The notes under the pieces: model-generated
Seen by the model: the letters and a program-made list of their open reading frames with translations, nothing else
Told to the model about the DNA's origin: nothing
Databases searched by the model: none
Shown: piece after piece, positions 1-64,000 of the stretch
Layout: each line of letters opens with the position of its first letter
Numbering within the stretch: the stretch's first letter is position 1
Translations under genes and position numbers: made by a program
From: a bacterium UBP8_UBA817
GTDB taxonomy: Bacteria > Margulisbacteria > Marinamargulisbacteria > SXXA01 > SICP01
Direction of reading: 5' to 3'
Length of the DNA: 64,000 nucleotides
Assembly (NCBI GenBank): GCA_945898045.1
Contig: CAMDGG010000001.1
Coordinates: 36,148 to 100,147 of the forward strand

Positions 1-816
1 CTGCCCGACAGACACCGTGGAATCAATAAATGTGCTTGCCGGATCAATAATAGTGACGCCCTCTTGCATGAGCCTGGAATTATTTTTTTGGTAAATAATC
101 TGATTAATTTTTGCAAGGTCCATACGGGTATTAATTCCAATAGCTTGATCTGAATCTTCTGCACAATAGGCCTCTACAACGGAGCCTTTCTCTTTGAGAA
201 TGTGAATGGCATCAGTTAGATAATATTCGTGTTGATTATTGTTGGTTGTAATTAGCTTTAGGGCATCGCATAATGCGCGTTTTTGGAAGGCATAGATTCC
301 GGTATTAATTTCTGTAATTCTCAACTCTTCTTCTGTACAGTCCTTGGCTTCTTTTATTCCGATGACGGTTCCCATTTTTCCTCTGAGAATACGGCCGTAA
401 CTTCCGGGATCTTGCATTTCTGTGCTGAGAATACTCGCTTCGGCATTGGATTCCAGGTGAATATTAAGTAGATTTTGCAGGGTTTCTAGCTCTATCAACG
501 GGCAATCTCCGGCCAGTATGACCAGCGTTTCATCTTTATTCGTATCAAGATAAGGAGCGACCTGCATTACGGCGTGTCCAGTGCCTAGCTGCTCTTCTTG
601 ATGAACAAATTGGATTTTTGGATTTTGGATCCGTTTTTTTACCAATTCGGCCTGATGTCCTACGACGACAAAGATTTCATTAACATGGCTACTCAGAACT
701 GTGTCAACGACGTGTTCTAGAACGGCTTTTCCAGCAACATCGTGCAAAACTTTTAGTGTGTCGGATTTCATCCGACTTCCTTTTCCTGCTGCGAGAATAA
801 TAGCTTTTAGTGTCAT
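1..816 (-). CDS. glmU: Bifunctional UDP-N-acetylglucosamine pyrophosphorylase GlmU, N-terminal part (runs off the window edge)
   Basis: Hand translation from ATG 816 gives MTLKAIILAAGKGSRMKSD...QEEQLGTGHAV...LAGDCPLI...SYGRILR...EINTGIY...NNNQHEYYLTD...GINTR...GVTIIDP. A GGGGAG RBS lies upstream. It is not in the ORF track because the stop is outside the window. Confidence 0.95.
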   Translation of the reverse strand, partial: MTLKAIILAAGKGSRMKSDTLKVLHDVAGKAVLEHVVDTVLSSHVNEIFVVVGHQAELVKKRIQNPKIQFVHQEEQLGTGHAVMQVAPYLDTNKDETLVILAGDCPLIELETLQNLLNIHLESNAEASILSTEMQDPGSYGRILRGKMGTVIGIKEAKDCTEEELRITEINTGIYAFQKRALCDALKLITTNNNQHEYYLTDAIHILKEKGSVVEAYCAEDSDQAIGINTRMDLAKINQIIYQKNNSRLMQEGVTIIDPASTFIDSTVSVGQ

Positions 817-896
817 AAAGAGAACTCTCCCCATTTTGGTGTTAGTTATGATAGTATCATTTGATAGGTTTAAAGACAAAACGAGGTGTTAATCAA

Positions 897-1448
897 ATGA
901 AAATTATCGTCAAGACACACAATGTTAAGCTCACAAAATCTCTAAAAGAATATGCTACAAAGAAGATGGAAAAATTAACAAAGTTTTTTGATAACATACA
1001 AGATGTTGTTGTAGAACTTCATATGGAAGATACTGCAGCCATTAACCAACGTCAGCTTGCGCTAGTGACAGTTCATGCGTCTGGCACCGTAATTCGTGCA
1101 GAAGAAACGTCTCAGGATTTATATGCGAGTATCGATTTGGTTTTTGACAATTTAGGCAGACAGCTGCGCAAACATAAAGAACGTCTTCGGGATCACAAAA
1201 AAGATTTACCTGGAAAACGTCTTATAGCGGATTCTTCTGACGAAGTTTCAGTCAAAAAAAGCAAGATGCCTTCTGCTTTTTCCCCTGATGACTTATTTGA
1301 GCCCAAACCTCTCGAAATTGAAGAAGCTTCTCGCCAAATGAGAGAAAATCGTCTTCCGTTTTTGGTATTTCGAAATTTCAAAACAGAGAAGATTAATGTT
1401 GTCTATCCAACAGGCACTTCTTCTTTTGGAATTATTGATCCCGCTTAA
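897..1448 (+). CDS. hpf: Ribosome hibernation promoting factor (long HPF/RaiA family)
   Basis: MKIIVKTHNVKLTKSLKEYATKKMEKL...IRAEETSQDLYASIDLV..LGRQLRKHKERL, plus the C-terminal KPLEIEEA..QM....FLVF.N...INVVY domain. GAGGTG RBS precedes ATG 897. Confidence 0.93.
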   Translation: MKIIVKTHNVKLTKSLKEYATKKMEKLTKFFDNIQDVVVELHMEDTAAINQRQLALVTVHASGTVIRAEETSQDLYASIDLVFDNLGRQLRKHKERLRDHKKDLPGKRLIADSSDEVSVKKSKMPSAFSPDDLFEPKPLEIEEASRQMRENRLPFLVFRNFKTEKINVVYPTGTSSFGIIDPA

Positions 1449-2315
1449 TTAAGCCACCAATTTACTCAGCAAGTCGTTAACAATTTTGTTGACGTCTTGC
1501 AGGGCCCCCTGTAGCGCAGAAAAACCTCTATTCAGCAGATTCATGTCCAATGCAACTTGCGCCACTCTGATATTAGAAGATTCTAACGATGCCCCCAAAA
1601 TCTGGCCCAATCCATCTTCTCCTGCAGTGACAGGTGTTTGGGCTAGTCCTGACGCCACAGTACTTTTTAGCGCCCCCCCATCGACCAATACCAGGCCTTG
1701 TCTATTTTGAAAGGTGGTTATAGCAAGTTTATAGAGCGGGGCTTGCTCTGGCGGCGTAGTTCCGCCGGCGATCGCATCTTTTTCTGCCTGGAAATTACTC
1801 ACTAAAACACCACCATCTTTGAAGCCAATGTCTTTATTCCCATCTGTTTCAATGGGGACAAGCGTACGATTTACAGGGGTTCCGTTTTTGTCTACTTTGA
1901 ATCCAAATACTTTTCGTCCAAATGAATCCACCACAAATTGATTGTTAAAATCTACTTGGAAGCGTCCGGCACGGGTATACGATTTTTGTGACTGCGCATC
2001 AAATTGTGACGCAGAATCCGATAGGATAAAAAATCCGTCCCCCGAAATAGCAACATCCATACCTGTACCAAATCCGATATTACCTTGTGCATAGTCCGTA
2101 CTCGTTGTGCCCAACGTCATGCTTGAGCCAGATTGAATAGGATTAGTGGTGTCCGTTCCCATTGACTCTACCTTACTAAAAACCGTAGTGAAGGAAGCAA
2201 ACGAATATTTGTAACCAGGGGTGTTGAAATTATTAGAGTTTGAGATGGCAATTTTTAGGCCACTTTCGAGTGCTGATAGCGCGTTTCCTATTTGTTTATA
2301 TAAATCTAGTATCAT
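1449..2315 (-). CDS. Divergent flagellar hook/basal-body rod family protein (FlgE/FlgF/FlgG-like), 288 aa
   Basis: N-terminal SNSNNFNTPGYK (canonical N.AN..T.GFK), QG.I..GTGMDVAISGDGFF, YTRAGRFQVD, and C-terminal LESSNI...DM...RGF. AAGGAG RBS. Confidence 0.88.
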   Translation of the reverse strand: MILDLYKQIGNALSALESGLKIAISNSNNFNTPGYKYSFASFTTVFSKVESMGTDTTNPIQSGSSMTLGTTSTDYAQGNIGFGTGMDVAISGDGFFILSDSASQFDAQSQKSYTRAGRFQVDFNNQFVVDSFGRKVFGFKVDKNGTPVNRTLVPIETDGNKDIGFKDGGVLVSNFQAEKDAIAGGTTPPEQAPLYKLAITTFQNRQGLVLVDGGALKSTVASGLAQTPVTAGEDGLGQILGASLESSNIRVAQVALDMNLLNRGFSALQGALQDVNKIVNDLLSKLVA

Positions 2316-2333
2316 GATTGTTTCTCCTTTGTT

Positions 2334-4187
2334 TTATGCCGCTTCGATAATGGTGGTTTCTGAATTAAATGAAATTGTCTGAGATGTTTCTATATGTTCA
2401 CCCAAGCCAGACTCTTGCTTGAGTCGATTGAGAATCGCTAAATACTCTTTCTTCTTCCTACTTAAATAAACGTCTCCCGGATTTGCTTCTAAGTGTACAC
2501 TGAGTTTAAGATATTCTTCTTTAATGATAGAAAACATACTGCTGTTTACTTGATCTCGTATGGCAAGCATATCTTTTTTGGGCATCGAAGCGCCTAGGTT
2601 TTTCAATCCTTTTAGTGCTAGTTTTAATTTTTTTTGAACCAATGCAAAAGCGGGTCCTTGGAGAGAGGGTAATGTTGCTTTTTCTTCCATGGCTTCTTTA
2701 AAAAGATCCATGAGTCTTAGGCGAGCCAGACCTTCTCCCTCTTGTTGTAACTTTTTATAGGCTGGTTCTGAGTTTAATTTTTTCTTAAGCTTGTTAAGCT
2801 TAAACCTAATTTCTATGTTTGAGCGAAGATCCAACTGAACAGACTTTTGTAAAAACAAGGTGCGGATATCATCTTCTAAACCGTCTATCGATGTTTCTGG
2901 AGCTTGCTGTTGTTGTCTTTTTGAATTTCCACCCGATTGACGTCGTGGATCCGTATCAATCATCCCAGGAATTTCGGGCGCTCTGAAGCCGGCCGCTCCC
3001 CAATCTTCAAGTTTTTTACCGATTGTTTTCATATATGCAGCGCTGTCAAATTTTGCAATACTGGCAATTTCATTAAAGCGATTAAAGGCTTTAACAAGTT
3101 CTTCTGGAGAACCCCCTTTCGCCTTAGATTCAATAATTGTATTGTCTAGTTCGTTTGCAATAAAGTTCCTCATATCCGCTTTGGCATCTTCCTTGACCTC
3201 TTGCATATTGGATCGCCCTGGACCAAATACACCCTTTAAACCGGCTAGATCTGCCAAACTTTCCATTTCATTACTTTTGTGAATCGCTTCTAACGTAATT
3301 TTATTGTCGTAGCTTAATGCCAGTTTAATAAAACTATCTTTTAGTTTTTGCTTAAAATCTTGATGAAGCGTGCGGCGAATAGTACCCTCTAAATTGCTCA
3401 ACTTACTAGGAGAAAGGCCCTCGGTGAGCAATTTCTCCTTAAGGTGTCTCGCTTGATCTTGCTTCTGTTGTGTTGGGGAAAGAATGGTTTCGGCCAAAGT
3501 AGTAAGGTACTTTGTAACCACTTCTGTAGTTTCTATATCTGCCGTGCCCGTTTCTTGTTTTTCAGTCTTCTTTAATTCGGTTGCGGCAGCTTGCGCCAAG
3601 ACAGCTTGTAGAGGAGGTTTTTTTGCCATTTCTTGGGCCGTATGCAGATTACCTTGAGAGTCTTTTTGTGCTTCAGTTGGCTTGCCTTGTGGATTAGTTT
3701 GTTTTTCTAGGAGTAGCTTTTTGAGGTCATTAGGTAAGTGAGCCTCTTCTTTTTTACGATCTTTACTAAGAACGACGCTATCTTCGGTTTTTTCTTTGTA
3801 TTCATCCTGAAAATGTTTTTCCACTGTTCTGGCAATTTCTTTTTCTAATCCTTTCGGCATAAATTGATTGTGCTGCGTACCAGACTTTGCCAATTTTCGA
3901 CTCATTTCTTGTAAAAGTTCATTAGGCGAAACATCTTCTTCAAGCGCAGCAACAGATGTTGATGTTTCTGAAAATCTTTTTTCTTGTTTTCGCTTCCGTT
4001 TGATATCTTTTTCACTTTCTTGTCCAGAGACGACCTTTTCTTCACCATGTATAGTTTGGTTTACGTCTTCTTCGTTAAACAAATGGGACTTCATACTGTC
4101 ATCATTTGCTTCGGTTTTATTGAGGGGCATTATGGAGCCGGCGTTATGCTCGATGATGTTTCGGAGATTAGTTGGCTGGACGTTCAT
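2334..4187 (-). CDS. Hypothetical helical/coiled-coil protein, 617 aa
   Basis: Long ORF in a tightly packed operon. Disordered charged N-terminus and Lys/Glu/Leu-rich helical C-terminal half. No recognisable family. Confidence 0.8.
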   Translation of the reverse strand: MNVQPTNLRNIIEHNAGSIMPLNKTEANDDSMKSHLFNEEDVNQTIHGEEKVVSGQESEKDIKRKRKQEKRFSETSTSVAALEEDVSPNELLQEMSRKLAKSGTQHNQFMPKGLEKEIARTVEKHFQDEYKEKTEDSVVLSKDRKKEEAHLPNDLKKLLLEKQTNPQGKPTEAQKDSQGNLHTAQEMAKKPPLQAVLAQAAATELKKTEKQETGTADIETTEVVTKYLTTLAETILSPTQQKQDQARHLKEKLLTEGLSPSKLSNLEGTIRRTLHQDFKQKLKDSFIKLALSYDNKITLEAIHKSNEMESLADLAGLKGVFGPGRSNMQEVKEDAKADMRNFIANELDNTIIESKAKGGSPEELVKAFNRFNEIASIAKFDSAAYMKTIGKKLEDWGAAGFRAPEIPGMIDTDPRRQSGGNSKRQQQQAPETSIDGLEDDIRTLFLQKSVQLDLRSNIEIRFKLNKLKKKLNSEPAYKKLQQEGEGLARLRLMDLFKEAMEEKATLPSLQGPAFALVQKKLKLALKGLKNLGASMPKKDMLAIRDQVNSSMFSIIKEEYLKLSVHLEANPGDVYLSRKKKEYLAILNRLKQESGLGEHIETSQTISFNSETTIIEAA

Positions 4188-4208
4188 GATGGAATTTCCT
4201 CTATTACC

Positions 4209-4475
4209 CTAGGCCTGAAACGACCGATTTTGCTTTACTTTCAATCTTTTCAACCCAATTTGCATCAGAATCTTATCTTTTTTGCTTAAGTCCAAAACAT
4301 CCTCGAGTTTGGCTTGATACAATTTGAGGCGATGTTCTGTTTTATTAATGTACATATCCAGTCTTTTTATTTTCTTCTGAATTTCTTTCGCACTAACGGT
4401 CGGGTCTTGTCCATCCGTAAATTCGACCAAGACACTTGCTGATTTCACAGTCTCTTTTTTAGGTGCTGATGTCAT
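4209..4475 (-). CDS. Hypothetical small coiled-coil protein, 88 aa
   Basis: ATGA overlap with the upstream ORF stop (4472-4475) and a heptad pattern. Confidence 0.7.
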   Translation of the reverse strand: MTSAPKKETVKSASVLVEFTDGQDPTVSAKEIQKKIKRLDMYINKTEHRLKLYQAKLEDVLDLSKKDKILMQIGLKRLKVKQNRSFQA

Positions 4476-5314
4476 GTTCCCACTTCTTGTATTAAGAACT
4501 CATATTGATAGGCCAATGCGTCTCGTTCTTGCTTAAATTCTTCTTTTATTTTTTTCATTTGCTTGATTCTTTCTTCTAAGAACCTGGATTTAGACCAGTA
4601 ATTTGGTTTGCCAAGCAACGTCATTTGTTGCATGAGTTGCTGTTGTGCCTCTGCGTACATAGCCAAGCTTTTTTTTGATTTCCTGCTTTTCCCATGCAAT
4701 AGTTCTGTTAGCTCCATATTATATATATTTTCGCCCATATTATTTAGATTTTCTTCACTTGCGCCCTCTAGTGCTTTTTTTTGCATGATTTGAAGCTCTT
4801 CCGGAGTGACGCCCATAGCGGTGAGCATTTGTCCAATGAGCCCTACTTTAAATTGCGCGTATTTGGACAAAAAGAAATTGGAGGATTTGGCCTGCACTGT
4901 GTTTTGCATGTAGGTTTGTTGGAGCTGAGATAGCTTTGGAGAGAAATCGATTTTTTGTCCAAACAATTTTAGTATTGTATTGCCGTCGTTTTTAAGATCC
5001 ACCGAGGTTAATAATGGATCTTTCAAGGCCGCTTTCAATTCGTATTTACCCTCTTCGTTTTTAGACCATTTGGTATTACCAATAGAGACATTGTCCTCTC
5101 GTGGATCCGATTTTTTATCAAGGGCGGTGGCCACCTGTTCTTTGGTTTCTTTTTCTACCTTTGCGAGCTGATCGCTTTGGGACGCTAGTTGTTTGGTGGC
5201 TTCTTCTTTTTGGACTTTGAGTGTTTCCTGTAATTTTTCGTAGTACGGATTTGCACTCATTTTTTGGGCTGAGGGTCGAGATAACGAGGTACTCCCTATT
5301 CGGGTGTCGCTCAT
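4472..5314 (-). CDS. Hypothetical coiled-coil protein, 280 aa
   Basis: ATGA overlap with the upstream gene, GAGGA RBS, Ser/Thr-rich N-terminus (MSDTRIGSTSLSRPS) and Gln/Glu/Lys helices. Confidence 0.8.
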   Translation of the reverse strand: MSDTRIGSTSLSRPSAQKMSANPYYEKLQETLKVQKEEATKQLASQSDQLAKVEKETKEQVATALDKKSDPREDNVSIGNTKWSKNEEGKYELKAALKDPLLTSVDLKNDGNTILKLFGQKIDFSPKLSQLQQTYMQNTVQAKSSNFFLSKYAQFKVGLIGQMLTAMGVTPEELQIMQKKALEGASEENLNNMGENIYNMELTELLHGKSRKSKKSLAMYAEAQQQLMQQMTLLGKPNYWSKSRFLEERIKQMKKIKEEFKQERDALAYQYEFLIQEVGT

Positions 5315-7719
5315 GATTCCTCTTCCTCAGATTTTGGCTTTTGCGAGTTTTTGTTGTTTTCGCCCTGTATTTTTTCGCCTTGTTTTCGGCTTTCTTCTGC
5401 GGCCTCTTTTACTTGCCTTTCTATTCTTGCGGTGACCGCTTGGTCGTCGGCCTTTTCATCTGCTTCGACTTGATTACTTACTTTAATACGATCAATCTCA
5501 TCATCCTCGAACTCTTCTTTTTGAGCCTCATAGGTCTTGATCTGTTTCGCATGTCGGATAGAGATCATTTTATTTATTTGTGATTTCTCAAAGATGTTAT
5601 GGCCGATAGCATTCGTAGATTTGTCTTTAATTAGTTTCTGCGCGTCTGCAAAAATGGGATCATTATAATCGTTTAATTGGCTGATACTGTAACGAAATTT
5701 CGCATCTTTTTTACCCAACACATTGATACTATCTTCTGATAGACCGTTATTGGTAATCATCGGCAACTTGTCGCCACCAAACATGCCTAGAACAGGCGCT
5801 AAAAGTTGTGAAAGGCCCAAGATGTCATCCGTAAATTTTTGAGCCGTGTCTTTATTTTCAAAATTAAGCTTTAAAGGTTCGCCTTCTACAGTTTTCCAGG
5901 CACCCACCCATTCATCTTTCCCTTTAACTTGTACTTTATGGTCTTCTGGATTCCACTCTTGCCAAGATGCTTTATTGCTCACTGAAACAGCACCAGAGCT
6001 TTCTCCTTTGGCGGTAAATACAGCCTTGCCGTTACTATCTTTTTCGGTACTCATGCCTACCATTGTTGAATAAATATGTAAGAGTGATTCATAGGCACTA
6101 CGCGTGTTTTGAACTTTTTCTTGCCAGGTATTTCCTGTATTTATTTTTGCGGTGATGTCTCCAAGAGATTCGTAAGCCTTGCTACTTTCGTTATAGATTT
6201 TTATATTGCGTCGACCTACATCTTTAATTTGATCGAAATCTTGAACTTCAAAACTAAATTTTCCAAGATACTTTTCCCGCACCGTTTTTTGAATAAAAGC
6301 CTCTTTATCAGCCCCCAAGCCTAGACCTAGATCAAAAGCAGGATCTTCCATTTTAAAGTGGGCTGTAATTTCGCCTTCTTCTGTAATAAACCCTTTCTCG
6401 ATTAACTTTGTCCAAACCTTATTGGTCTCAGCTGTACTATCCAAATTAAAATCTTCTTTTGAAAGCTGCTTTTTACTTGCGAATTGACTTAAGTACTTTT
6501 GACTTAAATAGTCATGATATCCACTTACCAAAATTGCTCTAGGATCACCTTCGTTTTTAAGTAACCCTTTACTTGCGCTATCTCCTGCCGCCCCAACTTT
6601 ACTCCAATCCGTATTGGTCGTAAGAGAATTGGCTATCTCGGGAATCAGCGCTTGTGTTAATAAGATGGGTACGTCCTTAACTTTACTACCAATTTTATCC
6701 CACCAGCTTTGTGCCTGTGTAGTTGCATCTAGTTTCTGTTGTTCCATTGTTTTTTCGGGACTGTTTTGAGCAGAAAATCCTGTTGGTTTTGGCCCTGTTC
6801 CATACATATTGGCATAGATGGCATTGAATCTTGACATGTCTTCAAATGCACTCATGACGGTGAAAAAACTTTCTTTATTATTTAGTTTTTTATAGACCTC
6901 TGGGCTTGTAATGATGCCGTTGTAGTCGAGATACATATCGTGTTTATCAACACTATCTGCATAGTAGGGGTCTGTCATTTTTTCTTTATTGAAATTTTTA
7001 TTTTTTTTCGTAATGTCCGCTATCGTTGTGTTCATGGTATCCCATAGCTTGGGATCGAATTTTTCTAGCGATTGGAGGGATGAAAGAAATTGCGAATTAA
7101 TAGGCTTGAGCGCCTTATTTTTTTCAAACGCGTCATAGTTTTCGGTGTCTCCCGTTTTGATAGGATTCCGGTTATCAAGCCTTTGGTAAAGAGATAGGTT
7201 ATGGAGATAAGTATTCCCTTCACCTTCTATACTTTCGTCTTTTTTTGCATCAATGGCATCATTTTCAATTTTTTTATCTTTTTGTTTTTTGGCTAAAGCG
7301 GCTGATTCGAAAGCTAACTTTTGCTTGGGCAACTCGTCTATCAGCTTCTTTTTTGAAAGATAGGCCGGATCATCCGTCCTCTCAAAATTGGATCGCTCTC
7401 CTACTAGCTCTATATTTAACTTCTGTTGCCTAGAAATAAATTTGAGTCCGCTTGACATCCCCGAAAGCTCTTTGGCAATACTAAGCGCATTAAGCTGCTG
7501 GGAAAGAGTATAGTCGGAAACAGAGATTGACTCGTGTGCACCAGCACCTGAGCTAGTGGCTCGCGAGGCAGCCGCGTCTGGATCTACGTCATTTAAAATT
7601 TCATTTAATTGGCTCCCGAAGCTATTTTTTGCATTAAATTGCTTATCGGGACGCACATCTATTCGGAATGCGAATGGGGCAGGCTTGGGTTGGTTAAATT
7701 TTTCGATCTCATCTAGCAT
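5311..7719 (-). CDS. Hypothetical protein, 802 aa
   Basis: Long ORF in the operon with a charged coiled-coil C-terminus. Contains VWTKLIEKGFITEEGEITAHF, a motif shared with the two giant proteins. Confidence 0.82.
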   Translation of the reverse strand: MLDEIEKFNQPKPAPFAFRIDVRPDKQFNAKNSFGSQLNEILNDVDPDAAASRATSSGAGAHESISVSDYTLSQQLNALSIAKELSGMSSGLKFISRQQKLNIELVGERSNFERTDDPAYLSKKKLIDELPKQKLAFESAALAKKQKDKKIENDAIDAKKDESIEGEGNTYLHNLSLYQRLDNRNPIKTGDTENYDAFEKNKALKPINSQFLSSLQSLEKFDPKLWDTMNTTIADITKKNKNFNKEKMTDPYYADSVDKHDMYLDYNGIITSPEVYKKLNNKESFFTVMSAFEDMSRFNAIYANMYGTGPKPTGFSAQNSPEKTMEQQKLDATTQAQSWWDKIGSKVKDVPILLTQALIPEIANSLTTNTDWSKVGAAGDSASKGLLKNEGDPRAILVSGYHDYLSQKYLSQFASKKQLSKEDFNLDSTAETNKVWTKLIEKGFITEEGEITAHFKMEDPAFDLGLGLGADKEAFIQKTVREKYLGKFSFEVQDFDQIKDVGRRNIKIYNESSKAYESLGDITAKINTGNTWQEKVQNTRSAYESLLHIYSTMVGMSTEKDSNGKAVFTAKGESSGAVSVSNKASWQEWNPEDHKVQVKGKDEWVGAWKTVEGEPLKLNFENKDTAQKFTDDILGLSQLLAPVLGMFGGDKLPMITNNGLSEDSINVLGKKDAKFRYSISQLNDYNDPIFADAQKLIKDKSTNAIGHNIFEKSQINKMISIRHAKQIKTYEAQKEEFEDDEIDRIKVSNQVEADEKADDQAVTARIERQVKEAAEESRKQGEKIQGENNKNSQKPKSEEEES

Positions 7720-7749
7720 GGCCGTCGCTCCGTTATCTGGTATTCCGCA

Positions 7750-8100
7750 CTATCTAAGTGTCCATAATTTATTTTCGTTTTTCAATCCTAGATTCGCAAG
7801 TCCATCAGCCGCTTCTCTGGAACTGTCTAGCGCTTGCATATAAATTTGCAGACCCAATGCACCACCGACACTGTTAATATCTACTGATTGCCCTGTGTTT
7901 AAATCAACGACACCATTGCTATTAACAATATCATTCTGTACACGACTTAACTCTTTAAAAAAGCTATCCCAGGCTAAATATCGACCGTATGCATAGTCAA
8001 ATGTTCCCTTAATCTTGTTGGCATTGACTACAGATGTAGCGGATCTATCAAAGAAAAAACTACCTGTAAAACCACTATTACCATTATTACTACCAGCCAT
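7750..8100 (-). CDS. Hypothetical 116-aa protein, possibly inner-rod/needle-like
   Basis: Perfect AAGGAGGT RBS. C-terminal amphipathic helix ALGLQIYMQALDSSREAADGLANLGLKNENKLW. The functional call is inference. Confidence 0.8.
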   Translation of the reverse strand: MAGSNNGNSGFTGSFFFDRSATSVVNANKIKGTFDYAYGRYLAWDSFFKELSRVQNDIVNSNGVVDLNTGQSVDINSVGGALGLQIYMQALDSSREAADGLANLGLKNENKLWTLR

Positions 8101-8136
8101 GAGACACCTCCTTTTTTAATGAATATTGTCGCGATG

Positions 8137-8164
8137 CCGCCCCTGATATAAATGCCAGGGGCGG
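8137..8164. terminator. GC-rich stem-loop between the 90-aa and 116-aa genes (attenuating or mRNA-stabilising hairpin)
   Basis: Perfect 9-bp stem CCGCCCCTG / CAGGGGCGG with a 10-nt loop. No U-tract on the transcribed (minus) strand. Confidence 0.6.
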
Positions 8165-8185
8165 TTGTTTATCAATCAGCCGTTA

Positions 8186-8458
8186 TTATCCTTGGCCCAA
8201 TTTCTTCGCGGCTTCTTTGTTGGCCTTAGCGTCTTTATCAGGGGTGGATTTTCTAACTTCATAGCTAGATTCTGCCTCTGTTAATTTAAGCTGAGATCCA
8301 ACCATAGTTCCCAATGTTGTTCCGGATGAATCTGATTTATCCAAAGTATCTCTAATTCTTTCAAGATCAGATGTATATTCATTACCCGCAGCTGTTCCGG
8401 CTGCAACTCTATCTCCGGCTGTATCTAAATTTACTGCTGCATCATAAGTTCCTGGCAT
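8186..8458 (-). CDS. Hypothetical 90-aa protein resembling a type III needle subunit (SctF/CdsF-like)
   Basis: First gene of the operon, with an AAGGAG RBS. Helix-turn-helix layout ...DKSDSSGTTLGTMVGSQLKLTEAESSYEVRKS...ANKEAAKKLGQG. The CDS is confident and the function is inferred. Confidence 0.8.
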   Translation of the reverse strand: MPGTYDAAVNLDTAGDRVAAGTAAGNEYTSDLERIRDTLDKSDSSGTTLGTMVGSQLKLTEAESSYEVRKSTPDKDAKANKEAAKKLGQG

Positions 8459-8586
8459 AGTGTTTCTCCTTTAGGTTGTTTTTTCTTAATTTCTCTTGTG
8501 GCCCAATTGCCCAAGAGTATTTCTTCATTATTTTTTCCCGCCTCCTTATTTTATTGACCAGATGTTTGGCTGTCTCTTGATTGGGT

Positions 8587-8611
8587 ATATCGGTGCATCA
8601 GAGGCTTTTTA
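8587..8611 (-). promoter_or_regulatory. Possible sigma-28 (FliA/SigD)-type promoter for the minus-strand operon
   Basis: The minus strand reads TAAA-aagcctctgatgc-ACCGATAT. CCGATAT matches the SigD -10 box, but the spacer is 13 nt instead of about 15. Confidence 0.35.
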
Positions 8612-8625
8612 TGTATTGAAATTTC

Positions 8626-8653
8626 TTGATGTATGGGTTTTTCTGTTTATAAT
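8626..8653 (+). promoter_or_regulatory. Sigma-70-type promoter, probably giving a leaderless mRNA
   Basis: TTGATG-16 nt-TATAAT ends 5 nt before ATG 8659, and there is no RBS. Confidence 0.55.
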
Positions 8654-8658
8654 GGGTT

Positions 8659-9210
8659 ATGGACGATACCGAAATACTTGAATTACTTGATACTCTGGAA
8701 GAAATTTCTGGAGAAGGTGAGGCGTTGGAAGAGTCTGAAATTTCACTCGCATTTAGCTTATTAGATTATCCTACGCCAGAAATCGCAACCAGAGCCGCCA
8801 TTTTTTTAACAGGTCTTACTGACCCAGCTATTTTCTTGCGTCTTCTTGCCATTTTTCCAGAATGCTCGGCTGAGATTCAAAGACAATTGGCCATTTTGAT
8901 GGCGTGTCTGGATCATGTGGAAATTTATGTATTTTTGTTGGATTTTATCGAAACCGCTTCAGATGCCATCCTGTGTCTCACTATTGAAATGGCACTAGCC
9001 AACACCCGCTATCCTATTTTGGGACTCATCTTTGAAAGGCTGGATACAGCGCCCCCCCACTATCTTAGAAAACTAGAACGTATTATTCGCTCTATGGATC
9101 GTCACCGACTTAAAACCATTTTGAGGCTTTATCCGGTGGTTCCTCATGAGCGTTTTTTGCGGGATATTTTGGGGGATACGTTTATGCACGATGTATACAA
9201 GAAAAAATAG
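8659..9210 (+). CDS. Hypothetical HEAT/armadillo-like helical repeat protein, 183 aa
   Basis: Repeated LL..P.PEI..RAA..L / L...I...LA..L helix pairs. Acidic and Leu-rich. Confidence 0.75.
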   Translation: MDDTEILELLDTLEEISGEGEALEESEISLAFSLLDYPTPEIATRAAIFLTGLTDPAIFLRLLAIFPECSAEIQRQLAILMACLDHVEIYVFLLDFIETASDAILCLTIEMALANTRYPILGLIFERLDTAPPHYLRKLERIIRSMDRHRLKTILRLYPVVPHERFLRDILGDTFMHDVYKKK

Positions 9211-9271
9211 ATGCATTATTTTTACGGCTTTTATCGATTCTCTTTTAAGAGAGTCATAGAGGGAGCCTATT

Positions 9272-12200
9272 ATGAGCGCATTTCCTAATAACATTAATCA
9301 AAATTCAGATGCTTTTCGGGTTATCAAAAACCCCTTGTACCCCATGGGTTTACCGGAAGGGTTTTCTGCGCCTACAAATCAGATATCTGATCTATCGTAT
9401 ATAGACGAGTTAGCCCTGTCGCTCCCAAAGGGGGCTATTGACGACCTGTTTTTACGGAATAAGCTTTTGAGTATTTTGGATGCGGAGGCTGTTCAGGGGG
9501 CCGCCCAATCACTCTGTCGAGATTATTTACTTCATGGAACCTCCGCTCTACATTCGCCAGAAGACAGTCAACAGGTGCTAAGATTTTTAACAGAACTACA
9601 ACATCCTGCACGTGCTTTAAAATGTGGATTAAGCTTTGAACATCTAGAACTCCTACATACCGCAGCAAAAGGGATAGAGCAGCTAGAGTCACTCCCCCAG
9701 CTTTCTCAGATACCCAATGTGGGCGAGTCTATCCGAGATAGCTTGATAGACGAAGCGGGCTTTTCGGATGCGGAACTTACGTTTAGGCGGCGTGCTCAGT
9801 TGGTGGATGCAAACGCGAGTGAGCTGGTTTCTTTGACCAATGGCCTGTTTCAAATGGGCATCTTGTATGTGGGCATGTCTACCTCGGAAACAGCAGCTAC
9901 GGTATTGGCCTATGTGCAAGACCATTTTTCTTATATACAGGATGGTGCAGATGATCATTGGAATACGATTGCTGAAACGCTAAAACAGAAGGGCGGAGAT
10001 TGCGAAGATTTGGCGATGCTCACAAGCTCGCTTTTGATGCAAGTGTTGAAGCATCAGGGGTTTTCAGACGACGCCGTGCATCACATGGTTACAGTCAGTT
10101 CTGGATATATCGCAACTGATGAGGGGCCGACTAAAATTGGGCATACCATTGTGCGTTTTAAGGATCCTAGCGGTGAGACGTTAGCACTCGATGCGACTTC
10201 AAAAAATAAGCCTCTTTTGTTTTCGGATATTCCGTTTGATGAAGTGCTTCGGTTTAACGATAAAAAATTTGTTCAGCTTCAAACAATTGATCCTTTTTTT
10301 GAAACGGCGGCTCAGGTTAATTTTCGTATAAACCTTGCCGAGGGAACAACATTTGCTGCTTCTGATAGCCAAATTAATGAGGCTCAGAAGTCTATTCTAT
10401 ATAGCATTAATAAGTCAGCGGAGCGTCTCCAAGAGCATGCTTCTCTAAAGATTAAGATTCCTAGATTACGTCATGGCAATCTATACCAAGCGATGAGTGT
10501 CGAGGGATATAAACCGATAATCCCTCAGACTATTCTGCCCAATGGGGATTTTACGGCTCAGAGAGCGAATATGCCGGGCGCCACTTTTGGTTTTTTGGAG
10601 CTTTTACAAAGTGATTTTATACCCAGAACTGTAGACGCTACCAAAATATATTACGATACGCTTGTGGATGCTCTGTACCTGAAAGATAGCAAGCAGGCGA
10701 TGGTGAACGCGGGGTACAGTAATACATCTGGGGTTTATAAAACGTTTAATGTCATTACGGGGAAATATAACTCTTTAACCGGCAGTGAATTTACTGCGCT
10801 TCCGCCAGATGCTGTGGTTTATCGAAGTCTGCTCGCGTATCAGGAAATAGGGTCCGGCCTAGGTCACATTAGTCCCTCTACATTTCGTCGTGATTTAGCC
10901 AATGTCGATTCGGACGGACATGCTATCGATCCTACCTCAAACTTCATTGGAGGACCGGATGAATTTTTTAATATCAGAAAAGTTAGGGTGGAGATTAATA
11001 GTGCTGTCGACTCCTTTGACATGTATACCATACAAATTAAGGAGGAACGGTTTTTTCATTATATTGAAGATATTCGACAATTCGTAAATAAACTGACCGG
11101 ACTTTTTCTGATATCAGCCTCTTACTTGGAGTTGCTGCAAATTGCAGCTCGGGAAATTGGGGATCAGTCTCTTAATGATGAAGAAAAACAAGCCGCCAAT
11201 GCGAGACGTCAAGATGAAGATAAGCAGCATAACAAATTTGCTGAAATTATTGGAAAATGGCAAGACAAGATGGGGCAAGGCGTTCGGGATATTGAGCATG
11301 AATTAAATAATTTTATTCGGGCAACGAATGAGTCTGAGGCCGCTCGTGTTGGGTTTCTTGTAGATATGTACCCAAGAAAGATAGATGAGGCAGGCAAAGA
11401 AGATGCAGGAACGATCGTTGCAAACGTTTTCACAGGTATTGGCACTGATTTAACCGATGAATTTACGGGCGCATTTACGCAGGCAAAATCTACGGCAAAA
11501 TTTAATTTGTCTATTGTTCAGACCTCGCTCTCTGCCTTTAATGCGCAAGCAGGGTTGAGCATTACTGAACGTATTTCCAAACACATTGATCTATGGGACG
11601 CAGAACATGGTCATGCCGAAACTGAAGAGGCCATTACCGGCAACATTAACAACCCTCTGTATTTCGGCCGATCGACTTATGACGTTCAATATGGCAGTTC
11701 CAGCTTCCAAGCACTATCCAAGCGCACTAGTCGAAACGCCATTATAGAAAATATACAATTTGTTAAAAATACGGATCTTGCTGAGATACTAGGTATTATT
11801 GAGGATAAGAATAACTTTAGCCCTGCCGCCGCTGGCGCCGCTGGGGCCATCGAACTTAATTTGGGTGCCAATCGCACTGAGATTCAGCAGAATGCCGGTG
11901 CTGGACCCAGCCGTTTATTTAACGAGGCTCCTAATGTCAAAAACGATGCTGGGGCTGGAGCAGATCCTGTCATCCCTAATCTTGTCACAGATGCCCCAAC
12001 CAATAACGAGCCCAATGTCTCTATGCTCGCCAAAGTTAATAACTTAAAAATAAAAATGGAAACAATTCAAAGTCAAATAACCAATGCAGCGACTTTAAAT
12101 CCACCTTTGACGCAAACCCAGATTGCGGTACTTCAGTCTGATCTTCTAGCAGCGGATGCAAAGCTAGACGATACCATGGGCATTACCAAACAGCGCCAAG

Positions 12201-15200
12201 CGATAGTCGATACCACCAAGCGCTTAAATGCTATTACTGCAGACCCAACACTTCCTCCTGGGCCCAATTTTTATGCGCCGGCAATTAAATATGCCTCTAT
12301 AGCGGAAGAAACTGCGGATCTCACAAAGATCTTGAATGGTACACCTGGTGTTCAGCCCAGTCTTCAAAAGAAATTAGATGACATGCTCGTTAGCAAAGCA
12401 AAGCATTCGGTACCTCCAAGTGAGATTCAGGCTGCGGATTTATTGACAAAAGAAAACTTAGATAAGGTAAACGCACAGGTTAGTGGCCAGAGCCCTGATA
12501 TTCCAGCAGCAGCGGGAGGATCTGAGAGATATTTCTTTGATTACAATATGCCGAGACAAGCCACGATGCGCCGAGATCTTATTCAATATCAAAACTTTAT
12601 GCGTGCTGCATTAATTGCTAAACAAAATTTAACAGGAAAAATAAAAGAGGAAGCCGCAAAATTGGGGGATTCCCAGGGCTCTGGCTCAGAAACAATCTTA
12701 CGTCGATATGCGTCCCAAGCATTGGAAGCCGACTTATCTATACAGTACGGGGCATTTGACAATGCGATGCAAGAAACGTTCCAGTTAGGCAGTCTATTAA
12801 ATGAATTGGCGACACATCAGCTGGAATATTACAGAGCCACCCAAATGGCAGCCATGAAAGCCACCAAATTTGCGCTTCAACTTGTAGTAGAGGCCACCTC
12901 TATGGCAGCAGGAAATGCTTTGTCTCCGCTATCTACCCTTGCTTTTGCGGATCCGTTTTACTTTTCATATTTGTTTAATACCGTGGCGACACAGGCTGTA
13001 GATACATTGGGTGCTGGTTGGGAAATGGGGATTGATAAAGCCACAGCAGAATACTATCGCCCTACTATCATGCAACTATCGGATACAGAATTTAATACGG
13101 CGTATACCAATCAAAAATTAAATTCACAGAGTATTAAAACTTTTGATCAAGCCACTTTAGACAGCAAGAAAACACTGGATTTATTTAGCCAAGATTCTTT
13201 TCAGTTTTTTGAGCATGCCACCGATTCACTTTTGCTTCATACCCAAAATTTATTTAATCCTGTCGTCACTCGTTCGTTCACCAAAGATGGCGGAACAGCT
13301 TCAGGAAACACTTACAAAGATACCGTACCTATTTTTATTCAGGACCGCCATGATGGGTTTTATGTAACTGATGGATATGAAATGTATTTGCGTGAAGGTC
13401 CATCCAGAACTTCTAAAGATTTGTCGATACCAAGATCAGAGGCCGCGACTAATTTTGAGCAACCGCTATGGAGTTATTTTGCAAAAATTAAGATGTATAT
13501 GTTTGTTTTGTATGCACTTTATGATGCTGTTGAAACGATATTAGGAGATATGTTTGGCACGCAAAAAAGCTCTAATATCCAGAAATTTGATGGCATGATT
13601 GATTCTTTTGTGGGATATCAACGGTCATTGATTGGCAATTTCAAACAAGAAACAAGTGCATTTTTACAATCAACCAAACAAAATGCCGAAAAAGAAAAGA
13701 AGATCGAATTTGATATTTACGATGTCGCTTCGGCAGGTACCAAAATAGCTGTAGCTGCGTTGTCTGCTTTTCCAAATGCAGGACGTGTATTGGTAATGTC
13801 AGGAAATATTCTGGCAGACGCAGCAGAAATGATTCGGAAACGTGCTGCGGGGACATTCGCGGGGACATTCGCTGAGTATAGAGATAGATCAGGGAGCACA
13901 AAACCTGCTGCGCCTATCGTTTTAAATGCTTCGCTTTTCCCGGAATATACTACGCTCGATCCTATTAAAGAAAAAGCAGTTATTGACCTGGAGGTCCTCC
14001 AAACAATTGTCACTGGGTTCAATGAAGCAACACTTTCGGACCCCCTAGGAGATTATACGAGATATAATCCTACCAAACTCAAGCTTCCAGATCCCTCTAA
14101 AGCACCCGCAAGCGAACGCGAGGCTATTGCACAAGATGCACGGCGATATTTATCGTGGTTTGAGCTTGATCAGATGGAAAGCAAAGTGATTAATGAGATG
14201 TATCTCAAAAATCAAAATGACCCTTATCATCCTACCGCCCTGCAATATACAACCGCCAACTTTACTGACATTATTGCAGCCCAAACTTCTCTTAATAATA
14301 TTTTTACGATACGCACTATTTACATGATGATTGAGCAAGGGCTACTTAATGCCAAGCAGCAGACGATTAAAGATATGTTTGGGCATTCTATTTCATCCAA
14401 TATTTTGTCGAAAACAATGGCTATTGTAGATCAATACAATCAATCTCAGTTGGACTCTATTAATTCTTTAACGCAAGAATTTAGTAGTCGCGCCGAAGCA
14501 CACAATAAGTATGAAGAAGAAGTCATGGGCTTGGAGGTGGATTCGGCAGCTATTCCTATAGGTGCTGTGGCGTTTTGGATAGTTACACCTACTCCTAATC
14601 CAACGGGAGGAGGGGGAAGTAAATATGCCAACTGGGAGAAAAAAATTGTAGCTGGAAAATCGGGTAAACAGGCGGCCCAATCTCTAGGGAATTTAACCAT
14701 TGGACTTGTTGGTATTATTTCTGGCCTAGAAAAAAAAATAAACCCTATTAAATCTGAGTTTTTAAATTATGAGGTTGCTACACAGCAAGATAAGGACCGA
14801 GACGCAAATATTAAAGAAAAGACCGATGAAAAAGATAAGCTTGAGAAAAAACAGAAATCTGGAACCCCCCTAACGGATGATGAAAAAAAGACACTTAGTA
14901 AGCTTAAAAATGATACTGGCCCCGGCTCATTAGCCAGTATGCAAACAGCAAAAATACGGTCCACACAAAAGCGTCAAGAGAGTGATTCTACCAACATTAA
15001 TATGGGGCAAGATCAATTGAAGTTTGTTGGATCTGGCCAAATGGTTGTACAACGGGGCGCAAAAAATGAAGCCACTTCGAAACTCACCCGAAAAGCGCGG
15101 CAGGCTGAGATGATACAGCAAGTCCGTTTATCCTTGGCGGATGCGTTTATGGATAGCTCGGATGAAATGTCGGGATCAAAATCTAGCCGGTCCTATCGAG

Positions 15201-18200
15201 GGGTTATAGGAATCATTAATCGTACGAAAGGTGTCGAGTCTAGCCAGATTGATCTCATGGAACAAGCACTCGAAGCTAAGGCCAATGAAAGTAATAGGGC
15301 CATGAATAAGATTGTTAGCGCGGCTGTTTCGATGATAGCGCAAGGGATTGAAGCGCTCGCTGCCAAAAAGGTCGCAAAGGCCAAATCCGGGGATGCTCGT
15401 GAAAAACGCAGCTTAAAAGTTGAGAAGAATAAAAAAAATATAAAACATCTTGAAAAGAAACAGGCTGACAAAAAAGCGCAAGGTAAAAAACTTAGTAAGA
15501 GCGACGCAAAAGATCTCAAACTACTACAAACCCGCACCAAAAAACTTGAAGCCAAACAGGAAAAATCTAACGCTAAGGCAGAGGCTAAAGAAAAAAAGAG
15601 TGGTCCAAAGCCCGTTACGAAAGCAGACAAGCTTCGCAATCATTGGCTTGGTGCACGCAACGAATTTAAAGGCGGTAGCAAATGGGCTAAGGTACTTCAT
15701 ACTATTGGCAGAGTTGCCGGTGGCGTCGGGCATATGCTCTACCGCCTTCTTACTCTTCCTATTTACCTTATTAACAAAGCATTTACTGTGATTGCAAAAG
15801 TTCTGGCCTGGAAAGAGGCCCGCAACAACAAGGCAGCAGCTAAAACTATGAAGAAAAAAGAGGATAAGCAAGATAAAAAAATTAAAGCGAAAGAAGACAA
15901 AGTTAAAGAACTCTCTAACAAACTCAATGATGCTCAAGAGAAAAAAGAAAGTGGCGGCTTGGTTGTTCACCTAAGCGATAAAGAAAAAGCCTCTATTAAC
16001 GCAGAAATTTCTACACTTCAAACTGATATCTCTAGCATGTCTGCATCTATGCAAAGTATGAAGATGACTAGAATCTCTCTAGAAACACCTAAGGTCTCCA
16101 AAGAACAAAGTGATGAGGGATCTAATCCCAACGTCACAGAAATACAACGCAACGCAAAAGCCCGTGACCAAATGCGCAGCAAACGGCAATGGCGCGTCAC
16201 GGGACACATGAGTCAGATACTGGCCAACATTATTGCAGACGGCATCATCTCTGCCTCAACCGGAAGCAACATGGGACTGGCAGGTCAAGCCAACCTGGCT
16301 AAAATCACAGATGGTATTGATGGTGACAATGTCTTGGCTGGTAATGACGGTGATATGGGTATTAAAGATACGGCTGATCTGGAAAATGCAACTTTGGGAA
16401 TGCAGCTTGAAAAAGCCAATTCACAGGCCTCGACAGAAGTCATGCGCATACAAAATCGATTTGATCAGGCCGCAGCAAGAGCACTGCGTCAACATGCCTT
16501 AGATCCCCTTATCAAGGCATCTCTTGGCATGAGCAGAAAACAACAAGAAGCCACTATAGAACAAAAAAAACATGAATTGACCGATATGATCATCAGGATC
16601 CAACGCAGAAAACAAAAGGGGAGTGACTCTAATCCAACGCCAGTTACAAGAGATGACATCATAAAAGAGATGGGATGGAAAGGTGCGGTCGCGGCCGGCA
16701 TTATGACGGGCGGGATAAAATACGCCAATGCCGTGAGTAGATTCATGTTTGGAAACGGGAAAACATACGCCACAATTGATACAGACCTCAAAGACAAGGC
16801 CTCAGCAAAAGGGGATAAATCAGTCGAATCTAAACTCGACGAAAAAATTAATGAGTTAGAAAAGATGACCTCGCGTACCAAAGAGCAAGATACTACTCTG
16901 GTAGAATACAAGAATCATAAAAAGTTAATTGAAGATGTCAGAACTTTCGAAGGGAAAATACGGCAATCTGCAGAAGAAAAAGTCAAGCTGGCAGGACAAC
17001 TCAGGGAATCAGGGGAAGATTCCTCCGCTGTTTCAAATCTTGTCCTTTCAGCTGACGAGGAAAAGGCTCTACCTGAAATGAAAATTAAGTTAGATGCTAT
17101 GAATAAAGACCGAAAAAAAGAGTTCGGCATTGAAGACGCTAGTGTTAGCGGATGGTCTAAATTAGGAGCTTATGCAAAACGTACAGGCTTTATGAACTTG
17201 CTTGGATTTAATGTTCAAATCCAGTCTGGAAAATCTGTACTCGCAAACTCGAAGAACGACAAACAGTTTCAGTTTGCTGTGCAGCAGTTGTTTTTAGAGA
17301 GACGTATTTTGGAAAGTAAAATTGCCTATGATGAGGCCCGTTCGACAGATGCAACTTATGCGGATCAACTTTTGGGTCAACGCAGAATGCGTTTACAAGA
17401 TGCGGAAAACGTATTAACGGTGGGCGCAAACTTAGAGCGAATGACCGAAGATTTAAAAGGCAATGCGATTTTAGAACCGGTTCAGAAATCGTTTCAAGAG
17501 TTACAAGACGTCACGGATAGGGTTTTAAAACTTGGGACATTTACGGAATCTGATTTAGCCAGTGCCATGGGTACTCAGGACACTGAAGCTGTATCTAAAC
17601 TCTTTAAATCCCTTGTCGATTCTGGTTATGCAGAAAAAGCTATGGCGACCATTCTTGTACCTGATGGCGTAGATGCTAATGGAAACCCAAAATTTTCAGA
17701 AAAACAAGTGCCTGCCATTATGATGACTGCCAAGTATTACAGTCGGATGTCGCGACATTCCGACAAAAATTCTGATGGCACGTTAGTAGATCCCGTGGAT
17801 AGATTGATTAAAAACGCGGGTTTTACCGATACTAAAACAGCCAAAACACTTTTGACACAATTTTCGGGCTCTACTGAAGCGTTGGATAGCATTTATCGTG
17901 CAAGAAACGACATGGAAACGGCAGCGGCTACACTAATGAGTGGCATGACGCTATCGACAACTCAAGTCTCTACATTTCAGAAGGCACTAAAGACATTATC
18001 TCCGGTAGATTTAGAAAAAAAGCTTCCTTCATTCATTATGACTCAGGGAACTGATGGTGTATTAACGCCTGTAGAACTGGGTAAAACCACAGATCTTTCA
18101 AACCATGTCCCCATTATGGTTGTTAATGGAGATCCCGGCAACGAAGAGCTCTCTGTTCTCTGGGTAACCTCCTCTACAAGCGCAACTGAAGCTGCGTTGT

Positions 18201-21200
18201 TGGAAAAACTGCCCAAAGGAACACGATTATTTAAAGCGGAAACAGATAAAGCTTTATTACCAGACCCTAATTTTGAAGGATCAAAAGCGGCAGAGTATGA
18301 CACGGCGGTCAGCAACGTGGTAGATGCGATGTCTTCCTCAAACCAGGTCTCCGTCGATAATGTTGCCGCCTTAACTAAACTCACTACCTTTTTAAATAAT
18401 TTTACTAATACTACGGCCACTGCTGGGCATGCGCCGGCGGGATCTGCCGCGCAGGCTATTGGCAGAAGCCAAGGGTTTAACAAAGCATTGCGCGCTGTTA
18501 ATTTGGCCACGCGGACGAGTATGGATGCACGAGATGATATCAGCAGGCGATTATTGAACTCGGGGGTCGAGGAAGATGATATCAAGGCAATTCTCGAAGA
18601 CTTATATAAAGACGAGCTCATAAATAAAACCACTGGCCAAGCTACCAACCTGACGCCAGATAACATTAAGGCTGCAGTCTCTAAACGCAAAGGAGATACG
18701 GTGAAGGCCATTCTTCAACAATCACTCACCGATCAATACCAACAACGTACCATCAAAGATGATATAGAGCGTCGTGGAGGTAAAACTCAAGCAGAATATC
18801 AGAGTTTTTTAAATCTTCTAGATACTTCGATCTCCCTCGCTGACACCACTTATAACGCAGGAGGAGCCACCCCGAACACTAACGAACAGAACGCCCTCAC
18901 GGCTTTAAAAACAGTTATTTCTGCCTATGGGCAAAAGGCTTCTGATACAGCTAACGATCAAAAGCGGTTTGTTATGGGTGTTCGCACATCCAATGCCCAA
19001 GTGTTTAGTTACGATGATGTCAAATTTGATGTTTTTGGTAGTTTTGGCAAAGGCTTAACAGGAGCCGCACTTGAACGTCTTGACGTCGTAGCCCCACAGA
19101 ACCGGCGCAACTTGGCCATTGGACGGGCGCAGGAAGAATTGGGTATTAATCCGGCACGGGCTGTGCGTAGTTTGCGGGAATTGTATAAAGAAGATTACAT
19201 TCGGAATGAAGCGGGTGAAATTTTATATAATACTGATATGGCAGCCATGGCCAATAAACCAAGCGCTGCCAACCCTCCTGTGTTACGCTTTAATGTCCAA
19301 AAGGCGTTTTTTGAAGATGTAGAAAAGGCAGCCTCCCGTATACACGGACACATGAATACTGAGGGTGGCGCCCAAATTGCAGCACAGATTGTGATGGCAA
19401 CAATCGACAACTTTAGCCAAGCTGGCAAAGAATATATGGAGGAAGAAACACGCAATTTTCTACCCCATTTGCTTCGCATATTTCAGAATGAAGCGCCAGA
19501 AGATGCCGAGAAACTTATCGCAGCGCTCATCGCGCAAAACCAGAACAACCCAAGAGGCCTAGCAACAGTGATGGACGGGATAAGTAGAGCTGGGCAGACA
19601 GACGTGCAATTTTTCAAAGGGCTTGTTGACCAAAATAAAGCCCAGCGATTTGCATTGTCTGTATTGCAGCTTAACCTTGGTGGTCAAACAGCCTCTATGG
19701 GTCTAAATCCTACAGAAGAAGCTGCAATGATGATGGAACAAAGGGGTATTGATGTCAACAAAAATGCGGCTGACTTTCGTCAGGCTATTATTAAATCGGA
19801 GAATATCGTCGATATTTTTGCCCATACGACTGCTGCCGATTTACAACAAGGGGGCTTCGCGGCAATTATAAAAAACGACCAAGATTTCGTGACAGTGGAG
19901 GAGAAATTAAAAGCAGTAGCAAGCGATAAAATGGCCCCCGATGGAAAACGTTTTCTTGCAAATCAGGCTCTCAGAAATATTTATGCAGCACGTGACAAAT
20001 CTCCCAATACTAACGATATCGATCTTTTTTCTGGAGATACGACACTATCGCCTAAGGAGTTTGGCGCCATTGGACAATCAGGGCTTTTCTCTAAACCTCT
20101 GTATGGCAATAAGGGGGTTAATGAAAATTTAGAGGAGTTGGCTAACAAATTGCGAGATCCTAAGACACGCACGCAAACAGTTGCCGCACTCAATGCATCT
20201 GGTGGAGCCGGGATTCGTGATTTATCGATTCTACTGAGCCAAGCCAATAATTCAGATGTTGGTGCAGTACGACATGAATCCGCGGGGCAAAAAGGATTTG
20301 TTGCAGCGACCGCTATTTTGGATAATCTGATCGATATAAACTCGGCTGATTCTGAGGCCGTTTTATTTAAACTAGCACCTGTACTAGCAGGTCCGTTACG
20401 CTCTAGCCTACCAACACAAACGGTCAGCAAGTATCTAGACCAACCTAACTCACAACGCACGACTGATCCAGATGCGTTGATAGCATTGGATTTAACAACA
20501 CGCTTCAAAAATGACCAGGCGTCTTCACAACAGTTTTTAAACGGTGTTACGACCTCTAACAAGGAGGGTGTTCGTAGTGCTACACCTGCTTTTATAAACG
20601 AACTTGATAATGCTGATGATGAAAAATTAAGAAAATTTGCGGCGTTAGTTGCAAAATCCTTGGCAACACAGTCCACTACGACGGGCGCAAACGGCCAAGA
20701 TACACTTGTTGGAGACGAATTGTTGGCTACTGTCGCTATTCCTGTGTTGACTGAAGAACAGAATAAGAAATTTGCCGGTTATTTAGGTGAAGAGGTTGAG
20801 AAATTTAATAAGCATTTAACGGATGGAAATAAGATAGATATTGATGAGCGAATTAATAAGTTGGCGGCTAGAACAGCACATGAGCACAAAGATAAGGCTG
20901 ATCAGTTTAGAGATTCTTTAAACCATGGCATGCTCAGTCGTCGGCCTCAATTTTTACTTGGAAAAGATCTTAAAACAGGTCTTGCAGATGAAGCTAAGAA
21001 ATTGGCAAACAAACCGGATTCATCTGCCGATGTCGCGGCGCTTAATACGTTCAACCGAGATATGGTGTTGCATGGAGATAGACAGGCAGCCGCTGCGTTA
21101 ATCACTGAGCTCCTTACAGTCACTACGCCAGAAGCTAAACAACACGCAAACGCCGCCAAGAGATTAACACGCTCCGTTGGCCAGTTGACCCTCAACCCCA

Positions 21201-24200
21201 CCGAACGTCAACGCGCCTCTCTTGAGGCGTATTACACTGATGTGATGAAGACAACAAAAGGTTTGATTGACAACCCAGATACTGCGGATACTATCAAAGA
21301 AATCCATCAACATGCACAAGATCAACTGCGCCTTCTCTCAGCACAGGCTCCCACAGCCCCTGGCAAAGATACTGTTGCAACGCGCTTAGCAGGCGATATT
21401 CGTACAAACTTGTTCAAACTAGATTCTGCGGGCAACGCAGATCCGTCCAAAGCTGCAAAATCAATGGTATCAAATTCATTCCAAGCACGAGATCGTGGTC
21501 GCGATACCTTCTCAAAGATTACCACTTCCAGCACAGCCGCTCCAAATTCTCCGCAACAAAACGCCTTGGAAGCAGTTAAAAATTTCCGGGATAATATACT
21601 GGATGACAGCACCATAAGACCTGAAACTATGTTACAACATCTAAACACAAGTGTTGTAGGTAGTATAAATACGCTTACCGAAGGCGTAGATGCGCTGGGC
21701 AACCCAGCAGACCGACAATGGATGCGTACAGTGGGAGATTTAGCCCTTCTTTCACATGAAAAAGACATAGATGAGTTTGCAAAAAAAACTGGTTCTGAGG
21801 GTGCCCATGCAAGAGCGCTCCAGGGTCCCCTCAAAGAAGCCAAAGCTCGTGTGATGAAAACTTATTTATTGAATGCTACAGCAGATCAAATTAATACTTT
21901 TTCGAAAGATCCGAAGCGCGTCCAAATGCTTGCGGATATGTTGCCCGACATTGTCTTATCGAGAGAAGAAAAAACCATGCTGAATCCTACAGGCTCCAGA
22001 GAAACCTTGACCGACAAAACCCAAACTAGCCTCGATAAAGATGGGGTAGCTATTCTCACAAAATTACTTAGCTCTGGTACGGACTATGAAGCCACTCGCC
22101 CGCTGATGCCAAAAATTTTAGATCTTTTAGATACACCTATGGGAAATGCTGATCGCACCTCTTTAGAACCCCTTGTTGAAAAGCGTCTCACTCAGCAACT
22201 GTCCACACTTTCGAATACAGATACGGCTGCATTAAATGAAACGGCTCAACAACTTTTGCAATTCCAGAACCATCAAGGAGGTGACGCCCTAGAACCTACT
22301 CAAGAACTCAAAGAAACGTTGGTGAAATTACTGCCGCCCGGAAATTCTGCGATTCAGTACATAAAAGATGCCACTTCCTACAAAGAACTTAATCGTATCC
22401 TAAAAACTGTTACAGACCCTTCATTAGATAAAATAAAAGGGCATTTAGCTACCCTTGAGACAAAAGAAACTGCTTTTAAACAAGATCAGACGTTGGGAGA
22501 AAAACTTAAAGCTGGTGAAGCTATAGCCGACCATTCTGACGCGATAAATGAAATGATGAAAGATCCAAAACGCATGGAGGCCTTTAAAAAATCGCATGGC
22601 CCTCAGTATCTTGAAATTCTTACTTCAATGCCCCGGAAACAATTACAAAAATTAAGCGATTCTCAAATAGATAGCTCCACTACCGTCTTAGCACACCCTG
22701 ATCTTTCTCTGCTTTTAAATGGGACTAACAAAGACATTTTGGCTGGATATATGAATGGCGATCTCTCTTTATTTTTAGCCGCCACGCCAAAAGAACAAGC
22801 TGTTATGTTGCCTTTGTTGAATCTTGACCCAGGTAAATTCTCAACCTTGATGGAAAATGTAGAGAGTAAGACTCTCCCCCCAGCTGATCTTAAGGCTCTT
22901 CAAGATGGAAAAATATTGAATAAACAAGGGTTTATTCATCCCGAATTCTTATTGCCCGATGGCAATGGACTTAATCCAGTAGGGGCGGCAGCCGTGAGTG
23001 ATCTTTTGCCAACAAATTCCGCCTCAATTATTCAGGAATTGAATGCTGCAGCCTCAGGGGTTGAGTCTCGAGAAAAACTTGTAGATACCCTCCAGAAGGA
23101 GGTGCGTAATTCTTCTAATATCTCCTCACAAGAAATGCAATCCAGCCTTCAAACGCTACAAAAAATTAAATCAAAACTCCAAAATCGTACACAGGATGCC
23201 TTTGGCCAGCTAGCCGATATGGCAAATACAGCTCAAAAACAAGCGATGGACAAGGACGTCCAACCCTATCATGAAACTGTTGCAAAAATGGCTGGCACGT
23301 TGCAAAACATGCAACCTGAACTTCTTAAATTGGGCGTATCCCAAGACGCTATCGACAAACTCAAATCAAATGATCCCGATACATTACAGTTTGAAATACT
23401 AGATATCTTAAAAACTGCAAGAGCGAATGCAGGTGGTGGAGAGCAAATACAACTCGACAAGATCACGCAACAATTATCTACAGCTGTTTTTGCGTATGCA
23501 CTTGATCCTAAAGTTCAAGAACGTACAGCTGTCAAAGAAAATCTACAAAAGTTTTTAGGAACTTTATCTAAAGACGCAAAGAATCCTATTGCGATATTAT
23601 TAAAAAACTCTGACAGCCCTGAGCTTTTGGATGGCATACTCACTCTATGTAAGGGCAAAGATAATGAAGCCATGCTTGCTGCTGTACTGCCTTTATGTTT
23701 TACAGACGCAACTATAAAAATAGATCCTGACAAAACAAAACCTGTAGACGCAAAGACACTTCAACTGATGTCCTTACTTCAAAGTAATCAAGAAGCCGGA
23801 AAAGATGCTGGAATTGCAATTTTGAATACATTATCACCAGATAAACAAGTCGATATACTGAATCTACTTTATAGCGGCACCAATCCTAATGGGAGCGCAC
23901 GCGATATCGCTGCACTGCTTCCTAAGACAACAGGCCCAGACAACAGCCCCATCGCCCTATCTAAATTACCTTTTTCTGATCTGCACGAAGAAGGATTGGC
24001 TCGGTTACTTCCTGTTTTAAACAAAATGGCATTAGCCACAGCGAAAAATATTATTCCTCAGCTAAAAATCATGACCGATCCAAATCTAGAACCCTACGCC
24101 AACCAAATGAGTTTGCTGTTAAGTTCAGAATTACAGACCCCCGCGGGATTAAGAAGGATTACAGAATTAGAAGTCACTTCAAAGTTAATGAAAAAGGCGA

Positions 24201-27200
24201 CTACTAACCCCGCTCAGTTTCAGACAGACCTAGCTGATAAAATTTTAAAGACACCTATTGAATCGGATTTCTCATCTACATTTTCTATGCTCATGAGTGA
24301 TCAAGCGTCTCAGCAACAAATCATCTCTCTGATGAATGCAAATCCTGCTGTACGTGATCGATTGGTTTCTTTTGTAACATCTGACCAGTCAGGAACAATG
24401 ATTAGCTCAAGGACACTAAATAGCATGATGCAAAGCACTCAATTTAAAGCGGCTGTTACAAAGAACATAGGCTCCAACAAAGATGTCTCAGGCGAACGTG
24501 CGGATTTGCTGTACCACGCCTTGAGATTGTCTAGCGCTAAAGGTATTAGACAAAAAGAGTCCATGACTTTTGAGTCTAGTCCCGATAAGGGAAAGGCCAC
24601 TATAGGTAAGATGATGCAGCTGTCATTACAAGATGGCAAAACGTCTGACCTACGTAATTTCTTCCTCCGTGACACAGCAACTAAAAATATGGTTCTTGAT
24701 CATATTGCAGATGGTCTCGCAGGCACTCCTGGAGCGATTCTTTCTAAACAACAAGCCATGAAAGCGCTCAATGTACTGTATACCCCTGAGATGGCGGTTG
24801 GCGCTCTGGAAAAAGGATTTAAAGCACAATATGCACTCGCAACAAATCCACAAGAAAAAAATGCGGCTATAGACTCCTTTTTGAAAGAGACTCTCCAAAA
24901 TCCAGATTTCTTATCGTCTCTCCCCCCTGCTCAGCGGAATAACATGATGGGGCAAGTGATGCGATCCGTTACAGCCTGGGTTGGCAAAAACGATGCGGGT
25001 ATCAAAGCAACACTAGATGGACTCGCAAACGTAGCCAATGATCCAAACCATACTGCTCCTGAACATGTCAGGGAACAAGCGAAAGAGATTACACTGCAGT
25101 TCAAAGACGAAACTGAGAAAGCGCAGTTTAGTAATGCAGAACAAACTCTGGAAATAGAATATGCTAATGCAACAGATGCCACCGAAAAAAATGCAGCTAT
25201 AGATAAATTTTTGAAAGCTAGCCAAGCTTTTCTAGCCTCTGCCTCCCCTGACAATGTCAATGATAGGATCGACCACGTCTTCGACAATATTTCTGATTTG
25301 ACAAAAGAACCCTCTCTGAAAATAGCTGTGATCAATTCTTTTATACAACAGACTATTTTAGATAAAGATTTCTTAAAAAATATGCCCGATGACAACAGAA
25401 ATAAACTCATCGAAAAAGTCTTAAATAATATCACCACCTTGCTGGAAGATCCTCACGCAGCAAAAACTATGCTCACCTATCTATCCACCCAAACAAACGC
25501 GGCCCCCCATGTGGCCACCCATGCAAAATCACTCTTGCAATCAGGCGCAGCAGCGCCCACTGCCTCTACATTATTGGCCGATTTACAAAACACACCAGAG
25601 TTTAAGACGAAGTGGGCGTCTGACCCAGCCTATAGAGAAACGATGTTGAAAGAGATGACGGAAGGCCTCAAAGCCTCTCCTCCAGACCCCATGATACTAG
25701 CCCTTGCAAGCCCGGGGATAGATGGCACGCGTCCACTAGATTCCCTACTAAACGATACGTACCCTTCGCCCAAGGAACGTGCTGCTCGACAACGTTTCTT
25801 GGATAAACTTTATGAAGCCAAAACCAAAGATCCCTCTTTCAAGATTAAAGAAAAGGCAGAATTTGCTATGTGGATTGGAAAACACCAACCCGCCGGCAGT
25901 ATCTCTGCTACACAATTTGTGGATTCAAAAAAGGGATTAACCCTAGAACAATCCCAAGATATCCACACAACGCTGAAAGACAATGGCTTTTTGGATGCGT
26001 CGGGTCGCGTGACACGTATGTTGGATTCTACAACCGTATCGGAGATCAAAGCCCTGTTTTCTACGTCTCTATCACCCGACCAAATCCAAGGTGTTTTGAG
26101 CACTCTAACTACGGCATCTTCTGGATCTCCTGCTAGCCAAACGTCCTTTTTGGTGAATGATTTATTGCCCAAGTTTGACCCTTCTTATAAAGCACATAAA
26201 AAGGGCTATACGAAGCAATTAACGGCTGCTTGTCAATCCGTTATGGATAGCAAAGATTTGTCGGATCAGCAGAAATTGGAATGGTTAAAAGTCTTGTCTA
26301 AACAAGGAAACGAAAAACATGAAACAGCTGCTTTAAAGGCGCTACACACCTATACGAACAAGATGGCTTCAACAGCAGTTACGAAAGAAGAAAAAGCTGC
26401 TGCAGCCGCGCAAAAAGCTATTTTTACGGAGCTATTGGCTTTTTCTATCACCTCTCAACCGAGCGTCTATCTTACTCAAGCCAATAACCAAATATCCCCC
26501 ATGGGTCAATTGTTAAAGACAATTGTTGAGAACGATCTTAATGATCCCGCGAATCCAGGGTCCGTTGTCTTTGGATTAACTTCTGCACTACAGAAAACAC
26601 CGTATCCAATGTTTGTGATTGATACAGCGCTGGAGTATGTGTATCTCTCGAAAAGCACATTTACGGATAAGCGTGAACATTACAGAAGCGTTTTTAAAAC
26701 GATGCTCAGAAAAGCTGCTGTGGAAAACAATGTCGGTGTAATGAACGCGCTACACGTCATGGGTAGCCATCTTGCTTATCAAGGACAAAGTGTCACATTT
26801 CTCCACGAGGTCTTATCTGAAACCAATACATTTACGCAAGGGGAATTATTGGGGATATCAGATTTGTCGCCGGTAAAAAAAGGGGAGTCCACGGCATCAT
26901 TGCAAGCGCGAGCTAAAGACGATGCAGCGCGTGCAACCAAAGCATCTGATTTCTTATTAAAGCGCCTCTCTGCCCATGATAACGGATTTTTAACTTACGA
27001 CAAGGCCTCTAAAACCTATATCCGTACAGCCAAAGAATTAACATCTCCTGATGAGCTCAAATTAGACGACTTTTTTCGAAATAAAGACTTCTTCCCTACA
27101 CCACCCACCCAGGCAGATCGCACTCGAATTTTAAATTCAATGGTCAATGAATTAAGTGCGGGACCTCGACTTATTAGCTCAATGGTTAGCGCCGCTAAAT

Positions 27201-29281
27201 CTGAGCCTGATTATCAACTGATTCGGTCACACAAAGAAAGTATGCCCGACGCGGCAAATGCTTTAGATCCCAAAAAGGCACTCCCTAGCGCCAAAGACCC
27301 ACAAAGTTATCGTCAGGAACTACACTCCATTAATAATTATTTATTAAGCCAAGGCCCTGCGGGTGCAGCTCTTAAAACTGTGATGGACGCTAGAGTTATG
27401 GCAGAATCTCCTAAGATCGGTCACGACATAGGCAAGAGTCTGACTACCGACTTACTTTCTACCCCTGTATCACAAATCTCATCGGAATTAATGGCGGGCA
27501 CGGCTGTATTGCGCGATAGTGATTTTACAAGTACTGGCACACTAGAGAAACTTATTTCTACCGGATATATTGATTCAAAGACTGGCAGAGTAACTGAGAA
27601 ATTTATGACGCTAGAGCCACCACACGACAAAGGTCCGTTACCTGGTCTTGAAGGCGAGTTTTTGGGGCAACATCAAGCTATTCGGGATAAATTAACACAG
27701 GCGGCGGGTAGGCAAGCAGAAGGTTCTCAACGGTCTCAAGAAATCTTAAAAGCCTTAATTCCTGCGAATGCCGAAAAATTGTATAAATCTATCCATACCC
27801 TCGCCCCGGATTCTCAATTATATCGTCAATTGGCAGTAACGGGACATGCGCTGGTTAAAGAACTCGCTAGCCAAGCCGATGCGCTTGCTGCAGAGAAGAA
27901 CAACGCTACGGACCCTGTCAAATTACGACACATCGCATCCCAAGAAGAAACCCTTAAATCACATCTAGAAACTTTATATATTGGTGCGCCAAGTATGTTT
28001 ATGGGCGCACTAAAGACTACTGGCAGTTCAGAAGCTTCGGCAAGAACTTTAATGGGAATGAAAGGTGCAGGGTCCATTACGCAAACTTTTGATGCAGCCA
28101 AAACTGCCGCTGCAAGAGTCAAAACCGTCGATCCCGCAGCAAAGAGACCTGACAACCCTATCTTAGAAGCGTTTAAACCCATTGCAAATCATAACTCCCC
28201 CAAAGAATTTGCCTTGGCGTTACGCGCTACGGATTCTCTTCCAGAAACTAAAATACAACAAGTTCCAGTTCCAGGAAAACCAACACCTCCAGATAAAACA
28301 CTGATGGATAATTTTAAAGCGGCTCTTGGGAAGCAGCAGAAACAAGATGGTTTAGCGTCAAAATCTGAGGCATTTATCCGTTATTTTGGGTTTCAAGATG
28401 CCGATAGGCAAGAAGTGGCAGATGCGTTGCGTATCTTAGAATTCACCTCTCCAGATATGACCGGCAAAGAGCACCCAGAGTCTATGGCTAAGGACATACA
28501 AACCCTGCATGAAACACTCCCTGTGTTTGCTGGTGAAGGCACTGTCACCGTCAATAAAGGCGCGATGCAACATGCGATGGGATTAACTGGAGAAGATGGT
28601 GTGGCTGATCGTGTGTTTAACGCCTTGAAAGATACTGGGATGATTACAATGTCGGGCAACACCGTTGAGATTCCTAGTAAGCCCTTCACAAAAGCACAGT
28701 GGGACGCACTGAATGCGCACCTAAAATCTAAAGATCCTCTGAACACGCTTCAACTTTCGGATAAAAAAACAGACTTTCTTTTGTCAGATGCAAAAAAAGC
28801 CTTTGAGTCACGTCAAGAAAATCTTGATAGCACCAAGATTCTCTCTGCAGTTCAGACACTTTATGTTGACGAAAAGGGGAATTTGACTAAGGCGAAACTA
28901 AAGAAAGATTTCCCTGTTTTTGAAACTAATCCAGATAAATTAGAAACATTAAAATTTGAGCTTGCCATACACGGGTTGGAGTCGTCCAACAAAGATGTTC
29001 AAGCTGCAGCTGTTCAGTCGTTGGTTACAAAGAATGAACATAAGGGTTTTCGTGAGCAAATGGTGGAACGGGATAAAACACAGCCCGAATTAAAACTTCG
29101 AGAAAAGCTAGAAACTGCAATGAAAAGTACAACAGGATTGGCTCGGAAAGACATTACGACACTTGAACCAAAAGCTACGGATGAACCTACTCATGTAAAT
29201 GCAGCGTTTGCAAAGTTTGATGAACAGCCAAATCCTACTCTATCTGATTTGAAAGCATTGGTTATAGGTTTGCAGACATGA
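9272..29281 (+). CDS. Giant 6669-aa protein: N-terminal transglutaminase-like cysteine protease domain, degenerate helical/hydrophobic repeats, long helical body
   Basis: Uninterrupted 20-kb ORF with a GAGGGAG RBS. VLAYVQDHFSYIQD..DHW...ETL..KGGDCEDLA (Cys244), GHTIV (His291), LALDAT (Asp307). Confidence 0.9.
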   Translation: MSAFPNNINQNSDAFRVIKNPLYPMGLPEGFSAPTNQISDLSYIDELALSLPKGAIDDLFLRNKLLSILDAEAVQGAAQSLCRDYLLHGTSALHSPEDSQQVLRFLTELQHPARALKCGLSFEHLELLHTAAKGIEQLESLPQLSQIPNVGESIRDSLIDEAGFSDAELTFRRRAQLVDANASELVSLTNGLFQMGILYVGMSTSETAATVLAYVQDHFSYIQDGADDHWNTIAETLKQKGGDCEDLAMLTSSLLMQVLKHQGFSDDAVHHMVTVSSGYIATDEGPTKIGHTIVRFKDPSGETLALDATSKNKPLLFSDIPFDEVLRFNDKKFVQLQTIDPFFETAAQVNFRINLAEGTTFAASDSQINEAQKSILYSINKSAERLQEHASLKIKIPRLRHGNLYQAMSVEGYKPIIPQTILPNGDFTAQRANMPGATFGFLELLQSDFIPRTVDATKIYYDTLVDALYLKDSKQAMVNAGYSNTSGVYKTFNVITGKYNSLTGSEFTALPPDAVVYRSLLAYQEIGSGLGHISPSTFRRDLANVDSDGHAIDPTSNFIGGPDEFFNIRKVRVEINSAVDSFDMYTIQIKEERFFHYIEDIRQFVNKLTGLFLISASYLELLQIAAREIGDQSLNDEEKQAANARRQDEDKQHNKFAEIIGKWQDKMGQGVRDIEHELNNFIRATNESEAARVGFLVDMYPRKIDEAGKEDAGTIVANVFTGIGTDLTDEFTGAFTQAKSTAKFNLSIVQTSLSAFNAQAGLSITERISKHIDLWDAEHGHAETEEAITGNINNPLYFGRSTYDVQYGSSSFQALSKRTSRNAIIENIQFVKNTDLAEILGIIEDKNNFSPAAAGAAGAIELNLGANRTEIQQNAGAGPSRLFNEAPNVKNDAGAGADPVIPNLVTDAPTNNEPNVSMLAKVNNLKIKMETIQSQITNAATLNPPLTQTQIAVLQSDLLAADAKLDDTMGITKQRQAIVDTTKRLNAITADPTLPPGPNFYAPAIKYASIAEETADLTKILNGTPGVQPSLQKKLDDMLVSKAKHSVPPSEIQAADLLTKENLDKVNAQVSGQSPDIPAAAGGSERYFFDYNMPRQATMRRDLIQYQNFMRAALIAKQNLTGKIKEEAAKLGDSQGSGSETILRRYASQALEADLSIQYGAFDNAMQETFQLGSLLNELATHQLEYYRATQMAAMKATKFALQLVVEATSMAAGNALSPLSTLAFADPFYFSYLFNTVATQAVDTLGAGWEMGIDKATAEYYRPTIMQLSDTEFNTAYTNQKLNSQSIKTFDQATLDSKKTLDLFSQDSFQFFEHATDSLLLHTQNLFNPVVTRSFTKDGGTASGNTYKDTVPIFIQDRHDGFYVTDGYEMYLREGPSRTSKDLSIPRSEAATNFEQPLWSYFAKIKMYMFVLYALYDAVETILGDMFGTQKSSNIQKFDGMIDSFVGYQRSLIGNFKQETSAFLQSTKQNAEKEKKIEFDIYDVASAGTKIAVAALSAFPNAGRVLVMSGNILADAAEMIRKRAAGTFAGTFAEYRDRSGSTKPAAPIVLNASLFPEYTTLDPIKEKAVIDLEVLQTIVTGFNEATLSDPLGDYTRYNPTKLKLPDPSKAPASEREAIAQDARRYLSWFELDQMESKVINEMYLKNQNDPYHPTALQYTTANFTDIIAAQTSLNNIFTIRTIYMMIEQGLLNAKQQTIKDMFGHSISSNILSKTMAIVDQYNQSQLDSINSLTQEFSSRAEAHNKYEEEVMGLEVDSAAIPIGAVAFWIVTPTPNPTGGGGSKYANWEKKIVAGKSGKQAAQSLGNLTIGLVGIISGLEKKINPIKSEFLNYEVATQQDKDRDANIKEKTDEKDKLEKKQKSGTPLTDDEKKTLSKLKNDTGPGSLASMQTAKIRSTQKRQESDSTNINMGQDQLKFVGSGQMVVQRGAKNEATSKLTRKARQAEMIQQVRLSLADAFMDSSDEMSGSKSSRSYRGVIGIINRTKGVESSQIDLMEQALEAKANESNRAMNKIVSAAVSMIAQGIEALAAKKVAKAKSGDAREKRSLKVEKNKKNIKHLEKKQADKKAQGKKLSKSDAKDLKLLQTRTKKLEAKQEKSNAKAEAKEKKSGPKPVTKADKLRNHWLGARNEFKGGSKWAKVLHTIGRVAGGVGHMLYRLLTLPIYLINKAFTVIAKVLAWKEARNNKAAAKTMKKKEDKQDKKIKAKEDKVKELSNKLNDAQEKKESGGLVVHLSDKEKASINAEISTLQTDISSMSASMQSMKMTRISLETPKVSKEQSDEGSNPNVTEIQRNAKARDQMRSKRQWRVTGHMSQILANIIADGIISASTGSNMGLAGQANLAKITDGIDGDNVLAGNDGDMGIKDTADLENATLGMQLEKANSQASTEVMRIQNRFDQAAARALRQHALDPLIKASLGMSRKQQEATIEQKKHELTDMIIRIQRRKQKGSDSNPTPVTRDDIIKEMGWKGAVAAGIMTGGIKYANAVSRFMFGNGKTYATIDTDLKDKASAKGDKSVESKLDEKINELEKMTSRTKEQDTTLVEYKNHKKLIEDVRTFEGKIRQSAEEKVKLAGQLRESGEDSSAVSNLVLSADEEKALPEMKIKLDAMNKDRKKEFGIEDASVSGWSKLGAYAKRTGFMNLLGFNVQIQSGKSVLANSKNDKQFQFAVQQLFLERRILESKIAYDEARSTDATYADQLLGQRRMRLQDAENVLTVGANLERMTEDLKGNAILEPVQKSFQELQDVTDRVLKLGTFTESDLASAMGTQDTEAVSKLFKSLVDSGYAEKAMATILVPDGVDANGNPKFSEKQVPAIMMTAKYYSRMSRHSDKNSDGTLVDPVDRLIKNAGFTDTKTAKTLLTQFSGSTEALDSIYRARNDMETAAATLMSGMTLSTTQVSTFQKALKTLSPVDLEKKLPSFIMTQGTDGVLTPVELGKTTDLSNHVPIMVVNGDPGNEELSVLWVTSSTSATEAALLEKLPKGTRLFKAETDKALLPDPNFEGSKAAEYDTAVSNVVDAMSSSNQVSVDNVAALTKLTTFLNNFTNTTATAGHAPAGSAAQAIGRSQGFNKALRAVNLATRTSMDARDDISRRLLNSGVEEDDIKAILEDLYKDELINKTTGQATNLTPDNIKAAVSKRKGDTVKAILQQSLTDQYQQRTIKDDIERRGGKTQAEYQSFLNLLDTSISLADTTYNAGGATPNTNEQNALTALKTVISAYGQKASDTANDQKRFVMGVRTSNAQVFSYDDVKFDVFGSFGKGLTGAALERLDVVAPQNRRNLAIGRAQEELGINPARAVRSLRELYKEDYIRNEAGEILYNTDMAAMANKPSAANPPVLRFNVQKAFFEDVEKAASRIHGHMNTEGGAQIAAQIVMATIDNFSQAGKEYMEEETRNFLPHLLRIFQNEAPEDAEKLIAALIAQNQNNPRGLATVMDGISRAGQTDVQFFKGLVDQNKAQRFALSVLQLNLGGQTASMGLNPTEEAAMMMEQRGIDVNKNAADFRQAIIKSENIVDIFAHTTAADLQQGGFAAIIKNDQDFVTVEEKLKAVASDKMAPDGKRFLANQALRNIYAARDKSPNTNDIDLFSGDTTLSPKEFGAIGQSGLFSKPLYGNKGVNENLEELANKLRDPKTRTQTVAALNASGGAGIRDLSILLSQANNSDVGAVRHESAGQKGFVAATAILDNLIDINSADSEAVLFKLAPVLAGPLRSSLPTQTVSKYLDQPNSQRTTDPDALIALDLTTRFKNDQASSQQFLNGVTTSNKEGVRSATPAFINELDNADDEKLRKFAALVAKSLATQSTTTGANGQDTLVGDELLATVAIPVLTEEQNKKFAGYLGEEVEKFNKHLTDGNKIDIDERINKLAARTAHEHKDKADQFRDSLNHGMLSRRPQFLLGKDLKTGLADEAKKLANKPDSSADVAALNTFNRDMVLHGDRQAAAALITELLTVTTPEAKQHANAAKRLTRSVGQLTLNPTERQRASLEAYYTDVMKTTKGLIDNPDTADTIKEIHQHAQDQLRLLSAQAPTAPGKDTVATRLAGDIRTNLFKLDSAGNADPSKAAKSMVSNSFQARDRGRDTFSKITTSSTAAPNSPQQNALEAVKNFRDNILDDSTIRPETMLQHLNTSVVGSINTLTEGVDALGNPADRQWMRTVGDLALLSHEKDIDEFAKKTGSEGAHARALQGPLKEAKARVMKTYLLNATADQINTFSKDPKRVQMLADMLPDIVLSREEKTMLNPTGSRETLTDKTQTSLDKDGVAILTKLLSSGTDYEATRPLMPKILDLLDTPMGNADRTSLEPLVEKRLTQQLSTLSNTDTAALNETAQQLLQFQNHQGGDALEPTQELKETLVKLLPPGNSAIQYIKDATSYKELNRILKTVTDPSLDKIKGHLATLETKETAFKQDQTLGEKLKAGEAIADHSDAINEMMKDPKRMEAFKKSHGPQYLEILTSMPRKQLQKLSDSQIDSSTTVLAHPDLSLLLNGTNKDILAGYMNGDLSLFLAATPKEQAVMLPLLNLDPGKFSTLMENVESKTLPPADLKALQDGKILNKQGFIHPEFLLPDGNGLNPVGAAAVSDLLPTNSASIIQELNAAASGVESREKLVDTLQKEVRNSSNISSQEMQSSLQTLQKIKSKLQNRTQDAFGQLADMANTAQKQAMDKDVQPYHETVAKMAGTLQNMQPELLKLGVSQDAIDKLKSNDPDTLQFEILDILKTARANAGGGEQIQLDKITQQLSTAVFAYALDPKVQERTAVKENLQKFLGTLSKDAKNPIAILLKNSDSPELLDGILTLCKGKDNEAMLAAVLPLCFTDATIKIDPDKTKPVDAKTLQLMSLLQSNQEAGKDAGIAILNTLSPDKQVDILNLLYSGTNPNGSARDIAALLPKTTGPDNSPIALSKLPFSDLHEEGLARLLPVLNKMALATAKNIIPQLKIMTDPNLEPYANQMSLLLSSELQTPAGLRRITELEVTSKLMKKATTNPAQFQTDLADKILKTPIESDFSSTFSMLMSDQASQQQIISLMNANPAVRDRLVSFVTSDQSGTMISSRTLNSMMQSTQFKAAVTKNIGSNKDVSGERADLLYHALRLSSAKGIRQKESMTFESSPDKGKATIGKMMQLSLQDGKTSDLRNFFLRDTATKNMVLDHIADGLAGTPGAILSKQQAMKALNVLYTPEMAVGALEKGFKAQYALATNPQEKNAAIDSFLKETLQNPDFLSSLPPAQRNNMMGQVMRSVTAWVGKNDAGIKATLDGLANVANDPNHTAPEHVREQAKEITLQFKDETEKAQFSNAEQTLEIEYANATDATEKNAAIDKFLKASQAFLASASPDNVNDRIDHVFDNISDLTKEPSLKIAVINSFIQQTILDKDFLKNMPDDNRNKLIEKVLNNITTLLEDPHAAKTMLTYLSTQTNAAPHVATHAKSLLQSGAAAPTASTLLADLQNTPEFKTKWASDPAYRETMLKEMTEGLKASPPDPMILALASPGIDGTRPLDSLLNDTYPSPKERAARQRFLDKLYEAKTKDPSFKIKEKAEFAMWIGKHQPAGSISATQFVDSKKGLTLEQSQDIHTTLKDNGFLDASGRVTRMLDSTTVSEIKALFSTSLSPDQIQGVLSTLTTASSGSPASQTSFLVNDLLPKFDPSYKAHKKGYTKQLTAACQSVMDSKDLSDQQKLEWLKVLSKQGNEKHETAALKALHTYTNKMASTAVTKEEKAAAAAQKAIFTELLAFSITSQPSVYLTQANNQISPMGQLLKTIVENDLNDPANPGSVVFGLTSALQKTPYPMFVIDTALEYVYLSKSTFTDKREHYRSVFKTMLRKAAVENNVGVMNALHVMGSHLAYQGQSVTFLHEVLSETNTFTQGELLGISDLSPVKKGESTASLQARAKDDAARATKASDFLLKRLSAHDNGFLTYDKASKTYIRTAKELTSPDELKLDDFFRNKDFFPTPPTQADRTRILNSMVNELSAGPRLISSMVSAAKSEPDYQLIRSHKESMPDAANALDPKKALPSAKDPQSYRQELHSINNYLLSQGPAGAALKTVMDARVMAESPKIGHDIGKSLTTDLLSTPVSQISSELMAGTAVLRDSDFTSTGTLEKLISTGYIDSKTGRVTEKFMTLEPPHDKGPLPGLEGEFLGQHQAIRDKLTQAAGRQAEGSQRSQEILKALIPANAEKLYKSIHTLAPDSQLYRQLAVTGHALVKELASQADALAAEKNNATDPVKLRHIASQEETLKSHLETLYIGAPSMFMGALKTTGSSEASARTLMGMKGAGSITQTFDAAKTAAARVKTVDPAAKRPDNPILEAFKPIANHNSPKEFALALRATDSLPETKIQQVPVPGKPTPPDKTLMDNFKAALGKQQKQDGLASKSEAFIRYFGFQDADRQEVADALRILEFTSPDMTGKEHPESMAKDIQTLHETLPVFAGEGTVTVNKGAMQHAMGLTGEDGVADRVFNALKDTGMITMSGNTVEIPSKPFTKAQWDALNAHLKSKDPLNTLQLSDKKTDFLLSDAKKAFESRQENLDSTKILSAVQTLYVDEKGNLTKAKLKKDFPVFETNPDKLETLKFELAIHGLESSNKDVQAAAVQSLVTKNEHKGFREQMVERDKTQPELKLREKLETAMKSTTGLARKDITTLEPKATDEPTHVNAAFAKFDEQPNPTLSDLKALVIGLQT
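13847..13872 (+). repeat. Exact 12-bp in-frame tandem duplication (AGTF-AGTF)
   Basis: GCGGGGACATTC twice, followed by GC. Confidence 0.85.
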
Positions 29282-35214: not shown

Positions 35215-38200
35215 GTTCTGGGCTACACCCCATTTCTCGGGCTGAAAAACCGCTTCTATCTCAGCTACTCTTGCTTCAATTGGGTTCTTCTATTTTTCCT
35301 GAGCTCCTTGAGGAATTTCCAGAACGACTTTTAATTCTTGAGCATATATTAGGACCTATTGCACTCTCTACAAAAACACGGTCTACAGCTTCTTTACTTC
35401 CCCTTGTTTTATTACTCAACCGTCCGAATTCACGCTTCGTTTTTTCTTTCACTGAGTTCTTTCAAGAATTTTTTCGCTTGGCGCGGTCTATTTTTCTGCG
35501 TAGGGCATTTGCTTCACATGTGTGGCTTAAGCAAGATCTTGGCTTGTTATGGCAGAAGCATCTGGATATTTTTTCTCGTCAGGCGTTACTGACTTGTCGG
35601 TCTCAACATGAAATTGTACGTTTTTTTCTGCGTTTTAGGCCGGGTATTGCAGGGGTGGTGGTTTTACAGAGATTAGATCCGATTTTGCTGGATTTTCGTG
35701 TCAGTATTCCTACCGAAAAGGAGAGTCGAAAACATTTTTGGGAAAACCCGTTACTTTATGCGCTTCCGTCCAGTATTCAGCGTCGATTTGATGTCTTTAT
35801 TAAAGCGTATCATCGCGCCTGCTCACGTCCGTGCGCACAAGAACTAAATGCGCTCGTGCATTACTATCACCATCTTTTGCTGGCCTTTCTGTCAGACTAT
35901 GAAACGCATGTGTCTCTTGTCCAGGATCTGCTTATATCTGGTCAAACTGACCGAGATACAAATACAACGTTACATGGCTACTTACATCACTTACAGGTGT
36001 TTCAAGAAAGCATTGATCATCTGATGCGTATGACACCTCTTATGGGTGAATTGGGCTGCAATCTGAGAGCCTTGTACTTAGAGGGATTGCGATTATCAGT
36101 GTCTTTTACGTATCGAGGGGACTCTCTTTTTTCTAGCGCCTCTATATTAAAAAAGGACGCGCTATCTTCTGTCCGGCAAATTTTAATTTATCATGGATTA
36201 CCTCTGGATTTTGAGCCACTTTTTACAGGCCACCTCCAAACTACCCAACGGTTAGCACGTAGTATTCAGGAACACCTCTCTGTCTTTGAGGGCATGAGAG
36301 ACCAGTTGACGGTGATGTTTCAACAATCGAAGGCACATCAAGCACGCTTTCAAGAAACGCGGTTACTTTATCACCGTCCTTCAGAAGAAACGATGCACCG
36401 AGTGATGACGTTTTTTTTCCAAAAGCAAGATCTTGCTTTTGCTTTTTCAGCCTCTAACACGTCGCTTCTTTTTGAGCTGATTTCTCAAGAAGTTTCAATG
36501 GCTCAGTGTCATGCTTTTTGGGCGCAAGGTGTAGTGGATCGGGTTTATTCTTTAATGCAATCTCTTAGTGCTCCCACAGTTATTTTTGGCGTATTTCCCC
36601 TGTCCCATTTGGTTCGAAAAGATGTCGTGTATCAGTTTCACGCCTTACTCAGAAATGTACGACACTACATTAATAGTCATGACCTAGACGCTTCTAGCCA
36701 GTGGCTTCTTTCTATTTTGTGCGCGTCCGAAAGACGGCCTGTTTATCATTTTTCTGGTCTCTTGATCCATTATCTGAGCTTAGGACTTCCTAATGATCTC
36801 TTTCTGGCTATTATTCGCAGAATGGCTGAAATCGTGAAGGGATCCAATCGACCACTGTTTCGCTCGGCTATTGGAGAAGCTATATCGCTTGTAGATACGC
36901 AGCTTCTTTCTGTCGTCCCATCTACATGGTCTGCATCAGAAAAATGGCGAAATAGCCCCTATTTTTTAAATACACTGTCGGGGTATTCCCGCAAATTACT
37001 TTTGCAAGATTCTGAGATACCGTGGACATCGCTTCTGATTGATATGGGTCCAGAGGAAATGACGCATTCTCCGTTGATCCTTACGCTGACCTTTCATTAT
37101 GTTCCTCAAACTTTAGAGGAGCAGATTTTGACGCCTTATTTGTCTGCATTGTTACGACAAAGCGAGGGGCGTTATGCGTCGAGATATCGTGCAAAAGAAT
37201 CACTTCTTCTACTCAGCGCCCTATTTCCCGAATCTCAGCAGCCTGCCGCTCTAGCGTCTTTCACAGAGTATGTTTCTCAAGCCGGAGAAGATATCAGAAA
37301 CAAAGCTGATTTGGTGTCTGTTTTTTCGTCTACACCTTTGTTTCCGTTTGCAAGTTATCATTGGAAGCAGCATTGGCTTTTGGCCGTTTCGGCTTCGCTT
37401 CAGCAGTATGCCTCGTCGGATTCTTTTTTATTTGTTACCAAGTTATTAACGCCACAGCTGCTTGCATCTTTGTCTCGTGCATTTGTAGAGGCTTGGGTTT
37501 GCGGCATCCCTCATAGTCAGGTTTTGTTTACACAACTTGCGCTTTTGAGTTCTTATGATCCAGCGTTGGTACGCCGGCTTTCGGATAGTATGGCCAAAGA
37601 ATTTCTGGCGCTTTCTTTATCGACCGTTCAGCTTGCTTTGTTTTATGATTTTTTAAGACAAAAAGAAGTGGCGGGAAGCGTTCTTGTATCAGAGGTTGCG
37701 CGTCGTATTCAGCGACGGCTTGATCAGGATATCGAGGAAGAGAGTCCGGGTCTGGTGGTAGAGAGTAGGAATACAATGTCACTATCGGATGTTTTGTCGA
37801 TGGTCCGAACTATTCCCCCGACAGCTGTACACGCCAATCCATTACTAACGGTAGCGTATCAACCGTTTATTCATGAGTTCTTCGTGTCTCCAGATGTATT
37901 TTTTTGGTATGGGGCCCAGCTTTCACTCACGCCAGATGCGCATCGAAAATTACGGATTTATTGCAGTACCACCTTGCCTCATTTTTACGCACTATTCCCT
38001 CAGCCTTATCATACCGTTTTTGATGTTATAGCCGACGCATTTAATCAAGCTTCTCTTTCTGGAAAAATAAGCTCAGAGGCAGGTCTATCCCATGAGTTAC
38101 ATCTGGTGGGTTCGTCGGAATTATTAAGCCCTTATCAATCTCTTTTACTTTCTCATCTCTGTCTTCTATTAGATTTTCTAGAGTTCCCCGAAAATAGCGC

Positions 38201-41200
38201 TAAATGGTGTTCTGTTTTGTATTTTCTTACAGATGTCGATGACGTGGTGCGCGGCTCCATTTTACCTATACTTTACAACTTTAATCAGTTTGAGGAATTG
38301 CTTCCGTGCTTATCAACATTATCTTCTTCGGACTGTTTATCTCATCTTACGATTGTGCAATCCGTGCTTCCAGATTTTCTAAAAACCCTTCTTTTTCCTT
38401 TGGTTAAAATGGGGAAATTTATGCCGAGTGATCTGACTGCATTTGCTGACGATGCCCCTACGGCTCAATTCTGTCTTGATGTCACACATTTTGTAGAGTG
38501 TATTTCTCGAACCAGTTTAGAAAATCCTGTATTTAGTGAAGCAGACAAGGCCGTGATTGCTAGTGTGACGCGGAACTATGGTGATTTTTTACAAGTATTT
38601 TCTTGTCGCGAGCCTGAGATGTATTTGCGATTTGTCGCTATTACGTGTCGTTTTCTTGATAGTTTTGGTTCCGTATCTTTATATGATTCCGCATTATATG
38701 AAGGCCTTTCAAATGCAATGCAAGCACTCCCCCTAGGCCTGCCTGCGGCAGAAATCTCTCGGTCTGGCATTCTCCACGCAATGCTGTCGCAAGCGTCAGA
38801 TTTAGATGCGCTGGATACGCTTTCTAGTGTCTTTTTTGATCAGTTTACGTTGCCGCAACAAACGGGGTTTTTATCGTTGATTAGATACAATTTTGACTTG
38901 GTTCTTCCTGTATTTGAAGCAAAGTTGTCGCAGTTTTCAGACGATCGTTATCGTAGCTCTGTTTACTTAAAAACGTTTGGCCATTGTTTGTCCGCGCTGT
39001 CTGCCTCTCCTGACTTATTGTTGTCGCATGCGGACAGCGGACTACTTTCGTCTTTGTATCAATTGACCCAGCATTTTCAACGTAAGCCTCTTTTAGATTT
39101 TGAGCATTTGTCTTCACTTGCAATGGAGAGTTTATTGGCAGTTCAGGAAGGGCGCTCAGCGGAAGTATCGTTGCGACGCGCCTGTCAAATTGTTGGAAAC
39201 TATCGTGATGAGTGGGCTCAAAAAGGATGGTTTCCTGCAGAAGAAATCCTTTCTCTGACTTCAGAAAATTTAGAAGAGTCAGATATTTTCCTTATTCTTA
39301 TCCCACTATTATCTGCAGTTGGCGCTGGTATTTACGAACTTTCGCCCGAAAAAGCTCGTTATTTGGATGACGCCACGAACCGTCTCTGCCGAGGACTTTG
39401 CGCGGGTCTGGTTCTGTATCCACAACGATTTATTTTGTATTCGGGTGCATTTTGGGCACGTGCTGCCGCTGTGATCGTTAGGTATTGTGACCAGGATCCT
39501 GCGTTTATTTCCAAATCTATTCCTACAGCGTATTCGAGTGTTTCTGTTCGGTACCGCCTTATTTATTTGGCGGAACTTCTTAATCGTTATGACGGGGCAT
39601 TGGCTGAGTTATTTACAAAATATAGTGGTCTGATGGGGCTGGAAACTTTATCACAGATTTTGGATGCTATTTTACTTTTGCACGAAGCCTCTTTTTCAGA
39701 CGATAAGCTAGCCCGTTTAATTCAAGAAACGCCCGATTCTGTACGTATTTGGTCGGGTCTTTATCGAGAGTATCCTGACTTTTGTATTCGACTTCTAGCA
39801 ACGCAATCTGAGTCTGCATGGTCCGATTTCCCCGTTGTATTACCGGCTCATCATTTACTGGTTTTACAAGCACCAGAAATGCTACAACTAGATTTTACAG
39901 AGTGGACTCATTTTGATTTTGGGAACGAAGATTTACCAAGCTTACTCTATCAATTAGGTCTTTCATATTTACACGCTATTAGTGCTGGAAAAGAGGATCT
40001 GGCTTCACGATGTTGTGTGTGGACAGGCCGATTCTTTTATCATTTATTGGCGTATCATCGGGATAAAGCCATTGATATTGCACCTGGATTTCTATGCCAA
40101 TTTCCCGATTTATTTTTCAAAGCTATTTTGGAAGGCCATCCCAATCTTAAAGTCTGGCTAGTAGATGCTATTTTATTTTCAGAGTCAGGGCTTCAGTGTC
40201 TCGATGCGTGTATCCCCATTATTTTATTGCGAGAACCTCTTTTCCAGACACTTGTTTTTGAGATGCTTAGAGAAAAACCTGCGCCATTATTCTGTACGGC
40301 TTATGTCTTATACCGTTATTTACGACATTTCCCCGAAGAAGCACTTTCGTTTTCTACCCTCCCCTACTTTACGGATACGATGTACTTCTTTTTACGTTAC
40401 GATCAATTAGATATGCTGATTTCTACACATCCTGAATTAAGAAATTTCTGCGCAGAACTACTTACCATTCATACCCCTACGGCCCCACTTGAGACGCCTA
40501 TTATGGACGTTATTTATGATGCACCGCTGTTGATAGACGAGACGATTGAAATACGTCTGATGGCCGCCTTGGCGCAACGTGCAGGACAACCCGAGAATGC
40601 GCACGAAAACGAGGTCTTAATACATCATGCGTTTATGATGCTTTCTAGTCAGTCTGATGCTATGAATCGTTTTTTACAGGCGCTTCTCGATAGATCTAGC
40701 TCATGGGACGATCCGGTTCTTCTTACTTTATTTGAAGGATGCCCAAAACAAACCAGCCTGTTTCATGAGTTGTGTAGTCGGGTTGTTGATTCTCAGGCAA
40801 GACTATACTTGCACCACTTTATTACCCAGTGCTTCACGCTTTGGCTTTTGAACCTCCAGACACAGCCTCTTGATCTTGTAACTTGTCTGGATTGGTTTTG
40901 TATTTTTCTTCAATTTTTACCTGAATCTGAAGGACTTATATTGTCGCAACAGTTTTTAGATTTCGGCATACCAGCTTCTAAGCAGTCTATTGCATTACTA
41001 TTGGCAGAAAGGCCTTTTTTAACCGATGCGATTCGTCTTAATTTGTTATCTTCCCTATTTCAAAAAAATGACCCGTATTTTATTGTAGATGCGCTTAAAA
41101 CCGCCGATCGCTCTGCACTCTTTTTCCCGCTGTGGAATGTCTTTTTAACCTCTAATGATCTTACTGTTTTATTGGCGGAAGAGTCCCCCTTAGATCGCTA

Positions 41201-42950
41201 TTTATATTCCGCATTTTGCCAGGCTTTAGTATCAGAAAACGGGGGACTTCTCTTAAGATATGGGCATGATTTATTTAGGCCTTTTCTGGTTAGATTTTTA
41301 GAGCGTTTTTATACCAATGAAGATAGTGCCGTTGCATTGGCGTGGTTTTTTAACCAAATTATTGAAACCCGACATACGGTCTTTCTGACAGCTTGGCATG
41401 ATTTTATTCACGCACAACTGTTGCACGCTGATTTGACTTGGTTTTTTTCTGTGATCGTAGACTTTGTACGTCAACAGCCTCGATCTGATGCGTGGGCGTT
41501 TCTTTTGATGGGCCTTCCGCCTCGATTTTTCTTATATTTTATTCCAGCTCTTTTTCAAGAGAACGGTTTTAAAGATGTTCGTCATCGTATTTTTGATGAC
41601 TTATTAACCATACGTGTTCCACATGAAACATTTTTGAGAGCCTTGGTTAAAACACTATCGACGCGTTCACTGGCCAGTCTCTTGCTTCATGAAAACCGCT
41701 CTCTGTTTATACGACAACAACTGGTTCAAACACTTTTAAGTTCTGATCAGGCGTATCGGGAATCGGTTTTGAATGACTTGATTGCGTCCGAACATCTCTC
41801 TGCTGAGCGTTATCGTGTCCTTCAAGAAAGTCTTTTACTCTTTCACATGTATGATCCGATATTAACAACGACTGTTTTACACTCACAACCTGACGTCTTT
41901 AGACAAAAACTTTGGGTATCTGTGGATGCATTAGAAGAGGCACGCACTCACCTCCTAAGTGCGATACGGCAATCTTCGGAAACAGATACCGAGGGATTTG
42001 TTCTTGCAAGTAAAACAGGATTGGCTCAGGTAGATCAGGGCTTTTCGTTGTTACCCATTGTGGCTGCAACGCTTGGACTGGATCAAGAATGCCCAGGTAT
42101 TTTCTCGACATTTTGCCATGTGATGCGACGCGCCTATCTTTCTGTTCTTTTGCCACCGAGGGTTTTAAGTCCTTTAGAAAAAGAACGGTTTTTTGCGAAG
42201 AAATTTCTTCAGGGAATTCATGTTGGTTCCAGTCGCTCTCCCCAAATTTCTTTGGCGTTTCTTTTTAGACTATTGTCTCCTTATGTTGAGTTGCCTTTTG
42301 ATTGTGATCGGCTTGTGGAAGATGTTACGCAATGGACAGCGTGCCTGAAAAGTCGTGATTTCCATGCGTTGGGCGCTCCTCATTTTTATTATGTAATGAA
42401 TACGTTACACCCAACAGACTTGGAACAGATCTCGCGTCTCTATCCGCTTCAACTTTCTCCTAATTTCTTACTATTGCAAGGTATTCCTGAGGCATCCGTT
42501 TCTCTGATTTGGACGGGATTACAAAATACTGGCGTTATCAAATCTGATGGCAAAGTGGTTTATGATCGACTGGCCCATCCGATTGCGTTTCATGAGCTTT
42601 ACGAAACTGTTTTCGAGAGCCTTAATCGCACCGTTTTGGAAGACAGCCAGAGACTTCAAAACGTCATCATGCAGTCAAAAGATCTTTATGCCATCACCCA
42701 TTATCGAGGACGCAAGTTTAGAACAGCATTTTGTCGATTGTTTTTAAACCAAGATCCAGACCACCAAGCCTGGCTTACAGAATGTCTTTATCGGTTGGAT
42801 ACAAGCGATCCTGGTGCTCAGCCGCTCATACAAAATCTGACGGATATGCTGGTCGCAGAATGTGGAATTTCGGATGTGTATTGGACGCCAGAAGCTTTGT
42901 TTTCTCTAGCTGAACAGATGGATCAGTGGCTCTCGCTGAGTATTACGTGA
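35211..42950 (+). CDS. Giant Leu/Phe/Ser-rich alpha-solenoid-like hypothetical protein, 2579 aa
   Basis: 7.7-kb open frame with an ATGA overlap with the upstream gene. Amphipathic helices throughout and no catalytic motif recognised. Confidence 0.85.
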   Translation: MSSGLHPISRAEKPLLSQLLLLQLGSSIFPELLEEFPERLLILEHILGPIALSTKTRSTASLLPLVLLLNRPNSRFVFSFTEFFQEFFRLARSIFLRRAFASHVWLKQDLGLLWQKHLDIFSRQALLTCRSQHEIVRFFLRFRPGIAGVVVLQRLDPILLDFRVSIPTEKESRKHFWENPLLYALPSSIQRRFDVFIKAYHRACSRPCAQELNALVHYYHHLLLAFLSDYETHVSLVQDLLISGQTDRDTNTTLHGYLHHLQVFQESIDHLMRMTPLMGELGCNLRALYLEGLRLSVSFTYRGDSLFSSASILKKDALSSVRQILIYHGLPLDFEPLFTGHLQTTQRLARSIQEHLSVFEGMRDQLTVMFQQSKAHQARFQETRLLYHRPSEETMHRVMTFFFQKQDLAFAFSASNTSLLFELISQEVSMAQCHAFWAQGVVDRVYSLMQSLSAPTVIFGVFPLSHLVRKDVVYQFHALLRNVRHYINSHDLDASSQWLLSILCASERRPVYHFSGLLIHYLSLGLPNDLFLAIIRRMAEIVKGSNRPLFRSAIGEAISLVDTQLLSVVPSTWSASEKWRNSPYFLNTLSGYSRKLLLQDSEIPWTSLLIDMGPEEMTHSPLILTLTFHYVPQTLEEQILTPYLSALLRQSEGRYASRYRAKESLLLLSALFPESQQPAALASFTEYVSQAGEDIRNKADLVSVFSSTPLFPFASYHWKQHWLLAVSASLQQYASSDSFLFVTKLLTPQLLASLSRAFVEAWVCGIPHSQVLFTQLALLSSYDPALVRRLSDSMAKEFLALSLSTVQLALFYDFLRQKEVAGSVLVSEVARRIQRRLDQDIEEESPGLVVESRNTMSLSDVLSMVRTIPPTAVHANPLLTVAYQPFIHEFFVSPDVFFWYGAQLSLTPDAHRKLRIYCSTTLPHFYALFPQPYHTVFDVIADAFNQASLSGKISSEAGLSHELHLVGSSELLSPYQSLLLSHLCLLLDFLEFPENSAKWCSVLYFLTDVDDVVRGSILPILYNFNQFEELLPCLSTLSSSDCLSHLTIVQSVLPDFLKTLLFPLVKMGKFMPSDLTAFADDAPTAQFCLDVTHFVECISRTSLENPVFSEADKAVIASVTRNYGDFLQVFSCREPEMYLRFVAITCRFLDSFGSVSLYDSALYEGLSNAMQALPLGLPAAEISRSGILHAMLSQASDLDALDTLSSVFFDQFTLPQQTGFLSLIRYNFDLVLPVFEAKLSQFSDDRYRSSVYLKTFGHCLSALSASPDLLLSHADSGLLSSLYQLTQHFQRKPLLDFEHLSSLAMESLLAVQEGRSAEVSLRRACQIVGNYRDEWAQKGWFPAEEILSLTSENLEESDIFLILIPLLSAVGAGIYELSPEKARYLDDATNRLCRGLCAGLVLYPQRFILYSGAFWARAAAVIVRYCDQDPAFISKSIPTAYSSVSVRYRLIYLAELLNRYDGALAELFTKYSGLMGLETLSQILDAILLLHEASFSDDKLARLIQETPDSVRIWSGLYREYPDFCIRLLATQSESAWSDFPVVLPAHHLLVLQAPEMLQLDFTEWTHFDFGNEDLPSLLYQLGLSYLHAISAGKEDLASRCCVWTGRFFYHLLAYHRDKAIDIAPGFLCQFPDLFFKAILEGHPNLKVWLVDAILFSESGLQCLDACIPIILLREPLFQTLVFEMLREKPAPLFCTAYVLYRYLRHFPEEALSFSTLPYFTDTMYFFLRYDQLDMLISTHPELRNFCAELLTIHTPTAPLETPIMDVIYDAPLLIDETIEIRLMAALAQRAGQPENAHENEVLIHHAFMMLSSQSDAMNRFLQALLDRSSSWDDPVLLTLFEGCPKQTSLFHELCSRVVDSQARLYLHHFITQCFTLWLLNLQTQPLDLVTCLDWFCIFLQFLPESEGLILSQQFLDFGIPASKQSIALLLAERPFLTDAIRLNLLSSLFQKNDPYFIVDALKTADRSALFFPLWNVFLTSNDLTVLLAEESPLDRYLYSAFCQALVSENGGLLLRYGHDLFRPFLVRFLERFYTNEDSAVALAWFFNQIIETRHTVFLTAWHDFIHAQLLHADLTWFFSVIVDFVRQQPRSDAWAFLLMGLPPRFFLYFIPALFQENGFKDVRHRIFDDLLTIRVPHETFLRALVKTLSTRSLASLLLHENRSLFIRQQLVQTLLSSDQAYRESVLNDLIASEHLSAERYRVLQESLLLFHMYDPILTTTVLHSQPDVFRQKLWVSVDALEEARTHLLSAIRQSSETDTEGFVLASKTGLAQVDQGFSLLPIVAATLGLDQECPGIFSTFCHVMRRAYLSVLLPPRVLSPLEKERFFAKKFLQGIHVGSSRSPQISLAFLFRLLSPYVELPFDCDRLVEDVTQWTACLKSRDFHALGAPHFYYVMNTLHPTDLEQISRLYPLQLSPNFLLLQGIPEASVSLIWTGLQNTGVIKSDGKVVYDRLAHPIAFHELYETVFESLNRTVLEDSQRLQNVIMQSKDLYAITHYRGRKFRTAFCRLFLNQDPDHQAWLTECLYRLDTSDPGAQPLIQNLTDMLVAECGISDVYWTPEALFSLAEQMDQWLSLSIT

Positions 42951-42976
42951 TATGTTGGTAACCTAAGGAATTTGGC

Positions 42977-44425
42977 ATGAATACTGAAGAACTCATCAAT
43001 TTAGTAAACCACTTAACAAATCGTTCTGAGGAATGCGAGTGGATTGAATTTAAGCACAACTTTCATTCTCCTGAGGAAATCGGAGAGAATATATCTGCCT
43101 TATCAAATAGTGCTTGTTTGCAAAATCAACCCTATAGCTATCTTGTCTTTGGCGTTCAAGATCGAACACATCAAATTGTAGGCACTCTCTTTAAAGCAAA
43201 GTCCTCCAAAGTAAAAAATGAAAATTTAGAAAATTGGTTGGTAAATCGTCTTAGTCCCAAAATTGATTTTTCAGTATATGAATTTGATTATGAGGGAGAT
43301 AAGCCTATCTCTTTGTATATGATTCCTGCTGCGAAAACACATCCCGTAACTTTTTCGCGAATTGCGTATGTTAGGGTAGGCAGTAGCACAAGAAAATTAG
43401 CTGATTTTCGCGAGAAGGAGTCTAAAATTTGGCGTAATAATAGTACCTCTTTTGAAGAGGAGATAGCTAAAGAAAACCTGTTGGCTTCAGATATTGTTAA
43501 CTTATTAAACACTCAGACTTATTTTGAGCGCCTAAAATTACCATACCCCTCAACGCAAGAAGGCGTAATTGAAAAATTCATATCTGAGAAACTGATTGTT
43601 AATGCAACGACTGGTTATTCCATTACCAAACTGGGTGCTATTTTATTTGCAAAAAATTTGGATGATTTTTCTTTGATACAGAGAAAATCTGTTCGAGTTA
43701 TTGTCTATAAAGGTGTTAGTAAGGTTGAAACTATTCGGGAGCAGATGGGAACCAAGGGCTATGCCGTTGGTTTTGAAGGATTGGTAGATTGGGTAAATAG
43801 TCAGCTTCCGGCCAATGAAGAAATAGGCAAAGCCTTCCGAACAGATTCAAGAATGTACCCAGAAATAGCTATTCGGGAAATTGTTGCCAATGCTTTGATA
43901 CATCAAGATTTTCTTGAAAAAGGGTTTCCCATGATTGAAATTTTTTCTGATAGGATTGAAATTTCTAACCCTGGAATTCCTCTTATTACACCCGAGAGAT
44001 TCATTGATGAATACCTTTCTCGAAACGAATCCTTAGCAGATTTAATGCGGCGAATGGGGCTTTGCGAGGAAAAAGGTAGCGGGTTAGATAAGGTCATTCA
44101 TTATAACGAGTTGTACCAATTGCCTGCCATAAATGTCATGGTTACAGAGAAAAGAACTAAGATCATTTTATATAGCTATAAAACACTTAATGCTACTGAT
44201 AAAAAAGAGAAAATTAGGGCTTGCTATCAACATGCTTGTCTTAAATATGTTTCAAATCAAAAAATGACTAATCAATCTCTGAGAGATAGGTTTAAAATTG
44301 ATGAACAGAATGCAGCGATTGCTTCTCGAATTATTAGAGATGCACTTGAAGAAAAACTGATTAAGGAAGACGATCCAACAAACAAATCCAGAAAATATGC
44401 TAGCTATGTTCCTTTTTGGGCCTAA
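42977..44425 (+). CDS. Schlafen/AlbA_2 domain + HATPase-like (RecG C-terminal type) + wHTH protein
   Basis: ECEWIEFKHN..IGENISALSN...YLVFGVQD, AYVRVGSS, YPEIAIREIVANALIHQDF, IEIFSDRIEISNPG, RNE.LADLMRRMGLCEEKGSG. More AT-rich than its flanks. Confidence 0.88.
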   Translation: MNTEELINLVNHLTNRSEECEWIEFKHNFHSPEEIGENISALSNSACLQNQPYSYLVFGVQDRTHQIVGTLFKAKSSKVKNENLENWLVNRLSPKIDFSVYEFDYEGDKPISLYMIPAAKTHPVTFSRIAYVRVGSSTRKLADFREKESKIWRNNSTSFEEEIAKENLLASDIVNLLNTQTYFERLKLPYPSTQEGVIEKFISEKLIVNATTGYSITKLGAILFAKNLDDFSLIQRKSVRVIVYKGVSKVETIREQMGTKGYAVGFEGLVDWVNSQLPANEEIGKAFRTDSRMYPEIAIREIVANALIHQDFLEKGFPMIEIFSDRIEISNPGIPLITPERFIDEYLSRNESLADLMRRMGLCEEKGSGLDKVIHYNELYQLPAINVMVTEKRTKIILYSYKTLNATDKKEKIRACYQHACLKYVSNQKMTNQSLRDRFKIDEQNAAIASRIIRDALEEKLIKEDDPTNKSRKYASYVPFWA

Positions 44426-44428
44426 ATC

Positions 44429-44514
44429 TTATTTGATGGTTATTTGATGAATGGGGCTGAATGGGGGCGTTATACATTGTTTCACACAGAGTTTTTATTT
44501 GATGACCATTTGAT
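44429..44514 (+). repeat. Four ATTTGAT direct-repeat boxes in two 11-bp-spaced pairs
   Basis: TTATTTGATGG TTATTTGATGA ... TTATTTGATGA CCATTTGATA, immediately after the AlbA gene stop. Confidence 0.7.
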
Positions 44515-44586
44515 AAATACTAATATTTTGATCTGAGAATTGAGATGACTACAGACGAAACCCACACTAAACTTTGGGACGTGTCT

Positions 44587-44614
44587 TTGCAAAACTAGAA
44601 TCGGATGATATATT
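44587..44614 (+). promoter_or_regulatory. Sigma-70 promoter for tRNA-Gly-tig-clpP-clpX
   Basis: TTGCAA-16 nt-TATATT with an extended TG. Confidence 0.55.
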
Positions 44615-44631
44615 TTTTATTCCTAAATGGT

Positions 44632-44707
44632 GCGGGATTAGCTCAGTTGGTAGAGCGTCTGCTTGCCAAGCAGAAGGTCGCCAGTTCGAATCTGGTATCC
44701 CGCTCCA
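44632..44707 (+). tRNA. tRNA-Gly (GCC)
   Basis: 76-nt cloverleaf GCGGGAT...ATCCCGC-TCCA. D-arm AGCTCAGTTGGTAGAGC, anticodon arm TCTGC-TTGCCAA-GCAGA, T-loop GTTCGAAT, and encoded CCA. Confidence 0.97.
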
Positions 44708-44760
44708 AAACTTTTTAGGCACAAAAATCCCCCTCTGCTCATAAAAGGAATCTTGTTACG

Positions 44761-46053
44761 ATGAAAATACTTGAGAATAAGCGTCATGGTTTTACAGTAG
44801 ATCTTACGATTGAAGTGCCGGTTGAAGCGATTGACAATGGATTAGAAAAAGCGTTTAGACAGCTGTCAAAATCAGCTCGGATTCCCGGATTCAGAAAAGG
44901 GAAAATTCCAAGAGGTCTTTTTGAAAAACATTATGGTACGGATGTCTTGGTTCAAGAGAGCCTTCCTGATGTCATTAACCACTCCTATACAACGGCTGTT
45001 TCTGAGTTAGATCTTCCGGTTGTTGATTTCCCTAAAAATGTTCAGATCCCGCCTTACGAGCCTGGGATTTCGCTTGTTTTCACATGCTCAGTGGATGTAG
45101 AGCCTGAAGTAAAACTAGGCAAATATAAGGGCCTTAAAGCGACACGCACATCAGACAAAGCACCCGCTTCTAAACTTGATGAACAAATTCAAGAACTTCG
45201 TGAAAATTATGCTGATTATGTCGCTGGAGAACATCCTGCTCAGGATCAAGATATTTTGCTTTGTAACGTAAAAGCGACTGTTGATGGCGAACTTGTACAA
45301 GCTTGGAGCCGAGATAATGTCGGCGTTAAATTAGGCGCTGGCTATTTTGGCGAAGAGTTTGATAAGGCGTTATTGGGTCTTCAGAAAGAAACCGACACGT
45401 CTTTTTCTGCTTCTTTCCCTGAGGATTTTTATCAAAAAGATGTGGCCGGTAAAACAGTTCAGTTTGATGTCCATGTAGTTGAAGTACGTCAAAAAACACT
45501 TCCTGAATTGGATGATGCGTTCGCAGAAAAAGTGGGCCAACTTCCAACGATGGATGCGCTTCGTGATCGCATTCGTGAAAACCTAGATGCACAAGCCAAA
45601 CAAGAAAGTGAAGAAAAACTTCGTGCGGATTTAATGGAAGCCATTATCCAAGACATGACTGTTGATATTCCAGCAGCCATGATCGAGCGTGAAATGGACC
45701 ATTCTTTGTCACAATTCAAAACGTCTATGGAACGCCAATCCTACATGAAATTTGACCAGTATTTACAAGCCACTGGCAAAACAAAAGAAGCGATTCGGGA
45801 AGAGTTTAGAGATAGCGCAACCACTCGCGTTAAATCTGAGCTAGCTTTAAAAGCCATTGCAGAAAAAGAATCTGTAACGGTCAGTGACGAAGATTTAGAT
45901 GCGCAGATTAAAGAGTGGAATACACCAGAGATTCAAAGCTTGGAAGACTACAAAAAACATCCTAAAGCAGATACGCTTGAGAACTTGACCTTTATGGTGA
46001 AGCAGAAAAAGATATTTGATTTTATTATTGCGCAGTCCAAAATTTCTGTATAA
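44761..46053 (+). CDS. tig: Trigger factor
   Basis: [10 protein letters not shown] ribosome-binding motif, FKBP-like middle region, and position upstream of clpP-clpX. Confidence 0.96.
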
Positions 46054-46067
46054 AGGGGAATCAGCTT

Positions 46068-46676
46068 ATGTCAATTTTAGTGCCTACCGTTATCGAACAA
46101 ACTGGACGTGGAGAGCGTGCGTACGATATTTACTCTCGCCTTCTTAAAGAACGTATTATTTTTTTAACAGATGCGATTGATGACGTTGTTGCAAACAACA
46201 TTATTGCCCAGCTTCTATTTTTAGAGTCTGAAGATTCTGACCGTGAAGCGTATATGTACATTAATAGTCCTGGCGGCGTTGTAACGGCTGGCCTTGCGAT
46301 TTATGACACGATGCAATACCTCAAGACCCCTGTCTCAACTATTTGTATGGGACAAGCGGCCTCTATGGGTGCATTCTTGCTGGCTGCCGGCGCAAAAGGT
46401 AAACGCTATGCGTTGCCACATGCTCGGATTATGATTCACCAACCGTTGGGTGGTGCACAAGGCCAAGCCACTGACATTGAAATCCAAACCAAAGAAATAT
46501 TACGCATTAAGCGTACGCTTAACGAGCTTTTGGCACACCATACAGGTCAACCTGTTAAGAAAGTAGAAAAAGACACTGACCGTGATAACTACATGATCGC
46601 AGAAGAAGCGTTAGCATATGGCCTCATCGATGAAATCATTACATCCCCTTCTAAGGCTGAGAAGCTGAAGAAATAA
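46068..46676 (+). CDS. clpP: ATP-dependent Clp protease proteolytic subunit
   Basis: [32 protein letters not shown] (Ser), MIHQP (His), DRD. Confidence 0.98.
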
Positions 46677-48022
46677 TGACCGAAACAACGTCGGGAAACA
46701 CAGGTATTTCCTGCTCTTTTTGTGGCAAACCTCAGAATATGGTGGACCGGCTTATTGTCGGTCCCGGTGTGTATATTTGTGATGAATGCGTGGGCGTTTG
46801 CAACTCGGTTATCAATGAAGACCAAGGTCCTGCCAACGCGACCGTAGGCGCACAAGACAAAAAAGAACCGAGCTTCAAGGCTGAAGAGGCTATGACGTTA
46901 CCGCCGCCTAAAGAGATTAACAAGACGTTGAGTCAGCATATTATTGGTCAGGATTTGGCCAAACGCATTATTTCTGTTGCGGTTTACAATCACTATAAGC
47001 GGCTCTATATGAAGACGCCGATTCTCCCCGAAACAGAGCTCCAAAAGAGTAATATCTTGTTGATTGGTGCGACGGGAACTGGCAAGACATTGTTCGCGCA
47101 GACGTTGGCAAAATTATTAAATGTTCCGTTTACTATTGCAGATGCTACGACATTAACTGAAGCTGGCTATGTTGGTGAAGATGTAGAAGGCATGTTGTTT
47201 CGACTGCTTCAAATTGCCAATAATGATTTGGATAAAGCACAACGCGGTATTGTGTACATCGATGAAATAGATAAGATTAGTAGAAAGTCAGAAAATCCGT
47301 CTATTACGCGTGATGTTTCTGGGGAAGGCGTCCAACAAGCGCTTTTAAAAATGCTTGAAGGTACGACCGTAAATGTCCCTACAAAGGGCGGTCGTAAAAA
47401 CCCTCAGCAAGAATTTATTTCAGTAGATACGTCTAATATTTTATTTATTACAGGTGGTGCTTTTGTAGGTATCGATCAGGTCATTCAAGCGCGTCTCAAT
47501 GAAAAGAATTTAGGATTTTTAACTGAAACCCAAAAAGCAGATCCCATAGAAAAGAGTAAACTTTACGAACAAATTCAGCCAGAAGATTTGCAGAAATTCG
47601 GCATCATTCCAGAGCTTATCGGCCGGCTTCCTATTTTGGCCCCTCTTCATGAACTTGATGAAGCAGCGTTAGTCCAGATTTTGACTGAGCCCAAAAATGC
47701 GGTTACCAAACAATTCCAAAAATTGATGGCCATGGACAATATAGATTTGTCTTTTGATGAAGGTGCTTTGAAGCGTATCGCAAAAATTGCAGCGACTCGA
47801 AAGGTCGGTGCGCGTGCATTGCGTGCCATTGTCGAAGAACTTATGCTTGATTTTATGTATGAAGGACCTAGTTCCGAAAAATCTATAATCGTCATTACTG
47901 CTGAGATTGTAGATAAGTATATTGAAACTAAGATCCCCAAAAAGATTCGGGAACGGATTCAAGAAGAACTTCGTAAAGACGCTGAGACTACGGCTAAAGT
48001 TTTGAATCGAGAAGCGGCGTAG
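46676..48022 (+). CDS. clpX: ATP-dependent Clp protease ATP-binding subunit
   Basis: CSFCGK..ICDEC zinc finger, [45 protein letters not shown]. Confidence 0.98.
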
Positions 48023-48620
48023 TTTTTAACGCCTGAATAACTTCTTCGGCTGTCTTTCTGGGGAGAATTCCTTTTGAAAAGAAGGGAGCATATGTTTTCG
48101 GGAGATCTCCAAAATAATCTTCAGAGTTTGCAAGATGCAGGATCCCTTGCAAGATAAAATACTCTCGATATTTTTTGAGGGTTAGCCCACAGACTTTTAC
48201 GTCCTCTGTATAAAGCTCATAGGGACTAAAATAGGATTGGCAGAATTGCAGGTTTTTTTCTACGCCCTGAGTTTCTTTTAACTCGGCATAGACCTCACAC
48301 GTTTTGAGGGAAGTTTGAATCCACTCTGTGATTCGATAGAGCTTTTCTTTTAATTTTGAGGGAAAATCGGGGTCATCAAGTTGGGCCATTACCGTTATGA
48401 CAACATCTCCTGGACTGTGAAATACAATACCGCCACCTGTTATCCGGGTTGAATGATCCAGATGATGTAGATCTTCTGGTAAGGGTCTTTTTTCTGGATA
48501 GGTAATGCCTGGGGTTTGCCATTCGTATATACGAATACACCGTTCTTTCTTAGCAAGAAGCGTTTCATCGAACCGCATATTTTAAGAAGCTGATTTAAAA
48601 GAGTCATAATAAACTTTCAT
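47994..48620 (-). CDS. Lipoate-protein ligase A / octanoyltransferase-like protein with an in-frame TAA at codon 13 (intact frame 47994-48578)
   Basis: [21 protein letters not shown]...IRIYEW...[10 protein letters not shown]...[10 protein letters not shown]...KVCG...QG. The ATG at 48620 overlaps the tsaC stop. Confidence 0.75.
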
Positions 48621-49156
48621 CGGATTTTCTGGGGTTTATTTTGTGTTAAATCGATAATCGTAGAAGCACTACTCAGATGTTTTATACTTGGGAAAATAAA
48701 GTCTACTTGTTGTCGCAATTCGACCTGTACTTCTTCTAAAGATTTTGGGAATGGTTGGCCTGCAAAATTGGCACTAGTAGAAAAAATAGGCTGACCTACT
48801 TCTACTAGTATCTGTTGCAGGAAAGCGTCTTGTGGAACGCGAATGGCAATGGTATTTTTTCCGCCTGTCATCCAGTTTGGAACTGTCTTTTTTTTGGAGA
48901 AAACAAAGGTCGTAGGCCCTGGCCATGAAGAAAGAATAAGTTGCTCATGTACGGGGTTAATTTCGGCATAGTTTTGCACCTCTTCAAAACTGGACATAAG
49001 ACATAAAAAGGGCTTTTCTTGTGAGCGTTTTTTAATGAGATTTAGTCGTGTCGCTGTCGCTTGCGTTACGATGGCAACTAGGCCCCAGAGCGTGTCACAA
49101 GGAATAATACCGATTTCTTCTTTTAAGAGGCGGCTGGCGCACTCAGAAGGCGTCAT
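48617..49156 (-). CDS. tsaC: L-threonylcarbamoyladenylate synthase (Sua5/YrdC family)
   Basis: IPCDTLWGL, IKKRSQEKP, WPGPTT, TIAIRVP, STSAN, ASTIIDL. Confidence 0.9.
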   Translation of the reverse strand: MTPSECASRLLKEEIGIIPCDTLWGLVAIVTQATATRLNLIKKRSQEKPFLCLMSSFEEVQNYAEINPVHEQLILSSWPGPTTFVFSKKKTVPNWMTGGKNTIAIRVPQDAFLQQILVEVGQPIFSTSANFAGQPFPKSLEEVQVELRQQVDFIFPSIKHLSSASTIIDLTQNKPQKIR

Positions 49157-50609
49157 GCGGGCTCAGTAATCCAGATTGAACTTTGGACTCTATATCTTCT
49201 TGAAATGAAATATAGTCTGCTTCTTTTATAAACTGTTTGGGATCATTCAAGGCCTCGCGAGAGGGTGTTTTTGTGACACACGATAGGCTTTCTGTGAGTA
49301 GAATACGCCCTTGAAATCCAGTGTAATGACACGTGACGCAGCCTGCATGCTTGCATTCTGGACATAGTTTTCGCACGAGTCGTTGCGACACAATGCCTCT
49401 TAGCGCATGGCCTACTAAAAAAGGATCTAGATCAAAAGTAGAAAGACGCATCAGTGTTGATTCGCAGTCTCCAGTATGTAGCGTTGAAAGCACGAGATGG
49501 CCAGTATACGCCGCCTCAATAGCAATCTGTGCCGTTTGCTTGTCACGTATCTCTCCAATCATGATAATGTCGGGATCTTGCCTTAAAACGGCCTTTAGCC
49601 CTTTTGCAAAATCATAGCCAATTTTGGGATTGATTTGCGATTGGCGTACGCCTTCTAAAATACTTTCTACAGGATCTTCCAATGTCACAATGGTTTTATT
49701 TTGTGTGTGAAGTAGATGAGACAATGCGGCATAAAGTGTGGTTGTTTTTCCTGAACCTGTCGGACCTGTTACTAAAATGAGGCCGTTTGGTTGCTTTAGC
49801 ATTTCTCGAAACTGGGTCTCTATTTTAACTGAAAGTCCCAGAGATTTTATTTGGAATGAAGTCCCTGATTGATTGAAAATTCTCAGAACAAAATCTTCTC
49901 CATAGACTGTTGGAAGTGAGGCCACTCGAATATCGTATTCATTGCCTCGATAGGTCATGTGAAGACGTCCATCTTGGGGTTGTGTCACTACTGAAATATC
50001 CATTTGTGCATGAAACTTAATGAGTGCGTGTAGTTGGGATTCTTCTTTGCCTGTATAGGCTTGAAATGCATAGAGTTGCCCATGCAAGCGAAATTTCACT
50101 TGGGTTTTTTGATTTAGTTTAAAGATATGAATATCTGACGCTTGTTTGTAAATCGCCGCTTCTATGATGGTATTTAGAATTGAGACGGGCTCTTTTGCAA
50201 GTGTTCCGTCTAAGTAGTCTTCTAATTTCAAAACAGGTATTGGAATTTTCTGAATTGGCTTTTGAAATTGTTTTTCTAAGATGTCACAAATGGGATTGAA
50301 GGGATTATCTAGGACAATGCATAGGGCATCTTCGGTTTCATAAATGGGGTAAAAACGGTGTTGTCGATAGAGACCCCTTTCGAATTTTGTATGCAACTCA
50401 TTATCAGGAAATAGATGGGTCGTTGGTTGCAAGATATCGGGATGATGTCGCCTTGCCCAGTCTACAAGCTGGTCTTCTGGAAGATTATATTGGTCTCTGA
50501 GTATTTGAAAAATCTGGTGGTCAGAAAGTGGCCGTAGCGTTTCTACTACGACCGGATCCAGCACTTTTTCTTGTTGAACGTGTTTAAAAAATGGGCTTTG
50601 TGTTGTCAC
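49143..50609 (-). CDS. Type IV pilus / type II secretion assembly ATPase (PilB/GspE family)
   Basis: ASDIHI, PQDGR, GPTGSGKTTTLY, TLEDPVE, LRQDPDIIMIGEIRD, TGHLVLSTLH, and a compact CPEC..GC..C zinc site. Confidence 0.93.
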   Translation of the reverse strand: MTTQSPFFKHVQQEKVLDPVVVETLRPLSDHQIFQILRDQYNLPEDQLVDWARRHHPDILQPTTHLFPDNELHTKFERGLYRQHRFYPIYETEDALCIVLDNPFNPICDILEKQFQKPIQKIPIPVLKLEDYLDGTLAKEPVSILNTIIEAAIYKQASDIHIFKLNQKTQVKFRLHGQLYAFQAYTGKEESQLHALIKFHAQMDISVVTQPQDGRLHMTYRGNEYDIRVASLPTVYGEDFVLRIFNQSGTSFQIKSLGLSVKIETQFREMLKQPNGLILVTGPTGSGKTTTLYAALSHLLHTQNKTIVTLEDPVESILEGVRQSQINPKIGYDFAKGLKAVLRQDPDIIMIGEIRDKQTAQIAIEAAYTGHLVLSTLHTGDCESTLMRLSTFDLDPFLVGHALRGIVSQRLVRKLCPECKHAGCVTCHYTGFQGRILLTESLSCVTKTPSREALNDPKQFIKEADYISFQEDIESKVQSGLLSPHDAF

Positions 50610-50621
50610 GAAGACCCCACG

Positions 50622-51665
50622 TTATTCTGAGATCAATACTTTCTTGAGAATGTCTATTTCATCCAATGCAATTCCTGTTCCTAATGCCACGCATTCTAAC
50701 GGAGAATTGGCGATACGTACTGCGATGTCTGTTTCGGCTTGGATATATTGATCGAGTCCACGTAAGTAAGCGCCGCCGCCTGCAAGTGTAATGCCTCTGT
50801 CCATGATGTCGGAGGATAATTCTGGAGGTGTTTTTTCTAAAGTGGTACGAATTCCTTCTACAATAATTTTAACGGTATCTCTCAATGCTTCTCTGATTTC
50901 GCTACTGGTCAGTGTAAATGTTTTGGGTAGTCCAGAAACCAAGTCACGTCCTCTAATATCTAGCGTCTGCTCTTCTCCTGTTTCGAAGGCAGATCCTAAT
51001 TTTATTTTGATTTCTTCTGCAGTTCTTTCTCCGATTAAAAGACGATAGTTATCTCTGCAATGATTGATAATGGCTTCATCCATTTCGTCGCCCGCAACAC
51101 GAATTGACTTAGAAACAACAATGCCGCCCAGAGAAATAACAGCGACTTCCGTTGTTCCACCACCGATGTCTACAATCATGCTTCCTGCAGGATCCGACAC
51201 AGGTAGATTTGCACCAATAGCGGCTGCCATAGGCTCTTCGATTAGATACGCTTCTTTTGCTCCAGCATGATACGTGGCATCTAACACCGCACGCTTTTCA
51301 ACGCCCGTAATGCCCGACGGCACGCCTACAATAATGCGTGGTCTTGCAAAGAACATGTTGCCTGGGAGTGCTTTACGAATAAAGTATTTAAGCATTGTTT
51401 CTGTTACATCGAAATCAGCAATAACGCCGTCTCGTAATGGACGAACAGCTACTACATTTCCTGGCGTTCTACCGATCATGCGTTTGGCTTCATCACCAAC
51501 CGCTAGAACGATATTTCGTTTGTTATCGAGCGCAACAACAGACGGCTCTTGAATGATAACGCCTTGTCCTTGTGCGTAAACTAACGTATTGGCTGTACCT
51601 AAATCGATGCCTAAATCACAATTTAAATTGGGGAAAAAACGTGTTAATAGTTGGAATTTTCTCAT
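50622..51665 (-). CDS. mreB: Rod shape-determining protein MreB
   Basis: [43 protein letters not shown]. Confidence 0.97.
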
Positions 51666-51706
51666 GAGTGCTATCCTTTATTTATAAAAATGTATGCGGT
51701 TCGGGA

Positions 51707-52687
51707 TTATACCAGGTCCAAATACGCTTGGCTATTGAGATAGGTCTTGACGTAATCTTGAACGGCTTCTTCTAACGGTCTGCACCTTATGGGGCATCCT
51801 GCGTCCTGGAGCTTCGTCATACTGGCTTGGGTAAAATATTGGTATTGGCTTTGTATAGATTCTGGCATGGGGATATAGGTTATATTTGGCGTGATATTCA
51901 TGGCTGCAAATACGGCCGATGCCAACTCGTTCCATGTGCGCGCTTGCCCTGTACCGATGTTAAAAACACCATGACACGTTGGGGTATTTAGCAGCCACCA
52001 CATGATTTCCACACAGTCTTTCACATATACAAAATCTCGTTTTTGACCGCCATCGACATAGTCCGTTCGATACGATTTGAAAAGTTTAATTTCGCCTGTT
52101 TCTAGAATTTGTTTATGTGCCTTGCAGACGACACTACGCATGTCATCTTTATGATATTCGTTGGGCCCAAAGACATTAAAAAATTTAAGTCCCACGATAT
52201 TTTTTGAGAGGCCCGATCGCATAGCTTGCAAGTCAAAAAATTGCTTTGAATATCCATATCGGTTAATGGGTCTGAGCGCCGACAGCTTATCTATATTATC
52301 TTCAAAACCGTTTTCGCCATTACCATAGGTTGCGGCACTACTTGCATAAATAAATCTGACATCATTGTCGACACACCATTCAGCCAAAATTTGTGTGTAT
52401 CGGTAATTATTTTCCATGAGATAATCCGCATCTAATTCTGTAGTCGCAGAACATGCCCCCATATGCACGATGGCCTCTATATCGGATTCGTCGTAATCAC
52501 CGTCGATCAGCCTTTCTATAAAAACATCTTTATGAATATAGTCGGCATAAGATAGCCCCACTAGATTACGCCACTTCTCTGAAGTTTTTAATGTATCTAC
52601 AATGAGGATGTCCTCTCGGCCTTCTTGATTACACTTCCAGACAAAAGCACTGCCAATAAATCCTGCACCACCGGTTACTATGATCAT
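51707..52687 (-). CDS. hldD: ADP-L-glycero-D-manno-heptose 6-epimerase
   Basis: MIIVTGGAGFIGS, HMGACSATT, YASSAATYG, YGYSK, FFNVFGPNEYHK, RDFVYVKD. GGAGG RBS before ATG 52687. Confidence 0.95.
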   Translation of the reverse strand: MIIVTGGAGFIGSAFVWKCNQEGREDILIVDTLKTSEKWRNLVGLSYADYIHKDVFIERLIDGDYDESDIEAIVHMGACSATTELDADYLMENNYRYTQILAEWCVDNDVRFIYASSAATYGNGENGFEDNIDKLSALRPINRYGYSKQFFDLQAMRSGLSKNIVGLKFFNVFGPNEYHKDDMRSVVCKAHKQILETGEIKLFKSYRTDYVDGGQKRDFVYVKDCVEIMWWLLNTPTCHGVFNIGTGQARTWNELASAVFAAMNITPNITYIPMPESIQSQYQYFTQASMTKLQDAGCPIRCRPLEEAVQDYVKTYLNSQAYLDLV

Positions 52688-52752
52688 GATTTTTCCTCCA
52701 TAATATCGTGGGCATAGAATTACGTATTTACACATACGGGGTCAAGGGTTAC

Positions 52753-52781
52753 TTGACGAGCAAAGGGGGGGCTGTTACTAT
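52753..52781 (+). promoter_or_regulatory. Sigma-70 promoter of the nusA-infB operon
   Basis: TTGACG-17 nt-TACTAT with an extended TG. Confidence 0.7.
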
Positions 52782-52807
52782 TCGAAGCTGTTTTTAGACA
52801 CTTCTCG

Positions 52808-52832
52808 AAAAGTGGGGGTTTCCCGCTTTTTT
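52808..52832 (+). promoter_or_regulatory. rimP-leader-like attenuator hairpin
   Basis: AAAAGTGGG-GGTTT-CCCGCTTTTTT in the 5' UTR of nusA. It matches the AGTGGG...CCC(A/G)CT-U-tract pattern of rimP/nusA operon leaders. Confidence 0.7.
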
Positions 52833-52887
52833 GCTATTTATGAGCTAAAATTCGCACTAACATACTTCAAACTCTCGAGGAATTCAG

Positions 52888-54240
52888 ATGATTGTAATTG
52901 ACAACTTTAACCAGGTGTTGGCTCAAATTGAGTCTGAGCGTGGCATTGCTCGTTCTGTTATTATTTCGGCTATTGAGCAAGCACTTGTTTCTGCATGTAG
53001 ACGGAAATTCCATGACGAAACTATCTTAAACGCTCATCTAGACCCCCTTTCTGGCGAAGCCAATATTTATCACCACAAGATCGTTGTTACCACACCAGAA
53101 AATCCAGACATGGAAATCTCTTTAGAAGAGGCCATTTTGGTAGATAGTGACGCTAAGATTGGTGGCGAAGTTTTGTTTGATGTAACACCTACTGACTTCG
53201 GACGCATCGCAGCACAAACCGCTAAGCAAGTTATCATTCAACGGATACGAGAAGCCGAAAAAACCGTTATTTTTGACGAGTTTCAAGAGAAAATCGATAC
53301 GATTATTACGGGTACAGTTCAGCGTGTTGAGAATAGAAACTATCTTATTAATTTAGGCCGTGTTGAAGCGATTTTATTTAGCCGTGATCAAATACCTGGA
53401 GAACTCTTTCAAACAAAAGAAAAAATTCGGGTGTATGTCATAGGCGTAGATAAAAATTCTCGTGGAACCTTTATTCAAATTTCACGTACACACCCTGGGT
53501 TTTTAAAGAAATTATTTGAACTTGAAATTCCTGAAATTCAAGATGGCATTATTGAAATCATGAGTATTGCCAGGGAACCAGGACAACGCTCTAAAATTGC
53601 GGTCAAAACCAATAACCCTGCGATTGGTGCTGTTGGTACGTGTGTTGGACATATGGGAAGCCGGATTCAGTCTATTATTAGAGAATTGGGTAATGAGAAA
53701 ATTGATGTTTTGGAGTGGGATACAAATCCAGCTACCTTTATTGCTAATGCATTAAAACCTGCAAAAATTAGTCGTGTTGTGATCAAAGATGATGTTAATA
53801 AATCTGCGGTTGTTGTTGTGCCTAACGATCAACTCTCACTTGCTATTGGCAAGAATGGCATTAACGTTCGTCTTTCCGTAAAATTAACCGATTGGAAATT
53901 AGACATTCTAAGCGAAACTGATTTTGCACCACGCGAAGCTGAAATTATGGGACAGGCACGTCTTTCTTTGATGGAAAAAGTTCAGCTTGAGAAAGAAAAA
54001 ATAAAGGAAGTAGCAGCGGCTGCGCCAGAGCCTATCGTCACACATTTTAAACTAGCCCCAGAACCTGAAGAAGAGGACGCCGGACTTAAGGTATCGGAAC
54101 TTGCTAAGCTTCTTAAGATAAAAACCAAAGATTTGATTGATGAGGCGAAAAAGGTAAATGTTGAAATCAGCACTATTCGGAGCATTTTAACTCCTGATCA
54201 GGTTGAACATTTGAAAGCTTACTATAATAACAAGCGGTAA
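52888..54240 (+). CDS. nusA: Transcription termination/antitermination factor NusA (with extra C-terminal IF2-N-like HTH)
   Basis: FGRIAAQTAKQVIIQRIREAE, S1 and KH domains, AREPGQRSKIAV, QLSLAIGKNGINVRL. Confidence 0.97.
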   Translation: MIVIDNFNQVLAQIESERGIARSVIISAIEQALVSACRRKFHDETILNAHLDPLSGEANIYHHKIVVTTPENPDMEISLEEAILVDSDAKIGGEVLFDVTPTDFGRIAAQTAKQVIIQRIREAEKTVIFDEFQEKIDTIITGTVQRVENRNYLINLGRVEAILFSRDQIPGELFQTKEKIRVYVIGVDKNSRGTFIQISRTHPGFLKKLFELEIPEIQDGIIEIMSIAREPGQRSKIAVKTNNPAIGAVGTCVGHMGSRIQSIIRELGNEKIDVLEWDTNPATFIANALKPAKISRVVIKDDVNKSAVVVVPNDQLSLAIGKNGINVRLSVKLTDWKLDILSETDFAPREAEIMGQARLSLMEKVQLEKEKIKEVAAAAPEPIVTHFKLAPEPEEEDAGLKVSELAKLLKIKTKDLIDEAKKVNVEISTIRSILTPDQVEHLKAYYNNKR

Positions 54241-54261
54241 TTAGTTAAAAGGATCCTAATT

Positions 54262-56214
54262 GTGAAAGTTTTTGATTTAGCTAAAAAGCTAGGAACATCT
54301 CCAAAAGAACTCATTCGGTTTCTTGCTGATGTCGATATTAAAGTTAAGTCCCCTAACACCAAACTTTCATCTGTTGTTGTTGACCAAGTACAAGGTCTTT
54401 TTAAGGGTGAAACTCCTGAAGACAAGGCCAGTGAAGTTCGCATTGTCACTTTTGATGGCGATCATTTAACCGTTCAAGAACTTTGTGATCTCACCCAGGT
54501 AAGCTTGGGCGATGTCATGAGAGCTACACTTAAACGTGGACTTCTAGTAAATCTTAACTCTGATCTTGATTTACAAACGCTGCATGATCTGGCTTCTGAT
54601 TTTAATGTTATTCTAGAAAGTTCTGATGCCGAAGTAGCCTCAGCAGCGCGTACGCTTCGTGAAAATATTCATGAAATGGTGAATGAAAAAGACAATGAAG
54701 AAGGCCAAGTTGAGCGGCCTCCGGTTATTACAATTATGGGCCACGTCGATCATGGCAAAACATTATTGTTGGATACGATTCGAAAATCCAATGTCATTGA
54801 TACAGAAGCAGGGGGCATCACCCAACATATTGGGGCTTATCAAGTAGACGTGTCTGGTAAAAAATTAACTTTCTTGGATACGCCTGGTCACGAGGCATTT
54901 ACCGCATTGAGAGCCCGTGGGGCACAAGTAACGGATATTGTTATTTTGGTTGTTGCTGCAGACGAAGGCTTAAAACCTCAAACGATAGAAGCTATTGACC
55001 ATGCTAAAGCCGCCGAGGTGCCTATCATTGTTGCTATCAATAAAATTGATAAGCCAGACGCCGATATTGATCGCGTTAAACAACAACTTACAGAACATGA
55101 ACTTGTTGCGGAAGAATGGGGTGGCAAAACCATTATGGTGCCTATTTCTGCTAAACAAAATCAAGGTATTGATACGCTACTTGAAATGGTTATCTTGGTT
55201 GCTGATATGTTAGAGCTCAAAACCAGTGTGGATCGTCTCGCCAAAGGCGTGGTTATCGAGGCAAAATTGTCCCGCAAAAAAGGACCTATCGCGACGATTC
55301 TTGTGAAGACGGGTACATTGCGTGTGGGCGACCATTTCGTCATTGGTCATACTTATGGAAAAGTCCGCGCTTTAATTAATGATCATGGGGAGACTGTGAC
55401 TGAAGTCCTTCCTGGTACACCGGTTGAAATTTTAGGCGTTTCAGAAGTGCCTAGCCCTGGTAGTCTTTTAGAAGTCTGCGAAAATGAAAAAGCGTGTAAA
55501 GAGTTAGTAGAAGAAAGACTGTCTGAAGCCTACGCTTCTCGTACTAAACATGTGTCTCTCTCTTCTTTGTCTCAACAAATCCAAGAGGGTGAAGTTCAGA
55601 CATTGAACCTGATTGTTAAATCCGATGTTCATGGTTCTTTGGAAGCTATTGTCGCTTCGATTAATCAAATTGTTTCCGATAAAGTTTCTGTTCGTGTGAT
55701 TCACGCAGCGACCGGCGAAGTCAACGAAAACGACATTATGTTAGCGGTTGCATCTTCTGCCATTATTATTGGATTTCATGTTGAGCTACGACCTGAAGCG
55801 GCTAAAATTGCGCTTGATGAAGATGTTGAGATTAAAACCTACGATATTATTTATGAAATTATGGACGATATTAAAAAATCGATTCAAGGTCTTTTCAAAC
55901 CTGAGTTTGAAGAAGTGGAGACGGCTAGAATTGAAATCCGTCAGCTTTTCAAATTTTCTAAAGTGGGTGTTATTGCAGGATCTTATGTTCTTTCTGGCAA
56001 AGTAGTACGCAATAATATGGCGTATGTTTTACGCGGAAAAACAGAGATTTATCGTGGCAAAATTGAGTCTTTAAAGCGCTTTAAAGAAGATGTTAAAGAA
56101 GTCGCTTCAGGATTTGAATGCGGCCTTGTTTTGCAAGATTTTAATGGCCTTGCCGAGGGCGATATTGTGGTCTGTTTAACTAGGCAAGAAAAGCACGTCC
56201 AGAAACTGGCCTAA
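54262..56214 (+). CDS. infB: Translation initiation factor IF-2
   Basis: [57 protein letters not shown]. Confidence 0.98.
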
Positions 56215-56553
56215 GTGTCTCGCATAGATCGTCTTTCGACTTTAATACAAAAAGAAATTGCTGATATCTTGCATCGTCGTATTAATGACCCGCATATTGG
56301 GTTTATTAGTATTACGCGTGTTCGTGTTTCCCCTGATTTAGAACATGCATGGATTCATTACAGCCAAATTGGAGATGATGCGGCGAAAGAATTGACGCTC
56401 AAGCGATTAAAAATCGCATGCAAATTCATTCGCTATGAATTAGGAAAAGTACTTGAGACCAAAAAAGTACCTAACCTGCGCTTTTGCTTTGACGATTCTC
56501 TTGAGAAGGGTACCGAAATTCTTAAAAAACTGCATCAACTTGGCAATGACTGA
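56215..56553 (+). CDS. rbfA: Ribosome-binding factor A
   Basis: RIDRL...IQKEIA.IL...INDP, SPDLEHA, P.LRF..DDSLEKG. Follows infB. Confidence 0.93.
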   Translation: MSRIDRLSTLIQKEIADILHRRINDPHIGFISITRVRVSPDLEHAWIHYSQIGDDAAKELTLKRLKIACKFIRYELGKVLETKKVPNLRFCFDDSLEKGTEILKKLHQLGND

Positions 56554-57514
56554 TCGCAAGAATCTCCAAGATTTAAATCATCATTTACTCAATGCCTCTC
56601 GCGTTTTGATTTTGACGCATCAACAGCCTGATTTAGATGCCATTGGCTCTGCGCTTTCATGGTCGCACCAGCTTAAAGCACAAGGTATTTCTTCCTATAT
56701 TTTTGTAGCAGACAAGCTTTATAACCAATTTGATTTTCTACCCGGACTTTCTGCAGTACAGAAAAATCTTCCGAAGTTTAAAGATTTTGATACGCTCTTG
56801 GTTTTAGATTGCTCTAATCTTTCACGCGTAAAAAATATCGACTCTCTTAAGCTAGATTTAAATAGCATGACTGTAATTAATATCGATCACCATACGGATA
56901 ATACTTTTTTTGGAAATGTGAATTTGGTTGAAGATATTTCATCTGTAGGTGAGCTGTCTTGTATGATCTTTTCTGAACTCAAATGGACGATTACGCCTGA
57001 TATCGCAACATGCCTTTATGCTGCCATTTTATTTGACACCGGATGCTTCACCAATACCAATGTCTCCCCTCAAACATTTCGGGTTTGTGCCCAACTTGTT
57101 CAAGCTAACGCTCGCGCGCATTATGTTACAGAACAAATGTATGAAAGCTATTCTCAAGCATCGTATGCAACACTTCGGGTGGGGCTAGAACGTCTTCAAG
57201 TCCGAAAAGAGTATGCGTTTACCAGCATACCAAAAGAAGTGCGTGAAGGTGATATTAAGCTGATTGAATTTATTCGGAAATTATCGGGCATTCAAGTTGC
57301 ACTGGTATTTCGAGAAATGGAAAATGGCTCTATAAAAGTGAGTTTGCGATCTAAATCTACGTTTAGCGTTTCGAAATTTGCGGCCCTATTTGGTGGTGGC
57401 GGGCATCACAGAGCTTCGGGTATTATCGTTGAAGGTTTGTTAAAAGAAACGATGGAGCAGATGTGCAAAAAACTTGAAGATGTTTTGCCTGATCCAAGTT
57501 TTTATGTGTCCTAA
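56546..57514 (+). CDS. nrnA: DHH/DHHA1 family oligoribonuclease / pAp phosphatase
   Basis: THQQPDLDAIGS, LDCS, NIDHH, FDTG, VSLRS, GGGGHHRASG. Start placed at ATG 56546. Confidence 0.92.
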   Translation: MTDRKNLQDLNHHLLNASRVLILTHQQPDLDAIGSALSWSHQLKAQGISSYIFVADKLYNQFDFLPGLSAVQKNLPKFKDFDTLLVLDCSNLSRVKNIDSLKLDLNSMTVINIDHHTDNTFFGNVNLVEDISSVGELSCMIFSELKWTITPDIATCLYAAILFDTGCFTNTNVSPQTFRVCAQLVQANARAHYVTEQMYESYSQASYATLRVGLERLQVRKEYAFTSIPKEVREGDIKLIEFIRKLSGIQVALVFREMENGSIKVSLRSKSTFSVSKFAALFGGGGHHRASGIIVEGLLKETMEQMCKKLEDVLPDPSFYVS

Positions 57515-57519
57515 ATCCT

Positions 57520-58224
57520 ATGCCAGACGGTTTTTTATTAGTAGATAAACCTCCTGGGATTTCATCTTTTCGGGTTGTGGGTCGTGTTCGGGCATTAACA
57601 GGCATTAAACGCGTTGGACATGCTGGCACATTAGACCCGTTTGCTTCAGGACTTTTAATACTTGCTATGGGCCGCGACTATACGCGCCAAATACAATCAT
57701 TTCAGGATTTACCCAAAGTGTATTCTGCATGCATGGTACTTGGGGTTGAAACAGATACGTTGGATCATGAAGGCACTATTCTTTCGACAGATGACACGTT
57801 TTCGATTTCTACAAAAGACGAAATTCGAGATCGACTAGAGTCTGTATTATCTCAATTCAAAGGGGATTTGCAACAATTTCCCCCTGCATTTTCTGCTAAA
57901 AAAGTAAAAGGGGTTCGCCTTTATAAATTGGCACGCAAGGGTATTGAAATAGAAGTGAAAGCCCATGCGATCCATATCTATGAGTTGCGTATCGATCAAA
58001 TTATTGTTGGCCAAACACCGTTGGCTTGGTTTACGGTCTGGTGCTCAAAAGGCACCTACGTTCGTCAGTTGGCCAAAGACTTGGCTATCGCGATTGGCAC
58101 CGTTGGACATCTTACCGCATTACGACGTGTGTCCAGTGGATCGTATTCCTGTGATCAGGCAATAGAGTATGCGTCTCTTACGCCAGAATTGATTGAATCA
58201 AAGTGTTTTTATGAGTGCCCTTAA
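57520..58224 (+). CDS. truB: tRNA pseudouridine-55 synthase
   Basis: DKPPGISS, GHAGTLDPFASG, PPAFSAKKV.G.RLY.LAR, CSKGTYVR. Confidence 0.96.
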   Translation: MPDGFLLVDKPPGISSFRVVGRVRALTGIKRVGHAGTLDPFASGLLILAMGRDYTRQIQSFQDLPKVYSACMVLGVETDTLDHEGTILSTDDTFSISTKDEIRDRLESVLSQFKGDLQQFPPAFSAKKVKGVRLYKLARKGIEIEVKAHAIHIYELRIDQIIVGQTPLAWFTVWCSKGTYVRQLAKDLAIAIGTVGHLTALRRVSSGSYSCDQAIEYASLTPELIESKCFYECP

Positions 58225-59074
58225 TATCACATTATTTGGCGTTCCCGAAACACCCATTCATACCTTAGGCCTGGGTGTTTTTGATGGCTTACATCGGGGG
58301 CACATGGCGATTGCTTCTCACTGTCAGGCACTCCTTACGCTGAGTCCTCACCCGGCTTTGGTTCTCGGCAAAAAAACGTCTTTGGAAGTGCTCTCTACCC
58401 TACCAGAACTGCGCCATCTTTTTCCTCAGGTCATTCATTTACCTTTTACAAAAGAAATCTCTCAGTTAGAGCCTACCGTATTTTTAGAAGCCCTTATTTT
58501 TCATCAGCTGGCTCCTAAGAAAATAATCGTCGGCTATGATTATCGATTTGGTGTAGGCGGAAAAGGAGATTTTGCTTTCTTGCAAAACTGGGCGACGGGA
58601 CACGGTATTGAAACTGTTCAAATTCCTCCATACGCCTATCAGGGTCAGGTCGTAAAAAGTTCTGATATCCGCACGTATTTACTTGAAGGTCAGTTTGACA
58701 AGGCCATTGCATTATTGGGTCACCCCTATTTAATTATAGGCAACGTAGTACACGGTGAGGGACGTGGGAAAAAACTGGGATTTCCTACGGCAAACCTTCA
58801 ACTCCCGAAACATAAACTTGTTCCAAAATTGGGAGTTTACGCCGGAACTGTTTTAATTAAAAAAGAATCGCTTCCCGCTATTATTTATATTGGCAAGAAG
58901 CCGACTTTTGGTGAACATGCAGTTGTAGTAGAAGTCCATATTCCGGGTTTTGATCAGGTATTATATGGTCAAGATTTAGCTGTTTTTTTAACCAAGAAAA
59001 TTCGAGGCGAAATGGTTTTTTCAGGCCCAGAGGCGCTTGTTCAACAAATTCAGCTTGATTTAACCGCTATTTAA
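58211..59074 (+). CDS. ribF: Bifunctional riboflavin kinase / FAD synthetase
   Basis: GVFDGLHRGH, VGYDYRFG, SSDIR, G.GRG..LGFPTAN, EVHI..F...LYG. Confidence 0.94.
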   Translation: MSALNITLFGVPETPIHTLGLGVFDGLHRGHMAIASHCQALLTLSPHPALVLGKKTSLEVLSTLPELRHLFPQVIHLPFTKEISQLEPTVFLEALIFHQLAPKKIIVGYDYRFGVGGKGDFAFLQNWATGHGIETVQIPPYAYQGQVVKSSDIRTYLLEGQFDKAIALLGHPYLIIGNVVHGEGRGKKLGFPTANLQLPKHKLVPKLGVYAGTVLIKKESLPAIIYIGKKPTFGEHAVVVEVHIPGFDQVLYGQDLAVFLTKKIRGEMVFSGPEALVQQIQLDLTAI

Positions 59075-59095
59075 TAAGATATTGAGGTAACCCTT

Positions 59096-60466
59096 ATGTC
59101 CTATAGAGAAGATTCATTTGCTGATCGTAGTCAGCTTGCCAATATTATTACGCTGATGCGTATTTTGGGTGTCGTCTTTATCTTCTGGGTGACGCCCTTT
59201 CGTAGCGTGGTCTCCCAACTTTGGATTATCGTACTTTTTATCATTGTCTGCGCGACCGATTATTTAGATGGTTGGGTTGCACGTCGATTTAATATCGTTT
59301 CTGACACAGGCAAAGTGCTCGATCCTCTTGCGGATAAAATTCTTGTTTTACTCTTTTTACCTCTCTTGGAAATGAAAGCCATTTCGTCGTTTCCGGTGTT
59401 TATTATTTTGGCTCGGGAATTTGCGATTATGGCCTTGCGAGTTGTTTCTGCTAAAAAAGGTCATATTATTTCGGCTAATTTATCGGGCAAAATTAAGACC
59501 GCGATTACGTTTCCGGTCTGTGGCATTTTGCTTGCCCGTGTACACGTACCCCTTGGACACAAAATCCCTTTTTATTTGTACCCTCTTCGGCAGGTGCAGC
59601 TTTGGGTTCTGTCTTGGCCACAGTGGGTCGTGCAAGGACTGATTACGTTAACCGTTGCAATTACGATATGGTCCCTTTTAGATTATTTAGCAAAATTTTC
59701 GTGGCAATTATTGCTAGAAAAAGCCAATGGAGATGTGTCAAAAGCCAAATACTCTCTTAAGAAATTAATTCCCAATGCCATTTCTACAGGTAATCTCTTG
59801 ATCGGTGTTTTTGCTATAGTTTCTGCCTATCAAGATCACTTATCCCGTGCTGTCATGTTGGTACTGATTAGTATTTTTCTAGATGGCATTGATGGCAGCG
59901 TTGCGCGCAAGTTACAAGTGGAATCAGAATTAGGGGCTAAGCTAGATTCTCGGGCAGATTTTGTTTGCTTTGGGTTTGCCCCCGCCGTTATTATTTGGCT
60001 TGTTTTTTCAGAAACCACGATGGCGTACTCGCCGCTCATTGGCCTTGTACTTGGTCTATTTTATTACGGCTGCGTGCATTATCGTTTAAAGCGTTTTTCT
60101 GCAACGGGGGGGCATTCTGCATTGTTTCAAGGGATTCCTTCTCCTGTTGGTGCGTCCTTAATTGTTTTGGCTAGCGTTTCGGATCAATTATCTCAGCCGT
60201 TTATTTTTATTTTTATAGTGATTGCCTCTTCACTTTTAATGATTTCAAAAATCCCTTATGTCCATAATCAGGCAATAAAACAAACGTTTTTACGCTTTTT
60301 TCAGAAACCTAGCTTTGTTGTTTTTGTTCTCACGATTCTATCTCTTTCTCACATTATCCCGATTCTTTCAGACTATACGGCCATATTTGCACATCTGTTT
60401 TTAGGATGCGTTGGGCTTTATATTATTTCGCCTTTGTTTATTAGAAACCCAAGCGCTTTAACTTAG
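59096..60466 (+). CDS. Tandem CDP-alcohol phosphatidyltransferase fusion (PgsA-like + PssA-like)
   Basis: Two complete D(x)2DG(x)2AR...G(x)2-3D(x)3D motifs: TDYLDGWVARR..GKVLDPLADK and LDGIDGSVARKL..GAKLDSRADF, plus the PssA-type FQGIPSP. Confidence 0.9.
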   Translation: MSYREDSFADRSQLANIITLMRILGVVFIFWVTPFRSVVSQLWIIVLFIIVCATDYLDGWVARRFNIVSDTGKVLDPLADKILVLLFLPLLEMKAISSFPVFIILAREFAIMALRVVSAKKGHIISANLSGKIKTAITFPVCGILLARVHVPLGHKIPFYLYPLRQVQLWVLSWPQWVVQGLITLTVAITIWSLLDYLAKFSWQLLLEKANGDVSKAKYSLKKLIPNAISTGNLLIGVFAIVSAYQDHLSRAVMLVLISIFLDGIDGSVARKLQVESELGAKLDSRADFVCFGFAPAVIIWLVFSETTMAYSPLIGLVLGLFYYGCVHYRLKRFSATGGHSALFQGIPSPVGASLIVLASVSDQLSQPFIFIFIVIASSLLMISKIPYVHNQAIKQTFLRFFQKPSFVVFVLTILSLSHIIPILSDYTAIFAHLFLGCVGLYIISPLFIRNPSALT

Positions 60467-62070
60467 AGCGCAGTCCCAACAGGAATACGTTGCGCCAGAT
60501 GTTCGTAAGGCTGGATCGTATGGTTTTCTAGGCATGTGTCTAAGTCTTGCCAAGTGAGTGCAGGGATATTCAAAAAGGCTTCTATTTTTTGTGTCAGCTC
60601 TGGCATGACGGGTTTTAAATAAATGGTGAGTAGCCGGAGTGCGTTTAGGCCAGTGGTACAGATAATAGCGGCTTGTTCTGGAGAGTCTTTTACTACTGAC
60701 CACGGTGCGTTTTCGTCGATATATTTATTACTTTTGTCGGCTAAAGCCATGATACTGCGCATTGCTTTTGCGTAATCTAGGGCTTCATAACAGGCTGCTA
60801 TCGACTCTTTTTCTGCGGTTATTTCATCGAGTAGCACGTGACCGGCTTTATCAATCGTTGTTAATTTTTCGTTGAGTTTTTTGGTGACGATGGAACCTAG
60901 ACGACTTCCGATATTAACCACTTTATTCACGATGTCAGAGTTTACACGATAGATAAAATCTTCCATATTGAGGTCAATATCTTCAATACTTCCTGATAAT
61001 TTTGCGGCGTAATAATACCGTAAAAATTCTGGGCTAAATTTCTCTAAATAGTGTCTGGCTGTGATAAAAGTCCCTCTGCTTTTGGACATCTTTTCGCCGT
61101 TGATGGTTAAGAAGCCGTGAACGTGTAGCTTTTTAGGCAGATTATACTCTGAGACCATGAGCATGGCGGGCCAAAATAGTGCATGAAAATACAGAATGTC
61201 TTTACCGATGAAGTGGTGGATTTCGAATTCGTTATTTTTCCATATAGGCTCAAACGGAATATCGTTTTCGCGACACCATTTTTGTGTTGTTGCAATATAG
61301 CCCACGGGAGCGTCTAGCCAGACGTAAAAATATTTATCGGTTGTGCCTGGGATTTTAAATCCAAAATAAGGTGCATCGCGTGAAATATCCCAATCTTGCA
61401 GGCCTGTTTTAAACCATTCTTGAAGTTTATTTTGTAGCTCTGGCTTGAGATGTTCTTCGCTATTGATCCAGGTTTGTAATTGCTCAGAAAATTGGGAGAG
61501 TTTAAAGAAATAGTGTGTTGATTTTTTTAGAATGGGCTCGGCGCCGGAGAGAGTGCTTTTGGGATTGATAAGATCTGTTGGGGCATACGTTGCACCACAG
61601 GATTCGCACGAGTCTCCGTATTGGTCTTCGGTTTTGCATTTGGGACAGGTTCCTTTGATGAAACGATCGGGCAAAAACATGGCATCTGCTTCGCTATAGT
61701 ATTGTTCGATTTCTTTTTCGTAGATGGCGCCTTTTTCTTTTGCATTTAGAAAGATTTCTTCGGCCAGGCATCGATTCTCTTCTGAATTTGTGGAACCGTA
61801 ATGATCGAAGCTGATGTTGAAGGCTTTGAAATCTTGGACATGGTCTTTATGTATGGATGCGATGAGGGCTTCTGGCGTGATGTTTTGTTGTTTTGCTGAG
61901 ATGACTATCGGTGTGCCATGGGTGTCGTCTGCGCACATGTAATAGCAGGTGTTTCCGATGAGCTTTTGATAACGAACAAAAATATCGGTTTGAATGTATT
62001 CGACGAGATGCCCTAGGTGAATTTGGCCATTGGCATAGGGTAGAGCGCTTGTGACTAGTAGTTTTCTCAT
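60463..62070 (-). CDS. metG: Methionine--tRNA ligase (short form without the C-terminal dimerisation domain)
   Basis: [19 protein letters not shown], Zn knuckle [25 protein letters not shown]. Confidence 0.97.
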
Positions 62071-63218
62071 GCGAGTATCTGTATCCAGTTTCTTTTTCCT
62101 GCTTTGATTAGATAGTTTTGAGTGGTTGCCAATTGTTTGAATGGATCGGTTTCTTTTTCTCCATCTACTGTTACGGCACCTTGTTGAATTAAGCGATGGG
62201 CTTCCTTTTTAGAAGGCGCCATTTTATTGTCTATTAAAAATTGATCTAGCCTTATGTCTGTGACCAGTGTGGTTTCGGGAATATCTGTTGGGATTTGGTT
62301 TTGTGAAAAAACACGCAAGAATTCTTCATAGGCTGCTTCTGCCTCTTCGGCACTGTGGAGGCGCGTAACGATGTGTTTTGCTAGTGTGATTTTAGCGTCT
62401 CTTGGGTGGGTTTCTGATGAGAAATCTAACGTTGTAAGAAGATCATAATATTTTGGCATGAGCGCGTCAGGAATGGACATAAGTTTGCCGAACATTTCTT
62501 TGGGAGTGTCTAAAATGGCGATGTGATTATGGAGAGATTTACTCATTTTTTGGACGCCGTCTAGCCCTTCTAAAATGGGGGCTGTGATGACGCCTTGTGG
62601 CTTTTGTCCGTATTCTTTTTGGAGATGTCGGCCCATGAGCAGGTTAAACGTTTGGTCCGTTCCGCCCATTTCGATATCGCTTTTTAATTCTACCGAATCA
62701 TAGCCTTGGAAAAGTGGGTATAAAAATTCGTGAAGGCTAATAGACTGTTCGCCTTTGAATCGCTTGGAAAAGTCATCTCTTTCGAGCATTCTAGCAACGG
62801 TATAGTGTGCTGTTAGTTTGACGATGTCCGTAGCCGTTAACTTGCTTAACCATGTGCTATTAAAAACGACTGTGGTTTTTTTAGGATCTAAAATTTTAAA
62901 GACTTGGTCTTGATAGGTCTTGGCATTTTCTAGTACCTGTTCGGATGTGAGGGGTTTTCTGGTTTCGGATTTTCCAGTGGGATCCCCAATCATGGCTGTA
63001 AAATCACCGATTAAAAATAATACGTGGTGACCTAAAGATTGGAGAAGGGCAAGCTTATTGAGTACCACCATGTGGCCCAAATGCAAATCTGGCGCCGAGG
63101 GATCAGCTCCCCATTTAATGGTTAATGGTTTTTGCGATTGGAAAAGGGTTTCGATTAGGTTTTCGGGATGTATTGTATCGAGTCCGCGCCGAATTTTCTC
63201 AATGTTTGTATGCATCAT
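62067..63218 (-). CDS. tyrS: Tyrosine--tRNA ligase
   Basis: [40 protein letters not shown], and an S4-like C-terminus. Start probably at ATG 63218 or 63215. Confidence 0.96.
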
Positions 63219-63361
63219 AATAGCGTCTGCTTCTTTTTTTAGCTCAAAATTGGTACACTGTAACTTTGTCTTTGAGCATATCAAGTTTAGGAGGCCGCTT
63301 CAAGTTGATCTTCCGTTCCCGACACTCTATTGGTAAAGTCTCCAAAACATCTTCTCGCTCA

Positions 63362-64000
63362 ATGGGTGCTAAGTACCAATCTCAGCGCACTGGTCAGCGC
63401 CGGATTTTTGCGTTTTTTCAAAAAATTCTTGTGTTTGCCATTATTGGTGGCGCATTTTCTTCTATCGTTTTAGGTGGCATGACGTTTTATTTATCCAGCA
63501 AACTCCCGGATGTCGATACGATCAGCACCTATATCCCTTCAGAAACCACCAAGATTTACTCTTCAGACGGGACTTTACTTGCAGATTTACACCACGAAGA
63601 AAATCGGGTTTTTATTCCCATAGAAAGAATCTCTCCCATTTTACAGAAATCTGTTATCGCTATTGAAGACTCACGCTTTTATTCACACCACGGGGTAGAT
63701 CCCATTGGGATATTACGTGCCATTGCGGTGGATATTAAATCGGGAGGGTTTGTACAAGGTGCCAGTACACTTACCCAACAATTGGCCAGAAATCTTTTTT
63801 TAAGTAAGCGCAAGCACCTTGGCCGAAAATTATCCGAAATGATGTTGGCTGTAGAAATTGAGCGAAAATATACCAAAACCGAAATTCTTGAAATGTACCT
63901 AAACCAAGTCTATTGGGGCCATAACGCATACGGAATAGAGTCTGCTTCTCAAATGTATTTTGGGAAATCTGCCAGTGATTTAACGCTTGCCGAATCGGCA
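63362..64000 (+). CDS. Class A penicillin-binding protein (PBP1A family), N-terminal part (runs off the window edge)
   Basis: Hand translation: TM helix, then TKIYSSDG, AIEDSRFYSHHGVD, QGASTLTQQLARNLFL, RKLSE, LEMYLNQVYWG...YGIESASQMYFGK. Confidence 0.95.
   Translation, partial: MGAKYQSQRTGQRRIFAFFQKILVFAIIGGAFSSIVLGGMTFYLSSKLPDVDTISTYIPSETTKIYSSDGTLLADLHHEENRVFIPIERISPILQKSVIAIEDSRFYSHHGVDPIGILRAIAVDIKSGGFVQGASTLTQQLARNLFLSKRKHLGRKLSEMMLAVEIERKYTKTEILEMYLNQVYWGHNAYGIESASQMYFGKSASDLTLAESA

Follow-up and report, generated by a model that had tools for sequence, protein, structure and literature searches.

Bacterially encoded OTU effectors include ChlaOTU, wMelOTU (6w9o), RickOTU, the Legionella proteins ceg7, ceg23 (LotB) and LotC, BurkOTU and EschOTU, as listed in the cited sections of PMC7396840 and PMC7690952. 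In the cited sections of PMC7396840, the known effectors belong to Chlamydiae and Proteobacteria living in eukaryotic cells, and typical OTU threading follows the order C...H-aromatic-D/N/E. Our literature search found no paper pairing 'Margulisbacteria' with 'OTU domain'. Catalytically dead OTU-fold proteins, the pseudo-deubiquitinases, also exist.

Within the window (the whole 64-kb stretch of DNA analysed), ORF reading and comparison with a homologue, P0004, define a giant gene of 6669 aa (P0003; 9272..29281, + strand), which ends in ...LVIGLQT followed by TGA. Behind it, in the +1 frame relative to the giant gene, lies an open frame of 144 codons and a stop (P0001; 29268..29702, +), which translation, homology, modelling and codon usage mark as the remnant of an OTU-fold module. 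We conclude that this frame is probably the rear two-thirds of the giant's own C-terminal module, left dead by a deletion. The frame is as the original prediction described it: TAG at 29265-29267 precedes it, 29268-29699 is free of stops, TAG at 29700-29702 closes it, and every peptide motif quoted occurs in its translation. The two frames are jointly open only over 29268-29278. The claim that no usable start lies near the 5' end also holds, as a scan of the tail frame for ATG, GTG and TTG found none before ATG 29553; gene calling recovers from this frame only the 49-aa piece that begins there (P0005 in the protein library; 29553..29702, +).

Could a frame of this length be fortuitous? The window contains 40 chance open frames of at least 130 codons opposite real genes. 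P0004, a protein of 7047 aa that is 87.6% identical to the giant over the body, provides the answer: residues 12-143 of P0001 align to its residues 6922-7044 with 32% identity (E 5e-12), and judged by this match to the P0004 C-terminus the tail frame is not a product of chance. The homology covers residues 54-176 of the 179-aa in-frame P0004 tail and nucleotides 29301-29696 of the window. Since LVIGLQT, with which the giant ends, aligns to P0004 6862-6868, the module is collinear and in frame in P0004; comparing the C-termini of giant-protein homologues, as had been proposed, places it at the very C-terminus of that protein. Composition agrees with homology. The codon log-odds of the tail region are 0.403 in the tail frame, against -0.42 and -1.12 in the remaining frames, so that the tail frame matches real genes (0.38 +/- 0.11 in frame, 113 windows; -0.77 +/- 0.29 off-frame, 226 windows). 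When neutral substitution was simulated to 32% identity, at least one stop arose in 98% of 400 runs; because neutral drift to this identity almost always adds a stop, most of the tail's divergence accumulated while it was still coding. The break itself would be recent, since the tail has no stops and its codon usage is normal.

What separates the tail from the giant gene? By homology and the P0004 model, 22 nt (29279..29300, +) stand in place of P0004 residues 6869-6921, a stretch of 53 residues with the first strand, D-G-N-Ala loop (site of the Cys) and catalytic helix. As 22 nt is not a whole number of codons, the frame 3' of the junction is shifted by +1, and tandem stops, TGA TAA (29279..29284, +), close the giant frame at this point. 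The original prediction offered a deletion, a C-terminal module swap or an assembly join as origins of the break. The contrast between 53 residues in the homologue and 22 nt here favours the first, although the comparison is at the protein level and, at 32% identity, the window allele may never have had the same 53 residues. About 46 codons' worth of DNA would have been lost from the front of the module, and with it the first strand, D-G-x-Cys loop and catalytic helix; this loss, not being a multiple of three, would stop the giant at ...LVIGLQT, and what remains of the module would sit in the +1 frame without being translated. The predicted absence of a D/G-G-x-C loop is borne out: translated in all three + frames, 28900-29705 yields no [DG]-G-x-[CS] motif. 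Also present is the imperfect direct repeat reported across the junction (29277..29320, +), with copies CATGAT(AA)TACAGAGA at 29277-29292 and CATGATTACAGAGA at 29307-29320. Only two such repeats (6+8 nt, gap 0-2, within 60 nt) occur in the window, under a pattern defined after the sighting, and this one could have been copied in from neighbouring sequence as filler.

Is the break real DNA? The genome is a metagenome-assembled draft of 28 contigs, 84% complete, and contigs drop rare variants and cannot display minor alleles directly, so one might suppose that an assembly or sequencing artefact interrupts a gene that in reality reads on, in frame, through a complete OTU module. We regard this as highly improbable. 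Independent per-run Logan contigs from X1 (depth 70; this run may be the source sample) and from X2 (depth 4.1, a different study) cover 28939-29758 in full, showing 0 differences and 0 gaps; X3 and X4 have no coverage of the junction. No homopolymer lies at the site, and an indel error cannot account for 53 missing residues. The agreement of two studies, one at depth 70, likewise speaks against an assembly join.

The divergence extends upstream of the junction. Giant residues 6476-6562 are 100% identical to P0004, the first mismatch falls at codon 6563 (28958-28960), and identity is ~57% from there to the giant's end. The X1 contigs branch at nt 28960, the same base as this abrupt drop, and by these two signs a divergent C-terminal cassette starts there (28960..29278, +). 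The coincidence points to a swapped, polymorphic cassette and lends indirect support to the module swap; the 3' end of the gene from nt 28960 on would then be a divergent allele that recombination probably introduced. The one graph break and the depth step that accompanies it in X1 (78.7 vs 70) suggest that this lake population also carries a second allele.

The OTU assignment is clearest in P0004, whose tail gave an AF2 model with pLDDT 84.8 and pTM 0.81. In a Foldseek search of the PDB with this model, 31/31 of the matches listed were OTU-family deubiquitinases, the best being OTUD3 (4bou, E 2.2e-4). A second structural comparison aligned 135 of 141 residues with OTUD3 (Z 11.8, rmsd 3.0); among the 50 matches it listed, 46 titles name an OTU-family protein and the other four a deubiquitinase or ubiquitin protease. 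In the model, residue 30, which occupies the position of the Cys, is an Ala and opens helix 30-36; the last strand carries His172. This Ala is Cys in distant phylum relatives, and with no cysteine anywhere in the P0004 module an active cysteine protease is impossible. The window peptide carries, by translation and alignment, His-Phe-Glu at 29682..29690 (+), corresponding to the OTU general-base His, the aromatic and the acidic residue; its His and Glu are invariant in 5/5 aligned family members, and HFERL fits the His-aromatic-acid motif given in the cited part of PMC7396840. The alignment to P0004, the OTU matches of the P0004 model and this motif uphold the proposed OTU remnant, which starts after the catalytic helix and would comprise the helical arm, central sheet and His-Phe-Glu strand of a papain-like, deubiquitinase-type module. 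The Foldseek search suggested for the 144-aa peptide itself gave OTU domains in 31/31 of the matches listed, but weakly, with 0 at E <= 0.001. Helices in the peptide model are confident (83-90) and the last, His-bearing stretch falls below 50, as expected from an incomplete domain.

The Cys-loop and His-aromatic-acid motifs both recur in five ORFs from five genomes of the phylum (G022, G005, G028, G049 and G051), for example as GDGACGIHALFG...GGAHWERW. One of the five reaches the Pfam OTU model PF02338 at 29.5 bits against a cut-off of 23.3; the same model gave no hit to G022, G005 or G028, nor to the window peptide or the P0004 tail. We assign the tail module to a divergent OTU subfamily that Pfam does not detect.

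Why would giant proteins end in such a module? It lies at or within ~40 residues of the C-terminus in 6/6 members with a visible ORF end (P0004, G022, G005, G028, G049 L011 and, by homology, the window; ORFs 311 to 7047 aa), and a common fold is no proof of a common substrate. Instead of a eukaryote-directed deubiquitinase, the intact module might be a cysteine protease that serves giant secreted proteins, for instance by self-processing, and its loss here would be uninformative on ubiquitin. This is unlikely: the structural neighbours listed are all ubiquitin or ISG15 proteases, characterised bacterial OTUs cut ubiquitin in the cited sections of PMC7396840, and bacterial ubiquitin-like pathways, as described in those of PMC11601596, rely on JAB/JAMM or serine peptidases rather than OTU.

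Is the tail still translated? It might be made by a +1 frameshift fusion at ACA-TGA, or as a separate small protein through re-initiation or a rare start, and serve as a Cys-less ubiquitin-binding or scaffold piece. Its 144 open codons have gene-like usage, stops would accrue fast under neutral drift, and the closest allele, P0004, stays in frame and folds confidently though Cys-less too, so that a non-catalytic role is conceivable. Yet the sequence shows no obvious start codon, frameshift site or path to recoding. ACA immediately precedes the stop, and a Thr tRNA decoding it cannot re-pair with CAT in the +1 frame; upstream there is no Shine-Dalgarno-like run, unlike at the prfB frameshift site (CTT TGA C). 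TAA follows TGA, which makes readthrough of the latter no help, ATG 29278 overlaps the stop and opens the third frame for ~36 codons, and the tail frame's own first start lies far downstream. The peptide would also lack its first strand and catalytic helix and have a poorly modelled last strand (pLDDT <50). We consider continued expression unlikely, and the remnant most likely functionless.

How does the locus compare with known OTU systems? The fold of the P0004 module is common to eukaryotic and viral OTUs (OTUD3 4bou, OTUD1 4bop, OTUD5/DUBA 3tmp, yeast Otu2 7pl7 and nairovirus vOTUs such as 3phw; Z 10.2-11.8, 125-141 residues aligned), with the nucleophile position at a helix start after D-G-x and the His-aromatic-acid on the last strand. 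Identity to these proteins is only 10-17%, however, P0004 has Ala for Cys, and the window copy is out of frame and without the Cys-loop segment. Pseudo-deubiquitinases resemble P0004, which keeps a confidently folding predicted OTU module with zero cysteines, but differ from the window copy, which is not a whole domain. With the bacterial effectors the module shares a bacterially encoded OTU fold and, by the cited description, the C...H-aromatic-D/N/E threading, and wMelOTU is among the structural matches of the P0004 module (Z 9.6). Unlike those effectors, it comes from a lake-water genome and ends a giant protein of 6.7-7 thousand residues, in a copy that is broken in the window.

The giant ORF P0003 (9272..29281 on the plus strand, 6669 aa) ends in LVIGLQT at a TGA (29279-29281) with a TAA directly next to it. 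What lies beyond these stops? A plus-strand frame in +1 phase opens after the TAG at 29265-29267 and runs for 144 stop-free codons until it closes at the TAG at 29700-29702, sharing only 29268-29278 with the open frame of the giant. Its earliest ATG, GTG or TTG stands at 29553, leaving a callable ORF of only 49 aa; a frame that escapes gene callers is here recognizable as a domain remnant. All the peptide strings quoted in the original prediction, which described an OTU deubiquitinase-like tail with its Cys loop missing, were found in the translation of this frame. Comparably long stop-free frames also occur opposite genes in the window. The codon log-odds of the tail frame are 0.403, compared with 0.38 +/- 0.11 for 113 in-frame gene windows, and those of the two alternative frames over the tail are -0.42 and -1.12. 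Judged from sequence, the tail frame is not a chance opening, and homology is the decisive evidence. No second copy of the tail was found in the window's own genome, G000.

Searching with the last 800 residues of the giant returned, apart from the window's own protein, a single relative: P0004, a homologue of 7047 aa that is collinear with the giant at 87.6% identity (133-residue windows: median 95%, 5th percentile 56%). LVIGLQT aligns to P0004 residues 6862-6868, after which 179 further residues follow in P0004, and residues 12-143 of the tail peptide align to 6922-7044 at 32% identity (E 5e-12). Given the collinearity and the match to the in-frame module, the tail represents the C-terminal module of the giant itself, out of frame in the window, which confirms that part of the prediction. 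The 53 P0004 residues that separate LVIGLQT from the shared part (6869-6921) have a counterpart of only 22 nt in the window (29279-29300); this length, not divisible by three, puts the whole downstream sequence into the +1 frame. The tail peptide spans just residues 54-176 of the 179-residue module. The loop was correctly reported as missing: [DG]-G-x-[CS] is absent from every plus-strand frame between 28900 and 29705. In P0004, too, the nucleophile is missing: Ala takes its position (D-G-N-Ala) and the module has zero cysteines, so that the two members of this close allele pair are a Cys-less copy and a copy without the entire loop. The imperfect junction repeat noted earlier is present and rare, at 2 such gapped repeats per 64 kb for a pattern defined post hoc.

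Beyond this pair, the tail found no match in 40 relatives, and the giant's C-terminus none in 20 relatives, including a same-genus genome of 83% completeness. DNA encoding P0004 was not found among the genome contigs searched, so that the comparison is one of proteins; the sole metagenome locus proposed for it, L003, was a chance match between a single back-translated pattern and an unrelated ORF of 325 aa. A HMMER search of 1.84 billion representatives with the tail returned solely the window's own 49-aa ORF, and P0004 is missing from that result probably as it is hidden behind a representative without the tail.

Does the module have an OTU fold? An AlphaFold2 model of the P0004 tail, built on a five-sequence alignment, reached a pLDDT of 84.8 and a pTM of 0.81, and the matches listed by Foldseek against the PDB were all OTU-type deubiquitinases, the best being OTUD3 (E 2.2e-4). 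In a second look with VIA, 135 of 141 residues were aligned with OTUD3 (Z 11.8, rmsd 3.0); 46 of the 50 matches listed are titled as OTU-family proteins and the remaining four as deubiquitinase or ubiquitin protease. The in-frame module of P0004 is thus predicted to have the central sheet, supporting helices and helical arm of the OTU fold. The modeled residue at the Cys site begins a helix (30-36), the His lies on the last strand, and P0004 6869-6921 takes in the first strand with the D-G-N-x loop, the catalytic helix and the segment leading into the helix after it. Typical OTU domains are threaded as Cys...His-aromatic-Asp/Asn/Glu in the excerpt of PMC7396840. The window keeps the His-aromatic-acidic end as HFE at 29682-29690, with His and Glu invariant in the five-sequence alignments; no catalytic Cys at a helix start after a D-G-x loop is present, the segment that would hold it being missing. 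Modeled alone, the window peptide has a pLDDT of 71.2, with confident helices and a last strand at the His end below 50. The proposed Foldseek check of this peptide placed OTU domains in all the top rows listed, but weakly (3.8e-3 and weaker), none at E <= 0.001. The alignment to P0004 (E 5e-12), the fold match of the module and the HFE motif together support the OTU reading, and the proposed comparison with the C-terminus of a giant homologue bore it out, P0004 carrying the module in frame.

Sequence-level resources did not recognize the family. No Pfam family was assigned to the tail peptide (P0001), nor was one matched by the P0004 tail, the G022 relative P0006, L008 or L014; a PDB sequence search gave no match for the tail peptide, the P0004 tail or three relatives, and a word-index search with the tail among proteins of 253-2000 aa gave none. 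In the ESM Atlas, recognition of the tail was below the usual level, the best matches being giant-virus clusters and an OTU cluster ranking ninth (0.87), which serves as a lead only. The module family forms a new, divergent branch of the known OTU fold, invisible to Pfam.

The prediction had offered a deletion, a C-terminal module swap or an assembly join as the cause of the break. A join or an indel error in the assembly is unlikely: a contig of sequencing run X1 (depth 70), which may be the sample of origin, spans 28930-30100 and one of run X2 from another study (depth 4.1) spans 28939-29758, both with 0 differences and 0 gaps relative to the window, and the junction site is without a homopolymer. 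Runs X3 and X4 provide no coverage of the junction, and contigs cannot show minor variants. Neither a join nor an indel error could in any case account for 53 missing residues.

A deletion is supported by the 53 residues of P0004 against 22 nt in the window, and a swap has indirect support. All giant residues from 6476 to 6562 are identical to P0004; the first mismatch falls at codon 6563 (GAG at 28958-28960, Asp in P0004), from which identity is about 57% up to the stop. The 32% identity of the tail is far outside the range of the giant body, in which only gap-filled windows come near it. In X1, one contig stops at 28959 and its successor begins at 28930, with depth falling from 78.7 to 70. 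If k = 31 is assumed from the described 31-letter words, these ends are those expected of a 31-mer graph with a divergence at base 28960, and, as the stretch around 28960 is unique in the genome, a repeat did not cause the break. The identity drop and the contig break thus coincide, and we infer that 28960 is a recombination boundary and that a second allele, possibly P0004-like, exists in the same population. Identity between the giant and P0004 is mosaic elsewhere, with short low patches at residues 6320-6344 (20%) and a gap-rich one near 4358-4423, a pattern that suggests repeated cassette exchange inside the giant gene.

How old is the break? In 400 simulations of neutral substitution from the tail, at least one stop had appeared in 66.5% of runs by 80% identity, in 88.5% by 57% and in 98% by 32%. 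Alongside the unimpaired codon usage, these figures indicate that nearly all of the tail's divergence took place while it was coding; either the break is young, then, or the tail is still read. We consider continued translation improbable. Programmed +1 frameshifting of the prfB type depends on a slippery codon in the P site able to re-pair in +1, an inefficient stop codon and a Shine-Dalgarno-like element a few bases upstream. The site reads ACA TGA T: the last sense codon, ACA, does not re-pair in +1 (CAT), and a GGAGG- or AGGGGG-like run is absent from 29255-29275. Read-through of the TGA is blocked by the adjacent TAA, and the ATG overlapping the stop (29278) opens the third frame, of about 36 codons, so that neither read-through nor ATGA stop-start coupling provides a route. 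The tail frame is also without a usual start codon for 95 codons, and the piece lacks part of the core of the fold. Scanned for promoters and terminators, the sequence showed no signal relevant to the tail that exceeded shuffled controls, and none of the runs listed as carrying the stretch is RNA. The window copy is thus most likely a recently disabled C-terminal OTU-fold module and a dead end, lying within a divergent, probably exchangeable 3' cassette.

The region 3' of the tail looks variable. An overlapping pair at 29806-30514 combines an NTase_sub_bind domain (HEPN-type, E 2.6e-33) with a Pol-beta-type nucleotidyltransferase (E 1.1e-13) and looks like a HEPN/MNT toxin-antitoxin pair. A protein with DUF4172 and Fic/DOC domains follows at 30627-31733, and a Schlafen AlbA_2 and HATPase_c_4 protein lies at 42977-44425; the pair, the Fic gene and the Schlafen protein suggest a variable, island-like neighborhood. 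A second very long ORF (35211-42950, 2579 aa) has no Pfam family at E <= 0.001, and the three ORFs ahead of it also have no Pfam match. The only Pfam signal of the giant itself is a weak match to the transglutaminase-like DUF553 at 9875-10042 (residues 202-257; E 0.0019; 18.1 bits against a cut-off of 20.5).

Relatives with an intact loop exist in the phylum. A family profile made from the two tails and run on 146 genomes matched nine at E <= 0.01, G000 included and at least two of them probably false. On inspection, a D-G-[NSA]-Cys-x-x-His-[AS] loop and a terminal His-[WY]-Glu motif occur together in five ORFs of five genomes, as in the 311-aa protein of G022 (GDGACGIHALFG ... GGAHWERW). Loci L010 (G051), L014 (G028) and L008 (G005) have both in open frames of 2195, 2584 and 1051 aa; in L014 and L008, the His motif is about 15 residues or less from the ORF end, and in L010 the loop lies in mid-protein among the 1023 residues read, with the His motif about 310 residues beyond. 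In every ORF with a visible end, the module is at or near the C-terminus, in proteins of 311 to 7047 aa. The more distant L011 (G049), also among the five two-motif ORFs, was the sole one of six proteins scanned together to pass the cut-off of the Pfam OTU family PF02338 (29.5 vs 23.3 bits), and its profile link to the module family of the window is limited to the Cys loop (hhalign 86.8%, 24 columns). PF02338 itself was detected in six of the 146 genomes at E <= 0.001, four of them over the cut-off, and not in G000 or in 14 control genomes. Two profile matches, L009 and L015, cover the helical part only, look like a different protein, which we take to resemble NusA, and are likely false. L012 (G056; an ORF of 299 aa at 463-1359 of the minus strand) is of doubtful homology and without the His-aromatic-acid motif; its loop, D-G-S-Ala-T-I-H-A, resembles the Cys-less loop of P0004. 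Our literature search found no paper naming both Margulisbacteria and 'OTU domain'.

Taken with P0004 and the window remnant, the five two-motif ORFs in five genomes add a divergent OTU-fold subfamily missed by Pfam. Its intact members are putative deubiquitinases that may act on eukaryotic ubiquitin. What makes the window copy valuable is that it allows the loss of a module and the exchange of cassettes within a giant gene to be dated and documented. All runs carrying the stretch are lake and freshwater metagenomes. It is a tentative and rather unlikely reading that the giants of this lake lineage are eukaryote-directed surface or secreted effectors ending in an unrecognized OTU subfamily, with Cys-bearing (relatives), Cys-less (P0004) and deleted (window) states of the module coexisting in the natural population. 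If it is true, these states would mark a conflict with protists that is still under way, either between host and symbiont or between predator and prey, in a phylum whose lake-dwelling members are not known to have hosts. How does this compare with ubiquitin-related systems in other bacteria? The excerpt of PMC11601596 names a JAB/JAMM protein and a serine protease for bacterial Bub operons, not an Otu peptidase. To date, OTU modules in bacteria have been linked to living with eukaryotic cells, so their sporadic occurrence in an uncultured lineage offers a hint, open to testing, of interaction with protists.
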